A stretch of DNA of 46,401 bases from a virus: the IMG/VR virus record IMGVR_UViG_3300037473_000190, positions 1 to 46,401 of that record, one strand, 5' to 3'. Shown piece after piece: positions 1 through 46,401 of this stretch. Made by a program: the position numbers and the translations under genes. Under the pieces are notes generated by a model. That model was given only the letters and a program-made list of their open reading frames with translations. It made no database searches and had not been told where the DNA came from. How positions within the stretch are numbered: position 1 is the first letter of the stretch; each line of letters starts with the position of its first letter.

Positions 1-127
1 AAAAAGAACGAACCCCGGCAGCGACCGCAGCCACTCCCAGAACGTCACGTTGTCGCGCACGTCCTTCTGCGTGACCACCTGCCGATACGCGACCGGGACG
101 CCGTCCTTGTCGTTGATGAGGGTGATC
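1..127. repeat. Terminal direct repeat, copy 1 (identical to 46275..46401); circular closure overlap
   Basis: Bases 1..127 (aaaaagaacgaaccccggcagcgacc...gttgatgagggtgatc) were compared by eye and match 46275..46401 exactly. Confidence 0.95.
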
Positions 128-270
128 TTGTCGCTCTCGATGATCTTATTCGGACGAACTCCGAGCCCGACGGCCGTGCTCACCGGGTTCGGCACGAATA
201 AAAGGATGAGCCCCCCGATCACGTACGCGAGCAGCGCGACTTCCGCGACACCTTTGTTGTTACGAAGCAT
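1..270 (-). CDS. Membrane protein, 5' part of a gene that crosses the circular junction (continues at 46274 down to 46059; about 161 aa in total)
   Basis: ATG at 270..268 lies 5 nt after a GGAGGA Shine-Dalgarno. 270 nt is exactly 90 codons, and the frame runs on into track ORF 46059..46352. Hydrophobic segments: VAEVALLAYVIGGLILLFVP and LPGFVLFLMVLGAVFPPAAIVFW. Confidence 0.7.
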   Translation of the reverse strand, partial: MLRNNKGVAEVALLAYVIGGLILLFVPNPVSTAVGLGVRPNKIIESDKITLINDKDGVPVAYRQVVTQKDVRDNVTFWEWLRSLPGFVLF

Positions 271-282
271 GACGTCCTCCGA

Positions 283-444
283 TCAGCCGAACTTGAAAAA
301 TTCTTTGAACGCCTTCGTGAGCTTCTTGAGGAACCGATCGTCCTTTCTGGACGAGGTGTAGACGACCGCGTACGATTCCGCGATGCGCAGCACGATGAAA
401 AAGAGCACGACCCACACCGCGAATTTCCCTAAGTGATCGAGCAT
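283..444 (-). CDS. Small membrane protein (53 aa), holin-like by size and position
   Basis: Not in the ORF track because it is under 60 aa. ATG at 444 is preceded by GGAGG. Translation: MLDHLGKFAVWVVLFFIVLRIAESYAVVYTSSRKDDRFLKKLTKAFKEFFKFG, one TM segment plus a basic tail. Confidence 0.55.
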   Translation of the reverse strand: MLDHLGKFAVWVVLFFIVLRIAESYAVVYTSSRKDDRFLKKLTKAFKEFFKFG

Positions 445-455
445 GAGAACCTCCG

Positions 456-764
456 TTATAGGTCTTCCTGTGAAACGTCGAACCCGCTTTTTTGGAGTAG
501 CTTAAGCAACGCCTTCTTCATCTTGTCGAGATGATCCCACATGACCTTACGTTCCCGGTCGACTTCCTTCATTCGCTCCGTCGCCGCCGTGATCGTGAAG
601 CATCCGCTTGCGAAGCTGTCGACCTTGCCCTCAAGCGCCCCGAGCCGGGTGATGATCGTCTCGAACTTCCCCACGAGTTTGCCCGCGAAAAAAATGATCG
701 GAATCAAAAAGATCGCGAGACACAAAGCCATTGAGAGAAGCTGAATCCAATTCGACGGGGTCAT
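456..764 (-). CDS. N-terminally membrane-anchored coiled-coil protein (i-spanin- or holin-like)
   Basis: Track ORF of 102 aa with GGAGGAG upstream of the ATG at 764. TM segment LSMALCLAIFLIPIIFFAG is followed by a charged helical region. Confidence 0.6.
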   Translation of the reverse strand: MTPSNWIQLLSMALCLAIFLIPIIFFAGKLVGKFETIITRLGALEGKVDSFASGCFTITAATERMKEVDRERKVMWDHLDKMKKALLKLLQKSGFDVSQEDL

Positions 765-765
765 G

Positions 766-1143
766 TCACTCCTCCGCTTTCGGGTTTTCGGCCTTGACCT
801 TCTCCGCGTGCTCGATCTCGGCCTCCATTTCGGGCCCGATGTCGATCCCGGCTTCCTTGATCCTCGCGAAGCCCTTCCGCATGGCGTCCACGACGTCGCC
901 GAGCGGGTGATACGCGGCCGCGCGGGCGGGCACGTGGGCGACCTTCTCCTGGGCCGCCTCGAGCTCGGCGATCGCCTCGAGCACTTCCTTCTCGTCGGGC
1001 ACCTTGCGGCCGGCTTTTTCTTCCCGCCACTCGGTGATGATGACGATGCCCGGCACTTCCTGCCGGAACGCCGCGATGCCCAGGCCGAACTTCCGGTTGA
1101 TCGCTTCCGCGACGAGATGCGCCTTTTCGGTTCTGATCGTCAT
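766..1143 (-). CDS. Hypothetical acidic protein (125 aa)
   Basis: The internal ATG at 1143 (MTIRTEK...) forms an ATGA overlap with the stop of the upstream fibre gene. The longer track ORF start at 1179 would overlap that gene. Confidence 0.6.
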   Translation of the reverse strand: MTIRTEKAHLVAEAINRKFGLGIAAFRQEVPGIVIITEWREEKAGRKVPDEKEVLEAIAELEAAQEKVAHVPARAAAYHPLGDVVDAMRKGFARIKEAGIDIGPEMEAEIEHAEKVKAENPKAEE

Positions 1144-2135
1144 AAATAAACTTTCCTCCACTCTTTGACACGGATCCACGAAAACAAGGTGCCGTTGTAG
1201 AGCTGCGAGCCGTTCGCGCCGCCGAGGTAGTTCGTGGCGCCGCCGTCACCGCCGAAGCGCACGGTGTACTTGACCTTCGCGGTCGACGTCGGCACCGCGC
1301 CCTTGTAAGAGAACGCCACGGGCACGGCCTGGTTCGCGCCCACAATATACCCCTGCCCGCACGCGATCGCGTCGGCCGTCGTGTCTTGGAATAACGCCGC
1401 GACGATCGTCGACGCGCCGTTCGCGGACGCCATGAGAACACCGTCGATCTCTACGGTGTTCCCGGTGTCGGTGAACATGACACCGTCGAGCGTGAGTCCG
1501 AGATCTCCCTCGCCGATCTGCGGCTTCGTGTTGTCTTTCGGAATCGCGACCGATCCCGTGATGAGCGCCGCGTCGCGCGCGTCGATCGTCTGGACGCAAA
1601 CCTCTCCGACGAAAGACACGACCGAATTCGCGAGCACGTTGCCGCTAGAGTCCGTCGCGAACTTCCCGACGAGGCCGTACCGCGTGCTCGAGGCGGGCAG
1701 CGAAGCCGATTCCGACACCTTGAACGTGACCGTCGTCGCGAGCGCGTCGGCGATCGCCCAAACGTAATAGACCTTCGAGTTGCCGAACGACGCGGAGCCG
1801 GTGTCGAGCATCGTCCCGTCGATCGCCGTCGTCGACGTGTTCTTCCTCGCGACGCGCTGCGTGCCGCCCGCGTTCGTGCAAACGATCTCGCCCGCCGAGG
1901 CGGTCACGACCGTCGTGCTCGTCCACACGAGACGGAAGCTCTGCCGCGCCTTTCGGATGAACTCGAGGTAATCGATCGAGGACGCCTGCGTGAGCCCCGA
2001 CCCGATCATCCCGACGAGCGTCGCGAGTGCCGAGATCTCGTCGTTCGGGGTGTTCTGATGCTCTGCCAGAATGTCATCGAGATCATCGATGAGGACCGTA
2101 AAGACCGGGACCGTTGCCGGAATCGCTGCCGCCAT
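1140..2135 (-). CDS. Tail fibre / receptor-binding protein candidate (331 aa)
   Basis: It is the last large gene of the tail module. Composition is rich in Gly, Ser, Thr and Ala and predicts beta structure. No enzymatic motifs were seen. Confidence 0.5.
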   Translation of the reverse strand: MAAAIPATVPVFTVLIDDLDDILAEHQNTPNDEISALATLVGMIGSGLTQASSIDYLEFIRKARQSFRLVWTSTTVVTASAGEIVCTNAGGTQRVARKNTSTTAIDGTMLDTGSASFGNSKVYYVWAIADALATTVTFKVSESASLPASSTRYGLVGKFATDSSGNVLANSVVSFVGEVCVQTIDARDAALITGSVAIPKDNTKPQIGEGDLGLTLDGVMFTDTGNTVEIDGVLMASANGASTIVAALFQDTTADAIACGQGYIVGANQAVPVAFSYKGAVPTSTAKVKYTVRFGGDGGATNYLGGANGSQLYNGTLFSWIRVKEWRKVYL

Positions 2136-2138
2136 GAC

Positions 2139-3362
2139 TTATCTCCTTTGAAGGTTGCGGATCTCGAACTCGACGCGCTTCTGCTGATCGCCGAGATTCG
2201 GCACGTCGCCCTGTAGCGTCACTTCGGCGTACATGCCGCCGTTCTGAATTTTATAACGGATCGCCGAGATCTGATCGCGCTTCAAATTGCCGTACTGGTT
2301 CGTGCGGCCGTACTTGTGGGTGTGGCCGTACTTTTTGATCGCGCTGAACATGTCGGTGTTGATCGCCGTCGCCCCGAGCGGCGTCGTGAGCTCGATGAAC
2401 GGATCGACGAGGACGAGCCGCGCCTTGATGCTGCGCGTCGACGATGCGAGCTTCTTTAAAATGACGGTGCCGTAACGGTTGGCGTCCGAGACTTCGGTGA
2501 TCGCCGATTCGAATACGTTGTCGGTGCGCGTGCCGAAGGTGTTGACCGAAAGCTGCGCCGACAAGGTGACGAGCGGCTCCGTGCCGTCCTGCCCGAACAC
2601 GCGAAGGGTGTTCGTGACCGGCTCGTCGTTTCGGTCCTCCTCCCACGATTCCACCTCGCGGCCCTTGACCCACACCCGGCGCACAATCGGATCGGTGCGC
2701 TTGAAATAGAATTTTTTGTTCCTGTCGACGCCCCACTCCACCGACCCCGCGAGATCCGCGAGGAACGCGAACGCGTCCTTCACGGTATGGTTGAACGTGA
2801 TCGAGCTCACCGAGTAATCCGTGACCTCAATGTCTGCCGCGTCGTACGTGATCTCCGAGCCCGGCACGACCGTCGAATCCAGTATCGACTTCACGATCGC
2901 CGACACCTCCATGCCCTCGAACGTGTCCGACACGATCATCTTCGCGAGGTCGAGGATGTATCCGTAGCACGTGAGAATGACGGCCTCTTTCCCCGGCTCC
3001 GTGCGGCGCTTCACGCGCAGAAGCTTCCCGGTGTACCGGAGCACACCGTTCACGTAAAGCTTGATCGAAGACTTCGGCGGGATATACGCCTTCAAGAATT
3101 CGTGATCGCGCGCGATCTCGATGATCGCCTGCCCGCAGCCGCCGTTCCGGTTGAAGTCGTAATCGGCGATCGCGACCCGCTCGAGCGCATAACGCAGGTT
3201 CCCGAAGTTGTCAAAAAGGTGAATCCAGTACGTCGAGACCGGCCGCGCGCGCGTGACGATCGGCAGCGGGTTGTCCATGCCGAACTGCACGAACGCGCGC
3301 GGTTCGAAATAATCTCCGTTTTGGCGGTTGCCGACCGCCCCGTACTCTTGGCGCAGGATCAT
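2139..3362 (-). CDS. Tail tip / baseplate hub-like structural protein (407 aa)
   Basis: The real start is MILRQEYG at 3362, in an ATGA overlap with the stop of the upstream gene. The remainder of the 777-aa track ORF upstream is R/G/D/H-rich out-of-frame read-through. The call rests on position in the tail module. Confidence 0.6.
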   Translation of the reverse strand: MILRQEYGAVGNRQNGDYFEPRAFVQFGMDNPLPIVTRARPVSTYWIHLFDNFGNLRYALERVAIADYDFNRNGGCGQAIIEIARDHEFLKAYIPPKSSIKLYVNGVLRYTGKLLRVKRRTEPGKEAVILTCYGYILDLAKMIVSDTFEGMEVSAIVKSILDSTVVPGSEITYDAADIEVTDYSVSSITFNHTVKDAFAFLADLAGSVEWGVDRNKKFYFKRTDPIVRRVWVKGREVESWEEDRNDEPVTNTLRVFGQDGTEPLVTLSAQLSVNTFGTRTDNVFESAITEVSDANRYGTVILKKLASSTRSIKARLVLVDPFIELTTPLGATAINTDMFSAIKKYGHTHKYGRTNQYGNLKRDQISAIRYKIQNGGMYAEVTLQGDVPNLGDQQKRVEFEIRNLQRR

Positions 3363-4393
3363 GCGGTAGGGTTCGTCACGACGACGACGCCGTATCCTTT
3401 CGAGTTCGTGGACGTGAATTTCAAGGCGACCACGTCGCCGTTCAGATCTCCCGACGCGAGCGAGATCTTGTACCACCCGCCCGACACTTCCGAAACGGCG
3501 TTCGCGCACGCGCCGAAGACCGCACCGTCGAGCGATCGCTGCGCGGTGACGCTTTCCCCGGCGACACCGTTGCCGCTCGAGTCCGCGAGGAAGAACATGA
3601 AGTTCGTGAACGCGGTGTTCTTCTTGAGGCGCATCGGCATGAGGTTCTGCTTCTCGCCCATGGACCCGGAAGCCGTGTACGTCGCGGCCGCAGCGTTCCA
3701 ACACGCCGCCGCGATCTCGGTGAGGGCGTCGGCCGCGAGGGCGTCGGCATCGATCGCGTCCGTGGCGATCTTCGCCGCCGTGATCGCGCCGTTGGCGATC
3801 TGAGAAGCTCCGATCGCGTCCGTGGCAATTTTTGCGGCCGTGAGCGCGTTCGCTGCGATCGCTCCGGCGTCGATCGCGTTGTCCGCGATGACGGCCGCCG
3901 TGATCACGTCGGTCGTCATGCCGACCACGTTCACGTCGACGCGTCCGTTCTGCGGTTGGTTGATCTGCCCCGCGCCAGTCCCGCGCGTGTACAACCCGCC
4001 AGCCGCTTCTGCGGCCGCGTTCGGAAGCGCCGTGAGGCCCGCGCGCACCGCGTCGTTCAGATCCACCGCGTGCCGCGCCGAGGCGTTGCCATAGGTGTGG
4101 ATGATGAGCGCCTGGTCCTCGATCGCCTTCGTGGCCGCGTCGATGCAGGTGATGACAACTTCCGCGGACTGCAGCTCTGTCGCGGCGATCACGAGCGTCC
4201 AGATCGCGCCGTTGCCCATGACGAGGGCGGCCGGGTTGTTGACGGTGTTCTGCGCGCCGCCGCCGTCCCGCGTGATCTTCGTGTCCCCGGCGACCGGCGT
4301 GTAATCCGCGCCCACCGCGAAATTGTTCGACCCGGCCTTGATGAGAGGAATGCGGACCGTGAGAGCCGTTCCGTACTTTGCGAGAATGATCAT
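3359..4393 (-). CDS. Tail fibre protein with tandem 20-aa Ala-rich repeats
   Basis: ATG at 4393 (MIILAKYG) forms an ATGA overlap with the LamG gene stop. Repeats of the form ...TAAKIATDAI... are encoded by 60-bp DNA repeats at 3751..3790 and 3811..3850. Confidence 0.65.
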   Translation of the reverse strand: MIILAKYGTALTVRIPLIKAGSNNFAVGADYTPVAGDTKITRDGGGAQNTVNNPAALVMGNGAIWTLVIAATELQSAEVVITCIDAATKAIEDQALIIHTYGNASARHAVDLNDAVRAGLTALPNAAAEAAGGLYTRGTGAGQINQPQNGRVDVNVVGMTTDVITAAVIADNAIDAGAIAANALTAAKIATDAIGASQIANGAITAAKIATDAIDADALAADALTEIAAACWNAAAATYTASGSMGEKQNLMPMRLKKNTAFTNFMFFLADSSGNGVAGESVTAQRSLDGAVFGACANAVSEVSGGWYKISLASGDLNGDVVALKFTSTNSKGYGVVVVTNPTA

Positions 4394-5199
4394 ACACACG
4401 CTCCTTTAAGCCCGAATCCGGGGACGATGATTTTTCTGTCGGGCATCCAGAGCCCGTTCTTTGCTTTTTCAAATTTCTCTTTCGCGTATCGCATTACGCC
4501 ACGGCCGACGCCGCGCGGGAAGTTTCTTTCCGGCAGCGTCGTGGACGCCGACCCGCTCGAATACGGCGAAGTCTCCGGGGTAAAATTGCTTCCGCTATAC
4601 CGCGAAATATCCGAGGCCCGGTACTCCTGCATGTGACCGTTCACCGCGCGATCCGCAAGCGAATGCGTGTCGCCGATCGAAAGCCCGCTCGAGCTGCCGG
4701 ATATATTTTCGGTGCTCGCCTGCCCCGCGCCGAGACTTGTACCGCCGACGTACGCGTAAAGATTCCCGTTATAACGCTCATGCGCGAAGTGATACCACGT
4801 CCCGGTCGACGGCGACCACGTCCAGTTCCTCGGGGAGTTGTTGACGTACACCTGCAGCGTCGTGCCGGAAAGTTGGATAAGAAAACCCGCCGACGAATAC
4901 GTTCCCCACTCCGTGAAGCAGCAAAGCCCGGATGCGAGACTTACGAAATAAACCCAAAAATCAACGGTGTAATTTCCGGTCCCGACGTCGAGCGCCGCGA
5001 AGTCTGCCGTGTGAACGCGATCACCCGAGCCGTCCAGAAGAAGCGACGAACCGTTGAACTTGGACTGAGCCGTCGACGTCTGCGCGTTGCCGACGCCCGA
5101 GAACGACAGCGCGTACTGCGACGCATCCGGGAAGGACGTGCCACCGTTCGTTCCGTTTAAGTGCAAACACGCAATAGCGTTTACGTCGATGCCTGCCAT
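4390..5199 (-). CDS. LamG / concanavalin-A-like lectin domain tail protein
   Basis: The pattern LHLNGTNGGTSFPDAS...FSGVGNAQTSTAQSKFNGSSLLLDGSGDRV...DFTVDFWVY is typical of Laminin_G_3-type jelly-roll domains found in phage baseplates. Confidence 0.6.
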   Translation of the reverse strand: MAGIDVNAIACLHLNGTNGGTSFPDASQYALSFSGVGNAQTSTAQSKFNGSSLLLDGSGDRVHTADFAALDVGTGNYTVDFWVYFVSLASGLCCFTEWGTYSSAGFLIQLSGTTLQVYVNNSPRNWTWSPSTGTWYHFAHERYNGNLYAYVGGTSLGAGQASTENISGSSSGLSIGDTHSLADRAVNGHMQEYRASDISRYSGSNFTPETSPYSSGSASTTLPERNFPRGVGRGVMRYAKEKFEKAKNGLWMPDRKIIVPGFGLKGACV

Positions 5200-5979
5200 T
5201 TAAATGTACCACCTGTCGCGGTTCGTGATCGTGTACCCGAGTGTGGCGGCATTGATGACGAGCTGATTCACGCCGCCGTCCTCGATCGCGAAGAAAAGGT
5301 TCCCCGAGAAGTACGAGATCGCGTCGACCATTGTGAGCCCGACCTGCAGGAGCACGCACCCCGCGTCGCAGTCGATGACGAGCGTCTGCCCGGCCAGGAA
5401 CGGCCCCGCCCACGCAAACCAGTGCGAGTTCCCGAGGTTCTCGACGCGAAGATCGTTCGAGAACGGCCACGTGCCGCCGACGAACGTGAACACCGGGTTC
5501 GTCGCATAATTGCCGTTGTTCACGACCTGCTCGAGCGCGGAATTGTTCGTGCGCGTCCCGGTCTGCGAACGCTGCGTGTCGCTCTCGGAAAAAGGCCGCT
5601 CGGCGATCATGACCGCCTCGACGTTGTACATGTTGCCGTAGAGCCCCGGCTCGAACATCGCCGCGATGCCGTCGCCCGCGAGGCGCACCTGCGGGACGTA
5701 CCGATCGCCCTCATATCTGAAATTCGCGGCCTCGCCGCCGTTGTGCAGCGCGCGCTTCAAGGTGTTGATTTCGTTGAGGACACTTCCGTGATCCTCGCCG
5801 TACACGCGGCCACGGATGATGAACCGCTTCGGCCGGAGGTATCCGTTCAAGACCGACCCGCCGTCGCGCCGACGAATGTCTGCGGCCGGCGTGTCGAGCC
5901 CGAGCTCATGCCCGAGGATCTCGAACGTCTGGTTCGGGAAAGCGAAGGTGCCGAATTGAAGTGTGAAAATTGCCGCCAC
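5200..5979 (-). CDS. Distal tail protein (Dit-like, siphovirus tail component)
   Basis: It lies immediately downstream of the tape measure gene (TAA then ATG, adjacent). Size is 259 aa, and the N-terminal pattern F.F.....F.IL......P..D....R.GG resembles Sipho_tail proteins. Confidence 0.6.
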   Translation of the reverse strand: MAAIFTLQFGTFAFPNQTFEILGHELGLDTPAADIRRRDGGSVLNGYLRPKRFIIRGRVYGEDHGSVLNEINTLKRALHNGGEAANFRYEGDRYVPQVRLAGDGIAAMFEPGLYGNMYNVEAVMIAERPFSESDTQRSQTGTRTNNSALEQVVNNGNYATNPVFTFVGGTWPFSNDLRVENLGNSHWFAWAGPFLAGQTLVIDCDAGCVLLQVGLTMVDAISYFSGNLFFAIEDGGVNQLVINAATLGYTITNRDRWYI

Positions 5980-7518
5980 TTAGACGCTCCTCGTTCTGCG
6001 TTCGACTTCGAGCGCCACCATTTCAGCGGTGCCGCGCGGGTCCTGCGATTCGAAGACGTTGATTTTGATGTTGCGAGGCGCCATGGACTTGATCGCGTCG
6101 AAGAACTTCCCGATCGGGGACACGATCTCGTTCGGGTGAATGATCGCCGGAATGCCGGTCTCGCCCATGGGCCCCGTCGTCATGACCCCGTTTGCGGCCG
6201 AAAGGAGCCCCGCCCGGGCCGATACGCCGCCCGCCCGCATGGACACGCCGCCCTGGGACAGGAACGGCAAGCCAAAGCCGCCCCCGGCCGCTTTCAAGGC
6301 CATGAAGACCATCCACTTTGCGATCATCTCGCCGATCGCCTTGAGGACCGCCATTTTCATGTCCTCCCACAAACCCTTGATCGCGTCGCCGAAGCTCTTG
6401 CCGTGACCGATCATCTCCGCGAAGGCGCTGCCGAAGCTCGTCGTGAAAGTCGTCATCGAGACTTTCCAAACGTTTTGAATGCTCTGCGCCATGTCCAGAA
6501 AATCTTTATTGAACTTCTTGATGTCCTCGCCTGCGCGGCCGATGTCGCCCTTGTAAAAATTTTCGGGCGCGCGCATCTGGGCGTCTTCCGCGCCCATGTT
6601 GGAAAGAGAATTTTTGTTGTCGAAGAACTGCGGCGGCTTCTTTTCGGGGACGCTCGCCTCCTGCCCGCCTTCGGGAAGCCCGAGCGACCGCATGAAATTC
6701 GCCCGGCCCGAATTCTCGACGGGCCCCTTCTCCGCGCCGAACATGAGGGCTTCGAGCTGATCCTTGAGTGCTGCGAGCTTATCGAAATTCCCCTTCCACT
6801 CGGTGATCATGTTGTTGAGCGACAATGCCGACAACGTCATGAACCCGGACGCAAAGCCCTTCCACGCGTCCTTCGCCTTGTCCGCGCGGGCGGCGAACTG
6901 GTCGAGCCCCTTGTTCATGCCGAGCTTCTTCGCTTGATCGTCAAGGTTCTTGAGCTCCTGCGACCCCGCGCGGAAGAAGTTCGCGTTCTCCACGAACGAC
7001 CGCCCGAGCAGCTTCTGCCCGATCGCCATGACGGCCGCCTCGTCCTTCATGCCGCGAAGCCGGTCCGACACTTCCTTCATGACGTCGTTGTAATGCCGGA
7101 GCGATCCGTCGGTGTTGCGGATCTCGATGCCGAGCTGGTTGAAAAGGTGCTGCGCTTCCTTGTTCCCGGTCGAGGCCTCGAACATGTTCCGCGAGAGGGT
7201 GCGGAACCCGGTGATGATGCCTTCCATGGATGAATCGGTCTGCTCGGCGGCGAACTTGAGGCGGGCGATTTCCTGCGCGGCGAGGCCCGTCGTCTTCGAA
7301 AGGCGGTTCAACTCGTCGCCGTAATTCACGGCCGACGTGATGACCTTCGTGAACCCGGCGGCGAGAGCGAAGAAGCTCACGCCGCCGAGGATGTCGTCCA
7401 TTTTTCCGGCAAACCCCTGGACGCTCGATTCGGACTTCTGCAGCTCTTTGTTGAGCTCCGTCGAGTCCGCGCCGATTCTTACGACGAGCCGTCCGAGATC
7501 TCCGACACCCATGACCAT
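5980..7518 (-). CDS. Tail tape measure protein (512 aa)
   Basis: The N-terminal region (GDELNRLSKTTGLAAQEIARLKFAAEQTDSSMEGIITGFRTLSRNM...) resembles the TP901-type tape-measure core. There are Gly- and Met-rich hydrophobic stretches. It follows the G/GT chaperone pair. Confidence 0.85.
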   Translation of the reverse strand: MVMGVGDLGRLVVRIGADSTELNKELQKSESSVQGFAGKMDDILGGVSFFALAAGFTKVITSAVNYGDELNRLSKTTGLAAQEIARLKFAAEQTDSSMEGIITGFRTLSRNMFEASTGNKEAQHLFNQLGIEIRNTDGSLRHYNDVMKEVSDRLRGMKDEAAVMAIGQKLLGRSFVENANFFRAGSQELKNLDDQAKKLGMNKGLDQFAARADKAKDAWKGFASGFMTLSALSLNNMITEWKGNFDKLAALKDQLEALMFGAEKGPVENSGRANFMRSLGLPEGGQEASVPEKKPPQFFDNKNSLSNMGAEDAQMRAPENFYKGDIGRAGEDIKKFNKDFLDMAQSIQNVWKVSMTTFTTSFGSAFAEMIGHGKSFGDAIKGLWEDMKMAVLKAIGEMIAKWMVFMALKAAGGGFGLPFLSQGGVSMRAGGVSARAGLLSAANGVMTTGPMGETGIPAIIHPNEIVSPIGKFFDAIKSMAPRNIKINVFESQDPRGTAEMVALEVERRTRSV

Positions 7519-8116
7519 TAGACCGCGTCCTCCATGATGCCCAACCCTTTAAGGATCTCCGCGCCGCCGTCCTCGATCGTCACGACCGTCGGTCTCGTCC
7601 AACCGTTCGCGATCGCCCACACGAGCTTGGCCTGGTCCTCGAGGCGGTCGAACTGCGCCGCCTGCAGGTGACGGTGCATGAGCATGACCTCTTGATAGCT
7701 CATGGACTTCGCGACCTGCCGCGGCGACCTGCCTGTCGCCGCCGCGACCTCTGAGACGATTCGCGGGAGCGTTACGCCTTTTGATCGAACATGCTGTTGA
7801 GGCGACGCACCCTTTGCAATAAAAAATCGAGGCCGTTCTGCTTCCACACCTTCGTGAAAGCTTCGACGATCTCGACGAGCACGGACTTCGTGCGGATCTC
7901 CTGCTCATCGATGCCCGTCGCCTTGGCGCACACGCGCACCATGACGTCGAACATCGGCTTCATGCCCTTCTCGTTCGCGGCCGCGACGTAGATGTCGACG
8001 ACCTCGATCTGAGCGTCCATGGACATTTGCTCGACCCGGATCTCCCGGCCTGCGAGCTTCACGTCCACGGGCTGCCCCATGATGACTTCCATTTCGGACT
8101 CGCTGTTGCTTTTCAT
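7518..8116 (-). CDS. Tail assembly chaperone G-T fusion made by a -1 programmed frameshift at 7820..7826
   Basis: ORF 7518..7847 is in the -1 frame relative to 7772..8116 and overlaps it. It has no SD or start of its own downstream of the slip site. This is the conserved siphovirus arrangement. Confidence 0.7.
7772..8116 (-). CDS. Tail assembly chaperone (gpG-like)
   Basis: 114-aa ORF between the major tail protein and the tape measure. It contains the slippery heptamer near its 3' end. Confidence 0.75.
   Translation of the reverse strand: MKSNSESEMEVIMGQPVDVKLAGREIRVEQMSMDAQIEVVDIYVAAANEKGMKPMFDVMVRVCAKATGIDEQEIRTKSVLVEIVEAFTKVWKQNGLDFLLQRVRRLNSMFDQKA
7820..7826 (-). promoter_or_regulatory. 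-1 ribosomal frameshift slippery heptamer T TTT TTA
   Basis: The minus strand reads GAT TTT TTA TTG in the G frame. After a -1 slip it reads TTT TTT ATT GCA, which is the frame of ORF 7518..7847 (…RFFIAKG…). Confidence 0.75.
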
Positions 8117-8145
8117 CTCGTCCTCGCTTGTTGTTCGGTTTTTCT

Positions 8146-8700
8146 TTAGACCCGCGTGCGGATGATCTTGCAGAGCTTCTGCCCGTTCGAAAGCGTGGCA
8201 CCGGCCCAGTCCGTCGAGGCGTTCGGGTCGATCGCTTTGAACTTGTACGGAAACTCATGCGTGTCTTCGGCCTTCACACCGACCGCGATCGTGCCTTCGC
8301 CGATCACCTTGAAGATGTGCAGATCGATCGTCGATCCGTCGGCGGCGATGTGGACGAACCGCAGCGCGCGCTTGTTGACCGTCGGCTTCCCGCCCATGCG
8401 GAAAATCTCGTCCGCGCCGGACACGGACGTCGAACCGTCTCCGATCACGTACGCGAGCATGTCGAGGTTCCACTCGATGCCGTTGATCTCGAACATGAGA
8501 TCCTCGGCCTTCACGAGCGCGTCGATGATCGTCTGCGGCGAACCCTGCCGCACTTCCACCTGCTCACGCTTGAACGTGATCGCCGCGTCGCCTTTGACGT
8601 AACCGACCTCGATCGCGGGCGTCGAACCGGCGGCGCCCAAGTACAGGCGACCGGGTCCGATCGAGACGCGCGTGAAATCCCCCGAAGGGTTGTTATACAT
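8146..8700 (-). CDS. Major tail (tube) protein
   Basis: 184 aa, immediately upstream of the chaperone pair, with a beta-rich composition. No sheath gene is nearby. Confidence 0.7.
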   Translation of the reverse strand: MYNNPSGDFTRVSIGPGRLYLGAAGSTPAIEVGYVKGDAAITFKREQVEVRQGSPQTIIDALVKAEDLMFEINGIEWNLDMLAYVIGDGSTSVSGADEIFRMGGKPTVNKRALRFVHIAADGSTIDLHIFKVIGEGTIAVGVKAEDTHEFPYKFKAIDPNASTDWAGATLSNGQKLCKIIRTRV

Positions 8701-8709
8701 GATTCACTC

Positions 8710-9018
8710 CTATCCTTTTATGCTGCCTTCTTCAAACGGCGGTCGTCGCAGCCACCGAACGAACTTCGCTTCGACAATGTTCACGATGCCCTTCACACTC
8801 GCGGCTTCTGCCGGATTCGCCGCTTCGAACTTCTCGTCGCAGCAGTAATTCGGCGCGCCACACCCGCGGCAGATGATCGTAACGATCCCGCCGCGAACGT
8901 AAAAATAAGTGTCCTTGTTCTTCACCATGATCTCGGCGCGGTCCGTCATGGCGATGATGAAATTGCACTTGCCGCACACGATCTTGAAAAGCTCCTGCTC
9001 CTTCGCTTCGGTCTTCAT
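8710..9018 (-). CDS. Small zinc-ribbon protein (102 aa, CxxC...CxxC)
   Basis: ATG at 9018 (MKTEAKEQ) forms an ATGA overlap with the upstream stop. Cys pairs: CGKC and CRGC, followed by CC. Confidence 0.6.
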   Translation of the reverse strand: MKTEAKEQELFKIVCGKCNFIIAMTDRAEIMVKNKDTYFYVRGGIVTIICRGCGAPNYCCDEKFEAANPAEAASVKGIVNIVEAKFVRWLRRPPFEEGSIKG

Positions 9019-9473
9019 ATCGCTGCGCGCACCCTCCACCTTGACGGATAATGTAGCACGCCGTCGGCCGTCTCGTACATCTGCGGGCCCTCGAGCGTGT
9101 TCGTGATCTCGAATATCTTGATGCCGATCGTGTTGTCCCACCCGCCGTTCCGGTGAAGCTCGTTCGAAATGGCCTGCTGCACTTCCATGACGTCGTCCCA
9201 CGTCGCACCGTCCTTGCCGCCCTGCCCGGCCCCCTTCATCCAGATGTCGATCTGAAGCGAAAGCGTGGTCATGCCGCCCTCGGTCACCGCGCGCGCGCCC
9301 GAGGACACCATGATCGAGATCGCCGGGAAAGCCGCGTCGACCACCGTCGAGATGTGCGCGCCGTAGATCCTGGCATTCGCACCCGACCCGACCCGCGACG
9401 TGATGTCGGAAACGGTCTTAAGCTTCGCGATGATCTTCTCGATGACCCGCGCCGCGACCGATGCCGTGCTCAC
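9015..9473 (-). CDS. Tail completion / tail terminator-like protein (DUF3168-like)
   Basis: GTG at 9473 forms a GTGA overlap with the upstream stop. It sits between the gp10-like and tail tube genes. The pattern ARIYGAHI...FPAISIMVSSG...LSLQIDIW resembles tail completion proteins. Confidence 0.55.
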   Translation of the reverse strand: MSTASVAARVIEKIIAKLKTVSDITSRVGSGANARIYGAHISTVVDAAFPAISIMVSSGARAVTEGGMTTLSLQIDIWMKGAGQGGKDGATWDDVMEVQQAISNELHRNGGWDNTIGIKIFEITNTLEGPQMYETADGVLHYPSRWRVRAAI

Positions 9474-9976
9474 AACTTCACCTTTTCGCCGTTGAAGCTC
9501 ACGATCGTGTTCTTCATCGATGCCCGCAGAAGGTCGAACGCCTGCTCCCGGCACTCCTCGAGCGAGCCCGTGAGGAAGTCGCGCGGGATCATCTTCGACG
9601 TCCCGAGGATGACGAACAGCGCGTGGTCGACGCTCTCCGAAACCCCGACGTACGCCTCGGCCGTGAGCTTGCCGCCGCCCGTCACCGTCGCGTCCTCCGT
9701 GCCGGAGAACTTCGACGCGAGCAGCTCCCCGCTCTGCGTGTGGACGGCGTACTGCGGGTCATGGATCGCCTGCGGCGCGCGCCGGGCGTACGGATGCCCG
9801 AGCGCCGCAAGGTCATCGAGCGAATGATCGCCGAGAGAGATCCTCGACATGACCTTCGAATCGAGGAGTGAAGCGACCTTCCGCATGTCGCGGTTCACGC
9901 CTTCGAGGAAACGGCGCTGCACGGCGCGCATGTTCCGCGCGACCGTTTCCCCGCCGATGACCGAGGCGCGCGCCAT
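9470..9976 (-). CDS. HK97 gp10-like head-tail joining (head closure) protein
   Basis: 168 aa. The motif ILGTSKMIPRDFL resembles the GT..M.aRPfl signature of HK97 gp10 family proteins. Confidence 0.65.
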   Translation of the reverse strand: MARASVIGGETVARNMRAVQRRFLEGVNRDMRKVASLLDSKVMSRISLGDHSLDDLAALGHPYARRAPQAIHDPQYAVHTQSGELLASKFSGTEDATVTGGGKLTAEAYVGVSESVDHALFVILGTSKMIPRDFLTGSLEECREQAFDLLRASMKNTIVSFNGEKVKL

Positions 9977-12382
9977 TTAGCCGACCTTCTTCATGCCGAA
10001 CTCGAATTTATTGAGCATGTCCAGGATCTCGTTGATCTTGTTGTTCTTTTTGTATGACTCCGGGATGTCCTGCATCGCGCCCGCGAGGAGCTTCTTCGCC
10101 TCGTTCAGGTGATGAAACCCGAGGTTCTGCTTTGAACGCCAGAACGCCGGGTCGAGCTCGAGCGTCTTCTTGTAGCACTCTATGCCCTTCTCGGTGTCGC
10201 CGTCGTTAAGGTAATGCAGTGCCATGTTGAAAAGCGGCCGCGGGTCCTTCTCGCCCGAGATCGCGAACTGCCGCATGTTGATCTTCTCGTAGCGGTTGAT
10301 CTTCTCGCGCACGCGGTCCTGCGTCTTGAGATAGCCCCGATGATGCAGCGCGACCGGGGATTGAACGACGTAACCCCGATGCGCCCGGCAGCGTGCGGCG
10401 ATCGATTCCTCGAGCGATTCGTGGACGAGGCCCGAGTAAAAGATTTCGGGAATGTTCCGGTAAAGCCGGATCGTCTCCGAGATCGAGTACTCGTTTTCCT
10501 GCGGCTTGTTGGACTTCGGCATCGAGAGATAATTGATGACGGAAAAAAGGAACCCGTCGCACTCCTCGTCGATGAAGTTGAACAGCTTGTGGACGTCCTC
10601 CTGCATGAAAAGCTCGTCGCAGTCCATGTTGAGAATCCACGCGCCGCGGCATTGCATCTTCGCCCAGTTCTTCGCCTCGGAGTAATTGAGCAGCCGGCCG
10701 TTTTCGTCGACGTCGAACTTCTTCTCGAAGATCCTCACCTTGCGGTTAAAAAGCCGCCCGAAGCGGATCACCTCGTCGATCGTGTGGTCCGTCGACCCGG
10801 TGTCCACGATGACGATCTCGTCGGCGATCGGCTCGATGTTCGTGAGCATCTGCCCGATGAGCTCCTCCTCGTCCTTGCACACCACCATGACGGAGATGTC
10901 GTTCTTCTCGCGGTAATTCTTCACCGTGACGTTCTTGTCGATGAGGTGATGATAATCCTCGTTGCCTACGTCAGCCCGAACAGGGCGCGGATCCGCATTT
11001 CGATAGAACTCATATTTGCGCTTTCTCTGCGCCTCGGTGTCGTACCCCAGATGCTTGACCCGGATGTTGAGCCACGATACGTTTTCCGGGGGAATCGACG
11101 GCGCACTCCCGCAATGATGGTTATACACGTTTGAATTTTCCCGGATCCGCATGCCGGGAAGTACTCGGAAGAACCGGCAATTCTGGAACCCTCCGAAAAT
11201 TCCGTCAGCACGATATTTCTCGACACCGTTTTCTTCCTCCCAGATCGTGCGCCAGAAGTACGAATAGCCCATGATCTGCGGGTTCTTCGGACGGATGAGC
11301 TCGGGCGCCATGTTGACGAACTTGTCCTCGTACACCTCGTCGCCGTCGATCGAGATGATCCAGTCCGCGCCGCGCGCGATCGCCGCCTGCAGGAGCCAGT
11401 CCCGCTCGGCCTGCTCGTCGAACGGGTGCGCGTCTTCGTGCCACTCCTCCCAGAACTTCACCTTCGGGAACGACAGCGCGATCTCTTTCGTGCGGTCCTT
11501 CGACCGGGCGAAAAGGCAGATGATCTCGTCCGCGAACTTCGACGTCTGCTCGAGCGACTTCGCGATGTACGCCTCGCAGTTGGCGATGCGGTAGACCGCG
11601 ATGAGCTTCGGCTTCTCGGCGGCCGCCCACTTCGCGTAAAAGAGCTCCTGGTTCTTGCGGCCGTTCAAGAGGTAGTCGCTGTAAAATTTGTCCTTCATGG
11701 ACGCCTTGAAACTGCGCTGCCCGATGTGGTAAATGTACGTCCCGAAGTCAATGAAAATCCGAAGCCCTTTCGTACGCGCGCGCATGCAAAGGTCGTTGTC
11801 CTCGAATGCGTTCACGAACTGCGGGTCGAACGCGTACTCCTCGCCTTCGAGGAATTCGCGCGACACGAACATGCACCACCCGAACACGAGGCCCGCCTCC
11901 TGGTACTTCCCGGCATTGGCGCGCGTCCACTCGAGCGCCGCCTCGTCGAAATTGCGGCCGTTTCGGATGTCGCCGACCATTTGACGGCCTGCGGAATTCG
12001 ATCCGCACGGCCCGACGATCGCGATCTTCTCGTCGTGGCGCATGCAGATGTCGAGCATCTCGATCCACTTCGCCGTGACGATCGTGTCCGAATTGAGGAA
12101 CACGATGCGCTCGCCCTCCGCGAGCTCGACGCCCTGGTTGTTCGCGGGCCCGAAGTTGCGGTTGTCGGGGTTCTCGATGAGCTTGACGTTCTTGTGCCGC
12201 GCGGCAAGCTCTCTCAAATACCCGACGCTCCCGTCGGTCGATCCGTTGTCGACCACGATGAGCTCGAAGTTTTCCGTGTTACGAAACACCGAGTCCACGC
12301 ACCGGGCCGTGTCTTCGATCGTGTTGAAGCTCACCACGATCACCGAAGCTTTTACGCCTTCTCTCTGAGGCATGAGTCGCAT
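9977..12382 (-). CDS. Multidomain glycosyltransferase: three tandem GT2-like domains plus a C-terminal TPR-like region (801 aa)
   Basis: Domain 1 (aa 12-230): SVIVVSFN...VVDNGSTDGS...FLNSDT. Domain 2 (aa 258-460, divergent): IAVYRIAN...ISIDGDEV...VKHLGY. Domain 3 (aa 495-690): SVMVVCKDEE...IVDTGSTDHT...NMDCDELF...LHHRGY. TPR-like tail: ALHYLNDGDTEKGIECYKKTLELDPAFWRS. Confidence 0.8.
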   Translation of the reverse strand: MRLMPQREGVKASVIVVSFNTIEDTARCVDSVFRNTENFELIVVDNGSTDGSVGYLRELAARHKNVKLIENPDNRNFGPANNQGVELAEGERIVFLNSDTIVTAKWIEMLDICMRHDEKIAIVGPCGSNSAGRQMVGDIRNGRNFDEAALEWTRANAGKYQEAGLVFGWCMFVSREFLEGEEYAFDPQFVNAFEDNDLCMRARTKGLRIFIDFGTYIYHIGQRSFKASMKDKFYSDYLLNGRKNQELFYAKWAAAEKPKLIAVYRIANCEAYIAKSLEQTSKFADEIICLFARSKDRTKEIALSFPKVKFWEEWHEDAHPFDEQAERDWLLQAAIARGADWIISIDGDEVYEDKFVNMAPELIRPKNPQIMGYSYFWRTIWEEENGVEKYRADGIFGGFQNCRFFRVLPGMRIRENSNVYNHHCGSAPSIPPENVSWLNIRVKHLGYDTEAQRKRKYEFYRNADPRPVRADVGNEDYHHLIDKNVTVKNYREKNDISVMVVCKDEEELIGQMLTNIEPIADEIVIVDTGSTDHTIDEVIRFGRLFNRKVRIFEKKFDVDENGRLLNYSEAKNWAKMQCRGAWILNMDCDELFMQEDVHKLFNFIDEECDGFLFSVINYLSMPKSNKPQENEYSISETIRLYRNIPEIFYSGLVHESLEESIAARCRAHRGYVVQSPVALHHRGYLKTQDRVREKINRYEKINMRQFAISGEKDPRPLFNMALHYLNDGDTEKGIECYKKTLELDPAFWRSKQNLGFHHLNEAKKLLAGAMQDIPESYKKNNKINEILDMLNKFEFGMKKVG

Positions 12383-12384
12383 GA

Positions 12385-12891
12385 TTATAAATTCTCCTGT
12401 TTTTTTTCCGCTATTCCCACGCAGTCGTCCGCGTAGCTGAAAATCTCGAGCTCACGAAGTCCCGCGTCTTCGATCAAAACCCGCATGCCGTCATCCAGAA
12501 TTCGCCAACAGTCAAGCGGGCAAAGCTCCCCCTTATGAACGAAAAAACTCCACGGCGCGATGAGACAGATGATGCCGCCCGGCTTAAGCACGCGCGCGAT
12601 CTCTTTCACCGTGTTCCACGGACGCCTGCAGTGCTCGAGCGTCTGCCCCGAGATCACGACGTCGAACTCGGCGTCCTTGAACGGAAAAACGTCTTCCTTG
12701 TTCGACACCACGTCGACGCCTTCGCCGGGCGCCGCATCGAGTCCGACATGCTCCGTCACCACGCCGTTGAAAATATGCCGATACGACCCGTTGATGTCCT
12801 GGCTCCCGACGTCAAGAAGCCGCTTCCCGGCGAGCCGGTCCGCGTATTTATTCTTGAATTCGGCCATGAGCTTTAAGCTGTCCGGGTGCAT
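12385..12891 (-). CDS. Class I SAM-dependent methyltransferase (168 aa)
   Basis: ATG at 12891 (MHPDSL) overlaps the upstream TAA by 1 nt (TAATG). Motif I is RLLDVGSQD; the post-I acidic residue and the later motif VLKPGGIICL are also present. Confidence 0.75.
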   Translation of the reverse strand: MHPDSLKLMAEFKNKYADRLAGKRLLDVGSQDINGSYRHIFNGVVTEHVGLDAAPGEGVDVVSNKEDVFPFKDAEFDVVISGQTLEHCRRPWNTVKEIARVLKPGGIICLIAPWSFFVHKGELCPLDCWRILDDGMRVLIEDAGLRELEIFSYADDCVGIAEKKQENL

Positions 12892-13259
12892 TATGCGACC
12901 TTCTCCACAAGCGCCTCGATGTGATGTGTGTTGCCGTCGAAGTCGAACATCGGCTCGACCTCCGTAACGCGGCCGAGCGTGAGCCCGACGATCACCGACA
13001 CCGGATAAAGAAGATCGCCGACCTGCACGTCTTCGTTGTACCTGGCGAACATCCGGTAATCGCCGTACTTGAAATCTCCGGGCTCTTTTCTTTTCTGCAG
13101 CCCCGAGATCGTTTCCCAGTAGCACGACATGGCGGCCGCGATGACGGTCTCGCCAGTCCACCGCCGGTCCCCCATGGCCGTGGCCGTGTATCCGGTGCGC
13201 CGCGCCACCTTGACGGTGTGGTTCAGAATGAGGCGAAACTCGTCCTCAAACCTCGGCAC
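12891..13259 (-). CDS. Head-tail adaptor-like small structural protein (122 aa)
   Basis: GTG at 13259 lies 6 nt after an AGGAGG SD. Size and position between connector-type genes fit an adaptor. No enzymatic motifs were seen. The longer track ORF upstream is R/S-rich shadow. Confidence 0.45.
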   Translation of the reverse strand: MPRFEDEFRLILNHTVKVARRTGYTATAMGDRRWTGETVIAAAMSCYWETISGLQKRKEPGDFKYGDYRMFARYNEDVQVGDLLYPVSVIVGLTLGRVTEVEPMFDFDGNTHHIEALVEKVA

Positions 13260-14319
13260 CCTGCGCCTCCTGGGGTTCCATGTTGAGCAGGTCGAGTCCG
13301 TTCTCGACCGCGAGCTTCTGGTAAAGCTCGGAATACCGCCGCGACATTTCGCGCTCGGTGAAATGCGCGAGCACGTGCTCCTGCCCGCGCTGCGCGAACT
13401 CCTCGCGGATCGACGGCCTCTCGCGCAGATAGATCGCGCGCGCGGCGAGCTGCTCGACGTCGTGTTCCTTGACGAGCATCGCGTTCCCGAGGAGCAGCTC
13501 CCGCGTGACCGCGTTCTCCCACGTGAGCACCGCCACGCCGGACGCGGCCGCCTCGAGCAGCACGAGCCCGAAGCCCTCCGTCGCCGACGGATACATGAAA
13601 AGGTCCATGGCTGAATACACGGTGCGCGCGTCGTCCGTCTCTCCGGTGAAAACGACGTTCTTGAGCGGGAACGATGCCGCCATGACCTTGATCTTGCCGA
13701 GATACCCCTTCGCGTTCGAGGCCTCCCCGCCACCGATCAGGATCCACGTGTCCGGGTGCTGCTGCTGGATGATCCAACACGCCGCGAGGAACTGCTCCAC
13801 GCCCTTGTCGTACCCGAGGCGCCCCATGCGCCCGATGACGTACGCGTCGCGCGGGATGCCGAGCTTTTCCTTGTAATCGGCCGGCGTCATGTCTTCCGGC
13901 GTCTCGAGACGATCGACGTCGACGCCGTTATAGATCGTCGTGCATTTCCGGTTCATCTTCGAAACGACGCACGACACGCCGATGCGCTGCCACACGAACT
14001 TTTCGCGGACGGCCGACACGATCGGCGAATGCACGGTCTCGACGGTGCAGATCGATCCCTGCACGCTCGTCGCGATGTTGGACGGCTCGCCGCCAGTGTG
14101 CACGTGGATGATGTCCATGACGAGGTTGTGCTCGGTCTTCTTGTCTTCGACGAACACTTTCGCCCCCGCCGCCTCGAGAAGCGGCCGCATCGGGCCGTCT
14201 TTGTAGGTGTAGACGGAATGCTCGTTCGCCTTGTCGTGCTTCACGATCCCCAGAACGACGCGCTCCGCGCCGCCCATGTCGAGCTGATTCAGTTCGTGTA
14301 AGACCCTCATCGGCCTCAT
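13246..14319 (-). CDS. GT4-family (GT-B fold, Glycos_transf_1) glycosyltransferase
   Basis: C-terminal signature: YSAMDLFMYPSATEGFGLVLLEAAASGVAVL. The N-terminal part is GT-B-like (LNQLDMGGAERVV). The preferred start at 14319 lies 7 nt after GGAGG and forms an ATGA overlap with the upstream stop. Confidence 0.8.
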   Translation of the reverse strand: MRPMRVLHELNQLDMGGAERVVLGIVKHDKANEHSVYTYKDGPMRPLLEAAGAKVFVEDKKTEHNLVMDIIHVHTGGEPSNIATSVQGSICTVETVHSPIVSAVREKFVWQRIGVSCVVSKMNRKCTTIYNGVDVDRLETPEDMTPADYKEKLGIPRDAYVIGRMGRLGYDKGVEQFLAACWIIQQQHPDTWILIGGGEASNAKGYLGKIKVMAASFPLKNVVFTGETDDARTVYSAMDLFMYPSATEGFGLVLLEAAASGVAVLTWENAVTRELLLGNAMLVKEHDVEQLAARAIYLRERPSIREEFAQRGQEHVLAHFTEREMSRRYSELYQKLAVENGLDLLNMEPQEAQGAEV

Positions 14320-14891
14320 TCGCATGCCTCCTTGTTGACGTACACCGCACCGAACCCCGCATCGCCGTGAACGGGGAGACTGATCTTCGGATGCCCCGGA
14401 TTAAAGCTCGTCCAGAACTCCCGCATTCTTTCGTTCAAAGAAATGTCGTCGAAAAAAACGATCGCGCGCCGCGCGAGCTTCGGATACCACGCCTGGAACT
14501 CCATGAGCGGCTGCAGTCCGTTGTGCTCGGTGTCGATGAAAAGAAGCTCGATCCCCTTGTGCTCCGTCGGCTTCAAGCTGTCGCCGAGAAGATACGTCAC
14601 GTTCGGGCGGCGCGTCTTTTCGTACACCTGGTCCCCGATGTCGATCGTCACCACCTGCCCGGACGGATTGCCCTCCGCGAGGCACATCGAAGACGTCCCG
14701 CGCCACGTGCCGAGCTCCACCATGAGCGACGGACGGAAGCGATCGGCGATGAGGTACAGAAAGCGGTAATACGCCGAGCTCCAGTTCTCGTCGACCTTAA
14801 GCCATTCCGGCACCGCAAGCGAGGCCGATTCCTGCGCGATGCTCTCGATGAGGTGCTGCACGCTCATTTTCGGATCGTCCCCCAGAATCAT
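14316..14891 (-). CDS. Class I SAM-dependent methyltransferase, O-methyltransferase / CmcI-like (191 aa)
   Basis: ATG at 14891 forms an ATGA overlap. Motif I is MVELGTWRGTSS. VVTIDI and LLFIDTEHN are typical of sugar O-methyltransferase-like enzymes. Confidence 0.65.
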   Translation of the reverse strand: MILGDDPKMSVQHLIESIAQESASLAVPEWLKVDENWSSAYYRFLYLIADRFRPSLMVELGTWRGTSSMCLAEGNPSGQVVTIDIGDQVYEKTRRPNVTYLLGDSLKPTEHKGIELLFIDTEHNGLQPLMEFQAWYPKLARRAIVFFDDISLNERMREFWTSFNPGHPKISLPVHGDAGFGAVYVNKEACE

Positions 14892-15604
14892 CCGAGCCTG
14901 CTTACTTCTGCCGCCGACAGCTGATCTTTCACGGAAACCCCCTCGCATTTTAGTCCGATGAACGGCGTGATCGACACGACGTCCGCTCCGTAAACTTCCT
15001 TCACGCGCGCGCGGACCGCCGAGAGCTCTCGGACGTTCCGCACGAACGCGTCGTTCATGTGAAGCCGCCACGCCTCGATCGACCCCGACGCCTGCATCTG
15101 CGGGATCTCCGCGCGGTTGAAGTACTCCCCGAAATTCACCTTGCCCTCGATCGCCGCGCAGTCCACGCCGATGAGGAAAATCGTCTTGGCGCCCAGGTGT
15201 GCCGCGAGGTTCACGGCCGCGACCGAGATCGTGTTCCCGAGGCAAAGCCGGTCATCGCTGCCGAGGTCCTCGAGGTTCTTCTCGAAGTCGAAAACCTTCC
15301 CGGTGCCGAACACGAAATAATCTTCCGGCGTCTCGACGTCGTTCGGCGTGCCGCCGCCTTCATGCAGGTCGAGGGCCGACACGACGCATTTCAGCCCCTG
15401 CCCGCGCGCGCGGGTAAACGTGTCGGCGTGGGTGCAGATCATGAAATCCGCGCGAACCCACTTCCACACGTCGTTCATCGCGATGACCTTCTTTCCTTCG
15501 AGGAACCCGAGGCCGCGGAACCTGTCGACGCTCGAGCCCGAGCCCACGACGTACACGTCCTCGCCCTTCCAGATTCCCTTAAGGTCCGCGATGCTCTTTT
15601 TCAT
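14888..15604 (-). CDS. DUF115 / MptE-like domain protein (Maf-type putative glycosyltransferase)
   Basis: GEDVYVVGSGSSVDRF...KKVIAMNDV...ADFMICTHAD and GNTISVAAVNLAAHLGAKTIFLIGVDCA match the two conserved blocks of the DUF115 family as I recall them. Confidence 0.65.
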   Translation of the reverse strand: MKKSIADLKGIWKGEDVYVVGSGSSVDRFRGLGFLEGKKVIAMNDVWKWVRADFMICTHADTFTRARGQGLKCVVSALDLHEGGGTPNDVETPEDYFVFGTGKVFDFEKNLEDLGSDDRLCLGNTISVAAVNLAAHLGAKTIFLIGVDCAAIEGKVNFGEYFNRAEIPQMQASGSIEAWRLHMNDAFVRNVRELSAVRARVKEVYGADVVSITPFIGLKCEGVSVKDQLSAAEVSRLG

Positions 15605-16158
15605 CGGTCACCGTGTCCTTCGTGGACGTTCTCGTACGACCCGCCGACGAGCTGCCGGATCTTTCTGAACTCGATGACGAAAACCTCTTTCACGTGCGGC
15701 TTCACGACGCCGTGATCGTGCTCGATCGAGGAGCCGTTGAGCTGCCATGCGTGCGTGAGCTCGCCGTTCCAGTAGCTTCCGACCGGGACCGTGATGATGA
15801 CCTGCTTCGACGCGACGCGAAAAAGCTCCGCGAGCCCTTTGCCCGGGTTCGGCAGGTGCTCGAGGATCTCCGCACCGATCACCGTGTCGAACTCGCCGTC
15901 GGCGTACGGCAGCGCGTTGATGTCCGCGTTGACCGCCTCGATGCCGAACGTCTGCAGGGCCGCGTCGCGCGCTTCCTTGCGGTTGTCGACGGCCACGACC
16001 TCGAGGCCTTTTTCGATGAGCGCCTTCGCGACGAACCCCTCGTTGCACCCGACCTCGAGGACGCGCGGCCCCTCGGCCCGGTTCACGATCTCCTGCACAC
16101 GCGCGCGCACTACCGGGACGGTGCAGTGCGGGAAGTCGTACCACTTGTCGAGCGGCAT
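15601..16158 (-). CDS. Class I SAM-dependent methyltransferase (185 aa)
   Basis: Motif I is RVLEVGCNEG, followed by VVAVDN and DTVIGAEILEHLPNP (Methyltransf_11-like). Confidence 0.75.
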   Translation of the reverse strand: MPLDKWYDFPHCTVPVVRARVQEIVNRAEGPRVLEVGCNEGFVAKALIEKGLEVVAVDNRKEARDAALQTFGIEAVNADINALPYADGEFDTVIGAEILEHLPNPGKGLAELFRVASKQVIITVPVGSYWNGELTHAWQLNGSSIEHDHGVVKPHVKEVFVIEFRKIRQLVGGSYENVHEGHGDR

Positions 16159-16530
16159 TTATGCCTCGCCTCGAATGTCTTCGCGGTCCTGCAGCGCGCG
16201 CTCGTCGGCGGGCCCGAACGTCTGCTCCGCGACCGTGTCCCAGGGCACTTGACCGAGCTCGAGCAGCATCTTGGCACCTTCGCGCAGTTCCTTCGCGATC
16301 GACCGCGTGTCCTCGGCGTACTTCCCGGCCGACTTGTACTTCGCGAGCAACGCCTTCGAATGCGAGATCGCAAGCAGCGCGTTCGCGGCCGCGATCTTCA
16401 CGTCGTTGTCGTACAAATTGAGCAGTGCCGTGATTTCTTCGTCGGAGAAAAGAGCGTTCGAGCTGTCGGTGTCGCGGATCAGAAGCCGCACCTGTCCGAT
16501 GCTCGTCGTAAGCACATACGTGAAACTCAT
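16159..16530 (-). CDS. gp6-like head-tail connector protein
   Basis: 123 aa, the first gene after the major capsid gene. The N-terminal pattern IGQVRLLIRDTDSSNALFSDEEITALLNLY resembles the Phage_connect_1 family. GGAGGG SD present. Confidence 0.6.
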   Translation of the reverse strand: MSFTYVLTTSIGQVRLLIRDTDSSNALFSDEEITALLNLYDNDVKIAAANALLAISHSKALLAKYKSAGKYAEDTRSIAKELREGAKMLLELGQVPWDTVAEQTFGPADERALQDREDIRGEA

Positions 16531-16543
16531 GCCGCCCTCCTTA

Positions 16544-16592
16544 TAAAAAAATTCGCGGTGAGGCGGGGCGTTTCAAACCCCTCCCCACCGCG
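16544..16592 (-). terminator. Intrinsic terminator downstream of the major capsid gene
   Basis: Minus-strand RNA: CGCGGUGGGGAGGGG-loop-CCCCGCCUCACCGCG, a 15-bp stem with one G.U and one mismatch, followed by AAUUUUUUUAU. The next SD starts right after it, so read-through must occur. Confidence 0.75.
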
Positions 16593-16614
16593 AAACGAAA
16601 ACGCTTGCGGAACC

Positions 16615-17598
16615 TTACGAGCCGCCTTTGAAGATCGCCTGGTAGAACGCAGGCGAAATTCCCCAGTCCATGCGGCACTTGTACTCGATGTCGTCGTACG
16701 CGTAACCCCACTGATCGTCGCCGCCGCCCAACTTCTGGGCGGGAGGCGCCATGAGCAGCGCGGGTTCCGTCTGTCCTTCGAGCATCGTCACTTCGATCGC
16801 GTGCAGATCCTGCGGGTCCGCGAACAGATACCACCTGTTCGGGAACGCCGTAAGATACGGCTCCACGACGAGCGTGAGCCCGCCGGAAAGCGCGGGCGAC
16901 AAGAGCGGGTTCGAGTTCGGACCGTCGGTCGAGCCGCGCGCGATGGCCGTCGAATTGAGCAGCCATTGGGCGACGTCGGCCTTCGCGGGCGAAACGACGA
17001 GGTACTTCGCGCGCATGCCGAGGATCTCCGAGGTGTGGGGATCCGTGGCCGTCGCGATGACCTTCATGCCGTTCTGCACCGCCGCGATGCCGGTGACGTC
17101 GGCCGTCAGAGCGTCGGACGAGCTGTTCGCCGCGCGGATCAGCGACGAACCGTCGTACGCGTTCGGATTCGACTCGAGCACTTCGCAAACCTTCTTTGCG
17201 ATCGTGCGACCCGCGGCGCGGCCGAGTTTCGTCGGGACGTCCTGAAACGCGTTCAGGTCATCGTTGATGACCGTCTCGCGAAGCAGGTTGAACGTCTCGC
17301 CGAAAGTCTCGAGCGCGATCGAGTAGCCGTAGTCCTTCATCGTGCCGCTCTGGTACGGACCGCCGGGCAGCCGCTTCTTGAGATCCTGGATCTCAGAAAG
17401 CCACTTCCGGTTGTGCGACTTGAAGTCGTCGACCGTCGTCGATTTGCAGAACAGATTCCACGAGGACGGCCAGCCCTTGAATGCCTTGATGAGCATCTTG
17501 TGCTGAACGTCGGCCATGATGTTCGGGAAATCGGACGGCGAACCGCTTTCGCGGAGCTCCGACCAAATCTTGAGAAGCGAACCTTTTTTAAATCGCAT
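16615..17598 (-). CDS. Major capsid protein (327 aa)
   Basis: It follows the scaffold and decoration genes, as in lambda-like head modules. ATG at 17598 lies 8 nt after GAGGGGG. It is flanked by a consensus promoter upstream of the unit and a terminator downstream. Confidence 0.75.
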   Translation of the reverse strand: MRFKKGSLLKIWSELRESGSPSDFPNIMADVQHKMLIKAFKGWPSSWNLFCKSTTVDDFKSHNRKWLSEIQDLKKRLPGGPYQSGTMKDYGYSIALETFGETFNLLRETVINDDLNAFQDVPTKLGRAAGRTIAKKVCEVLESNPNAYDGSSLIRAANSSSDALTADVTGIAAVQNGMKVIATATDPHTSEILGMRAKYLVVSPAKADVAQWLLNSTAIARGSTDGPNSNPLLSPALSGGLTLVVEPYLTAFPNRWYLFADPQDLHAIEVTMLEGQTEPALLMAPPAQKLGGGDDQWGYAYDDIEYKCRMDWGISPAFYQAIFKGGS

Positions 17599-17695
17599 GA
17601 ATATCACCCCCTCTCTCATTCGTTGATCTTTTGCGCGCTTATCCGTCCGCGCTCGGGTTCGCTTATGAAACTAATTTTTTCTTTGGAACGAATTC

Positions 17696-18058
17696 TTACT
17701 GCGCGTTGCCTGCCGCCGCACGCGGGAAGCCCACGTTCAAGCGGAGCAGATAGACCTGGTTCGTCGAGTCGAGCGTGTCGACGATCTGCGCGACCTCGAG
17801 ATCCTTCGCCGCAGCACCCAGGGACAGGAGCGAGTTCGTCCGGTCCCAGTACAGGAAGCAACCCGCCGCGAGCGTCCCGCCAATGGCGAGAGTGTGCGCG
17901 ACGAGGCCTTCCATGATGAACGCGACCGTCTGGTTCGCCACGGCGTGAGCCACGGGGATACCGGCGATCAGGTTCTGCACGGTGAAGGTTCCCGAAGAAA
18001 CGGGCGCCGCGGGCTTGACGTCCACGCGACGGCCGAGCGGGTTTTTCAGGTTCAGCAT
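17696..18058 (-). CDS. DUF2190-like head decoration / cement protein
   Basis: 120 aa, between scaffold and capsid genes. The pattern ...AGCFLYWDRTN...VYLLRLNVG resembles DUF2190 proteins (aG..vYWD...v.v.L). Confidence 0.55.
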   Translation of the reverse strand: MLNLKNPLGRRVDVKPAAPVSSGTFTVQNLIAGIPVAHAVANQTVAFIMEGLVAHTLAIGGTLAAGCFLYWDRTNSLLSLGAAAKDLEVAQIVDTLDSTNQVYLLRLNVGFPRAAAGNAQ

Positions 18059-18158
18059 GACTTACCCCCTTCGGAAAAAACTTCGTAAAATTTTGGGCTT
18101 CATGCCCTCTCGCATTTCCGTACCGCGTTACGCACGCGGTGATGCGCCTGCGGTACGT

Positions 18159-19700
18159 TTATTCCTTGTCTTTTTCCTTCACGGGCGCGACGCCCATGCG
18201 GTCTTCGAGGGCGGCGACGCTCTCGGTGACCACGGTCTCGTCCTTCTTGCCGCCGCCGATGCCGACCTTCTTGCCGGACAGCTTCGCGACGTACTCGAGC
18301 TCCTTCGTGATCGATTCCTTCACGACGGTCTCGAGCTCCGCGTCGTCCTTGAACACGCGGCCCTTCAAGCTCTCGCAGAGGCGCACCTGCGCTTCGTCGG
18401 GCAGCTTCGATTCGCTGATGAGCTTCGCGGTCTTCGCGATCTGGATCTTGGCCTTCTCGGCGATCTTCATGTCTTCGATCTCTTTCACGAGCGGCGCCGT
18501 GGCTTCCTTAACGGCCGCGTCCTTCTCGGCCTTGAAGCTTTCGCGCAGCTCTCCGGTGATCGTCGCGCGCAGCTCGGTCTCGAGCGTACGCACGAGTTCG
18601 CCGCAACCCTCGCGCAGTTCTTTGAGCGTTTTGAACATGGTCTTCTCCTCGTTAATTTTCCCGGATTCGAGCAGGTACTCGACCCGGCCTCTCGCGCCCG
18701 GCTCCGTCACCCAGTCGACGGAACGCGGATTCACGATGGCCTCGATCACTTCCATTTGCTGGCCGTCGATTTCTTTGAATCCACGCTTGCCCGACGCGTT
18801 GATGCTCAAGCCGATGCTTTCTCTGAACACGGGGTCTTTCATCTTCATCCAGAGATAATCGTCATGGATGTGAATGCGCCCCATCGCTTTTCCTTCTTCG
18901 TACCAACTCTCGACGATCGTCGAGACCCAGTCCTTGATCGACCGCTCGGGTTTCTCCGCGTCTTCGCGCGCCGTCGGGTGATCGATGTAATTTTTGAGCT
19001 GCGCAAAAAGCGGCGCGGCCTCTTGAATGGTCTTCTTCGGGTAATGGCGCTTCTTGGAATAGTTCGTGCCCGCCTCGATGAGGACAGCCACGACCTCGCG
19101 CTTCTCCTCGTTGAACGTCGCCTCGCGGACCGAGATCTTCTCGACGCCTTCCTCGACCTCGGCGTTCGCGCGTCCGAACGCTTCCTCGCGGCGGCGATGC
19201 TCCGCGCTCTCGCGCGCGATGAACGTCATGTCGACCGGCGTCGGATCGGCGAGCTGGATCTGCCCCGCCTCGTCGCTGTAGTTCATGCGGAAATACTGCC
19301 CCGCGTAATCCACGACGCAGTAATCGGCGAAAACGTAGCACACGTACGCGAGCGAGTCGCCGTATTCGTTCTTCGGGAAGAAAGATGAAAAGTTGACCGC
19401 GTTCTGCAGCCGCAGCGTGATGTCCTGGAACGAACCGACCGGGAGGGATTCCTGCACCTTCGCGACCGCCTTCTCGACGGTCTTCATGTGCTTCTCGAGC
19501 CAGTCGTTCGCGCGCGCCTTGTCGAAACGATCACGGTCGAAGTAGAACGACGCGATCGCGTAACGGCCTTCCTTCGTCTTGACGAGCTTCGCCTTCACGC
19601 CGCCGCCGATCGCGAGCATGCGCTCCGATCCGGACACGGGCCCGGTGACTTCCTGCGCGACAACGAAATTGCCGCCTTCCTGCGTGAATGTGAACCTCAT
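18159..19700 (-). CDS. Scaffolding protein, possibly fused to a prohead protease-like N-terminal region (513 aa)
   Basis: It sits between the portal and capsid genes. The C-terminal 170 aa are strongly charged coiled coil (KELREGCGELVRTLETELRATITGELRESFKAEKDAAVKE...). I could not identify protease catalytic residues. Confidence 0.55.
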   Translation of the reverse strand: MRFTFTQEGGNFVVAQEVTGPVSGSERMLAIGGGVKAKLVKTKEGRYAIASFYFDRDRFDKARANDWLEKHMKTVEKAVAKVQESLPVGSFQDITLRLQNAVNFSSFFPKNEYGDSLAYVCYVFADYCVVDYAGQYFRMNYSDEAGQIQLADPTPVDMTFIARESAEHRRREEAFGRANAEVEEGVEKISVREATFNEEKREVVAVLIEAGTNYSKKRHYPKKTIQEAAPLFAQLKNYIDHPTAREDAEKPERSIKDWVSTIVESWYEEGKAMGRIHIHDDYLWMKMKDPVFRESIGLSINASGKRGFKEIDGQQMEVIEAIVNPRSVDWVTEPGARGRVEYLLESGKINEEKTMFKTLKELREGCGELVRTLETELRATITGELRESFKAEKDAAVKEATAPLVKEIEDMKIAEKAKIQIAKTAKLISESKLPDEAQVRLCESLKGRVFKDDAELETVVKESITKELEYVAKLSGKKVGIGGGKKDETVVTESVAALEDRMGVAPVKEKDKE

Positions 19701-19724
19701 CGATCCCTCCGAAACTTTAGCGAA

Positions 19725-19753
19725 ACTATAGTCGATTCAGCATGCGTTGTCAA
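19725..19753 (-). promoter_or_regulatory. Sigma70-type promoter TTGACA-N17-TATAGT
   Basis: The minus strand reads TTGACA ACGCATGCTGAATCGAC TATAGT. It begins 14 nt after the portal stop and lies about 25 nt upstream of the scaffold start. Confidence 0.7.
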
Positions 19754-19766
19754 ACGCTCACACTTT

Positions 19767-22109
19767 TTAACTTCCACGCGATTCCTCGAACAAAAGGAAC
19801 CCGCGCTTGGCATCGGCCTCGGCGTCCTTCAAAAGTTTGATGTCGGATTCGCTCAGAGCTTCGTCGCCGACGAGCTGGATCGCGTGCCTGCACTCGCCGA
19901 GGCACTCCTGGTCTCCCGGCGTCGGCACCGTCTCGGCGGTCCATGGGTTGCCCGCGATCGCGGCCTCGCAGCCCGGGCAGTTCTTCGAGTCCTCGACGCC
20001 GACGAAATTCGCCTCCATGCCGCCCGCCTCGCGCGCCGCCTGCTTTACCGCGCGCTCCTCGACCGTCCAGAATGCGCCCGCGTACGACCCGACGCGCTTG
20101 GCGAACGCCTGCGACGCCTCGCGCACGGCCTTCTTCGCGGCCGCCTCCGATTCGAACTCCTCGCCCATGAGCGCCGTGAGCTTCCGGCGAACGTCGGGCC
20201 CGAGCGATTCGGTGACATACCCTTCGTTCCAGTCCATTTGACCTTTGACGAACGAATGCCCGAGCGCCTCGGTGATGCGGCCTTCTTTGAGCGCGCGCGA
20301 CTTGACGTACGATTCGCCGAACGCGACGGCCTCCGGGATGTAACGGCCCGCGAGCTTGAGCATTCCGTCCTCGAGGATCTTCGCCGACTTCTCGACCGCG
20401 ATCTCTTTGATCTTCCACTTCTCGTTCGACGTGCGGCCGCCGTTCACGATGTCGCCCTGCACCATGTGAAACGTCGCGCTGTTGGCCGCTTCCGTCGTGA
20501 ACTTCTTGAACACGCCGCCGAGCTCGCGCGCGTATCCGTTCATCCGCGCGATGACGCGCCGATTCTTGTCCGCAAGGCGCACGGCCGGGTTGCGCCGCGT
20601 CGAAAACCCGGACGTCGCGACACCCGCTTCGCGATTCGGCGCACCGGCTCCGAACGCCCCGCCGCCGATGCCCGGGTCGAACGCGATCGGCTCGTCGAAT
20701 TCTTTCTTCATCTCGTCGTCGATGTTGTTCACGCCGCAGCCCTGCATGAAAAGCCGCTGCGCGGTTTCCGTCGGGATGAGCTGCTTCGACTTGGCGGTCC
20801 CGAGCCCCTCGGCGAGTGCTTTGATGTCGACCTCGAGGATCGGCGGGAAGTCGACGTCGATCGTGCGATCGAAATCCATGCCCTGCCGCACGTACAGGCG
20901 ATTCTTCGTCGGGTTGTACTCGAGTGCGGCGGTGCTGCGCGCCTCGAGACGCCGGTCGAGCTCCCACCCCAGAAGATCGAGGACGATACCCTCCCACATT
21001 TTTTGATTCGCCTTGAACGCCTTGAGCATCGGCAGCTCCATTGCCGTGGCCGTCGCAAGGTTGCCCGTCGACGGATCGCCGAAATAATGCTCCATGAGGC
21101 CGAACGCCGCGCACACCATGAGAAGCGACCGACGGATGCCGACCTCGAAAAGCTGCCCGCTTCCGGGTTTCAACTCGATCGCCGAATTCTCGACGAGCTC
21201 GTTCTCCATGATCGTGGATCCCGCGCCGCGCGCCGGGTTCGTGAGCTGCGTGTTCTGCGCGTACCGCGTGCGCATCGCCTCGACCTGCGACTTCGAACCC
21301 TTGATCTTTTTCTTCAAAGCGTATTGGCTCTGCGCGCGGATGAAGCTCGACATGTCGCTCGAGATGCCCGAATGCGAATTCACCCAGTCGAGCGCGCGGT
21401 AGACCATTGGGACGCCGCGCTTGTCGAGCGCGTCGTTATTGATCTTGACGTGATAGATGTACGCGTCTTCGATGACGTTTTCGGCGGGGATGCTGTAATC
21501 TTTCAGCTGCTTCGCGAACTCCTCCGCGCCGTCGGATTCCCGGCGCAGCGCGGCCGCGTTCTGCCAGTCCGCGACGTACTGCGTCACGCTGCCGAACTGC
21601 CGCTTGTAAAAAAGCGTGCGCATCGCATTGTTTTTGTCGACGATGACGTCGACGATCGAGAGGGGGTCTACGAGGGAAATATACGTCGAGCCGTCCGGGT
21701 CCGGCTGCATGACGAAACAGAGCTCGCCGTCGTACACGAGCTTATTCGACGCTTTGACCTGGGACTGGGGTTTCGTAAAGGTGAGTCGGTTGTCTGGATC
21801 GTTCCAGAACCGATCGATGAACTCTTGAACTTCGGGGTCTTTGGCTTTGGGCTTCGTGATGCCCTCGCCGAAGGTGTACGTCGTGATGATGTTGATCGCC
21901 TGCCCGACGGCCGGCGACTTAATCCACGCAAGGCGGGAACGCTGCACCATGCGCACATACGATTCGCGCGCGAGCGTCTGCGACAAGCCCGTCTGCCCCG
22001 ACATCGACACCCACCCGAGATCCTCGAGCTTACGCTCGAGATCTTGGAGATTCTCACGGATCTGATCGGACTGCTTTGCGCTGCCGATCTCGATGCCGAA
22101 GATTCTCAT
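19767..22109 (-). CDS. Portal protein with a C-terminal MuF / SPP1 gp7-like head morphogenesis extension (780 aa)
   Basis: It follows TerL with an ATGA overlap, and the N-terminal roughly 480 aa are portal-sized. The C-terminal part carries VEDSKNCPGCEAAIAGNPW...PTPGDQECLGECRHAIQLV, resembling the Cys/His tail of MuF-family minor capsid proteins. Confidence 0.75.
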   Translation of the reverse strand: MRIFGIEIGSAKQSDQIRENLQDLERKLEDLGWVSMSGQTGLSQTLARESYVRMVQRSRLAWIKSPAVGQAINIITTYTFGEGITKPKAKDPEVQEFIDRFWNDPDNRLTFTKPQSQVKASNKLVYDGELCFVMQPDPDGSTYISLVDPLSIVDVIVDKNNAMRTLFYKRQFGSVTQYVADWQNAAALRRESDGAEEFAKQLKDYSIPAENVIEDAYIYHVKINNDALDKRGVPMVYRALDWVNSHSGISSDMSSFIRAQSQYALKKKIKGSKSQVEAMRTRYAQNTQLTNPARGAGSTIMENELVENSAIELKPGSGQLFEVGIRRSLLMVCAAFGLMEHYFGDPSTGNLATATAMELPMLKAFKANQKMWEGIVLDLLGWELDRRLEARSTAALEYNPTKNRLYVRQGMDFDRTIDVDFPPILEVDIKALAEGLGTAKSKQLIPTETAQRLFMQGCGVNNIDDEMKKEFDEPIAFDPGIGGGAFGAGAPNREAGVATSGFSTRRNPAVRLADKNRRVIARMNGYARELGGVFKKFTTEAANSATFHMVQGDIVNGGRTSNEKWKIKEIAVEKSAKILEDGMLKLAGRYIPEAVAFGESYVKSRALKEGRITEALGHSFVKGQMDWNEGYVTESLGPDVRRKLTALMGEEFESEAAAKKAVREASQAFAKRVGSYAGAFWTVEERAVKQAAREAGGMEANFVGVEDSKNCPGCEAAIAGNPWTAETVPTPGDQECLGECRHAIQLVGDEALSESDIKLLKDAEADAKRGFLLFEESRGS

Positions 22110-23797
22110 ATTTGCGGGGTCACCTCGACGCGGTCGAAATCATCCGTCTGAACTTCTTCTTCCTCCACCACGACGTCGAAGCTTTCGGCGATCGATAGAC
22201 AAACACCGGCGACGGCGTCGGCGCAGTCCTTCGAGCCGTGCGGCGGGTGATCGACTTTCTTCCCGTCGCGGAGCTCCAAACGCTTGCACTCTAGCAAGAA
22301 GTGGGCGTGAGCGCAACAATTAAATCTTGACATGTTTAACAGGTCTTTAAATGTGTCGTAACCCTTCATGTCCCGATCGACAGAAATTAACTTCGTTAAG
22401 TACCCGCGCCCCTCGAGGATCTGCCGCGAGTCGACGCTCTGAAATTGGTCGTACGACACGCACATGATCGGAAACCCGCGCTCCGAAAGCGCGTACACGA
22501 TCTCGCGCACCGCGTCGAACGAGATCTGATCACGCCCGAGGATCATGTCGAACGTCTGCCCGCCTGCCCGCAGCTCCTGCGCGCGAAGCTCCGACACGAT
22601 GCGCAATATGAGCGGCACCTTCACGACGCCCTGCGCGTTCATCGCTCCCATTGCGAACCCGCACGCGTCGCGGCGCTGCCCGAGATCGATGTGGACGTAG
22701 TACATGAGCCCCGGCTCCGGCGCGAAACTCGGATCGATCGCATTCGCCACGCACGGCACCGGTGCGCCTGCCGCGACGATCGCCGCGATGCGCTCCTGCT
22801 CGTTCATGTCGAGGTACGGATCGAGCGCGAGCGACGCCACCGCTCCGAAGTCGCGCCACGCCTTCATCGGGTTGCGCCGGAACGCCTTCTCGTACTTCTT
22901 CGGGATCTTCACCGTCTCGCCGCTCTGCGGGTGAACAAGCTCGAACGTCTCACCACGCGCGATCATCTCGATGTCCTCGGGCTTATTCTCCCACGTCGCG
23001 CGCCGCTTGGCCGACACGAGCGGGTTCGTGCGCGCCTCCTCCATTTTGCGCTCCGTGAAATCATCGACGTATCGCGGCGACGAGATCACGCACAAAAGCC
23101 CGTCCTCTCCAAATCGCGACGTGATGCGGCGATCGAGGCCGTCGTGTATCTCCTGCGCGACGTCGTGCGTGTCCGTCTGCGTGAAGAACGAGGCCTCGTC
23201 GATGTTCGCCATGAAAATGTTGTAACCGAGCGGCGCGGTCTCGCTGCTCGATGCGGGGAAAATGACGATGTTCTTCGGGAACCGGAGCTCACTCTGCACC
23301 GTCGGGTCCGGCAGCGCGTACTTCTGGAACCACGGCGAATTCTTGACGCGCTCCACAATGTCGCCGAACACGACGCGCTTCGCCTGCGGCGCCGACAGCG
23401 ACGTGTTGACGAGCGCGATCTTCGACCCCTTGGCGAGCCCTGGATAAAATCGCTGCGGCTCACGTAAGCACAAAAGCCGGTACACCGCGTAACAAAAAAT
23501 ATACGTCACACGGAACGACTTGCCCGACCCGATGCCCATGTCGCGAACGATCTCTTGAAAATGCGAAAGCCGCCGTGATGTCGGCGGCTCATTGAAAATT
23601 TCTTCGAGATCCTCGAGGATCGCGGGCCAACATTCGTCGGCCGCATTCAAATAATCCGGGCTCGTAATGAACTCATGAATCCCAACGGGGCGATGCTCGA
23701 ACTCCGGGTGATCGAGAAAGAACATGACCTCGTCGACAGAAACGAGGCCTTCCTCAAGTCGCCGAATGATCTCCTTCGTGGCCGGATCCATTTCCAT
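22106..23797 (-). CDS. terL: Terminase large subunit
   Basis: Walker A-like DMGIGSGKSF, Walker B-like NIFMANIDEASFF, 563 aa, directly upstream of the portal gene. Confidence 0.9.
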   Translation of the reverse strand: MEMDPATKEIIRRLEEGLVSVDEVMFFLDHPEFEHRPVGIHEFITSPDYLNAADECWPAILEDLEEIFNEPPTSRRLSHFQEIVRDMGIGSGKSFRVTYIFCYAVYRLLCLREPQRFYPGLAKGSKIALVNTSLSAPQAKRVVFGDIVERVKNSPWFQKYALPDPTVQSELRFPKNIVIFPASSSETAPLGYNIFMANIDEASFFTQTDTHDVAQEIHDGLDRRITSRFGEDGLLCVISSPRYVDDFTERKMEEARTNPLVSAKRRATWENKPEDIEMIARGETFELVHPQSGETVKIPKKYEKAFRRNPMKAWRDFGAVASLALDPYLDMNEQERIAAIVAAGAPVPCVANAIDPSFAPEPGLMYYVHIDLGQRRDACGFAMGAMNAQGVVKVPLILRIVSELRAQELRAGGQTFDMILGRDQISFDAVREIVYALSERGFPIMCVSYDQFQSVDSRQILEGRGYLTKLISVDRDMKGYDTFKDLLNMSRFNCCAHAHFLLECKRLELRDGKKVDHPPHGSKDCADAVAGVCLSIAESFDVVVEEEEVQTDDFDRVEVTPQI

Positions 23798-24254
23798 TCG
23801 CGCCGTTACCTCCGTTGCCGTTCGTGTGCGGGATCTCTTTGATCGCCCCGTTCTTCGTGAACCCTGCGGCCGTGAGCGCCGCCCGAAGACCGAGCCGGGC
23901 CTGCATGGGCATCTCGCCGATAAGTGCGGGCGTCTGCATGTTGAGCTGCAGGTTATTCTGATTCACGACGATGCCCTGCTGCCGCGGCTTCCACCGCTCC
24001 GGCGCGCGGTTGTAGAGGTATTCCTTCTGGGCCGGGACGTCGCCCTTAATCGCCTCGCGGTACAGTGCGTCCTCGACGATCTCGATGCGCGAAAGCTTCG
24101 CCTCCTCCGCGCGGCCGCGAAGCGGGGGATCGGCCTGCTTCCAGTTCCACCACGTCTTGTAATCGATGCCCGCCGCTTCGACCGCCTTCATCTCGGCGAG
24201 TCCGCTCTCGAGCCCGGCTATAATCTTGGCGGTGACGGCTTCCTTGTCGTACAC
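23754..24254 (-). CDS. terS: Terminase small subunit candidate (166 aa)
   Basis: It is directly upstream of TerL and overlaps it. The N-terminal part is HTH-like (VTAKIIAGLESGLAEMKAVEAAGIDYKTWWNWKQ). The proposed GTG start at 24254 follows GGGGG. The stretch further upstream in the track ORF looks non-coding. Confidence 0.6.
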   Translation of the reverse strand: MYDKEAVTAKIIAGLESGLAEMKAVEAAGIDYKTWWNWKQADPPLRGRAEEAKLSRIEIVEDALYREAIKGDVPAQKEYLYNRAPERWKPRQQGIVVNQNNLQLNMQTPALIGEMPMQARLGLRAALTAAGFTKNGAIKEIPHTNGNGGNGANGNGSGHEGDHSAT

Positions 24255-24391
24255 GGTTACCCCCGCGAGTTGGAATTCTTGGAGAAAGTATACACCCCGA
24301 AACACGAAAAGGGAAGGACGTCGCCTTGGCACCCCTCCCTTTCCCGGCACCCCTTGCGCCGGAAACCACACACCACGTTTGAGATACTTCT

Positions 24392-24409
24392 TAAGAGAGT
24401 ACTCTCTTA
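24392..24409. promoter_or_regulatory. Perfect 18-bp AT-rich palindrome TAAGAGAGTACTCTCTTA
   Basis: Read directly from the sequence. It lies 2 nt downstream of a small-gene stop and 138 nt upstream of the proposed terS start. Confidence 0.8.
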
Positions 24410-24410
24410 T

Positions 24411-24554
24411 TTATACGCCCGAGGGAATTTCCTGCGCGTGAGAGTGCGCCGGTAAATTCCTCGGCGCGAGGAACTTTTTGACCGTCTCCGCGACCCAAAC
24501 CGCGACGAACGCGACCATGATCCCCAGAATCGCCGCGACCACGATCGTCTTCAT
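24411..24554 (-). CDS. Small single-TM protein (47 aa)
   Basis: MKTIVVAAILGIMVAFVAVWVAETVKKF.... The Shine-Dalgarno is weak, so this is uncertain. Confidence 0.4.
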   Translation of the reverse strand: MKTIVVAAILGIMVAFVAVWVAETVKKFLAPRNLPAHSHAQEIPSGV

Positions 24555-24622
24555 CCGGCGGCGCTGCCTCGTCCTCGCGAAAAAAATCTCGCGACGCGTC
24601 CCGCCGCCCTTCGAATAGCTGC

Positions 24623-24784
24623 TCACTGGTCGACGCGAAACTTCTCGCCCGAAAAGTAATGCGCCGCGAGGCAAAGCGCCCCGATCCCGAATGCCATGAG
24701 CGCCCACACCCACTCGCGTTCGTAAACGTAATGCCCCACCGCCATGAAATTGACGAGCCCCGCGATATAAATCATTGTCCGCAT
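24623..24784 (-). CDS. Small two-TM membrane protein (53 aa)
   Basis: Not in the ORF track. ATG at 24784 follows GGAGG. Translation: [53 protein letters not shown]. Confidence 0.55.
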   Translation of the reverse strand: MRTMIYIAGLVNFMAVGHYVYEREWVWALMAFGIGALCLAAHYFSGEKFRVDQ

Positions 24785-24996
24785 CGCTTCCAAACCTCCA
24801 ATTTTTTCGAGTTGACCTTCGCGACCACGCCTTCAAATTTCACATACACGAACCACTCCCCCGAGTCGTCACGCGCGATCGCGTTGACCGCGCCCCGGAT
24901 CTTGCGCCTCTTAAAAATGAGCTGCGGGTGCGCGATCTCCGCGTCGCGCACCCAGAACTCAACGACGTCGCCGAAGCGTACGCCGGAATCGTTCAC
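24772..24996 (-). CDS. Hypothetical protein (74 aa)
   Basis: GTG at 24996 forms a GTGA overlap with the csp stop. Composition is coding-like (…[49 protein letters not shown]…). Confidence 0.5.
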
Positions 24997-25217
24997 TCCG
25001 GCCGCACCCGCACCGCCTGCGGCCCCTTCTGCCCGTCTTCGACCTCGAACGTGACGCGCTCCCCTTCCTCGAGGTTCTTGTGTCCCACGCCGTCGATGCC
25101 GGAGTAATGCACGAACACGTCCTTCTTGCCGCGCCCGCCGTCCTCCGTGATGAACCCGAAACCCTTTTTCTTGTCGAACCACTTAACCAAACCGGCCCGG
25201 CGTACGCCTTCCGTCAT
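24993..25217 (-). CDS. csp: Cold-shock domain protein (CspA family)
   Basis: [20 protein letters not shown]...DVFVHYSGI contains the RNP1 (KGFGFI) and RNP2 (VFVHY) motifs. 74 aa, with GAGGAG SD. Confidence 0.9.
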
Positions 25218-25300
25218 GACGATCTCCTCGAGTTCACCGCGCGCGACCGACGCGATGCGATTTTTTTACCCGGCGCCGATCGCACGCCGTCATTCTAATT

Positions 25301-25528
25301 TTATTTTTTCGGCTTCCGCGCTTCGCGCCACTTCGCGATGCACTCGCTCGACATGCACGACGTCGGGTTCGGCATCCTGTCCGTCTCGTTCATGATCGGC
25401 TCTTTGCAGAACGAGCACATGTCGACCGGCTTCCACTTCGGCCCGCCGAGCATTCCTGCGCCCATGAGCCCGGCGACGCTGAGACTTAAAATGTGGGACG
25501 GCGTGACTTTCTTTTTCTCGTCGCTCAA
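25301..25528 (-). CDS. Hypothetical small Cys-containing protein (75 aa, TTG start)
   Basis: Track ORF. The TTG start forms a TTGA overlap with the upstream stop. Contains CSFC...C...C. Confidence 0.45.
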   Translation of the reverse strand: MSDEKKKVTPSHILSLSVAGLMGAGMLGGPKWKPVDMCSFCKEPIMNETDRMPNPTSCMSSECIAKWREARKPKK

Positions 25529-25767
25529 AGCCGCACCCGCTTCTTGATCGGTACGTTCTTCTTGCCTCTGTAAATATACCCGCCGATGCCCACGATGTAA
25601 CCCTCCTTCAAGACGTGTTCGCGAAGCTTCTGATGCACGACCGTACTCGCCCGGATCCCGTCGATGAGCGAAAACGGAATCACCATGCCGCCTTCGATCC
25701 GCTCGAGGACTTCCTCGACGCGCGCCACCGCCTGCTCGAAGTGCGCCGGGTCGTACTGCATCGACAT
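25525..25767 (-). CDS. Hypothetical protein (80 aa)
   Basis: Track ORF with an ATG start, tightly packed between its neighbours. Confidence 0.5.
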   Translation of the reverse strand: MSMQYDPAHFEQAVARVEEVLERIEGGMVIPFSLIDGIRASTVVHQKLREHVLKEGYIVGIGGYIYRGKKNVPIKKRVRL

Positions 25768-25768
25768 T

Positions 25769-34313: not shown

Positions 34314-34446
34314 GAAGAACCACGTCCCGGGACACCGACCCTGTTAAGAGAATTTCAGAATTGTTATCAACAAGATATCTACAGGGTACGCCCGAAACTT
34401 TTTCCACGCGAGGACTTAACGCGTGTTGGCTACGCATGGTATTGAG

Positions 34447-34780
34447 CGGGAACATTAGCGGGAACTTTTTATTACTAGAAAACAAACGGCTTATATTAAA
34501 AGTTCCCCTGAACCCGCACTTTTCGCGAAAACGTATGTCTGGCTGAACACGCATGCACGGCGCTTTATATCGGCTCGGAAACGTTTTTCGCCTAAGAGCG
34601 ATTTTCTGGGTAGTCACGGGAACATTTACACAACTCTTGAAATCGCAACGCCCCGCGCGTTCCCGCCCTCTCGCGCGGCACCGTAGCCAGGGGAACATTT
34701 TGGCGGGAACAACCGAGACTCCGTGACGCTTTACGCGAAACGACCAAAAATGTTCCTGCACGACCCGGCGAAACGTTCCC
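34447..34780. repeat. Iteron array: about 9-10 copies of (C/G)GGGAAC(A/G/T)TTT in both orientations (candidate replication origin)
   Basis: GGGAAC occurs on the plus strand at 34448, 34460, 34618, 34691 and 34705. Its complement GTTCCC occurs at 34502, 34659 and 34775. Degenerate copies lie at 34577 and 34752. An AT-rich patch lies at 34466..34500 and the palindrome TTTTCGCGAAAA at 34520..34531. Confidence 0.7.
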
Positions 34781-34790
34781 GCGCGGCCCC

Positions 34791-37418
34791 TCATGCCCGA
34801 CCGTCCACGTCCGCGCGCACCTTGCCGCCCGCCGCGCCACGCTCCGGCGCGTCCTCGCCGATCGCCGCGTGATCGATGCCGTCGCCGCCCTCCGACACGA
34901 GGTTCCGCATCTCCTCCGAGGCCTTGTCGTACTCGAAGACGATGCACTTTTTATTATCATTTTTAATCCTCTTGTACCGCGCGGCCTCGATGAACCCCGG
35001 CTCCTCGCGCAGGTACGCGCGGATCGACCCTTCCTTGAACGCCTCCTCGCCGCGGATCTGCTTGAACTCTTTCGACCACACGTTGTGAAGGCCGTGAAAA
35101 TAAAGATAGATCTTCTTCACATTGTCCTTGTCGACGTCGACGATCCAGTACGCGGGCCCGACGATGTTGCGCGTCTTCATGGCCATGAGATCGTCGAGGA
35201 ACACGCTCACCGCTTGCTCCTCGCGGTATTCGGCCTGCAGCGCCTGCGTCTCGGTGATGAGCTGCGTCGCGAAGTCGAGGTCCGTGTCGCCGAACGCCAC
35301 GACGTACCCGGCCATGACGATCGCGTAATTGATCGCGAGGCGATCGTCGACGCCCTTCTGCGAGAACGATTCGCGCCACTCGCCGAACGCTTTGAAGAAA
35401 ACCGGCTTAAGCTCCTCCTTCCGCTTGATGACGTCGAAAATGTGCGACGAAAATTTTCCTTTGTTCAAGACGAACCAGTTGTAATAATTCGCCTTGCGCT
35501 TGGCGCGCGACACGAAGATCGTGATGCACCGCGTGAGTAGCGCGCCGTCCTTCGGCGTCTCCTCGCCCGAGATCATGATCGTGCCGCGCACCTTCGCCTC
35601 GCGCAGCCCGAAGTCCGCTTTGACGCCCTTCCCCGAGCTCTGCCGGTTGTACGCGTTGCGCAGGAATCCGTTCTTCTGCACGACGTCCTTCGTGTTCCTG
35701 TACTCGTCGAGCCACACGGGGAGCGACGAAAAATACGCGAGCGACCTCTGGATCGCGACGGCCGTCGTCTGCGAGATCGCAAGGCCCCCGGTCTCGACAC
35801 CGAAGAACCGCATGAGCCAGTCGGCGATCGTCGACTTGCCGCTCTGCCACCGACCCGTGATGAAAAGGAACGGAAAGCTCGACGTGTATTCGTAGATCTC
35901 CTCCATGAACGGAACCGCCGTCACCCACCCGAGCGCGATCGACGCTTCCGCGTCGCCGATCGTCTCGCCGAGCTTGAGCTTGAACTCCTCCATGTCGATC
36001 TTCGAGATGATGCTCATGTGCGGCACGCTCGAGCTCGACGAATTCTTTCCGCTCGAGATCGTGAGCGACGATGCCTTGATGCCCTTCTTGTCGAGCCAGA
36101 AAATGCCGTTCTTGTCCGGCCGCACTTCCTTGCCGTCCTCGCCGATCACGACGTTCGAAAAGAGCCAACACTTTTGAGCGGGGATCCACCCGACGTGATC
36201 GCTCTCGAGGATGTACCGCCCCTCGTCCATTGTGAGGAACTCGCTCTCCCAGATCGTCATGAGATCGTCGAGCGTCCCCTTCCACGAAAAATCGCCCTTC
36301 TTCATGCAGAACGTGCGGAACTTTTCCGGGCTCGACATGCTCTCGGCCTCGATCGAAAACGACCCCGAGTGCTTTCCGAACTCGTTGATGAACTCGACTT
36401 CGCGCCGAATGCCGTCCGGCGTGTCGTGCGTCGCGACGATCTTCATGACGAAATTCGAGATGACGTCGTCCCACTGGGTCTTGCCGCGCGTCCTCGTCGC
36501 GACGTAGCGGTTGAACTCCCGGCGAATGTTCGAGCGGTGCCGCTTCTGGGCGTACTTGCGGAGCACGACCTGCTTCGCCTCCGTCGGCAGGTCCCGCAGG
36601 AAGTCGTTGCGCGGCACCGCGTCGTACATGACTTTAAGCATGTCGCCGCGAAGCTTTCCGATCTTGACGGCCCCGTCGATGTCGATCTTGCCGTCCTCGC
36701 GCCACGCGTCGGGCATCCAACCGATCACGACCTCATGACCCGCGTCCTCGAGGCGCCGCGCCATGTAATAGGCGTAAAACTGCGTGTCGTACCGATCCGT
36801 CGGATTATCTTTGTAGCGGTGCGCGATCGTCGGATCGCCTTTCTCCTCATTGTCGAAGATGATGACGATGCGCTTGACGCCGAATTTTTTGAGGAACTCC
36901 ACGAGGCGGGGGAAATTCGCTTCCGAAAAACTTGAGATGCCGGGGATCGCGATCGTCGGGATTCCGTACTGCACACCCGCGACCGCCTTGAACTCGCCCT
37001 CGGTGAGGATGATCTCGCCGGGCTTGTCCTTCACGTTCTTCTCTTGATAGACCTCGACCGGAATGCCTTTGAGCCCGAGCTTGTGCGGCCGCAGGCCGTA
37101 CGCCCTGTCGTCCGCGTCGAGGTACGGAATGATGATGTTCGAAACTTCTTTGCCTTCGAGGGAATTTTTTTCGCGCATGAGTATGGGGTTCATGCGCGTG
37201 CGCCCGCCTTCGTAGATGAAGATGCCGCACGACAGAAGGTCTTGCTCTTTGAATTTGCTCTTGAGCTCCTCCTCGATCGACGCCATGTACGCGCCGCCCG
37301 AAATGAACCGGAACTCTTTGATCGTCTTCTCTGCGAAACCGCGCTTCGTAATCAGCTCGAGCTTGTGATCCTCGGCGAGCTGCCCGCGTTCAAGGATAAA
37401 CGTATAAACGTCTCGCAT
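34791..37418 (-). CDS. Bifunctional DNA primase / helicase (TOPRIM domain plus P-loop NTPase, 875 aa)
   Basis: TOPRIM-like IILTEGEFKA...IAIPGISSF...IVIIFDNEE, and a Walker A FITGRWQSGKST in the C-terminal half. Confidence 0.75.
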   Translation of the reverse strand: MRDVYTFILERGQLAEDHKLELITKRGFAEKTIKEFRFISGGAYMASIEEELKSKFKEQDLLSCGIFIYEGGRTRMNPILMREKNSLEGKEVSNIIIPYLDADDRAYGLRPHKLGLKGIPVEVYQEKNVKDKPGEIILTEGEFKAVAGVQYGIPTIAIPGISSFSEANFPRLVEFLKKFGVKRIVIIFDNEEKGDPTIAHRYKDNPTDRYDTQFYAYYMARRLEDAGHEVVIGWMPDAWREDGKIDIDGAVKIGKLRGDMLKVMYDAVPRNDFLRDLPTEAKQVVLRKYAQKRHRSNIRREFNRYVATRTRGKTQWDDVISNFVMKIVATHDTPDGIRREVEFINEFGKHSGSFSIEAESMSSPEKFRTFCMKKGDFSWKGTLDDLMTIWESEFLTMDEGRYILESDHVGWIPAQKCWLFSNVVIGEDGKEVRPDKNGIFWLDKKGIKASSLTISSGKNSSSSSVPHMSIISKIDMEEFKLKLGETIGDAEASIALGWVTAVPFMEEIYEYTSSFPFLFITGRWQSGKSTIADWLMRFFGVETGGLAISQTTAVAIQRSLAYFSSLPVWLDEYRNTKDVVQKNGFLRNAYNRQSSGKGVKADFGLREAKVRGTIMISGEETPKDGALLTRCITIFVSRAKRKANYYNWFVLNKGKFSSHIFDVIKRKEELKPVFFKAFGEWRESFSQKGVDDRLAINYAIVMAGYVVAFGDTDLDFATQLITETQALQAEYREEQAVSVFLDDLMAMKTRNIVGPAYWIVDVDKDNVKKIYLYFHGLHNVWSKEFKQIRGEEAFKEGSIRAYLREEPGFIEAARYKRIKNDNKKCIVFEYDKASEEMRNLVSEGGDGIDHAAIGEDAPERGAAGGKVRADVDGRA

Positions 37419-37480
37419 GGACTTCCTAAAATTATCGTCTTAAATGACCCGAAAAAATGACGGCGCGCGGCAAAGAAAGA

Positions 37481-37519
37481 GCACGTGATCCGGCTGCGCC
37501 CGCCTGCCGGATCACGTGC
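37481..37519 (-). terminator. Perfect 14-bp stem hairpin, probable intrinsic terminator
   Basis: gcacgtgatccggc-N11-gccggatcacgtgc lies 8 nt after the stop at 37527. On the minus RNA it is followed by UCUUUCUUUG. Confidence 0.55.
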
Positions 37520-37526
37520 CGAGGTG

Positions 37527-38291
37527 TTACGCCTCCGAACCGCCTTCTTCGTGAACCTTGAGCTCCTTCACGTACGGCGCGAACGCGTCGTAAAGGGTCT
37601 TGCCGATCTCGAGCTCGTCCGCTTCCACGGTGCCGACCTTCGCCACCGTGTAGACGTAATACGTGCCCTTCTCGTTCGTCTCCTGCCGGACGCCGAGCTC
37701 GTACTTGCCGGAGCGCATCGCGCCGCCCGCGTACCGGGCGATGTTGAGCAGCTCCTTCCCCGCGCCGTAGCTCGTCTTTCCGAACGACAGGACGAGCGGC
37801 ATCGCGATCCCCTCGAAGTAGCAGAGGAAGTTCATGAACGTAGTCGCGGCCGGCGTCTCGCCGTTCTTGCCGAACTTCGTTTCGTTCACGACGCGCGGAT
37901 CGTCCGGGTCCGTCGAGCGCCACACGACCTCGCCCGCCTTGATGCCGGGGACGAAATTCGCGTCCTTGTCGCTCCTCGGGTTGAAGCGCACCCAGTTCGT
38001 CCACTTGAGGATCGGGATGAACCGGGGCGGCAGCGTCTCTTTCGTGAGCGAGTTGATCACCATGCCCGCGAAGAAGTCGCGCGGCTTCTCCTGCACTTCG
38101 GGCGAGAGCCCCTGCAGAAGACGCACCCGCGGGATCACCGCTTCCTTCGGGTTCATGCCTTCCTCGAACCCTTCGCGGCCCTGCTCGAACACCGCGAGGA
38201 TCTTCGCCTTCATCTCGGCCGGAGACACCACGAGCCCGGTCTCCTCGGCCTGCGTCTGCAGATCCTTCTTCTCCGCTTTGTCTTTCGCCAT
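37527..38291 (-). CDS. Hypothetical protein (254 aa), possibly DNA-binding by position
   Basis: Track ORF with coding-like composition and an acidic C-terminus. No motif recognised. Confidence 0.6.
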   Translation of the reverse strand: MAKDKAEKKDLQTQAEETGLVVSPAEMKAKILAVFEQGREGFEEGMNPKEAVIPRVRLLQGLSPEVQEKPRDFFAGMVINSLTKETLPPRFIPILKWTNWVRFNPRSDKDANFVPGIKAGEVVWRSTDPDDPRVVNETKFGKNGETPAATTFMNFLCYFEGIAMPLVLSFGKTSYGAGKELLNIARYAGGAMRSGKYELGVRQETNEKGTYYVYTVAKVGTVEADELEIGKTLYDAFAPYVKELKVHEEGGSEA

Positions 38292-38352
38292 GACGTACCT
38301 CCTTGTTGTGGAACTATAGACCGCGCCTTCTGGCGCGCCCCGATCGCCGCGT

Positions 38353-38913
38353 CTATTTTTTACGCAGCGAAAGCTTGGCCTTCAAGATGTACGAGATGCC
38401 GTCCGGCACCTTCTTGCCGTTCTGGATGAGCTCACCGACGAACGTCGAAAGCGTTTTCGGGTGAATGGTTTCTTTGATGACGTCGCCGCGCCCGAGCGTC
38501 TTGATCTCCTCGAACGCCTTGTCGCGGTTGGCTTCGGTGATCGAGGCGTAGACCTCCGACCCCGAGATCTCCGCGCGGCCGATGCCCTCGTACACGGCCG
38601 TCGCGTCCTTGCCGTGGTCTTCGAGGAACTTGATGAGCTCGTCGCCCGCGCGTGCCTTGTCGGACTTCGCCGTCTCGAGATCGGAATTGAGCTTCGTGCA
38701 AAGCTCCGACGCTTCGCGGTACGCCGAGAGCAGCTGCATCTCCGTGAGCGGAAGCTTCTCGAGGTCCGCGACGTCGCACTTGAACGTGTCCTTCTGGCCG
38801 TCCCAGAGGACGAGCGACATTTGCTCGTTCATGAAATCTTCGATCGTGCCGGGCGCGCCGTCCGATTTGCGCCGCACGCGGTAACCCACTTTCAGTTCAC
38901 GCCGTTCTGCCAT
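38353..38913 (-). CDS. Hypothetical protein (186 aa)
   Basis: Track ORF with a central coiled-coil-like region. Confidence 0.6.
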   Translation of the reverse strand: MAERRELKVGYRVRRKSDGAPGTIEDFMNEQMSLVLWDGQKDTFKCDVADLEKLPLTEMQLLSAYREASELCTKLNSDLETAKSDKARAGDELIKFLEDHGKDATAVYEGIGRAEISGSEVYASITEANRDKAFEEIKTLGRGDVIKETIHPKTLSTFVGELIQNGKKVPDGISYILKAKLSLRKK

Positions 38914-39214
38914 TGGAGCCCCCTTGTGATTTTAACTTCGCCATGAACTCTCTCGCTTCTTGAACGCTGTACGCGACGCACGTTTCGCCGCCCGCTTCCT
39001 CGATGAGCTTGAGCGTGTGCGCCTGCAGCGGCGTCACCTTGCCGCCGGGCCTCTTGATCTCGATCGCGAAGAACACGCTGCCCATGCACCCCACGCGATC
39101 GGGGATTCCGACCTGGAACTTGTCCGACGTCTTCCACGAAAACGCTTCGGGGAATTCCCGCTTGATCATCTTCCCGATCGAGCGGTCGATGATGAGCTCG
39201 TACGCGCTGCTCAC
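38897..39214 (-). CDS. VRR-NUC domain nuclease (105 aa)
   Basis: GTG at 39214 forms a GTGA overlap with the SNF2 stop. GIPDRVGCMGSVFFAIEIKRPGGKVTPLQAHTLKLIEEAGG fits the PD-(D/E)xK VRR-NUC pattern. Confidence 0.7.
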   Translation of the reverse strand: MSSAYELIIDRSIGKMIKREFPEAFSWKTSDKFQVGIPDRVGCMGSVFFAIEIKRPGGKVTPLQAHTLKLIEEAGGETCVAYSVQEAREFMAKLKSQGGSNGRTA

Positions 39215-40659
39215 CGGAGAAGCCCGTCGACGATCTCGTTCATGCTGCCCTTCGTGCGAAGCTTCGCGAGGATCTCCTCGTCGATCGTTCCTTGTGCCAG
39301 AATGTGATGATAAACGCAAGTCTGCGTTTGCCCGATGCGGTGCGTGCGGTCACGACCTTGATCGTAAGTCTCGAACGAATAGTCGAGCGAGAAAAAAATC
39401 TCGTTGCAGCAATTCACGAACGTGAGTCCGTGCGCGGCGCTGCGCGGGTGCGCCACGAGGAACCGCGTGCGGCCGTCCTTGAACGCCGCGATCGCCTCAT
39501 CCCGGTCGACGCCGGGCTTGATCGCGCCGTAGATCTGCGACACCCCGCCGCCGCACGACACGAGCATCTCGGTCACCTTCTCGATCTCCCAAACGAATTG
39601 ACACCACACGATGACCTGCCGACCCGCAAGCTCCCCGGTCACGAGGTCCTCGAGCTCTGCCATTTTCGGGCACTCTCCGAGCTCGACGATCGATTCGTCC
39701 TCGGCCATGGCAAACCCCGACGTGATCTCTCGCAGCTTCATGACCTTGGACAGCGCGACGCGCGCCACGACGGGCTTCCCCGCGATCTCCGAAATGAGGT
39801 TCCGGCGCATCTCGTTGTACGCGCGCTTCTGCTGCGGCCCGAGCTGAACGAGACGAACCTCGTCCACGACCGGCGGCAGATCGAGGCACTCCTCTTTGAT
39901 CGCCCGGTGAACGAACGGAGCCATGCGCGCGACGAGCTCCGCGCGGCGCTGCGCCGTGATCTTGTACTCCGCGCCCTGCTTGAAAAGCTGCGAGATCGCC
40001 TGCCGGGTCATGACCATGCCCTGCGTCGAGATCTCCTGCCCCCGCCGCTCGAGATGAAAATAGGTGTTCCGAAACGCGTTGAAGGACTTGCCGAAGACCT
40101 CGGTGTCCACGAACCCGATCTGCGCCCAGTACTCGGTCTCGCAGTTCGGGGCGGGCGTGCCGCTCATAACGATGCGGTATTCGAATGCCTTGCAGATTTG
40201 AAGGAGGGATTTTGTCGTCGCGGCGCGGTAGTTTTTGATGCGCGAGCTTTCATCGAGCACCGCGCACCACTCGCCGCCCGCGCGCGACATGAGGGCCAGA
40301 AGCTTCTGCACCTTTTCGGCGCGTTGAAAAAATTCATAGTTCACGACCATGATCGCCGGGACCGCGTCGCCGCGTTCGGGAAGCCCGTCGCGGTGAATGT
40401 TCCGAAACTGCGTCTCGCCGATCTCGAGATACTTCCGCGCCTCGTCGTGCCATGCCGCCTCGAGCAGCGACAGTGGCGCGATCACGAGTAACCGCACCCT
40501 ATTCGGCGCGCGCTTGGCGCTCAGCCGCGACCAGATCTCGAGCGCCGTCCGGGTCTTGCCGAGGCCGGGATCGTGGAAGATCGCCCCACGCCCGCCGCGC
40601 TTGACCGCGAACTCCACGGCCTCGCGCTGATGCCCGAACAGAGTATCGACGAGCGTCAT
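39211..40659 (-). CDS. SNF2-family helicase / ATPase (482 aa)
   Basis: ATG at 40659 (MTLVDTLFGHQ) is in an ATGA overlap. Motifs: DPGLGKT, VLDESSRIKN, SGTPAPN, and HPRSAAHGLTF...DRTHRIGQ. Confidence 0.85.
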   Translation of the reverse strand: MTLVDTLFGHQREAVEFAVKRGGRGAIFHDPGLGKTRTALEIWSRLSAKRAPNRVRLLVIAPLSLLEAAWHDEARKYLEIGETQFRNIHRDGLPERGDAVPAIMVVNYEFFQRAEKVQKLLALMSRAGGEWCAVLDESSRIKNYRAATTKSLLQICKAFEYRIVMSGTPAPNCETEYWAQIGFVDTEVFGKSFNAFRNTYFHLERRGQEISTQGMVMTRQAISQLFKQGAEYKITAQRRAELVARMAPFVHRAIKEECLDLPPVVDEVRLVQLGPQQKRAYNEMRRNLISEIAGKPVVARVALSKVMKLREITSGFAMAEDESIVELGECPKMAELEDLVTGELAGRQVIVWCQFVWEIEKVTEMLVSCGGGVSQIYGAIKPGVDRDEAIAAFKDGRTRFLVAHPRSAAHGLTFVNCCNEIFFSLDYSFETYDQGRDRTHRIGQTQTCVYHHILAQGTIDEEILAKLRTKGSMNEIVDGLLR

Positions 40660-41246
40660 TTTAAATCGGTCTCCTCGAAGAACCAATGATCGCCGATGTG
40701 CGCCACGCAGATGATCTTCTCTCGATCCCACGACACCGGAACGCCGAACGCGTAGATGTTCTCGAACAGCGTCGCCCCGCGCGTGAAGTTCGTGAACGTC
40801 GAAAGGAAATACGCCGCCCACGCCTTGATCCACGTCGCGAGCTTTTCGTGCTTTACGTGCGGCGCTTTGAAGCCATACATGCCGCCGACCGAGTCGCGGT
40901 TCTGGATGACTTCCCCGACGGCGATCATGCCGACAAACGGCTGATTCGCTGCCTCGCCGACGATCGCCTGCACCGCATCGAACACGCTCACGTCCGCGCG
41001 CGCGGCCGGTGCGGCCATGACGAGGGCCGCGACCATGAAGAACGTCGCGATCGGAACCTTGAAATGCCGCGCGAGCGCGCGAAGCGACCGGGGCCCGGGA
41101 CGGAACCCGACCTCCCACTTCGACACCGCCGACCCGTCCTTCCCGATCGCGCGCCCGAGCTCCTCCTGCGTGAGGCCCGCCTCGGTGCGCAGATCGAATA
41201 ACTTGTCGCTCTTGAACGTTCGTTTTTGCTTTGCCATGCCCTGCAT
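40656..41246 (-). CDS. Fusion protein: XRE-type HTH + transmembrane segment + SleB-like (Hydrolase_2) cell-wall hydrolase domain (196 aa)
   Basis: HTH: LRTEAGLTQEELGRAIGKDGSAVSKWEVG. TM: IATFFMVAALVMAAPAA. Hydrolase: IVGEAANQPFVGMIAVGEVIQNRDS...TRGATLFEN...VSWDREKIICVAHIGDHWFF. ATG at 41246 lies 6 nt after GGGGA. Confidence 0.65.
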   Translation of the reverse strand: MQGMAKQKRTFKSDKLFDLRTEAGLTQEELGRAIGKDGSAVSKWEVGFRPGPRSLRALARHFKVPIATFFMVAALVMAAPAARADVSVFDAVQAIVGEAANQPFVGMIAVGEVIQNRDSVGGMYGFKAPHVKHEKLATWIKAWAAYFLSTFTNFTRGATLFENIYAFGVPVSWDREKIICVAHIGDHWFFEETDLK

Positions 41247-41276
41247 CTTAATCCCCTTTTTGTTTACGCGCAAGAA

Positions 41277-41306
41277 AAAACTTCAAGTTTTTTCAACTTT
41301 TTTCAA
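41277..41306 (-). promoter_or_regulatory. Three helically phased 10-bp repeats TTGAAAAAAG / TTGAAAAAAC / TTGAAGTTTT
   Basis: ttcaa occurs on the plus strand at 41282, 41292 and 41302, exactly 10 bp apart. The array lies in the AT-rich gap upstream of the HTH-TM-SleB gene. Confidence 0.6.
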
Positions 41307-41313
41307 GGTCGAT

Positions 41314-41454
41314 TTAGACGCTTATTCCGTTCCCCGGCTCACCCCACCCGGGCTCTCTTTCGTAGAACGTGACCTCGTCCTCGAGCAGCCGTCGCGGCCG
41401 CTTCGGCGCGGGCTCGGGTTTCTTGGGCGCCGCCTCGCCGTCCTTCTTCTTCAC
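41314..41454 (-). CDS. Possible small basic protein (46 aa, GTG start)
   Basis: Not in the track. GTG at 41454 forms a GTGA overlap with the RHH gene stop. Translation: VKKKDGEAAPKKPEPAPKRPRRLLEDEVTFYEREPGWGEPGNGISV. Confidence 0.35.
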   Translation of the reverse strand: MKKKDGEAAPKKPEPAPKRPRRLLEDEVTFYEREPGWGEPGNGISV

Positions 41455-41636
41455 GACGCGTTGCCGTCAGAAAGCTTCTCGGACATGGCCATGTCGGCGA
41501 GCTTTTTGTCGTTGGCCACGAGGCGCACCGCGCGGCGGTAGACCTCGCTGCGCGAAAGCCCGTGCGTCTTCTTCATCGATGCCGCCCACTCGATCATCTT
41601 CTCGTCCGAGAAAACCGTTACCGGGACTCTGATCAT
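41451..41636 (-). CDS. Ribbon-helix-helix (CopG/Arc-like) DNA-binding protein (61 aa)
   Basis: MIRVPVTVFSDEKMIEWAASMKKTHGLSRSEVYRRAVRLV shows a beta-strand then two helices. The ATG is in an ATGA overlap. Confidence 0.6.
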   Translation of the reverse strand: MIRVPVTVFSDEKMIEWAASMKKTHGLSRSEVYRRAVRLVANDKKLADMAMSEKLSDGNAS

Positions 41637-41821
41637 GATGCCTCTCCTATTTTCCAGTCGCTCATGCGCTTGTCGCTGCCGAGCCGCTTGATCGTGATGT
41701 CCTGCCCCACGACGAGCTCGACGTCGACGGTGAACAGCACGACCGCCTCGTTGTCTTCCGTGATCACCACCGCGCGATGATTCGCGTCGATGTACTGCAC
41801 CTTCGCTTTTTTGAATACCAT
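41633..41821 (-). CDS. Hypothetical protein (62 aa)
   Basis: Track ORF with an ATG start. Confidence 0.5.
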   Translation of the reverse strand: MVFKKAKVQYIDANHRAVVITEDNEAVVLFTVDVELVVGQDITIKRLGSDKRMSDWKIGEAS

Positions 41822-41836
41822 AGAGCACCGATCCTT

Positions 41837-43123
41837 TTATTTTTCGATCAACTGCCGGGCGAGCACGCCCGCGATCCTCGAAAGCTCGTCCTCGAACGTG
41901 ATCGACCCGTCCGAGGCCTTGGCATTGATGTGCGCGAGCTCATGACAGAGCGTCGCGAGACGCTGCGTCCTCTGCCCCGCCTCGAACAATTTGCTCGAGA
42001 GGTACACACGCTTCCGCTTCATAGAAAAATCCGCGAGCCCGAGCTGCGGCCCCGCGGATTCGAACACGAACACTTCGGCGAAAATGTCGAGCGCGTCCAT
42101 GACCTTCTTCACGTCCGTGAGATCGTATTCCTTAGTCGAGTCGATGTTGAGACGCTCCCTGTGCGTCACGACCTCGTCGGCCATGGGAACGCGTTCGCCC
42201 GGCGGTATGGACTGAATGATCTTGCGGAACTCGTCGTCGATGAGAATGACCCGCTTCCCGCAGCGCCGCGCGATTTGATTCGCGTCGGCGTCGTCCGTCG
42301 CGATCACAATGTCCGCGCCTTCCTTCTCTTTGAGCGCATCGAGGAGCGCGTGCGCCATGCGCTGCCCCGTTGCCCACGCGTGCTTCGTGACGCACTCGAC
42401 CTCGAACGTGTCACGGCTCGAATCGAGCAGCTTTCGCGCGATCTTCGTGTCGATGTTAGCGTCGAGGAATACGGCGATCTGATGCCCGATGTTCCAGAAG
42501 TCGATGACGTTTCGGTCCCGGTTGATCCCGGTCGAAAGGTTCCAGTCGAAGATCGACCTCTGCGTTTTCTCCGCGACGAACACACCCTTGTTGTAAATGA
42601 TCATCTTGTCCTCGTACCGCTTCGGCAACATCGCCGCCTCGAGCGAGTCGAGGAACCTTCCCGACACTTCGTGCGCGATGTTCTCGAGCACGAGGTCCAC
42701 CGCCATGCCGTCGAAATAATCCTCGGTAGAGGTGACGCGCATGATCGCCGACCGCGCGCCGAGATCCACGTCGTGCGTGAGCTCGTACTCGACCCGGTAG
42801 TTTTCGAAGCGGATGACCATTGCGCCACCGAGCCGCGTCGCGACCATGGCCGCGAGCTTGATCCCTTCCCCGAAGCACCCGATCGTGCCAGACGCTTCGG
42901 ACTTCGTGCCGCCGCCGATGAACTTGATCTGCGCGAGAGTCGGCCGGCTTTTCGTCGTGACGCGAATGTGATCGCGTTCGACGATCTCCACTTTATAGCC
43001 GAGCTTGTCCGCATCGATCGCGTTCGAAATGATCTCGCGCCCGACTTCCCACGCGCCCCACTTCGGCACGTAATTCTCGCTGATGTTGAGATCGTACGTC
43101 TTCACGCCTTCGATTTTTTCCAT
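41837..43123 (-). CDS. GHKL (Bergerat-fold) ATPase-like protein with a TOPRIM-like acidic patch and a C-terminal HExxH motif (428 aa)
   Basis: N-box REIISNAIDA (aa 29-38), G-box GTIGCFGEGIKLA (aa 79-91), IVIATDDADANQIARRCGKRVILIDDE (aa 272-298), and CHELAHI (aa 393-399; nt 41930..41944 for HELAH). Confidence 0.6.
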   Translation of the reverse strand: MEKIEGVKTYDLNISENYVPKWGAWEVGREIISNAIDADKLGYKVEIVERDHIRVTTKSRPTLAQIKFIGGGTKSEASGTIGCFGEGIKLAAMVATRLGGAMVIRFENYRVEYELTHDVDLGARSAIMRVTSTEDYFDGMAVDLVLENIAHEVSGRFLDSLEAAMLPKRYEDKMIIYNKGVFVAEKTQRSIFDWNLSTGINRDRNVIDFWNIGHQIAVFLDANIDTKIARKLLDSSRDTFEVECVTKHAWATGQRMAHALLDALKEKEGADIVIATDDADANQIARRCGKRVILIDDEFRKIIQSIPPGERVPMADEVVTHRERLNIDSTKEYDLTDVKKVMDALDIFAEVFVFESAGPQLGLADFSMKRKRVYLSSKLFEAGQRTQRLATLCHELAHINAKASDGSITFEDELSRIAGVLARQLIEK

Positions 43124-43135
43124 AGGAGCCCTCTC

Positions 43136-43399
43136 TTATATTAGACCGACGAACTCGGTGCCCTCGGCACCTTGTATATTGCGGCCGACTACGACGTCGC
43201 CGACCACCCACGGATACCGCGCGTTGCGCGGCTTCCCTTTGATCCTGCCTTCCTCGTCCACGCAGATCGTAAGGCCGAGCCCGCCGTACGTGAACTCGAT
43301 GTAACCCCCGACGAGTTCCTGCAGCTTTTCAAGCGGCAGCGGCGCGTCGGACTCGATGACGTTCACCTTGCCCTCTGCGGTGACGTGGGAATAAATCAC
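43136..43399 (-). CDS. DUF3846-like protein (87 aa)
   Basis: GTG at 43399. LEKLQELVGGYIEFTYGGLGLTICVDEEGRIKGKPRN fits the DUF3846 pattern. Confidence 0.55.
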   Translation of the reverse strand: MIYSHVTAEGKVNVIESDAPLPLEKLQELVGGYIEFTYGGLGLTICVDEEGRIKGKPRNARYPWVVGDVVVGRNIQGAEGTEFVGLI

Positions 43400-43400
43400 G

Positions 43401-43586
43401 TTACCACCCGATCGCCTTCGAGATCTCCGGCGTGATGCCGCCGAGGTCATCGAACAGCCGCTTCTTGTAATACTCCCCCGCCTCGCCTTGGAAGATCGGA
43501 TCGTCCATGGACGCGAACCGCCACCGCCGCGCGAGCTCGATGTGCGACATGGCGTCGATCTCTGCCTTCCACGCCTCGACGCTCAT
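43401..43586 (-). CDS. Small conserved phage protein (61 aa)
   Basis: MSVEAWKAEIDAMSHIELARRWRFASMDDPIF...GGITPEISKAIGW. The choice between 43586 and 43619 as the start is uncertain. Confidence 0.5.
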   Translation of the reverse strand: MSVEAWKAEIDAMSHIELARRWRFASMDDPIFQGEAGEYYKKRLFDDLGGITPEISKAIGW

Positions 43587-43635
43587 GCCTCGCCGTCGCC
43601 TTCCTGCCACACCCACCACGGGTAATTGTCGCCGA

Positions 43636-44055
43636 TCATTGCACTACCTCCACGAGTTCGAGTGCCTGCACCGCTTCCTCGCGCGAGCCGCACGGCCCGG
43701 CGTATTTCGCGACGCTGTCGCGCTTGACGAGCTTTTCCATGTGACGCGTGCCGAAGTACTTGTTCACGTGCGTCTGTCCGTCGATGTCGACGTACGCATA
43801 AAACCGATCGCCGGGTTTCACGGCCTTGACCTTGACCGCCTTCGGCGCGGCGTCTTCCTCCGCGCCTTCCGATTCCTTGCGCGAGGCGAGGAACTTCTGC
43901 AGCCGCTCCGAGCTTGCCCGGCTGCGGGCCTCGCGCTCGACGTCGAGCTCGGACTTGTACCCGAGCGCCGTCAGAACGCGTTCGCAGCCCTGCGCCTCGA
44001 GCTCGACCGTGTACGCCTTGCCGCCCTCGCTGATGCAGTCCTTCGTGTACCTCAT
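43636..44055 (-). CDS. Hypothetical protein (139 aa)
   Basis: ATG at 44055 (MRYTKD) forms an ATGA overlap with the upstream stop. Confidence 0.55.
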   Translation of the reverse strand: MRYTKDCISEGGKAYTVELEAQGCERVLTALGYKSELDVEREARSRASSERLQKFLASRKESEGAEEDAAPKAVKVKAVKPGDRFYAYVDIDGQTHVNKYFGTRHMEKLVKRDSVAKYAGPCGSREEAVQALELVEVVQ

Positions 44056-44342
44056 GCGTCCACCGCCGCGTCGAGCGCGCCGTTGTAGGCCTCGAGCACC
44101 CGGTCTTCGATGACGCGCCGCGTCTCGTCGTCGCACGGCGAAAGAATGTCGAACCACCGGCCGTCCTTCGACGCTTTTCTGGGGAGCGAAACGAACACGC
44201 CCGACTTGCCCTTCAAAACCGAAAACCCTTTGATGATGATCGCGCCTTCGGTCTGGCCGACGTTCAGAGTGAACTTCACGTCCACGAACGCTTTGATCGA
44301 TCCGTCGCCGTGAATAAGGCGCACGTCAGTGACATTTATCAT
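44052..44342 (-). CDS. SpoVG-like nucleic-acid-binding protein (96 aa)
   Basis: INVTDVRLIHGDGSIKAFVDVKF...IKGFSVLKGKSGVFVSLPRKASKDGRWFDILSP...R..IEDRVLEAY aligns by eye with the SpoVG fold consensus. Confidence 0.7.
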   Translation of the reverse strand: MINVTDVRLIHGDGSIKAFVDVKFTLNVGQTEGAIIIKGFSVLKGKSGVFVSLPRKASKDGRWFDILSPCDDETRRVIEDRVLEAYNGALDAAVDA

Positions 44343-44432
44343 TTCGGAGCCCTCCGTTTTTGTCTGCCCGGGACTTGAGACCCGGCGCCGTTGCTTACGG
44401 GCGGCCCGCGTGCGCCGCCCGCTCTCGCGATT

Positions 44433-45605
44433 TTAGAACGCGATCTCGAGCAGCTTACCCGCCGCGCGGTCGAGCTTGACGCGCTCGTCCGCGTGCGCCG
44501 TCTTCTGCGACAGCTCCGTGAGGCCGTTCACGAGCCCCCACGGCGTGTTCGGCGCGCCGTAGCGGCCGCGCATCTCGGCGATGTCGTACGCCTCGTCGAG
44601 CGCCTTGCGGGTGACGTACGTCCTCGACCGCGTCGCGAACGACAGCGCCGCCGTGATCGCTTCGTCCTTCGTGGCCCCGAGCGTGAACCGCCGGGCCTTC
44701 ACGATCTTGGCCTCGAGGTCCGACGCGCTCTCATCCGCGTACTTCTTGAGCTCGACGTTGAGCCCCTGGAACGCCTTCGCGTTGGCCTCGCCGACGTGCC
44801 GCACGCGCAGCTCGGTCACGCCCTTGGCTCCCCACACGATGTGATTCCCGCAGATCGCGTCATACAGGAACGTCATGAGACCGAAGCTCGATGCCCCGAC
44901 CTCCGAATTCCAGATGAAGAACCCGCGCCCGAGTCCGTGCCCGGTGCCGTCATCGATCGCCGCGTCCTCATTGACGAGGAACGCGAACATGTCGTGATCC
45001 GACGCGTACAACCCCGCCGGGGCGACTTGATCGCCGACGTTGATCGACAGGCCCGACTTCTTGAGACGCAGCACGTCCTCGGCCGTCGCGACGCGCGTGC
45101 GCTCGTTGTCGATGCCCGCCGGGCGCGCCGGGGGAACTCTCCAACCCTGCGGCAGGTTGTCCATGAGACGCCCGACGATGTCGGCGTTCCAGATGCGCGA
45201 ATACGTCTCCGACGTTGCCGCGCGAAGAACGAACGAGCCGTTTTTGTGGAACAGAAGCTTCGCGGAATCGTCCGCGCCGCTCTCTGCCGCACGATGCGCG
45301 AGCCCGTGGTTCAGGTTCTGCGCCGCGAGCGTCGCCGGAAGCTCCCTTAAATAAGACGCCGGTGCGCCGACGCGCGCCGAGATCTGTCCGAACGCCCAGT
45401 TCGTGAGGCGCGCCGGGATCGCCTTCTTGCCGACCACCATGACCTCGCCCTTGTCCGCTTCGACGCGCAGCTCACCGAACGGCACCGTCGCCTCGCACGC
45501 CGACGCGCGGTATTCGTTGCACTTCGCGCGCATCTCCGCGAGATCCCAGAACCGCTCGTCTGCCGGACGCTCTGCCCATTGTTTCGACGCTTTGAAAAGC
45601 TCCAT
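44433..45605 (-). CDS. DUF932-family protein (390 aa), first gene of the early operon
   Basis: Size, position and blocks (…LTNWAFGQISARVGAPASYLRELP…, …FFIWNSEVGASSF…) resemble DUF932 phage/plasmid proteins. AGGAGGA SD present. Confidence 0.55.
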   Translation of the reverse strand: MELFKASKQWAERPADERFWDLAEMRAKCNEYRASACEATVPFGELRVEADKGEVMVVGKKAIPARLTNWAFGQISARVGAPASYLRELPATLAAQNLNHGLAHRAAESGADDSAKLLFHKNGSFVLRAATSETYSRIWNADIVGRLMDNLPQGWRVPPARPAGIDNERTRVATAEDVLRLKKSGLSINVGDQVAPAGLYASDHDMFAFLVNEDAAIDDGTGHGLGRGFFIWNSEVGASSFGLMTFLYDAICGNHIVWGAKGVTELRVRHVGEANAKAFQGLNVELKKYADESASDLEAKIVKARRFTLGATKDEAITAALSFATRSRTYVTRKALDEAYDIAEMRGRYGAPNTPWGLVNGLTELSQKTAHADERVKLDRAAGKLLEIAF

Positions 45606-45706
45606 GATTTATTCCTCCTACTGTGGGGCCGAATCGCCCCCGACCGTGGATGACGCGTACGTCGCGCCGCCGTCCTGCCTTCCTACGTTCCAACCTACAT
45701 ACGAAT

Positions 45707-45735
45707 AATATACCAGAGCCCCCGCCCGCGTGCAA
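45707..45735 (-). promoter_or_regulatory. Sigma70-type early promoter TTGCAC-N17-TATATT
   Basis: The minus strand reads TTGCAC GCGGGCGGGGGCTCTGG TATATT. It lies directly downstream of the terminator and about 100 nt upstream of the DUF932 start. Confidence 0.65.
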
Positions 45736-45746
45736 GGCCTTCCGGC

Positions 45747-45785
45747 AATAAAAAAACCGCTTGCAACCCTATGGGTTACAAGCGG
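45747..45785 (-). terminator. Intrinsic terminator ending the late operon
   Basis: Minus RNA: CCGCUUGUAACCC-AUA-GGGUUGCAAGCGG, a 13-bp stem with one G.U, followed by UUUUUUUUAUU. Confidence 0.85.
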
Positions 45786-45862
45786 TTAGGCGATTCTTCG
45801 AAGGAGGCCCCGAAGAAAATCGCCTCGAGATCCCGCCGTGGCGTGCGGCGGGTGCGGTGCTT

Positions 45863-46042
45863 TTATCCGATGCGAACGTGCGGCGCGCCGCCGCCGATCA
45901 GCCCGAACAAATACACGATCGCCACGATGAGCACGATCACGACCGCGATCGTCTTGAACGGCGCGGGAATCGGCAGCAGCGTGACGCAGTAATAAATGAG
46001 ACCGAACACGATCACGATCAAAAGCAGCGATAGGAGATCCAT
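45863..46042 (-). CDS. Small two-TM membrane protein (59 aa), holin-like
   Basis: ATG at 46042 follows GGAGGG. Translation: MDLLSLLLIVIVFGLIYYCVTLLPIPAPFKTIAVVIVLIVAIVYLFGLIGGGAPHVRIG. Confidence 0.6.
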   Translation of the reverse strand: MDLLSLLLIVIVFGLIYYCVTLLPIPAPFKTIAVVIVLIVAIVYLFGLIGGGAPHVRIG

Positions 46043-46058
46043 GACGAATCCCTCCGGT

Positions 46059-46401
46059 TTATTTCCCCTGGATTTTATCGACGAGCTTCTTCGTCGGCAT
46101 GTCTTGAACCACGCCCATTTGCGTGTAGATCGTTTCCTTGACGGCCGGGTCCTGCACCTTGTCGAGCGCCTTGTCAACGCCGACCACGATCTGCTTCGTG
46201 CTTTTCATGAGCGCGCCGTACACGCGCCAGAACACGATCGCCGCGGGCGGGAACACCGCGCCCAGGACCATGAGAAAAAGAACGAACCCCGGCAGCGACC
46301 GCAGCCACTCCCAGAACGTCACGTTGTCGCGCACGTCCTTCTGCGTGACCACCTGCCGATACGCGACCGGGACGCCGTCCTTGTCGTTGATGAGGGTGAT
46401 C
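46059..46401 (-). CDS. 3' part of the junction-spanning membrane protein gene (same gene as 1..270; 5' end cut by the window edge)
   Basis: Track ORF 46059..46352 is in frame with the codons of 1..270 through the 127-bp repeat. Confidence 0.7.
   Translation of the reverse strand, partial: ITLINDKDGVPVAYRQVVTQKDVRDNVTFWEWLRSLPGFVLFLMVLGAVFPPAAIVFWRVYGALMKSTKQIVVGVDKALDKVQDPAVKETIYTQMGVVQDMPTKKLVDKIQGK
46275..46401. repeat. Terminal direct repeat, copy 2 (identical to 1..127)
   Basis: Exact 127/127 match, read by eye. Confidence 0.95.

Follow-up and report, generated by a model that had tools for sequence, protein, structure and literature searches.

The genome of an uncultivated 46 kb phage carries, within its neck and tail operon, an island of six sugar- or methyl-transferring enzymes and one stopper gene (positions 9977-16158). 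The core enzyme of this island resembles protein glycosyltransferases and is co-inherited with a single tail-tube family in dozens of phages, so that its most likely product is a methylated sugar chain on the virion coat, probably that of the tail. We consider late, cytoplasmic O-glycosylation of the phage's own virion proteins by these enzymes to be reasonably probable. The initial annotation had placed a methylated oligosaccharide on the virion surface; the enzymes, their homology to GmaR and SunS, and conservation of the slot speak for that proposal, but the glycan itself is deduced from the genes, and the tube and neck are favoured over the capsid.

Organization of the island and its structural neighbours

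The window analysed here is the whole 46,401 nt of IMG/VR record IMGVR_UViG_3300037473_000190, a circular contig with a terminal overlap of 127 nt. The island thus occupies 6182 of 46274 bp, or 13.4%, close to the 13% first estimated. All seven ORFs previously called are present at their original coordinates on the minus strand, as is every feature described below, and frame switches in a third-position GC frame plot coincide exactly with their boundaries. Their junctions (TAAATG, three ATGA overlaps, a 14-nt overlap, TAATG and a 2-nt gap) are also as described. With a single coding strand, overlapping or abutting genes, and no sigma-70-like promoter found inside the island, the claim that the enzymes are translationally coupled to structural genes holds. 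A terminator had been postulated after the capsid gene, and a terminator-like hairpin followed by U7 is located in the interval between that gene and the next (16531..16614; RNA fold -38.6 kcal/mol, z = -3.1; AAUUUUUUU); its supposed leakiness, by which transcription from the capsid operon would read through into the island, is a point we infer.

The genes flanking the island are structural, as had been suggested. On the head side are a cement/decoration protein (17696..18058; Pfam Phage_cement_2 5.2e-8), the major capsid protein (MCP; 16615..17619; Phage_capsid_4 8.6e-41) and p123 (16159..16530), a 123-aa putative head-tail adaptor whose role is assigned from its position directly after the MCP gene in island-bearing and island-less relatives alike. 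PHROG matches of p123 are to unknown-function families only, and a PDB profile search yielded nothing beyond spurious helical-repeat matches. On the tail side, the 168-aa neck/tail-completion protein p168 (9470..9976) matches phrog_5 (tail completion/Neck1, 3e-5) and had no match in a PDB sequence search. It is followed by a 152-aa SPP1 gp17-like tail completion protein (9015..9473; Tail_completion_gp17 1.7e-4, 22.2 bits against a cut-off of 24.5) and a 102-aa zinc-ribbon-like protein (8710..9018) with a weak zinc-finger match, whose homologs share a CxxCG motif. Next is the 184-aa major tail (tube) protein (8146..8700; Phage_TTP_17 1.5e-5, 25.3 bits against a cut-off of 27), whose gene immediately precedes those for the chaperone pair and the tape measure. 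The island is itself split by a 122-aa protein (12891..13259) whose gene has a GTG start and an AGGAGG ribosome-binding site. This protein had been called adaptor-like; it is indeed structural, but its AlphaFold2 model (pLDDT 75.7) identifies a stopper/head-closure protein of the SPP1 gp16 type rather than an adaptor, the top 11 Foldseek PDB matches all being phage neck proteins, among them Mycofy1 (9lwa_A, 8e-4), the T1 stopper (9l0e_A), XkdH (3f3b) and SPP1 gp16 (7z4w_1).

The 801-aa enzyme and its polypeptide-glycosylating relatives

The largest island gene (9977-12382) encodes an 801-aa protein for which a triple GT2 plus TPR architecture had been proposed, and Pfam concurs, with Glycos_transf_2 matching in three stretches (1.3e-48) in addition to TPR. 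Domain 1 (aa 8-255; 11618..12361; Pfam Glycos_transf_2 and Glyco_tranf_2_3) is a classical GT2 of the SpsA/chondroitin-synthase-like kind, with PDB profile matches to chondroitin synthase (1.5e-22) and also GalT1, and by its class would transfer sugar to sugar. Domain 2 (aa 262-490; 10913..11599) has GmaR as its sole PDB match (1.4e-5), with aligned DxD motifs (DWIISIDGDE against DWIVAIDADE). Domain 3 (aa 495-700; 10283..10900) is GmaR/SunS-like, matching GmaR (22ao_A, 9.2e-37) and SunS (7msp/7msn, ~1e-23; 7msk, 7e-19) in the PDB profile search and the NCBIfam SunS family at 8.5e-13, far below the family cut-off. Judging from their profile alignment (hhalign probability 98%, E 2e-13), domains 2 and 3 are paralogs. 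Across 38 homologs, D50, D99 and D195-N-D197 are invariant in domain 1, D346, D348, E349, H423 and H444 in domain 2, and D587, D589, E590, H654, E655 and H681 in domain 3. The C-terminal region (aa ~701-801; 9980..10282), with Pfam TPR_1/TPR_2 at aa 716-746 and PDB matches to TPR and OGT-TPR structures, is presumed to bind the substrate protein, and the GmaR/SunS matches of the family profile extend over this helical/TPR part. Two-domain versions of the enzyme (L226/L227) do without domain 1, and what is conserved as the core of the family is the GmaR/SunS-like pair together with the TPR rather than the domain of polysaccharide type.

Through this core the enzyme is a homolog of GmaR and SunS, both of which glycosylate polypeptides directly. 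Its GT-then-TPR order is identical to that of GmaR, the Listeria flagellin O-GlcNAc transferase, which adds GlcNAc to flagellin (PMC9638930). Among cellular relatives, homologs in Selenomonas (L049) directly follow fliD and flagellin genes, and flagellin occurs in 4 of the 7 cellular loci with a domain-2-type ORF versus 4 of the 73 without one (80 loci; Fisher p = 0.0014). The other likeness is to SunS, a peptide S-glycosyltransferase. SunS, on prophage SPbeta, glycosylates sublancin, and the substrates of such enzymes are secreted peptides and not virions, which counts against a virion target. The 801-aa enzyme could, by analogy, act on a polypeptide outside the virion: a small glycocin-like phage peptide, the flagellin or pilin of the host, or one of the host's defence proteins. 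Its match to the SunS NCBIfam family points in that direction, as do ORFs of 61, 74 and 78 aa in or beside the island of some relatives and the fact that the island's GT4 protein passes the Pfam GT4-conflict model. We nevertheless regard such a target as unlikely. The small ORFs are unconserved and none occurs in the window; export, thiol-oxidoreductase and immunity genes are absent; the genes to which the enzyme is strictly linked are those for tube and neck, with no peptide gene among them; and late expression, right before lysis, fits virion modification.

Accessory enzymes and sugar supply

Pfam searches with the island ORFs returned significant glycosyltransferase and methyltransferase homologies, and the three methyltransferases originally listed are all there. 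MT1 (15601..16158; Methyltransf_11 2.4e-15), a class I SAM methyltransferase at the core of the head-side sub-island, has as its best NCBIfam match the mycofactocin oligosaccharide methyltransferase MftM (3.8e-15, far below cut-off), and homologs at 48-57% identity in seven related loci. The second (14316..14891) had been termed CmcI-like; it is a SAM methyltransferase (Methyltransf_24 1.4e-12) but not CmcI itself, shows a weak NCBIfam match to rhamnosyl O-methyltransferase (0.002), and is accessory, varying in presence and slot among relatives. MT3 (12385..12891), also class I (Methyltransf_11 2.1e-13; phrog_32762 4.8e-17), has homologs at 38-40% identity upstream of the multi-GT gene in seven loci of a distant clade. 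The GT4 assignment of 13246..14319 stands as well (GT-B, retaining-type; Glycos_transf_1 3.1e-25; GT4-conflict at 33 bits), and this enzyme is kept at 38-57% identity in relatives with the same head module.

Between the first two methyltransferases lies a 238-aa accessory protein (14888..15604). Its DUF115/Maf-like designation is correct at the level of fold, but the protein is a minimal MptE/sialyltransferase-fold enzyme and no Maf orthologue. The Pfam MptE-like match (5.2e-8), confined to residues 95-152, falls just short of cut-off (33.3 against 34.6 bits), the PHROG match is to 'alpha-2,3-sialyltransferase' (phrog_4603, 1.3e-7), and the AlphaFold2 model (pLDDT 93.5) retrieves the MptE kinase (8sd5, 6.6e-6), Maf (5mu5, 2.8e-4) and sialyltransferases (9c08, 2wml, 1ro8) in Foldseek searches of the PDB. 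It is probably a transferase that uses a CMP-sugar, although a non-transferase role is possible since its closest solved fold is a kinase. Outside the island, a PseF-like cytidylyltransferase, or CMP-sugar synthetase (27971..28654; Pfam CTP_transf_3 4.8e-19; NCBIfam PseF 1.9e-28 over its full length, below cut-off; KdsB 2e-16), begins at position 28654 with an ATG that has an AGGAGG site and overlaps the upstream stop. An ATGA junction couples it translationally to a PhyH-type Fe/2OG dioxygenase (28651..29466; Pfam PhyH 1.9e-16). The cytidylyltransferase of this phage probably supplies the CMP-sugar donor of the MptE-like enzyme; of 80 viral loci, 11 have a PseF-like gene near the MptE-like one, often directly adjacent.

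Sugar and methyl transfer could also serve to hypermodify phage DNA against restriction. DNA glucosylation is common among phage glycosyltransferases (PMC12619734; bioRxiv 10.1101/2023.12.21.572611), and a DNA N6/N4 methylase is encoded elsewhere in this genome. We think this highly improbable, as no 5hmC or 5hmU base-modification genes were found in the scanned ORFs, the island sits in the neck/tail operon and not in a replication module, its homology is to polypeptide glycosyltransferases with TPR, and its methyltransferases are of the small-molecule/sugar class I type rather than DNA methyltransferases. Alternatively, the enzymes might make or remodel a glycan of the host envelope (that of LPS, capsule, S-layer or flagellum), with seroconversion, superinfection exclusion or modification of the infected cell's receptor as the outcome. 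Domain 1 and GT4 do resemble ordinary polysaccharide glycosyltransferases, with all NCBIfam matches far below cut-offs, which weighs against a virion role; GtrB-like families of O-antigen conversion are among the PHROG matches of domain 1, some homologs are on long MAG contigs that may be prophages, and the accessory genes are hypervariable, as in O-antigen loci. Against this, every island protein lacks a transmembrane segment, the scanned ORFs yielded no flippase, polymerase or integrase, GtrA, GtrC and ligase are missing, no integrase/repressor module was detected near the island, the genes lie within and are coupled to the late neck/tail set and not a lysogeny or moron locus, and the conserved core is the GmaR/SunS-like pair with TPR. 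Host glycan modification therefore seems distinctly doubtful to us. Coupling, GmaR/SunS homology, the lack of membrane, flippase and integrase genes, and conserved position together favour virion glycosylation with methylated sugars over both seroconversion and DNA modification.

Conservation of the slot and candidate acceptors

A survey of related contigs found the same slot filled in ten, and the island's position is kept in many 40-50 kb metagenomic phages. Multi-GT, GT4 and at least one methyltransferase are constant among these relatives, and MptE-like, radical SAM, pyruvyl transferase and extra methyltransferase genes are shuffled around them. The island is absent from distant relatives whose MCP and 123-aa genes are homologous; in one (L020) the order is MCP, 134, 139, 133, 152, 287 (tube) and 201 aa, then tape measure. 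In phages with different heads (L113, L195, L213) the multi-GT gene still accompanies p168 and the tail-tube family, and in most loci a p168 homolog follows it. Of the 32 informative IMG/VR loci that encode this tube family, 31 have a multi-GT gene 1.2-2.6 kb upstream of the tube gene, a presence that holds down to 21% identity. Two loci count against a virion role: a distant tube homolog (L231) has no glycosyltransferase upstream, and one homolog (L196) is in a chromosomal context without the tube gene. Co-inheritance could also reflect plain linkage in a vertically inherited block.

Because of this co-inheritance we prefer the tube and neck block to the capsid as target, the most likely acceptor being the tube protein (8146-8700) or the neck protein encoded beside the 801-aa enzyme; capsid or cement protein may be modified too. 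The tube protein keeps T27 and T124 without exception and T91 at 92%, and has an S/T-dense loop at residues 87-99; the cement protein has an S/T-rich patch near its C-terminus in a clade at ~40% identity. Neither capsid nor tube protein has an obvious mycobacteriophage-type Ser/Thr-rich C-terminal tail, which argues against their glycosylation. The combination of enzymes had been thought undescribed in phages. Virion glycosylation by glycosyltransferase and O-methyltransferase cassettes is in fact already known: cluster O mycobacteriophages carry an O-methyltransferase and three glycosyltransferase genes within the structural operon (PMC4351075), and these enzymes modify capsid and tail tube according to Freeman 2023, as cited in PMC11600133 and PMC12619734.

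The genes present, their homologies and coupling, and their conservation and co-inheritance are matters of observation; from them we infer a route, including its acceptor, its sugars, the order of its steps and its presumed benefit to the phage. Island genes would be transcribed by read-through from the capsid operon and co-translated with neck genes, and the C-terminal TPR of the 801-aa enzyme would capture a virion subunit. The two GmaR/SunS-like domains could then place the first sugar or sugars straight on Ser/Thr side chains, the N-terminal classical GT2 domain would lengthen the chain together with the free-standing GT4 enzyme, and the three SAM methyltransferases would O-methylate and perhaps cap it. 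In this phage specifically, the small MptE/sialyltransferase-fold enzyme may add a further sugar; an ulosonic or nonulosonic acid is probable here, with activation by the PseF-like cytidylyltransferase that the phage itself encodes.

It has also to be considered that the cluster is a selfish or neutral moron without a virion role, linked to tail genes by historical accident. The accessory genes are gained, lost and switched between slots, and relatives have HNH and intein-like elements in the vicinity, both of which speak for this reading. Such an origin seems very improbable, however, given that the multi-GT gene is kept from 61% to 21% identity and through head-module swaps, with invariant catalytic residues in all three domains, a pattern that indicates purifying selection for an active enzyme.

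Organization of the island and its structural setting

The first 127 nt of the window are identical to nt 46275-46401, an assembly overlap that marks the record as a complete circular assembly with 46,274 bp of unique sequence. GC content is ∼60%, and nearly every gene lies on the minus strand. The structural module runs from the small (23754-24371) and large (22106-23797) terminase genes through those for a portal (19767-22109), a protease/scaffold protein (18159-19700), a cement protein (17696-18058) and the major capsid protein (16615-17619) to a 123-aa protein (p123, 16159-16530), which is followed by four enzyme genes, a gene for a 122-aa protein (12891-13259) and two further enzyme genes. 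Beyond these lie genes for a 168-aa neck/tail-completion protein (p168, 9470-9976), a gp17-like tail completion protein (9015-9473), a 102-aa zinc-ribbon-like protein (8710-9018) and the tail tube protein (8146-8700), and then a chaperone pair, tape measure, Dit and distal tail proteins. Because PDB sequence-profile searches with p168, p123 and the tube protein gave no usable match, the roles of these three are assigned from sub-threshold PHROG and Pfam matches together with position. In the interval that separates the capsid gene from its downstream neighbor is a strong hairpin followed by U7, and no sigma-70-like promoter was found inside the island. One chaperone ORF (7772-8116, minus strand) overlaps a second-frame ORF (7518-7847) 5′ of the tape measure gene, as is typical where a frameshift is programmed.

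The seven ORFs of the island (9977-16158, minus strand) and the junctions between them are exactly as described in the initial annotation, and the three methyltransferases, the GT4 glycosyltransferase and the triple GT2 + TPR enzyme are recognized by Pfam with E-values of 1e-12 to 1e-48. Matches of the methyltransferases to MftM and to rhamnosyl O-methyltransferase fall far below the NCBIfam cut-offs; these family matches suggest that methylated sugars may be the products. The GT4 protein (13246-14319, minus strand) also passes the Pfam model 'GT4-conflict' (33.1 bits, cut-off 26), a family described for biological-conflict systems.

A structural gene, taken at first to be adaptor-like, was thought to split the island. 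The split is borne out, the 122-aa product being a structural protein, but one that is not an adaptor. Sequence-family searches with the 122-aa ORF gave no match, and its AlphaFold model (pLDDT 75.7) found structural matches among phage neck proteins only: these account for all of the top 11 Foldseek matches (TM 0.48-0.56, probability 1.00), which include the T1 stopper, SPP1 gp16, XkdH and the Mycofy1 and Douge connectors. Matches confined to neck proteins identify the product of 12891-13259 as a stopper or head-closure protein; as expected for an SPP1 gp16-like stopper, its model has the small beta-barrel fold of solved stoppers and its gene occupies the slot between adaptor and tail-completion genes.

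The 238-aa protein encoded at 14888-15604 had been called Maf-like, and the fold class is indeed common to Maf, although this single-domain protein is not a Maf orthologue. It falls just short of the Pfam MptE-like family (33.3 bits, cut-off 34.6, aa 95-152 only), and a deep HMMER search recovered 411 relatives. Its model (pLDDT 93.5) resembles the MptE kinase, Maf, bacterial (GT42, Cst-II) and animal sialyltransferases, all with modest TM-scores of 0.41-0.49, as well as many uncharacterised MptE-like proteins from uncultured phages. The match to Maf (5mu5; 2.8e-4, TMq 0.45) is outscored by that to MptE, a kinase, which is the closest solved fold. Maf (motility accessory factor), a transferase of nonulosonic acid to flagellin, is a multidomain protein of ∼600 aa (∼630 aa with its extra domains) found in flagellar glycosylation loci, whereas the phage protein has one domain, a phage neck context and no flagellar context. 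On its predicted structure the protein represents the MptE/Maf/sialyltransferase fold class in minimal, single-domain form.

No membrane segment was detected by hydropathy in any island protein, the maximum 19-residue Kyte-Doolittle value being ≤1.62 in each, and the ORFs scanned include none for a flippase, polymerase, ligase or integrase. These features bear on the possibility that the island alters the host surface in the manner of Gtr-type seroconversion. In common with GtrABC systems, the island contains a GT2 enzyme of phage origin, and the PHROG families overlap for domain 1 of the 801-aa protein; in contrast to those lysogeny-linked systems, which combine a membrane GtrA flippase, a membrane-anchored GtrB and GtrC, it has neither membrane proteins, a flippase nor a location in a lysogeny module, and its enzymes are coupled to late genes within a structural operon. 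Gtr-type seroconversion was rejected for want of membrane proteins, and we regard host-surface conversion as quite improbable. Glycosylation of DNA was rejected as well, since both the module and the type of enzyme are wrong for it, and DNA modification by the island enzymes seems to us extremely improbable. We favor instead a model in which virion subunits would be glycosylated in the cytoplasm, prior to assembly, because the island proteins lack membrane segments, no scanned ORF encodes a flippase, polymerase, ligase or integrase, and the enzymes are coupled to late genes.

A three-domain glycosyltransferase related to GmaR and SunS

The largest island protein, the 801-aa enzyme (9977-12382), matches the GT2 family (PF00535, GT-A) with an E-value of 1.3e-48 in three stretches, with TPR_1/TPR_2 repeats at aa 716-746, directly C-terminal of the glycosyltransferase part. 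Across 38 full-length homologues each of the three domains keeps an invariant DxD-like motif, and since invariant acidic and histidine positions occur in every domain, all three are probably active. Domain 1 is a classical GT2 domain with chondroitin synthase and SpsA-type matches. Domain 2 alone matched only GmaR (1.4e-5, with the DxD motif aligned), and hhalign identifies it as paralogous to domain 3 (probability 98%).

SunS, the next match after GmaR of a family profile built from the 38 homologues (∼1e-23, positions 480-731, spanning the helical region that follows the GT domain), is a peptide S-glycosyltransferase carried by the SPbeta prophage, and it acts directly on its peptide acceptor. 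The alignment with the SunS/ThuS group of glycocin S-/O-glycosyltransferases covers both GT2 and helical repeat regions, and a glycocin-like peptide or a host protein might be considered as the target. In contrast to SunS/ThuS loci, the island has no precursor peptide, exporter or disulfide machinery and lies in a different genomic context, and the protein scores 47.9 bits against a cut-off of 350 for the SunS equivalog model TIGR04195. A glycocin locus was rejected, there being no conserved peptide gene and no exporter, and a glycocin-like or host-protein target is in our view unlikely.

The best solved relative of the profile is GmaR (9.2e-37, profile positions 484-686), the Listeria flagellin O-GlcNAc transferase, in which a homologous GT-A domain is likewise followed by TPR (PMC9638930). 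The acceptor of GmaR is a polymer-forming structural protein that is glycosylated in the cytoplasm, and we propose the same for the phage enzyme. The two also differ: the phage enzyme combines two GmaR-like domains with a third, classical GT2 domain, lacks the linker and anti-repressor domains of GmaR, and is encoded among neck and tail genes in a genome without flagellin. Its nearest cellular multi-domain relatives are nonetheless located in flagellin loci, as in Selenomonas ruminantium, where fliD and flagellin are followed by glycosyltransferase genes that include one for a GT2-TPR protein. Flagellin genes occur in 4 of the 7 cellular loci with a domain-2-type ORF, compared with 4 of the 73 without (80 loci; p = 0.0014), in a scan of cellular genome contigs that returned mostly generic GT2 domain-1 matches and is useful for this comparison of flagellin context only. 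Together, homology to GmaR and SunS and the flagellin context suggest that the conserved core of the phage enzyme is one of a group of cytoplasmic enzymes that add sugars directly to polypeptides.

A 1153-aa homologue of the enzyme (P0072) carries PF14528 and PF14890, which we take to be LAGLIDADG and intein-splicing domains; if these identities are right, they would mean that an intein lies within the enzyme.

Linkage to the tail tube and turnover of accessory genes

More than 110 full-length homologues of the multi-GT enzyme, with 37-61% identity, are present in a large protein database, mostly on contigs of 40-50 kb. We examined the gene contexts of six database homologues and eight IMG/VR relatives; true IMG/VR relatives were recovered through MptE-like and tube alignments. 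The layout they have in common begins with the capsid and 123-aa genes, continues with enzymes, the stopper and a second set of enzymes of which multi-GT is the last, and closes with the 168-aa gene and the tube, so that the two insertions described initially for the window are kept across related contigs, and some capsid-sharing relatives have no island: in distant relatives with the same capsid and 123-aa gene, the neck region is then compact. The constant core consists of the multi-GT enzyme, GT4 and at least one methyltransferase. Variable genes that move between slots encode MptE-like proteins, Methyltransf_24, a polysaccharide pyruvyl transferase, a second Methyltransf_11 and small ORFs, making the MptE-like gene an accessory rather than a core part of the island. 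In related phages the MptE-like gene is usually paired with a radical SAM/SPASM gene of ∼310 aa, which follows it in each of L117 (6658-7593), L119 (10702-11646), L122 (10638-11591), L123 (5660-6586) and L150 (5045-5986); the MptE-like gene of the window has no such partner. Nucleotide-sugar enzymes join the repertoire in distant clades, where NAD-dependent epimerase/dehydratases and an RGP-type (UDP-arabinopyranose-mutase-like) mutase are encoded just 5′ of the multi-GT gene (L221 1629-2699, L226 2360-3190 and L228 2280-3257).

Two observations concern tail proteins of relatives. In L028, a 540-aa Laminin_G_3 tail protein (19250-20872) has as its C-terminal domain another copy of the gp17-like protein, 49-50% identical to the product of window 9015-9473. 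L029, a contig from a 'Candidatus Omnitrophica' MAG, encodes at 18906-19826 a tail protein with an mtd_2nd domain, like that of a major tropism determinant, which hints at a target of a diversity-generating retroelement.

The association between the multi-GT gene and the tail tube was followed by searching IMG/VR with the tube family, which yielded 35 loci, 32 of them with at least 4 kb of upstream sequence. In 31 of these 32, a multi-GT gene lies 1.2-2.6 kb upstream of the tube gene and in the same orientation, even where identity has fallen to 21%; the exception is the most distant tube homologue (L231), which has no multi-GT gene upstream. Three loci (L113, L195 and L213) have another head module, with an HK97/SU10-type capsid, and yet they keep the multi-GT gene, the 168-aa gene and the tube family while lacking the GT4 and the first methyltransferase of the head-side slot. 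One clade (L226/L227) retains just the two GmaR-like domains and the TPR, which argues that this combination is the indispensable part. The pattern shows a putatively active enzyme retained over the long term within the neck-tail block, and we consider it very improbable that the island is a functionless insertion. A multi-GT homologue with 33% identity also occurs in a chromosomal context (L196, 1209-3554, with DnaK, DnaJ, sigma-70 and HU), at a locus without tube or neck genes, and may be a domesticated gene or a prophage remnant.

From this linkage, the leading candidate acceptor would be the tube or an adjacent neck protein; that the tube itself is the main acceptor we advance only tentatively. 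A Ser/Thr-rich C-terminal tail of the mycobacteriophage type was looked for on the capsid and tube proteins and is absent, conserved internal Thr residues and an S/T-dense loop being all that was seen in its place. In L195 (13805-14987) the tube gene is split into parts that encode residues 2-31 and 30-183, with ∼640 nt and a 150-aa ORF between them, suggesting an intron or other mobile insertion.

A possible source of activated sugar lies outside the island, in the early/replication region, where a cytidylyltransferase gene (27971-28654, minus strand) has as its best full-length match PseF, a pseudaminic acid cytidylyltransferase (1.9e-28, below cut-off), and KdsB as its second-best family. 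ATGA-coupled to it is a gene for a PhyH-type Fe/2OG dioxygenase (28651-29466, minus strand), which might alter the sugar or act as a hydroxylase on a protein acceptor. A scan of IMG/VR with the window's cytidylyltransferase found no relative, and cytidylyltransferase genes lie near MptE-like genes in 11 of 80 viral loci, several of them directly adjacent. This recurrent proximity to CMP-sugar synthetases, one of which the window encodes, would be a further likeness to Maf and the sialyltransferases, and because such genes adjoin one another, the MptE-like enzyme may be a transferase that uses a CMP-activated ulosonic or nonulosonic acid. No gene for a synthase of such an acid turned up in the window, so the free sugar would presumably come from the host.

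Comparison with mycobacteriophages and implications

The proposal that the island is a virion glycosylation system is partly supported, namely as to the kind of system; we consider it probable, if by no means assured, that the island glycosylates virion proteins. A broader scenario, which we offer as speculation and judge less likely than not, is that cytoplasmic glycosylation of the tube, and perhaps of other virion proteins, is ancient and near-obligatory in a large uncultivated siphovirus lineage. It would be performed by a dedicated enzyme resembling flagellin glycosyltransferases and encoded within the neck-tail block, around which methyltransferases, pyruvyl transferase, radical SAM proteins, the CMP-ulosonic-acid branch and epimerases/mutases would be shuffled as accessories. 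Their turnover would generate phage 'glycan serotypes', comparable to O-antigen diversity, and a glycan coat could hide subunits of the tail or capsid from sensors in the host or binders in the environment.

To our knowledge, phage virion glycosylation has been shown so far only in a few actinobacteriophages. Our literature search found no published description of this island system and none that ties GmaR-like or nonulosonic-acid enzymes to phage virions. If the proposal is true, glycosylation of phage-particle proteins is widespread in environmental phages, given >100 full-length homologues on phage-sized contigs of 40-50 kb; its enzymes were recruited from flagellin and peptide glycosylation and not from polysaccharide pathways; and it has been diversified through cassette shuffling. 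It would then offer a clonable enzyme-substrate pair in the 801-aa enzyme and the 184-aa tube protein, a marker gene to find glycosylated phages in metagenomes, and possible tools for site-directed protein glycosylation or glycan-shielded therapeutic phages.

The proposed logic is that of mycobacteriophage virion glycosylation. Cluster O phages carry an O-methyltransferase and three glycosyltransferase genes between portal and protease (Corndog gp35-38; PMC4351075); these enzymes are reported to modify capsid and tail tube (PMC11600133), and the glycans are placed at subunit C-termini (PMC12619734, citing Freeman 2023). As in Corndog and the Cluster F1 phage Che8, the window combines phage glycosyltransferases with O-methyltransferases, and, as in Corndog, these genes are co-located with structural genes. 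The likeness does not extend to detectable homology with the Corndog or Che8 enzymes. Searches by tblastn of 50,697 GenBank phage records with the 801-aa enzyme, the tube and the MptE-like protein returned no mycobacteriophage, the 801-aa enzyme having no mycobacteriophage match at E <1e-5. In nucleotide and protein searches of the same records, the island DNA, the tube and the MptE-like protein had no relative, and the 801-aa enzyme gave weak partial matches only. The slot differs too, lying among adaptor, stopper and neck genes instead of between portal and protease; unlike the mycobacteriophage enzymes, the core enzyme fuses three GT domains, GmaR/SunS-like ones among them, to a TPR; the accessory repertoire is far richer; and the lineage, in contrast to the mycobacteriophages, is uncultivated. 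Closer to the Corndog arrangement is a second sugar cluster in L195 (1-5540), which encodes DUF218, a 456-aa double methyltransferase, GT4, HNH and two GT2 proteins and, lying just 5′ of the protease/scaffold and capsid genes, resembles the portal-protease position of the Corndog genes.

What the first reader, a model, noticed from the sequence alone, without database searches (positions are those of the whole stretch)
14888..15604. Stand-alone DUF115 (Maf / MptE-like) gene inside a phage structural module
The ORF carries both conserved DUF115 blocks: VYVVGSGSSV...ADFMICTHAD and GNTISVAAVNLAAHLGAKTIFLIGVDCA. In Campylobacter, Helicobacter, Aeromonas and Magnetospirillum, Maf proteins built around this domain are the proposed transferases that put CMP-activated pseudaminic or legionaminic acid onto flagellin Ser/Thr. 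Here the gene is sandwiched between two methyltransferases with ATGA overlaps on both sides. The same genome also encodes a CMP-nonulosonate synthetase-type enzyme (27971..28654). That co-occurrence is the strongest hint that a sialic-acid-like sugar is involved.
Basis: partly seen in the sequence, partly recalled or inferred. Interest (0 to 1): 0.7.

Follow-up and report, generated by a model that had tools for sequence, protein, structure and literature searches.

The report
Phage capsid-adjacent sialyltransferase-like sugar transferase
An uncultured phage carries, right behind its capsid gene, a minimal sialyltransferase-fold enzyme together with sugar-building and methylating enzymes, and comparison with hundreds of other viral genomes suggests it caps a glycan, probably on the virus particle, with a sialic-acid-like acidic sugar.

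Summary
ORF 14888..15604 (-) is a real 238-aa gene with the quoted motifs. It is joined by ATGA overlaps to a methyltransferase on each side, in the head-to-tail module of a complete 46.3-kb phage genome.

On its own the protein scores just below Pfam's PF01973 threshold. It does belong to a large, unnamed, mostly stand-alone PF01973 clade (1252 representatives). A confident AlphaFold model matches GT42 and GT29 sialyltransferases best.

It is not a Maf: it lacks Maf's N- and C-terminal domains and any flagellar context.

Context supports a CMP-activated ulosonic acid (nonulosonate or Kdo) as donor. Of 80 viral loci with a relative, 12 carry a NeuA-like cytidylyltransferase, 9 carry NeuB and 6 carry a PhyH-type dioxygenase, often directly adjacent. 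Bacterial relatives sit in Wzm/Wzt polysaccharide clusters, two with a full Kdo pathway.

In 24 of the 80 viral loci, from two unrelated capsid lineages, the gene lies within four ORFs of the capsid gene. This points to virion glycosylation.

This phage has the NeuA-like and PhyH genes but no synthase. Its NeuA-like enzyme also lacks a conserved sugar-site segment.

Everything functional is inferred; nothing was measured. I class it as a new variant of a known kind, of moderate to high interest.

The parts
14888..15604 (-). Stand-alone PF01973 (DUF115/MptE-like) protein of 238 aa with a sialyltransferase-like fold. Proposed CMP-ulosonic-acid transferase.
   Evidence: Family-conserved residues kept here: G21, G23, S25, N44, H59, G138, A139, G146, D148 (invariant in 107 sequences), G154, R198, S211, P214, F215.
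15601..16158 (-). SAM-dependent methyltransferase (Methyltransf_11/25). Its stop codon overlaps the target's start (ATGA).
   Evidence: Best NCBIfam hit is the sugar O-methyltransferase MftM, far below its cutoff. The same methyltransferase-then-DUF115 pair with a 4-nt overlap occurs on the contigs of P0002 and P0018. Fusions of the two domains exist (P0005, P0047).
14316..14891 (-). Methyltransf_24 methyltransferase. Its start overlaps the target's stop (ATGA).
   Evidence: weak hit to rhamnosyl O-methyltransferase. Conserved in all 7 related phage loci.
13246..14325 (-). GT4 / Glycos_transf_1 glycosyltransferase. An alternative start at 14319 was called by JGI/Logan.
   Evidence: Conserved in the 7 related phage loci.
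12891..13259 (-). Small 122-aa protein conserved in the lineage between the two glycosylation blocks. Presumed head-tail joining protein.
   Evidence: Gene call. Homologs sit at the same position in 7 related loci. No Pfam hit. The role is inferred from position only.
12385..12891 (-). Second Methyltransf_11 methyltransferase.
9977..12382 (-). 801-aa protein with three GT2-type domains and a C-terminal TPR. The third GT2 domain plus TPR resembles SunS-type peptide glycosyltransferases. Candidate protein-directed glycosyltransferase.
   Evidence: Glycos_transf_2 in 3 stretches, TPR at 716-746. (TIGR04195 SunS family, 8.5e-13, below cutoff). Conserved in the 7 related loci.
16159..16530 (-). 123-aa protein directly after the capsid gene, conserved in the lineage. 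Presumed head completion or connector protein.
   Evidence: (phrog_18316 and phrog_1732, function unknown).
16615..17619 (-). Major capsid protein (Phage_capsid_4). Candidate acceptor of the glycan.
   Evidence: (8.6e-41). The acceptor role is inferred.
17696..18058 (-). Capsid cement/decoration protein (Phage_cement_2). Alternative acceptor.
27971..28654 (-). NeuA/LegF/PseF-type cytidylyltransferase (CTP_transf_3). Proposed to make the CMP-activated donor. Its C-terminal half is atypical.
   Evidence: (PseF model 99.7 bits, cutoff 205.7). Deletion and missing R-Q-D motif.
28651..29466 (-). PhyH-family Fe(II)/2-oxoglutarate dioxygenase, ATGA-coupled to the cytidylyltransferase. Proposed sugar-modifying enzyme.
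   Evidence: PhyH-type genes accompany NeuA, NeuB and DUF115 in 6 viral loci.

Best explanation
The 238-aa protein is a minimal, single-domain glycosyltransferase of the sialyltransferase-like fold shared by GT42 (Cst-I/II), GT29 and the central domain of Maf.

Proposed mechanism:
1. It takes a CMP-activated 2-keto-3-deoxy acidic sugar, either a nonulosonic acid of the neuraminic/legionaminic/pseudaminic type or Kdo.
2. It adds that sugar, probably as a terminal cap, to a glycan built by the neighbouring GT4 and triple-GT2/TPR enzymes.
3. The translationally coupled methyltransferases O-methylate the sugar or the glycan.
4. The donor is activated by the phage's own NeuA-like cytidylyltransferase and perhaps modified by the coupled PhyH dioxygenase. 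The free sugar comes from the host, because the phage has no synthase.
5. The cassette is embedded in the late head-to-tail operon, so the acceptor is most likely a virion protein (capsid, cement or tail tube), as in glycosylated mycobacteriophages.

Shown: the gene, its family, its fold similarity, its operon structure and the comparative associations.
Inferred: donor, acceptor and role.

My rough sub-probabilities are 0.6 for a CMP-ulosonate transferase and 0.55 for a virion protein as target.
For: Fold:
- The AlphaFold model has pLDDT 92.9.
- Its top PDB matches are sialyltransferases: 9c08, CstII 1ro8, 2wml, ST8SiaIII and ST6GalNAc2, at probability 0.8-0.99.
- The family profile aligns its G-x-D block and C-terminal S-x-x-P-F strand to the GIDFY...SISPM region of 9c08.
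- A PHROG annotated as alpha-2,3-sialyltransferase hits at 1.3e-7.

Viral context:
- 470 IMG/VR contigs encode relatives.
- Of the 80 loci fetched, 12 have a NeuA-like gene, 9 have NeuB (E 1e-27 to 1e-38) and 6 have a PhyH-type gene within 10 kb.
- DUF115 is directly adjacent to NeuA or NeuB in L008, L014, L015, L021, L027, L031 and L155.
- NeuA-like genes were found on only 523 of 2.9 million viral contigs with one search pattern, so this co-occurrence is far above chance.

Bacterial context:
- Two loci (L099, L101) carry KdsD-KdsB-KdsA-KdsC a few genes away. L100 carries KdsA and an adjacent 2OG oxygenase.
- P0018 (36% identical) has the same methyltransferase-DUF115 overlap, followed by an epimerase and a DegT aminotransferase.
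- BFVD matches include proteins of CroV and Fadolivirus. Both viruses have a predicted Kdo pathway (PMC9614988).

Virion target:
- In 24 of 80 loci the gene is within 4 ORFs of the capsid gene. These come from two unrelated capsid families: 7 Phage_capsid_4 loci and 17 HK97 PF05065 loci. The gene lies between the capsid and head-tail adaptor genes.
- There are ATGA overlaps and no intergenic terminators.
- The neighbouring GT2-TPR protein is SunS-like.
- Phage-encoded glycosylation of capsids is established for Che8, Corndog and Myrna (Freeman et al. 2023, as summarised in PMC12363180).

Maf enzymes with this domain transfer Pse, Leg, Neu5Ac and Kdo from CMP donors (PMC11339370; bioRxiv 10.1101/2020.06.03.131540).
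Against: - TM-scores to sialyltransferases are only 0.41-0.45.
- The solved Maf (5mu5) and MptE (8sd5) structures did not appear in the Foldseek top 50. By sequence profile the best PDB hit is actually the kinase MptE, though only at E=0.018 over two short motifs.
- The position aligned to the catalytic His of GT42 is not conserved in the family and is Val in this protein.
- Most viral loci with the family (68 of 80) show no cytidylyltransferase within 10 kb. Most viral NeuA/NeuB loci (74 of 80) have no DUF115 relative.
- This phage's complete genome has no NeuB, NeuC or KdsA.
- Its cytidylyltransferase lacks a conserved segment and lies 12 kb away among replication genes.
- In L099 a KpsC/S-type gene could be the real user of the Kdo genes.
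- In a rough NJ tree the window protein sits on a long branch, outside the clade of its own phage lineage.
- No glycan has been observed on any of these particles.
Confidence: 0.5

Rival explanations
1. The protein is a kinase or pyrophosphokinase, like the archaeal PF01973 member MptE. It phosphorylates a glycan end, and the coupled methyltransferase then methylates the phosphate. This would be a methyl-phosphate cap like the one made by the WbdD kinase-methyltransferase of E. coli O9a.
For: - PF01973 includes a proven ATP-dependent pyrophosphokinase. The family profile's best PDB sequence hit is MptE 8sd5 (E=0.018).
- The pairing with a methyltransferase is very tight: 4-nt overlaps in three independent contigs and fusions.
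- Bacterial relatives sit in Wzm/Wzt clusters whose Wzt has the cap-reading Wzt_C domain.
- No catalytic His equivalent to GT42 is conserved.
Against: - Structural matches are to sialyltransferases, not kinases.
- Recurrent immediate adjacency to NeuA/NeuB and to Kdo-pathway genes has no rationale for a kinase.
- The MptE match is limited to the glycine loop and the G-x-D block, which sialyltransferases also share.
Confidence: 0.12
2. It is a glycosyltransferase of this fold but uses a different donor, such as an NDP-hexose. The cytidylyltransferase and PhyH genes 12 kb away would then serve something else, for example a nucleotide or DNA modification, or an unrelated host-takeover function.
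For: - The cytidylyltransferase lies in the replication module between an exonuclease/PhyH and ParB/DNA methylase genes, and its sugar-site region is atypical.
- 68 of 80 viral family loci have no cytidylyltransferase nearby.
- In the HK97-type phages the cassette is only GT4 + GT2 + DUF115.
Against: - To my knowledge, all characterised enzymes of this fold other than MptE (GT42, GT29, Maf) use CMP-ulosonic acids. This rests on established knowledge of those families and on PMC11339370.
- The PhyH-CTP_transf_3-DUF115 trio is contiguous in L014.
- Hosts can supply CMP-Kdo or CMP-nonulosonate, so absence of pathway genes in a phage is uninformative.
Confidence: 0.15
3. The cassette modifies the host's surface polysaccharide (O-antigen or capsule capping) to block superinfection or change serotype, rather than the virion.
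For: - Bacterial relatives work in O-polysaccharide or capsule-type ABC-transporter clusters.
- Phage-encoded O-antigen modification is common. PHROG annotations of the neighbouring GT2 genes read GtrB-like O-antigen conversion.
Against: - The genes are inside the late structural operon with overlapping stop and start codons, between capsid and connector genes. The same slot is used in an unrelated capsid lineage.
- No integrase was found among the ORFs scanned.
- No flippase, Wzm/Wzt or undecaprenyl-phosphate transferase is encoded in the phage.
Confidence: 0.18

Closest known systems
Maf (motility accessory factor) flagellin nonulosonic-acid glycosyltransferases, e.g. Magnetospirillum Maf (PDB 5MU5), C. 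botulinum CbMaf
   Same: Shares the PF01973 domain, which in Maf is the Cst-II-like catalytic core (PMC11339370). The proposed donor is a CMP-activated ulosonic acid. Protein O-glycosylation is the likely outcome.
   Different: Maf has three domains and is about 600 aa or more, with an N-terminal Rossmann-like domain and a C-terminal helical domain. It works on flagellin within flagellar glycosylation islands. The phage protein is 238 aa with the central domain only, has no flagellar context, and matches 5mu5 only weakly by profile (E=1.2).
GT42 bacterial sialyltransferases (Cst-I, Cst-II, P. multocida 9C08) and GT29 eukaryotic/viral sialyltransferases
   Same: These are the best structural matches. 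They share the N-terminal glycine-rich loop, the G-x-D block and the terminal strand-Pro motif. They are similar in size to the phage protein.
   Different: No PF06002 hit for this protein. TM-scores are only 0.41-0.45. The aligned position of the catalytic His is not conserved. Sequence identity is 9-15%.
MptE, archaeal 6-hydroxymethyl-7,8-dihydropterin pyrophosphokinase (PDB 8SD5)
   Same: Same Pfam family, similar length (241 aa), single domain. Best PDB hit by sequence profile (E=0.018).
   Different: MptE is an ATP-dependent kinase in pterin biosynthesis. Here every neighbour is a glycan enzyme, and relatives associate with NeuA/NeuB/Kds genes. 8sd5 is absent from the Foldseek top 50.
Virion glycosylation cassettes of mycobacteriophages Che8, Corndog and Myrna
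   Same: Phage-encoded glycosyltransferases act on capsid and tail proteins (PMC12363180, citing Freeman et al. 2023).
   Different: A PF01973/sialyltransferase-like component or CMP-ulosonic acid has not, to my knowledge, been described for those systems; I could not read Freeman et al. 2023. The host range is different, and here there is no experimental evidence of glycosylation.
Chain-terminating enzymes of ABC-transporter O-polysaccharide pathways (WbdD methyltransferase/kinase; WbbB beta-Kdo transferase, GT99)
   Same: Bacterial relatives of the phage protein lie with a methyltransferase in Wzm/Wzt clusters that have Wzt_C. Some have Kdo-pathway genes, which suggests a capping role.
   Different: Different folds and families: WbdD is a protein-kinase-like enzyme plus methyltransferase, and WbbB is GT99. 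The phage has no transporter. The capping role is an inference from context.

Membership tests
Pfam PF01973 (MptE-like / DUF115 / Maf_flag10) superfamily | Match to the PF01973 profile at or above the gathering score | tested here: inconclusive
   The single sequence scores 33.3 bits against a cutoff of 34.6, E=5.2e-8, over the C-terminal third of the profile only. In its family, 94 of 107 aligned relatives hit PF01973 at E<1e-3, best 1.8e-14. Precomputed Pfam labels give PF01973 for the protein itself.
Pfam PF01973 (MptE-like / DUF115 / Maf_flag10) superfamily | N-terminal G-x-G-(P/S)-S loop and central G-x-D block | tested here: met
   G21-S-G23-S-S25 and G146-V-D148 are present. D148 is invariant in 107 sequences. 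Both blocks align to MptE 8sd5, and the G-x-D block aligns to sialyltransferase 9c08.
Maf flagellin glycosyltransferases | Three-domain architecture (N-terminal Rossmann-like, central PF01973, C-terminal helical domain) | tested here: not met
   The protein is 238 aa and the model is a single alpha/beta domain. The architecture definition is from PMC11339370.
Maf flagellin glycosyltransferases | Genomic linkage to flagellin or a flagellar glycosylation island | tested here: not met
   No flagellar gene was found in the complete phage genome or in the viral and bacterial loci examined.
Maf flagellin glycosyltransferases | Transfer of a nonulosonic acid or Kdo from a CMP donor to Ser/Thr | not testable with these tools
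   Only indirect support exists: association with NeuA/NeuB/Kds genes.
GT42 sialyltransferases (Cst-I/II) | Sialyltransferase fold with a CMP-binding Rossmann-like core | tested here: inconclusive
   GT42 chains are the top Foldseek PDB hits (probability 0.99), but at E=1e-3 and TM 0.41-0.45. No coordinates were available for a direct superposition.
GT42 sialyltransferases (Cst-I/II) | Match to PF06002 (CST-I) and a conserved catalytic His after the lid region | tested here: not met
   No PF06002 hit for this protein; only 1 of 107 relatives hits it. In the 9c08 alignment, the column facing the His of the Y-H-S motif maps to position 191. That position is Val here and E/Y/R in the family. That this His is the GT42 catalytic base is from my own knowledge of Cst-II.
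MptE pterin pyrophosphokinase | Pterin/folate biosynthetic context in archaea | tested here: not met
   All neighbours are glycosyltransferases, methyltransferases or virion genes. No NCBIfam hit.
Phage virion glycosylation cassettes | Glycosyltransferase genes embedded among virion structural genes | tested here: met
   The cassette lies between the capsid/connector and neck/tail genes. The same slot is used in 7 related loci and 17 unrelated-lineage loci.
Phage virion glycosylation cassettes | Glycans demonstrably attached to capsid or tail proteins | not testable with these tools
   The phage is uncultured and metagenomic. No particle data exist.

The most novel reading that the evidence does not exclude
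Stand-alone PF01973 proteins are an unrecognised glycosyltransferase family that caps glycans with CMP-activated ulosonic acids, often methylated. Many uncultured phages, and some giant viruses, use them from a cassette placed directly behind the capsid gene to 'sialylate' their own particles. Decoration of a phage virion with a nonulosonic acid or Kdo has, to my knowledge, never been observed. The same enzyme-plus-methyltransferase pair would act as a chain-terminating module in bacterial Wzm/Wzt polysaccharide pathways.
Probability: 0.3. Interest if true: 0.8.

Novelty: new variant of a known kind. Interest (0 to 1): 0.6.

Why it matters
Glycosylated phage particles are so far documented only for a few mycobacteriophages, where the glycans shield virions from antibodies. 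If this cassette puts an acidic, sialic-acid-like, methylated cap on capsids, three things would follow:
- Virion glycosylation would extend to a much wider set of phages: 470 IMG/VR contigs and at least two unrelated capsid lineages.
- A new class of sugars would be added to phage surfaces, with consequences for particle charge, adhesion, immune recognition and receptor mimicry.
- A function would be assigned to a large, unnamed protein family (1252 representatives at 50% identity, no NCBIfam model) that also occurs in bacterial O-polysaccharide and capsule clusters and in giant viruses.

It would also give glyco-engineers a 240-residue minimal ulosonic-acid transferase.

Tried and rejected
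Searches and predictions that gave nothing useful:
- phmmer of the protein against PDB sequences gave only noise.
- NCBIfam gave no hit for this protein or for two bacterial relatives.
- The word-indexed homolog search found only itself and one relative. The exhaustive representative search was needed.
- AlphaFold with a 2-sequence alignment was poor (pLDDT 54.5). I discarded that model in favour of the 107-sequence one.
The 5-sequence alignment gave only 11 bacterial loci.
- tblastn of four different family members against 50,697 GenBank phage records found no match. The clade is apparently absent from, or too divergent in, isolated phages.

Ideas I rejected:
- That the Tannerella Pse/Leg transferases are DUF115 proteins. 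They are GT-B/TagB-like.
- That the cyanophage cytidylyltransferase reported as an auxiliary metabolic gene is relevant. It is a glycerol-3-phosphate type.
- That the roughly 310-aa unknown partner in bacterial loci is a second DUF115. It is a divergent GT8-like protein.

Other dead ends:
- Freeman et al. 2023 could not be read.
- The window has no tRNA genes, which removes one possible host clue.
Full report
**1. The observation**

ORF 14888..15604 on the minus strand has an ATG start and encodes 238 aa. Its codon-position GC (0.61/0.40/0.85) matches the other real genes of this 60.8% GC sequence, all of which lie on the minus strand.

The + strand reads tcat at 15601-15604 and at 14888-14891. 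The gene therefore overlaps both neighbours by ATGA.
- The upstream neighbour (15601..16158) is a Methyltransf_11/25 protein.
- The downstream neighbour (14316..14891) is a Methyltransf_24 protein.

The window carries an exact 127-bp terminal direct repeat. It is therefore a complete, circularly assembled genome of about 46.3 kb. The same phage was assembled independently from other samples.

**2. Is it DUF115?**

Alone, the protein hits PF01973 at E=5.2e-8. The score is 33.3 bits, just under the gathering score of 34.6, and covers only residues 95-152.
- NCBIfam has nothing.
- PHROGs gives a family annotated as alpha-2,3-sialyltransferase at 1.3e-7.
- PDB sequences give nothing.

An exhaustive profile search of 1.84 billion representatives found 1252 relatives at E<=1e-3 and 277 at E<=1e-10. 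Most are stand-alone proteins of 210-290 aa. In an alignment of 107 of them, 94 hit PF01973. The conserved core is Y18, G21, G23, S25, N44, H59, A134, G138, A139, G146, D148 (invariant), G154, R198, S211, P214 and F215. The phage protein keeps all of these. So it is a genuine but divergent member of an unnamed stand-alone clade of the PF01973 superfamily.

**3. Fold**

With the 107-sequence alignment, AlphaFold gives a confident single alpha/beta domain (pLDDT 92.9, pTM 0.92).

Foldseek against the PDB ranks these first:
- the GT42 sialyltransferases 9c08 and CstII 1ro8 (probability 0.99, TM 0.41-0.45)
- SteA
- the GT29 sialyltransferases 2wml, ST8SiaIII and ST6GalNAc2

By sequence profile the PDB hits are all weak:
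- MptE 8sd5 at 0.018, over the glycine loop and G-x-D block only
- 9c08 at 0.03
- Cst-I 2p2v at 0.031
- Maf 5mu5 at 1.2

Against predicted viral structures there are 25 hits at E<=1e-3. Most are uncharacterised proteins of uncultured tailed phages. The wider hit list also includes giant-virus proteins from CroV, Fadolivirus, ChoanoV1 and Pyramimonas orientalis virus, and, at E of 0.01-0.04, two herpesvirus sialyltransferases.

**4. The neighbourhood in the window**

Read 5' to 3' on the coding strand, the genes are:
- terminase, portal, a 513-aa scaffold-like protein, cement protein, major capsid protein
- a 123-aa conserved protein
- block 1: methyltransferase, DUF115, methyltransferase, GT4
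- a 122-aa conserved protein
- block 2: methyltransferase and an 801-aa triple-GT2/TPR protein
- neck/tail-completion protein, tail tube, tape measure, distal tail protein

There is no excess of terminator-like sites, and none lies in an intergenic gap. The only strong promoter-like site is upstream of the scaffold gene. The glycan genes are therefore part of the late structural operon. The third GT2 domain plus TPR of the 801-aa protein resembles SunS-type peptide glycosyltransferases (below cutoff), which hints at a protein acceptor.

**5. Relatives in viruses**

A pattern scan of IMG/VR found 470 viral contigs encoding relatives, and I fetched 80 loci.

Seven loci belong to the same phage lineage (L006, L007, L009-L012, L035). 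They carry the same module of cement, capsid, 123-aa protein, Methyltransf_24, GT4, 122-aa protein and triple GT2. In them the DUF115 gene sits in either of the two blocks. In six of them it is followed by a radical-SAM/SPASM protein instead of being preceded by a methyltransferase.

Seventeen other loci have an unrelated HK97-type capsid (PF05065). Their usual order is portal, protease, capsid, GT4, small GT2, DUF115, head-tail adaptor, tail terminator, major tail protein. In some, DUF115 directly follows the capsid gene.

So in 24 of 80 loci the gene lies within four ORFs of the capsid gene, in the same capsid-to-connector slot, in two capsid lineages. None of four family members tested matches any of 50,697 GenBank phage records.

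**6. The link to CMP-activated ulosonic acids**

The window gene 27971..28654 is a CTP_transf_3 protein.
- Its best solved relatives are CMP-Neu5Ac synthetases; KdsB scores far lower.
- Its closest bacterial homologs (37-43% identity) lie next to NeuB and a NeuC-type epimerase in legionaminic/neuraminic-type clusters.
- It is ATGA-coupled to a PhyH-family dioxygenase at 28651..29466.

Among the 80 viral DUF115 loci, a NeuA-like gene occurs within 10 kb in 12, NeuB in 9 and a PhyH-type dioxygenase in 6.
- L014 carries PhyH, CTP_transf_3 and DUF115 as contiguous genes.
- L015 carries DUF115, NeuA and NeuB contiguously.
- L008 and L021 carry DUF115 next to NeuB.
- L027 and L031 carry NeuA next to DUF115.

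One search pattern found NeuA-like genes on only 523 viral contigs. Of the best 80 of those, 6 carry a DUF115 relative. The association is therefore strong relative to chance, but not obligatory.

The bacterial relatives examined lie in ABC-transporter (Wzm/Wzt, often with Wzt_C) polysaccharide clusters, next to a Methyltransf_23 gene.
- Two (L099, L101) have KdsD-KdsB-KdsA-KdsC a few genes away.
- One (L100) has KdsA and an adjacent 2OG oxygenase.
- The contig of P0018 (36% identical) repeats the methyltransferase-DUF115 4-nt overlap, followed by an epimerase and a DegT aminotransferase.

Domain fusions in the family join it to GT4, RgpF, Methyltransf_23/24 and a CST-I domain.

**7. Interpretation**

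The best-supported reading is a minimal sialyltransferase-fold enzyme that transfers a CMP-activated ulosonic acid (nonulosonate or Kdo) onto a glycan. It works with a dedicated methyltransferase, and in this phage it most likely decorates a virion protein.

The fold, the family, the operon structure and the associations are shown. The donor, the acceptor and the role are inferred.

Points against:
- Structural similarity is modest.
- No GT42-type catalytic His is conserved.
- The complete genome lacks any synthase.
- The phage cytidylyltransferase lacks about 25 residues, including an R-Q-D motif present in all eight aligned relatives.
- Most family loci have no nearby pathway genes.
- A KpsC/S-type gene in L099 may be the real user of the Kdo genes there.
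- A rough NJ tree places the window protein on a long branch outside its own lineage's clade. This suggests an independent acquisition.

**8. Comparison with known systems**

It is not a Maf. Maf has three domains and acts on flagellin (PMC11339370). This protein is the central domain alone, in a phage.

It works most like GT42/GT29 sialyltransferases and the Maf core, but it fails the sequence-level membership tests for GT42.

It shares a Pfam family with the kinase MptE but none of MptE's context.

As a system it resembles the virion glycosylation cassettes of mycobacteriophages (PMC12363180, citing Freeman et al. 2023). As far as I know, a sialyltransferase-like component has not been described for those systems.

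CroV and Fadolivirus, which have predicted Kdo pathways (PMC9614988), also have proteins of this fold.

**9. Verdict**

Three corrections apply: the protein is a stand-alone clade rather than a Maf, the sugar may be Kdo rather than a nonulosonate, and this phage must depend on its host for the free sugar.

Novelty is a new variant of a known kind. Interest is 0.6.

Noticed in passing
window 1-127 and 46275-46401: An exact 127-bp direct repeat at the two ends, so the window is a complete, circularly assembled phage genome of about 46.3 kb. Near-identical contigs of 46,344 and 46,304 bp exist in other samples.
   Followed up: yes
window 27971-28654 (-): The NeuA-like cytidylyltransferase lacks a segment of about 25 residues, together with the R-Q-D motif that is present in all eight aligned viral and bacterial relatives. 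Pfam and NCBIfam match only its first ~140 residues. It may have an unusual substrate or be impaired.
   Followed up: partly
L014 6821-9482; also L008, L028, L050, L067, L069: A recurrent viral cassette combines NeuA, NeuB, a PhyH-type Fe(II)/2OG dioxygenase and the DUF115 relative. This suggests a hydroxylated or otherwise modified nonulosonic acid made by viruses. In L014 the dioxygenase has an extra N-terminal domain of about 190 aa that occurs as a separate gene in L050.
   Followed up: partly
L007 6658-7593, L009 10702-11646, L010 9851-10795, L011 10638-11591, L012 5686-6630, L035 5045-5986: In six phages of the same lineage the DUF115 gene is followed by a radical-SAM/SPASM protein of about 314 aa. 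In the window it is instead preceded by a SAM methyltransferase. The radical-SAM protein's role is unknown. Its best NCBIfam matches are metalloenzyme maturases, all far below cutoff.
   Followed up: partly
L004 9057-9983, L005 15373-16308, L100 9812-10780, L101 6936-7931, L088 7286-8212: Bacterial Wzm/Wzt clusters that hold a DUF115 relative also hold a conserved protein of about 310-330 aa with no Pfam or NCBIfam hit (40-52% identical to each other). It is distantly related to the GT8 glycosyltransferases of the same clusters.
   Followed up: partly
window 9977-12382 (-): An 801-aa protein with three GT2-type domains and a C-terminal TPR. Its last GT2 domain plus TPR weakly resembles SunS-family peptide S-glycosyltransferases. 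It is conserved in all seven related phages.
   Followed up: partly
window 12891-13259 (-) and 16159-16530 (-): Two small lineage-conserved proteins with no Pfam hit bracket the first glycosylation block. The glycan genes therefore occupy two separate insertion slots in the head-to-tail joining region, and the DUF115 gene is found in either slot in different relatives.
   Followed up: partly
window 37527-38913 (-): Two adjacent genes match Pam3 phage gp34-like (PF23977, 1.9e-27) and gp33-like (DUF7307, 1.7e-14) families. They lie in the early/replication half of the genome.
   Followed up: no
window 26089-27352 (-) and 31062-32279 (-): An N6/N4 DNA methylase gene overlaps a ParB_N-like ORF, and there is a second, larger ParB-like HTH protein. 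No integrase was found among the ORFs scanned. This may indicate a plasmid-like or strictly lytic lifestyle.
   Followed up: no
L089 (SAR202 MAG contig) versus L050 (IMG/VR contig): The two loci have almost the same gene order (NeuA, NeuB, ..., DUF115) and ORF lengths. The MAG contig is therefore probably a phage or prophage binned into a bacterial genome.
   Followed up: no

Follow-up and report, generated by a model that had tools for sequence, protein, structure and literature searches.

How can one polypeptide comprise both a DNA-binding domain, expected to act in the cytoplasm, and a cell-wall hydrolase, expected to act on the other side of the membrane? This question is raised by a single open reading frame (ORF) of a circular 46.3-kb phage genome, which was analysed here as a stretch of 46,401 nucleotides (the window). 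An earlier note, made from the sequence alone, had read the ORF as three joined parts: an XRE-type helix–turn–helix (HTH), a hydrophobic segment and a SleB-like domain. This architecture was borne out. The reading that is favoured here, with a confidence slightly better than even, is that the ORF encodes a precursor in which a Cro/CI-type HTH precedes a Sec-exported putative SleB-type lytic transglycosylase, likely to be the endolysin of the phage.

The fusion gene and its genomic setting

The positions of all features are collected in Table 1. The fusion ORF starts with the ATG at 41246; an alternative TTG start at 41273 would give 205 amino acids, and the gene callers in other assemblies picked the version of 196 amino acids. 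The earlier note had held that the fusion appears genuine and that no internal Shine–Dalgarno sequence precedes the hydrophobic segment, and both statements stand. That two genes were merged by a sequencing or assembly frameshift is extremely improbable: a contig from a second assembler has the same sequence over 15,121 nt including the fusion ORF, the identical product of 196 amino acids was called in the JGI assembly, and 10 divergent homologues from other samples (45–52% identity) retain all three parts in the same continuous ORF, with the junction motif F-K-V-P-I-x-x-F-F kept. No points supporting such an artefact were found. With the window, there are thus 11 HTH fusions. The sole in-frame start codon near the junction, M71, lacks a Shine–Dalgarno sequence and is not conserved in the homologues; initiation there would leave a signal peptide of 14 amino acids without an n-region, and a separate lysin translated from M71 was rejected.

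Table 1. Features of the fusion locus and of the candidate lysis genes (positions in the window)
Feature	Position	Strand	Basis or remark
Complete fusion ORF, 196 aa + TGA stop (40656..40658)	40656..41246	(-)	HTH, signal-like segment, SleB-like domain
XRE/Cro-C1-type HTH, residues 13-65	41052..41210	(-)	Pfam HTH_3, PHROGs, AF2 helices, Foldseek
Hydrophobic segment + c-region, residues 66-84, IATFFMVAALVMAAPAARA	40995..41051	(-)	Predicted signal peptidase I site after A82-R83-A84, before D85
SleB/CwlJ-like (Hydrolase_2) domain, residues 85-196	40659..40994	(-)	Family profile, AF2 fold, alignment
Codon of E98, putative catalytic Glu of GEA motif	40953..40955	(-)	Invariant in 100 sequences
67-nt AT-rich intergenic region before fusion ORF, likely promoter region	41247..41313	(-)	AGGGG at 41253..41257 + TTGAA repeats
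19-bp palindrome AAAAAACTT-G-AAGTTTTTT, candidate operator for dimeric HTH protein	41275..41293	(-)	Unique in window
SNF2-family helicase gene (482 aa)	39211..40659	(-)	ATG at 40657..40659
62-aa early gene	41633..41821	(-)	Homologue replaces HTH in P0013 lysin fusion
102-aa protein, N-terminal TM helix + coiled coil	456..764	(-)	Candidate lysis membrane-protein cluster, after tail genes
53-aa single-TM protein	283..444	(-)	Candidate lysis cluster
161-aa two-TM protein gene, across circular junction	1..270 (5' part) + 46274..46059 (3' part)	(-)	
59-aa two-TM protein (PF28077)	45863..46042	(-)	Holin-like size and topology

The fusion gene opens the replication gene block, as had been stated: its stop codon overlaps the start codon of the SNF2 helicase gene as ATGA, and a 67-nt AT-rich gap lies upstream. 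The overlap suggests that the helicase is translationally coupled to the fusion ORF. The same order, with the fusion gene directly upstream of the SNF2 helicase gene, is found in L002 and L014, i.e., in both of the homologues with readable context.

The AT-rich gap contains, besides the Shine–Dalgarno-like AGGGG ahead of the start codon, three TTGAA repeats with a period of 10 nt (41282-41286, 41292-41296 and 41302-41306). A simple scan found neither a canonical sigma-70 promoter nor a terminator around the fusion gene; the corresponding stretch of L002 and of L014 does contain a clear promoter of the form TTGACA-16-TAnnnT. The 19-bp palindrome occurs once in the window when up to 3 mismatches are allowed (0.04 expected by chance), and no counterpart was found upstream of the fusion genes of L002 or L014. 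As there is neither such a counterpart nor a second copy in the window, the idea of autoregulation gains no support.

Among cultured phages, megablast of 25 kb found no relatives, and tblastn of the fusion protein returned just generic HTH matches in Bacillus phages. In the genome scan, genomic relatives were found solely in metagenome-assembled genomes (MAGs) of Verrucomicrobiota, Planctomycetia and Eubacteriales. Scans of IMG/VR, JGI metagenomes and GTDB genomes revealed no further HTH-fused loci, only relatives of the C-terminal domain and three MAG matches.

The helix–turn–helix domain

The N-terminal Cro/C1-type HTH proposed earlier was confirmed by profile and by fold. Pfam HTH_3 (PF01381) matches residues 18-67 with an E-value of 4.5e-11 (43 bits, against a cut-off of 23), and HTH_31 likewise exceeds its Pfam threshold. 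The PHROGs matches of this part are regulators and repressors only, and NCBIfam gave only sub-threshold matches to repressor or antitoxin HTHs. The AlphaFold2 (AF2) model has helices at residues 13-23, 27-34, 38-45 and 55-62, followed by 66-78. Foldseek matched the HTH to the Phi106 repressor, SinR, 434 and P22 c2 with probabilities of 0.97-1.00, the E-values being weak (0.1-1) with the full-length query; C-proteins were among the matches as well. A RodZ-like identity was considered and rejected: Pfam gave neither HTH_25 nor DUF4115, and no RodZ model was among the NCBIfam matches.

All 11 fusions pass the HTH_3 profile. Their HTHs have a mean pairwise identity of 48%, and S42, W44 and E45 are invariant. 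This conservation suggests that the fused HTH is still under selection.

The SleB-like domain

The assignment of the remainder of the protein to the SleB/Hydrolase_2 type, also made in the earlier note, is upheld by fold, family matches and an invariant Glu, though the fusion protein itself falls short of the Pfam Hydrolase_2 (PF07486) cut-off, scoring 17.6 bits where 27 are required and aligning over residues 102-118 only. Within the family, Hydrolase_2 was matched at E<=0.01 by 71 of 100 and by 73 of 83 members (best 2.6e-8), and several members carry PF07486 in their precomputed annotation. When PDB sequences were searched with the fusion protein itself and with two profiles, SleB did not reach significance (E 0.45-0.85), so that comparison of folds was needed. 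The AF2 model has a pLDDT of 89.7, rising to 95-98 in the SleB-like domain. The only Foldseek PDB matches with E<1e-3 were 4fet_B and 4f55, both SleB catalytic-domain chains; 4fet_A followed at 1.7e-3, and all three have a probability of 1.00 and TM-scores of 0.53-0.60 (normalised to the target). In BFVD, the top 20 matches of the model are phage SleB-type hydrolases. These comparisons point to a C-terminal domain with the SleB fold and a putative catalytic Glu.

G97-E98 is invariant in 100 sequences, and E98 is aligned to the Glu of the SleB motif 'YGES', which, from SleB structures, we take to be the essential Glu of that enzyme. An essential role of the SleB-type Glu has been described (PMC12331253).

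The domain is the sole recognisable muralytic domain of the genome, in agreement with the earlier note. No other lysin was present among the precomputed Pfam matches of all called genes, or in PHROGs scans of 20 genes without a Pfam match (including all such genes of more than 100 amino acids, except a gene of 166 amino acids adjoining the terminase). An endolysin role is proposed on three grounds: these searches gave no second lysin, SleB-like proteins with signal peptides have been tied to lysis in rV5-like phages, and genes for small membrane proteins lie near the lysin gene in L003, L014 and L015 (described below). Counting against it, the candidate holin cluster lies 4.6 kb from the fusion gene, and its members have no recognisable holin or spanin family match.

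The hydrophobic segment as a probable internal signal peptide

The flanks of the hydrophobic segment carry a net charge of +4 before it and -3 after it, from which the N-in/C-out orientation proposed earlier is again predicted. R60, H61 and K63 are followed by I66-A82 and then by A82-R83-A84, with D85 next. Residues 60-84 have the n-, h- and c-regions of a Sec type-I signal peptide but lie away from the N-terminus; since 65 residues of folded domain precede it, the segment would have to act as an internal signal sequence.

In the 11 fusions, the h- and c-regions together span 17-25 amino acids, with a helix breaker and A-x-A. Conservation among the fusions is lowest in the hydrophobic region (38% identity), yet A84 is invariant and A82 nearly so. 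An A-x-A-like site follows the hydrophobic stretch in 170 of 199 family members, and in most members it lies 11-13 residues before GEA (most commonly 12); in all 11 HTH fusions the distance is 12-13 residues. The A-x-A of the fusions is in register with that of unfused relatives bearing ordinary N-terminal signal peptides, e.g. P0004 and P0020, which consist of a plain signal peptide and the SleB-like domain.

Two suggestions of the earlier note were not sustained. The segment had been taken for a permanent membrane anchor; with its length, helix breaker and A-x-A in register, it looks instead like an internal cleavable signal peptide, with cleavage by signal peptidase I at A84 predicted from conservation of the motif. 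The alternative offered then, a signal-anchor-release (SAR) endolysin, is ruled out by topology, because a folded cytoplasmic domain of 65 amino acids ahead of the segment would prevent it from slipping out of the membrane.

N-terminal modules across the family

The family of the SleB-like C-terminal domain is large, comprising about 980 clusters of exported proteins. In about 45% of the family, cytoplasmic add-ons of other, unrelated kinds stand at the N-terminus (the hydrophobic core is preceded by 35 or more amino acids in 94 of 207 members); some of them are possibly miscalled starts, as a Met lies near the core in 23 of 91. Among the add-ons are domains of the HNH_3, HTH_39 and HTH_17 types as well as a homologue of the 62-amino-acid early gene of the window; the HTH fusion described here is the largest single class (11 clusters). 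As judged from these sequences, the HTH is not a unique partner of the SleB-like domain.

The neighbourhoods of individual genes illustrate the variety. In P0013, a homologue of the 62-amino-acid gene (41% identity, E 4e-11) is fused to the same signal segment and SleB-like domain, and in L014 the fusion gene is immediately preceded by a homologue of that gene. In L003, the lysin gene is unfused; its start is overlapped by the gene of a 67-amino-acid membrane protein (two hydrophobic stretches by eye, one flagged by a hydropathy scan), which is preceded by a separate HTH gene of 63 amino acids. The similarity of this stand-alone HTH to the fused HTH is only generic (24% identity, hhalign probability 81%) and does not establish direct descent of one from the other. 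Genes for two-TM proteins lie close upstream of the lysin gene in L015 and L014. In a rough neighbour-joining tree of the C-terminal domain, which at 110 amino acids is too short to tell single from repeated gain of the HTH, members with and without the HTH are interspersed.

A model for the fusion protein

In the favoured reading, the HTH would fold in the cytoplasm and residues 66-84 would direct export as a signal peptide within the chain. Cleavage after A84 by host signal peptidase I would then release an enzyme of 112 amino acids into the periplasm, while an HTH fragment of 84 amino acids, ending in a hydrophobic tail, would stay behind at the membrane's inner face. This fragment would perhaps be an early (auto)regulator, possibly acting at the 19-bp palindrome of its own gene, and lysis would be triggered late, by the small membrane proteins whose genes follow those of the tail. 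The fusion may have originated when an upstream early gene was joined to the signal peptide of the lysin gene. Repeated N-terminal fusions would be tolerated in the family, because the signal peptidase site would restore the mature enzyme whatever precedes it.

A lysin exported from an early operon should endanger the infected cell, which speaks against this model; no restraint mechanism was identified.

A further step, taken tentatively and on balance doubtful, is to regard the ORF as a two-in-one precursor that host signal peptidase would split into a Cro-like DNA-binding protein, tail-anchored in the inner membrane, and a periplasmic lysin, the SleB-like family being a fusion platform. Trimming by site-2 protease or signal peptide peptidase might then free the tail-anchored protein. 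If this were true, the gene at the head of the replication operon would supply regulator and lysin in a fixed 1:1 ratio and, provided that the HTH acts at the palindrome as a repressor of its own promoter, the lysin dose would be self-limiting. The family would provide a platform for small cytoplasmic, often DNA-binding, modules placed before an internal signal peptide, a polyprotein strategy so far undescribed for bacteriophages.

Alternative explanations

The protein might not be cleaved at all. It would then be bitopic, with a cytoplasmic HTH permanently tethered to a periplasmic domain that binds or cuts the wall, and could be either, in line with an idea of the earlier note, a one-component trans-membrane regulator following the logic of ToxR/CadC or an anchor of replicating DNA following the logic of phi29 p16.7, a role which would fit the place of its gene at the head of the replication genes and the coupling to the helicase gene. 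The HTH passes into the hydrophobic helix without a linker, the HTH is conserved, and some h- and c-regions, at 21-25 amino acids, are long enough to span the membrane. However, an anchor would not need the A-x-A motif that is invariant in the fusions and in register with that of unfused relatives, and the catalytic helix begins 3-4 residues past A-x-A, so that a tethered enzyme would be pressed to the membrane. Furthermore, the gene in this genomic slot has an unrelated N-terminal module in some sister phages and lacks one in others, which implies that the periplasmic domain is independent of the HTH. Permanent tethering is considered unlikely. To a similar degree it seems improbable that the fusion is an evolutionary by-product, a former Cro-like gene riding on a lysin precursor without a new coupled function, its HTH maybe still an ordinary regulator or else functionless. 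The signal peptidase site would render any upstream fusion harmless, and dozens of unrelated N-terminal extensions in the family, together with the mixing of HTH and non-HTH members in the tree, are consistent with this; however, some of those extensions may be the miscalled starts noted above, and the HTH fusion, the largest class, is preserved with its full set of HTH hallmark residues even at 45% identity, which implies that the fused state is at least maintained.

Less likely still is that the SleB-like domain belongs to an early periplasmic factor, engaged in local wall remodelling, in exclusion of superinfecting phages or in wall binding without lysis, while the true endolysin lies unrecognised elsewhere. 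The gene is located in the early/replication region in every context seen (the window, L002, L003, L014, L015 and L029), and many proteins of the window have no family match, as this explanation would have it. Against it, the catalytic Glu and the domain core are invariant, genes for holin-sized membrane proteins adjoin the lysin gene in L003 and L015, no alternative lysin is detectable in the window, and SleB-type proteins with signal peptides are tied to lysis in rV5-like phages (PMC7344957).

Significance

The enzyme type itself is ordinary, as exported SleB-type lysins are known in phages. What is new is the conserved fusion of a lysin precursor with a Cro-type DNA-binding domain via an internal signal sequence, its fixed place heading the replication genes, and the varied cytoplasmic modules that precede a conserved signal peptidase motif in about 45% of a lysin family. 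If the precursor is split, phages would exploit host signal peptidase so that a single gene yields one protein for the cytoplasm and another for the periplasm, and the dose of lysin would be coupled to that of a regulator. An unsplit precursor would amount to a DNA-binding protein tethered in the membrane and bearing a wall hydrolase on its outer side, which is likewise undescribed. Either way, the locus would bear on the timing of lysis in phages of poorly studied hosts, possibly of the Planctomycetes–Verrucomicrobia group.

Comparison with known systems

In phages that infect Gram-negative bacteria, Hydrolase_2 is recognised as a lysin domain (PMC8223927), and in rV5-like phages SleB-like proteins bearing signal peptides have been implicated in lysis (PMC7344957). 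Those of Pectobacterium phage CB7 (gp83) and Cronobacter phage CR3 (gp087) share with the fusion protein the type of catalytic domain and an export signal. Like the fusion gene, their genes lie outside a classic lysis cassette, with a small two-TM gene adjoining in some phages. The rV5-like lysins begin with the signal peptide, whereas that of the window has a folded HTH of 65 amino acids first and opens a replication block.

In SAR endolysins such as P1 Lyz and R21 of phage 21, the hydrophobic segment forms the very N-terminus and, without being cleaved, exits the bilayer. The likeness is Sec-dependent export of an endolysin via an N-proximal hydrophobic segment, and holin-independent export with late triggering is a possible shared logic (cf. 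PMC8223927). The segment of the fusion protein differs in being internal, after a folded domain, and in having a conserved A-x-A. Lys44 of Oenococcus phage fOg44 is an endolysin that is secreted by means of a cleavable signal peptide and whose activity is kept in check until de-energisation of the membrane. It is exported and processed by signal peptidase before lysis, as is predicted for the fusion protein, but its host is Gram-positive, its catalytic domain is of another kind and it has no N-terminal cytoplasmic module.

Cleavage of an internal signal by host signal peptidase, separating a cytoplasmic nucleic-acid-binding protein from an exported one, takes place at the core–E1 junction of flaviviruses and hepaciviruses. 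This can be seen as a likeness of logic only, as these are eukaryotic viruses using the translocon of the endoplasmic reticulum. In the literature searched, no polyprotein split by signal peptidase in this manner was documented for phages.

RodZ (HTH_25 and DUF4115, binding MreB) and ToxR/CadC (OmpR-type winged helices with sensor domains) have an N-terminal cytoplasmic HTH, one membrane segment and a periplasmic domain in common with the fusion protein, but they lack both a catalytic wall hydrolase and a conserved signal peptidase motif. HigX (PMC13384398), considered as a parallel for a trans-membrane transcription factor, is a LytTR protein and unrelated. The earlier note knew of no described HTH–lysin fusion, and none was found in the literature searched.

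T7 lysozyme (gp3.5) is a cytoplasmic amidase; its one domain also binds T7 RNA polymerase, and in this way it regulates transcription. Although it has neither an HTH nor an export signal, it is a wall hydrolase encoded among DNA-metabolism genes and is the classic precedent for a lysis enzyme and control of expression in one polypeptide.

The fusion gene and its setting

The fusion gene encodes, in a single reading frame, a helix-turn-helix (HTH) domain, a hydrophobic segment and a SleB-like domain. This architecture is real and conserved, as the same three modules occur in 10 other proteins from different samples (P0002, P0009, P0011, P0014, P0018, P0019, P0023, P0027, P0028 and P0030), with 45-52% identity. 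Compared in pairs, the window protein and these 10 share on average 48% of residues in the HTH, 65% in the enzyme domain and 38% in the hydrophobic part; the junction F-K-V-P-I-x-x-F-F is conserved, the HTH hallmarks S42, W44 and E45 and also A84 are invariant, and A82 is nearly so.

The ends of the window form an exact 127-nt direct repeat, so the assembly is circular, with a length of 46,274 nt, and essentially every gene in it lies on the minus strand. A contig from another assembler is identical across 15,121 nt, and the gene call of the JGI assembly gives the same product. The start codon of the fusion ORF has AGGGG 7 nt upstream. No usable separate start was found for the enzyme part: M71, which alone offers an in-frame start close to the junction, lacks a Shine-Dalgarno sequence (SD) and is not kept in the homologues. 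Thus, the claim of the earlier note that the fusion is genuine, with no internal SD before the hydrophobic segment, stands.

The ATG of the SNF2 helicase gene is contained in ATGA, the final four bases of the fusion ORF. In the two homologues with readable context (contigs L002 and L014 of related phages), an SNF2 helicase gene also follows directly, with DUF7307 and Pam3_Gp34 genes after it, an order shared with the window, which agrees with the position at the head of the replication operon that had been noted. Both contigs have a clear TTGACA-16-TAnnnT promoter, near the sigma-70 consensus, that ends exactly 10 nt before the fusion-gene ATG; therefore, the fusion gene heads its transcription unit there, and its mRNA would be almost leaderless, as is that of lambda cI from PRM. 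In contrast, no canonical promoter was found before the window's fusion gene, which has an SD instead.

Features of the window and of related contigs
Feature	Position	Strand	Remark
Fusion ORF	ATG 41246 to TGA 40656..40658	minus	196-aa product
SNF2-family helicase gene	39211..40659	minus	482 aa; next gene after fusion ORF
AT-rich gap	41247..41313		67 nt, upstream of fusion ORF; local GC ~0.50 (genome 0.61)
Palindrome AAAAAACTT-G-AAGTTTTTT	41275..41293		perfect, 9+9; in front of fusion gene; single copy in genome
61-aa early gene	41451..41636		upstream of fusion ORF
62-aa early gene	41633..41821		upstream of fusion ORF; product recurs as N-terminal module in P0013
Membrane protein after tail genes			102 aa, one TM and coiled coil
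Membrane protein after tail genes			53 aa, one TM
Membrane protein after tail genes			161 aa, two TM; spans circular junction
Membrane protein after tail genes			59 aa, two TM
Early-region products	44052..44342, 44433..45605, 43136..43450		SpoVG homologue, DUF932 protein, DUF3846 protein
Non-coding stretch	34314..34790		477 nt; GC dip to 0.435
Glycosyltransferase and methyltransferase gene block	9977..16158		between major capsid gene and tail genes
Terminal direct repeat	1..127 and 46275..46401		
Promoter, L002	263..309		TTGACA-16-TACACT
Promoter, L014	9955..10000		TTGACA-16-TATAAT
P0029 gene, L015	10001..10657		
SNF2 helicase gene, L029	3950..6355		with intein

The DNA-binding and enzyme domains

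Residues 18-67 match Pfam HTH_3 well over threshold (E 4.5e-11), and all PHROGs matches of the fusion protein are to transcriptional regulators and repressors, bearing out the XRE-type assignment. The nearest matches of the HTH are DNA-binding repressors, antitoxins and C-proteins. A RodZ-type protein was rejected, as family searches of the fusion protein gave no RodZ signal. In front of the gene, TTGAA occurs three times at 10-nt spacing alongside the palindrome. That the HTH represses or regulates its own gene is offered as a hypothesis only, because no counterpart of the palindrome was seen before the fusion genes of L002 and L014.

With the window protein alone, the Hydrolase_2 match in the C-terminal 112 residues stayed below the Pfam threshold. 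Searching with a profile built from five relatives brought up 155 proteins, and PF07486 was already annotated on many of these; Hydrolase_2 matched 71 of 100 family members, and an exhaustive library search gave ~980 clusters of relatives (E<=0.001). An AlphaFold2 model (100-sequence alignment) was confident, with a mean pLDDT of 89.7 (95-98 in the enzyme domain), and its only Foldseek PDB matches at E < 1e-3 were the SleB catalytic-domain chains 4fet_B and 4f55, with 4fet_A next (1.7e-3). The best viral structure matches were phage SleB-type hydrolases, among them proteins from pf16, Goslar and GAP31 and an 'endolysin' of Erwinia phage Y2. G97-E98 is invariant throughout the family and aligns to the glutamate of SleB 'YGES', which is reported to be essential (PMC12331253). 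Thus, the enzyme module belongs, as a divergent member, to a lysin type already known from phages and, taken with the HTH match and the hydrophobic segment, this confirms all three parts of the observation.

A predicted internal signal peptide

Residues 66-84 (IATFFMVAALVMAAPAARA) are hydrophobic, with R60, H61 and K63 ahead and D85 behind. The flanking charges (+4 on the N-terminal side, -3 on the C-terminal side) fit the N-in/C-out orientation proposed earlier. The segment had been taken for a membrane anchor; it is real, but is better read as a predicted internal cleavable signal peptide. Most of the family consists of small proteins with an ordinary N-terminal signal peptide and the enzyme domain. 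After the hydrophobic stretch, 170 of 199 members have an A-x-A-type (signal-peptidase-type) site, whose distance to the G of GEA peaks sharply at 12 residues, and all 11 HTH fusions have A/S-x-A 12-13 residues ahead of GEA; thus, the motif has been kept in register while its hydrophobic surroundings drifted. The h and c regions together span 17-25 aa, often with Pro 5 or 6 residues ahead of the site, and signal sequences with a short h-region and such a c-region, as opposed to signal anchors, are cleaved even if internal. Once severed, the HTH would still carry a hydrophobic tail and, barring further trimming, would remain at the membrane; an uncleaved fusion protein would be a bitopic DNA-binding protein. 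The signal-anchor-release (SAR) alternative does not survive, because a folded 65-aa domain on the cytoplasmic side holds the segment in the membrane, unable to exit toward the periplasm.

Interchangeable N-terminal modules

Several N-terminal modules can stand in for one another in this family, and the HTH is the commonest of them. A motif could be recognised in 207 members; the hydrophobic core is preceded by <=15 residues in 88 of these and by >=40 in 83. Extensions of >=35 aa (n=94) are of dozens of unrelated types, the XRE-HTH group being largest; Pfam matches among the others were HNH_3 and HTH_39 (winged helix), and weakly HTH_17 and NUMOD3. A start may have been miscalled (Met near the core) in only 23 of 91. 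The N-terminal module of the homologue P0013 is related to the product of the window's separate 62-aa gene (41% identity, E 4e-11), and in L014 a homologue of that gene immediately precedes the HTH fusion. P0022 and P0017 bear a third module type; the C-terminal domain of P0017 is the closest to that of the window protein (64% identity), and P0022 occupies the same slot in a related phage, where an SNF2 helicase gene lies a few genes downstream. In contig L003, the enzyme gene has no fusion partner; its start is overlapped by a gene for a 67-aa membrane protein (two hydrophobic stretches by eye, only one by hydropathy scan), and that gene is in turn preceded by a separate 63-aa HTH_3 gene. On the simplest account, early genes lying upstream would have been fused repeatedly to the signal-peptide part of this lysin gene, and it is proposed that such fusions persist because the mature enzyme is restored by way of the signal peptidase site.

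In the family member P0029, an excisionase-like HTH_17 module (weak match) is joined to a hydrophobic segment whose end is a lipobox-like M-T-G-C; this may be the same design in lipoprotein form. By eye, the window's 61-aa early product resembles a ribbon-helix-helix protein; family searches with it gave no support for this. In L029, from a related phage, the intein (PF14890) of the SNF2 helicase gene separates two SNF2-rel_dom halves.

Other features of the genome

The non-coding stretch adjoins an 875-aa DUF3854 primase-like gene and holds five copies of GGGAAC[AT]TT, absent elsewhere in the window, and looser copies in both orientations; this iteron-like cluster is a candidate replication origin. 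The glycosyltransferase and methyltransferase block (an 801-aa GT2, a GT4, three or four SAM methyltransferases and an MptE-like gene) suggests, by its position, virion protein modification. In L014, too, there is a SpoVG gene, a short way ahead of the fusion gene. Across 185,579 species genomes the enzyme family matched three (contigs L008 and L009 among them), and since two of these are Verrucomicrobiota and Planctomycetia MAGs (the third is an Eubacteriales MAG), there is a hint of phage hosts in the PVC group.

Role of the enzyme

As had been claimed, this is the only recognisable muralytic domain in the genome: no other was present in the precomputed Pfam matches of every called gene, or in PHROGs scans of 20 of the genes without a Pfam match (among them all those over 100 aa except a 166-aa gene adjoining the terminase). 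The small membrane-protein cluster looks like the membrane part of a lysis cassette; none of its members matched any holin or spanin family that has a name. The cluster is upstream of the fusion gene, at a distance of 4.6 kb in the window but only 1.3-2.4 kb in L014, a more compact relative. In rV5-like phages, SleB-like proteins bearing signal peptides are implicated in lysis, and a two-TM holin candidate overlaps the SleB-like gene (PMC7344957); Hydrolase_2 is one of the dominant catalytic domains in lysins of phages of Gram-negative hosts (PMC8223927). For these reasons, the SleB-like part is most likely the phage endolysin. An early, non-lytic periplasmic role is possible, as the gene lies among early or replication genes in every context seen.

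Splitting of the precursor, if proven, would raise the interest of the fusion. Full-text literature searches found no precedent in a phage lysin for the cleaved or the bitopic state. The nearest functional precedent is T7 lysozyme, a lysin that is encoded among DNA-metabolism genes and also controls transcription, although it works quite differently from the fusion protein.
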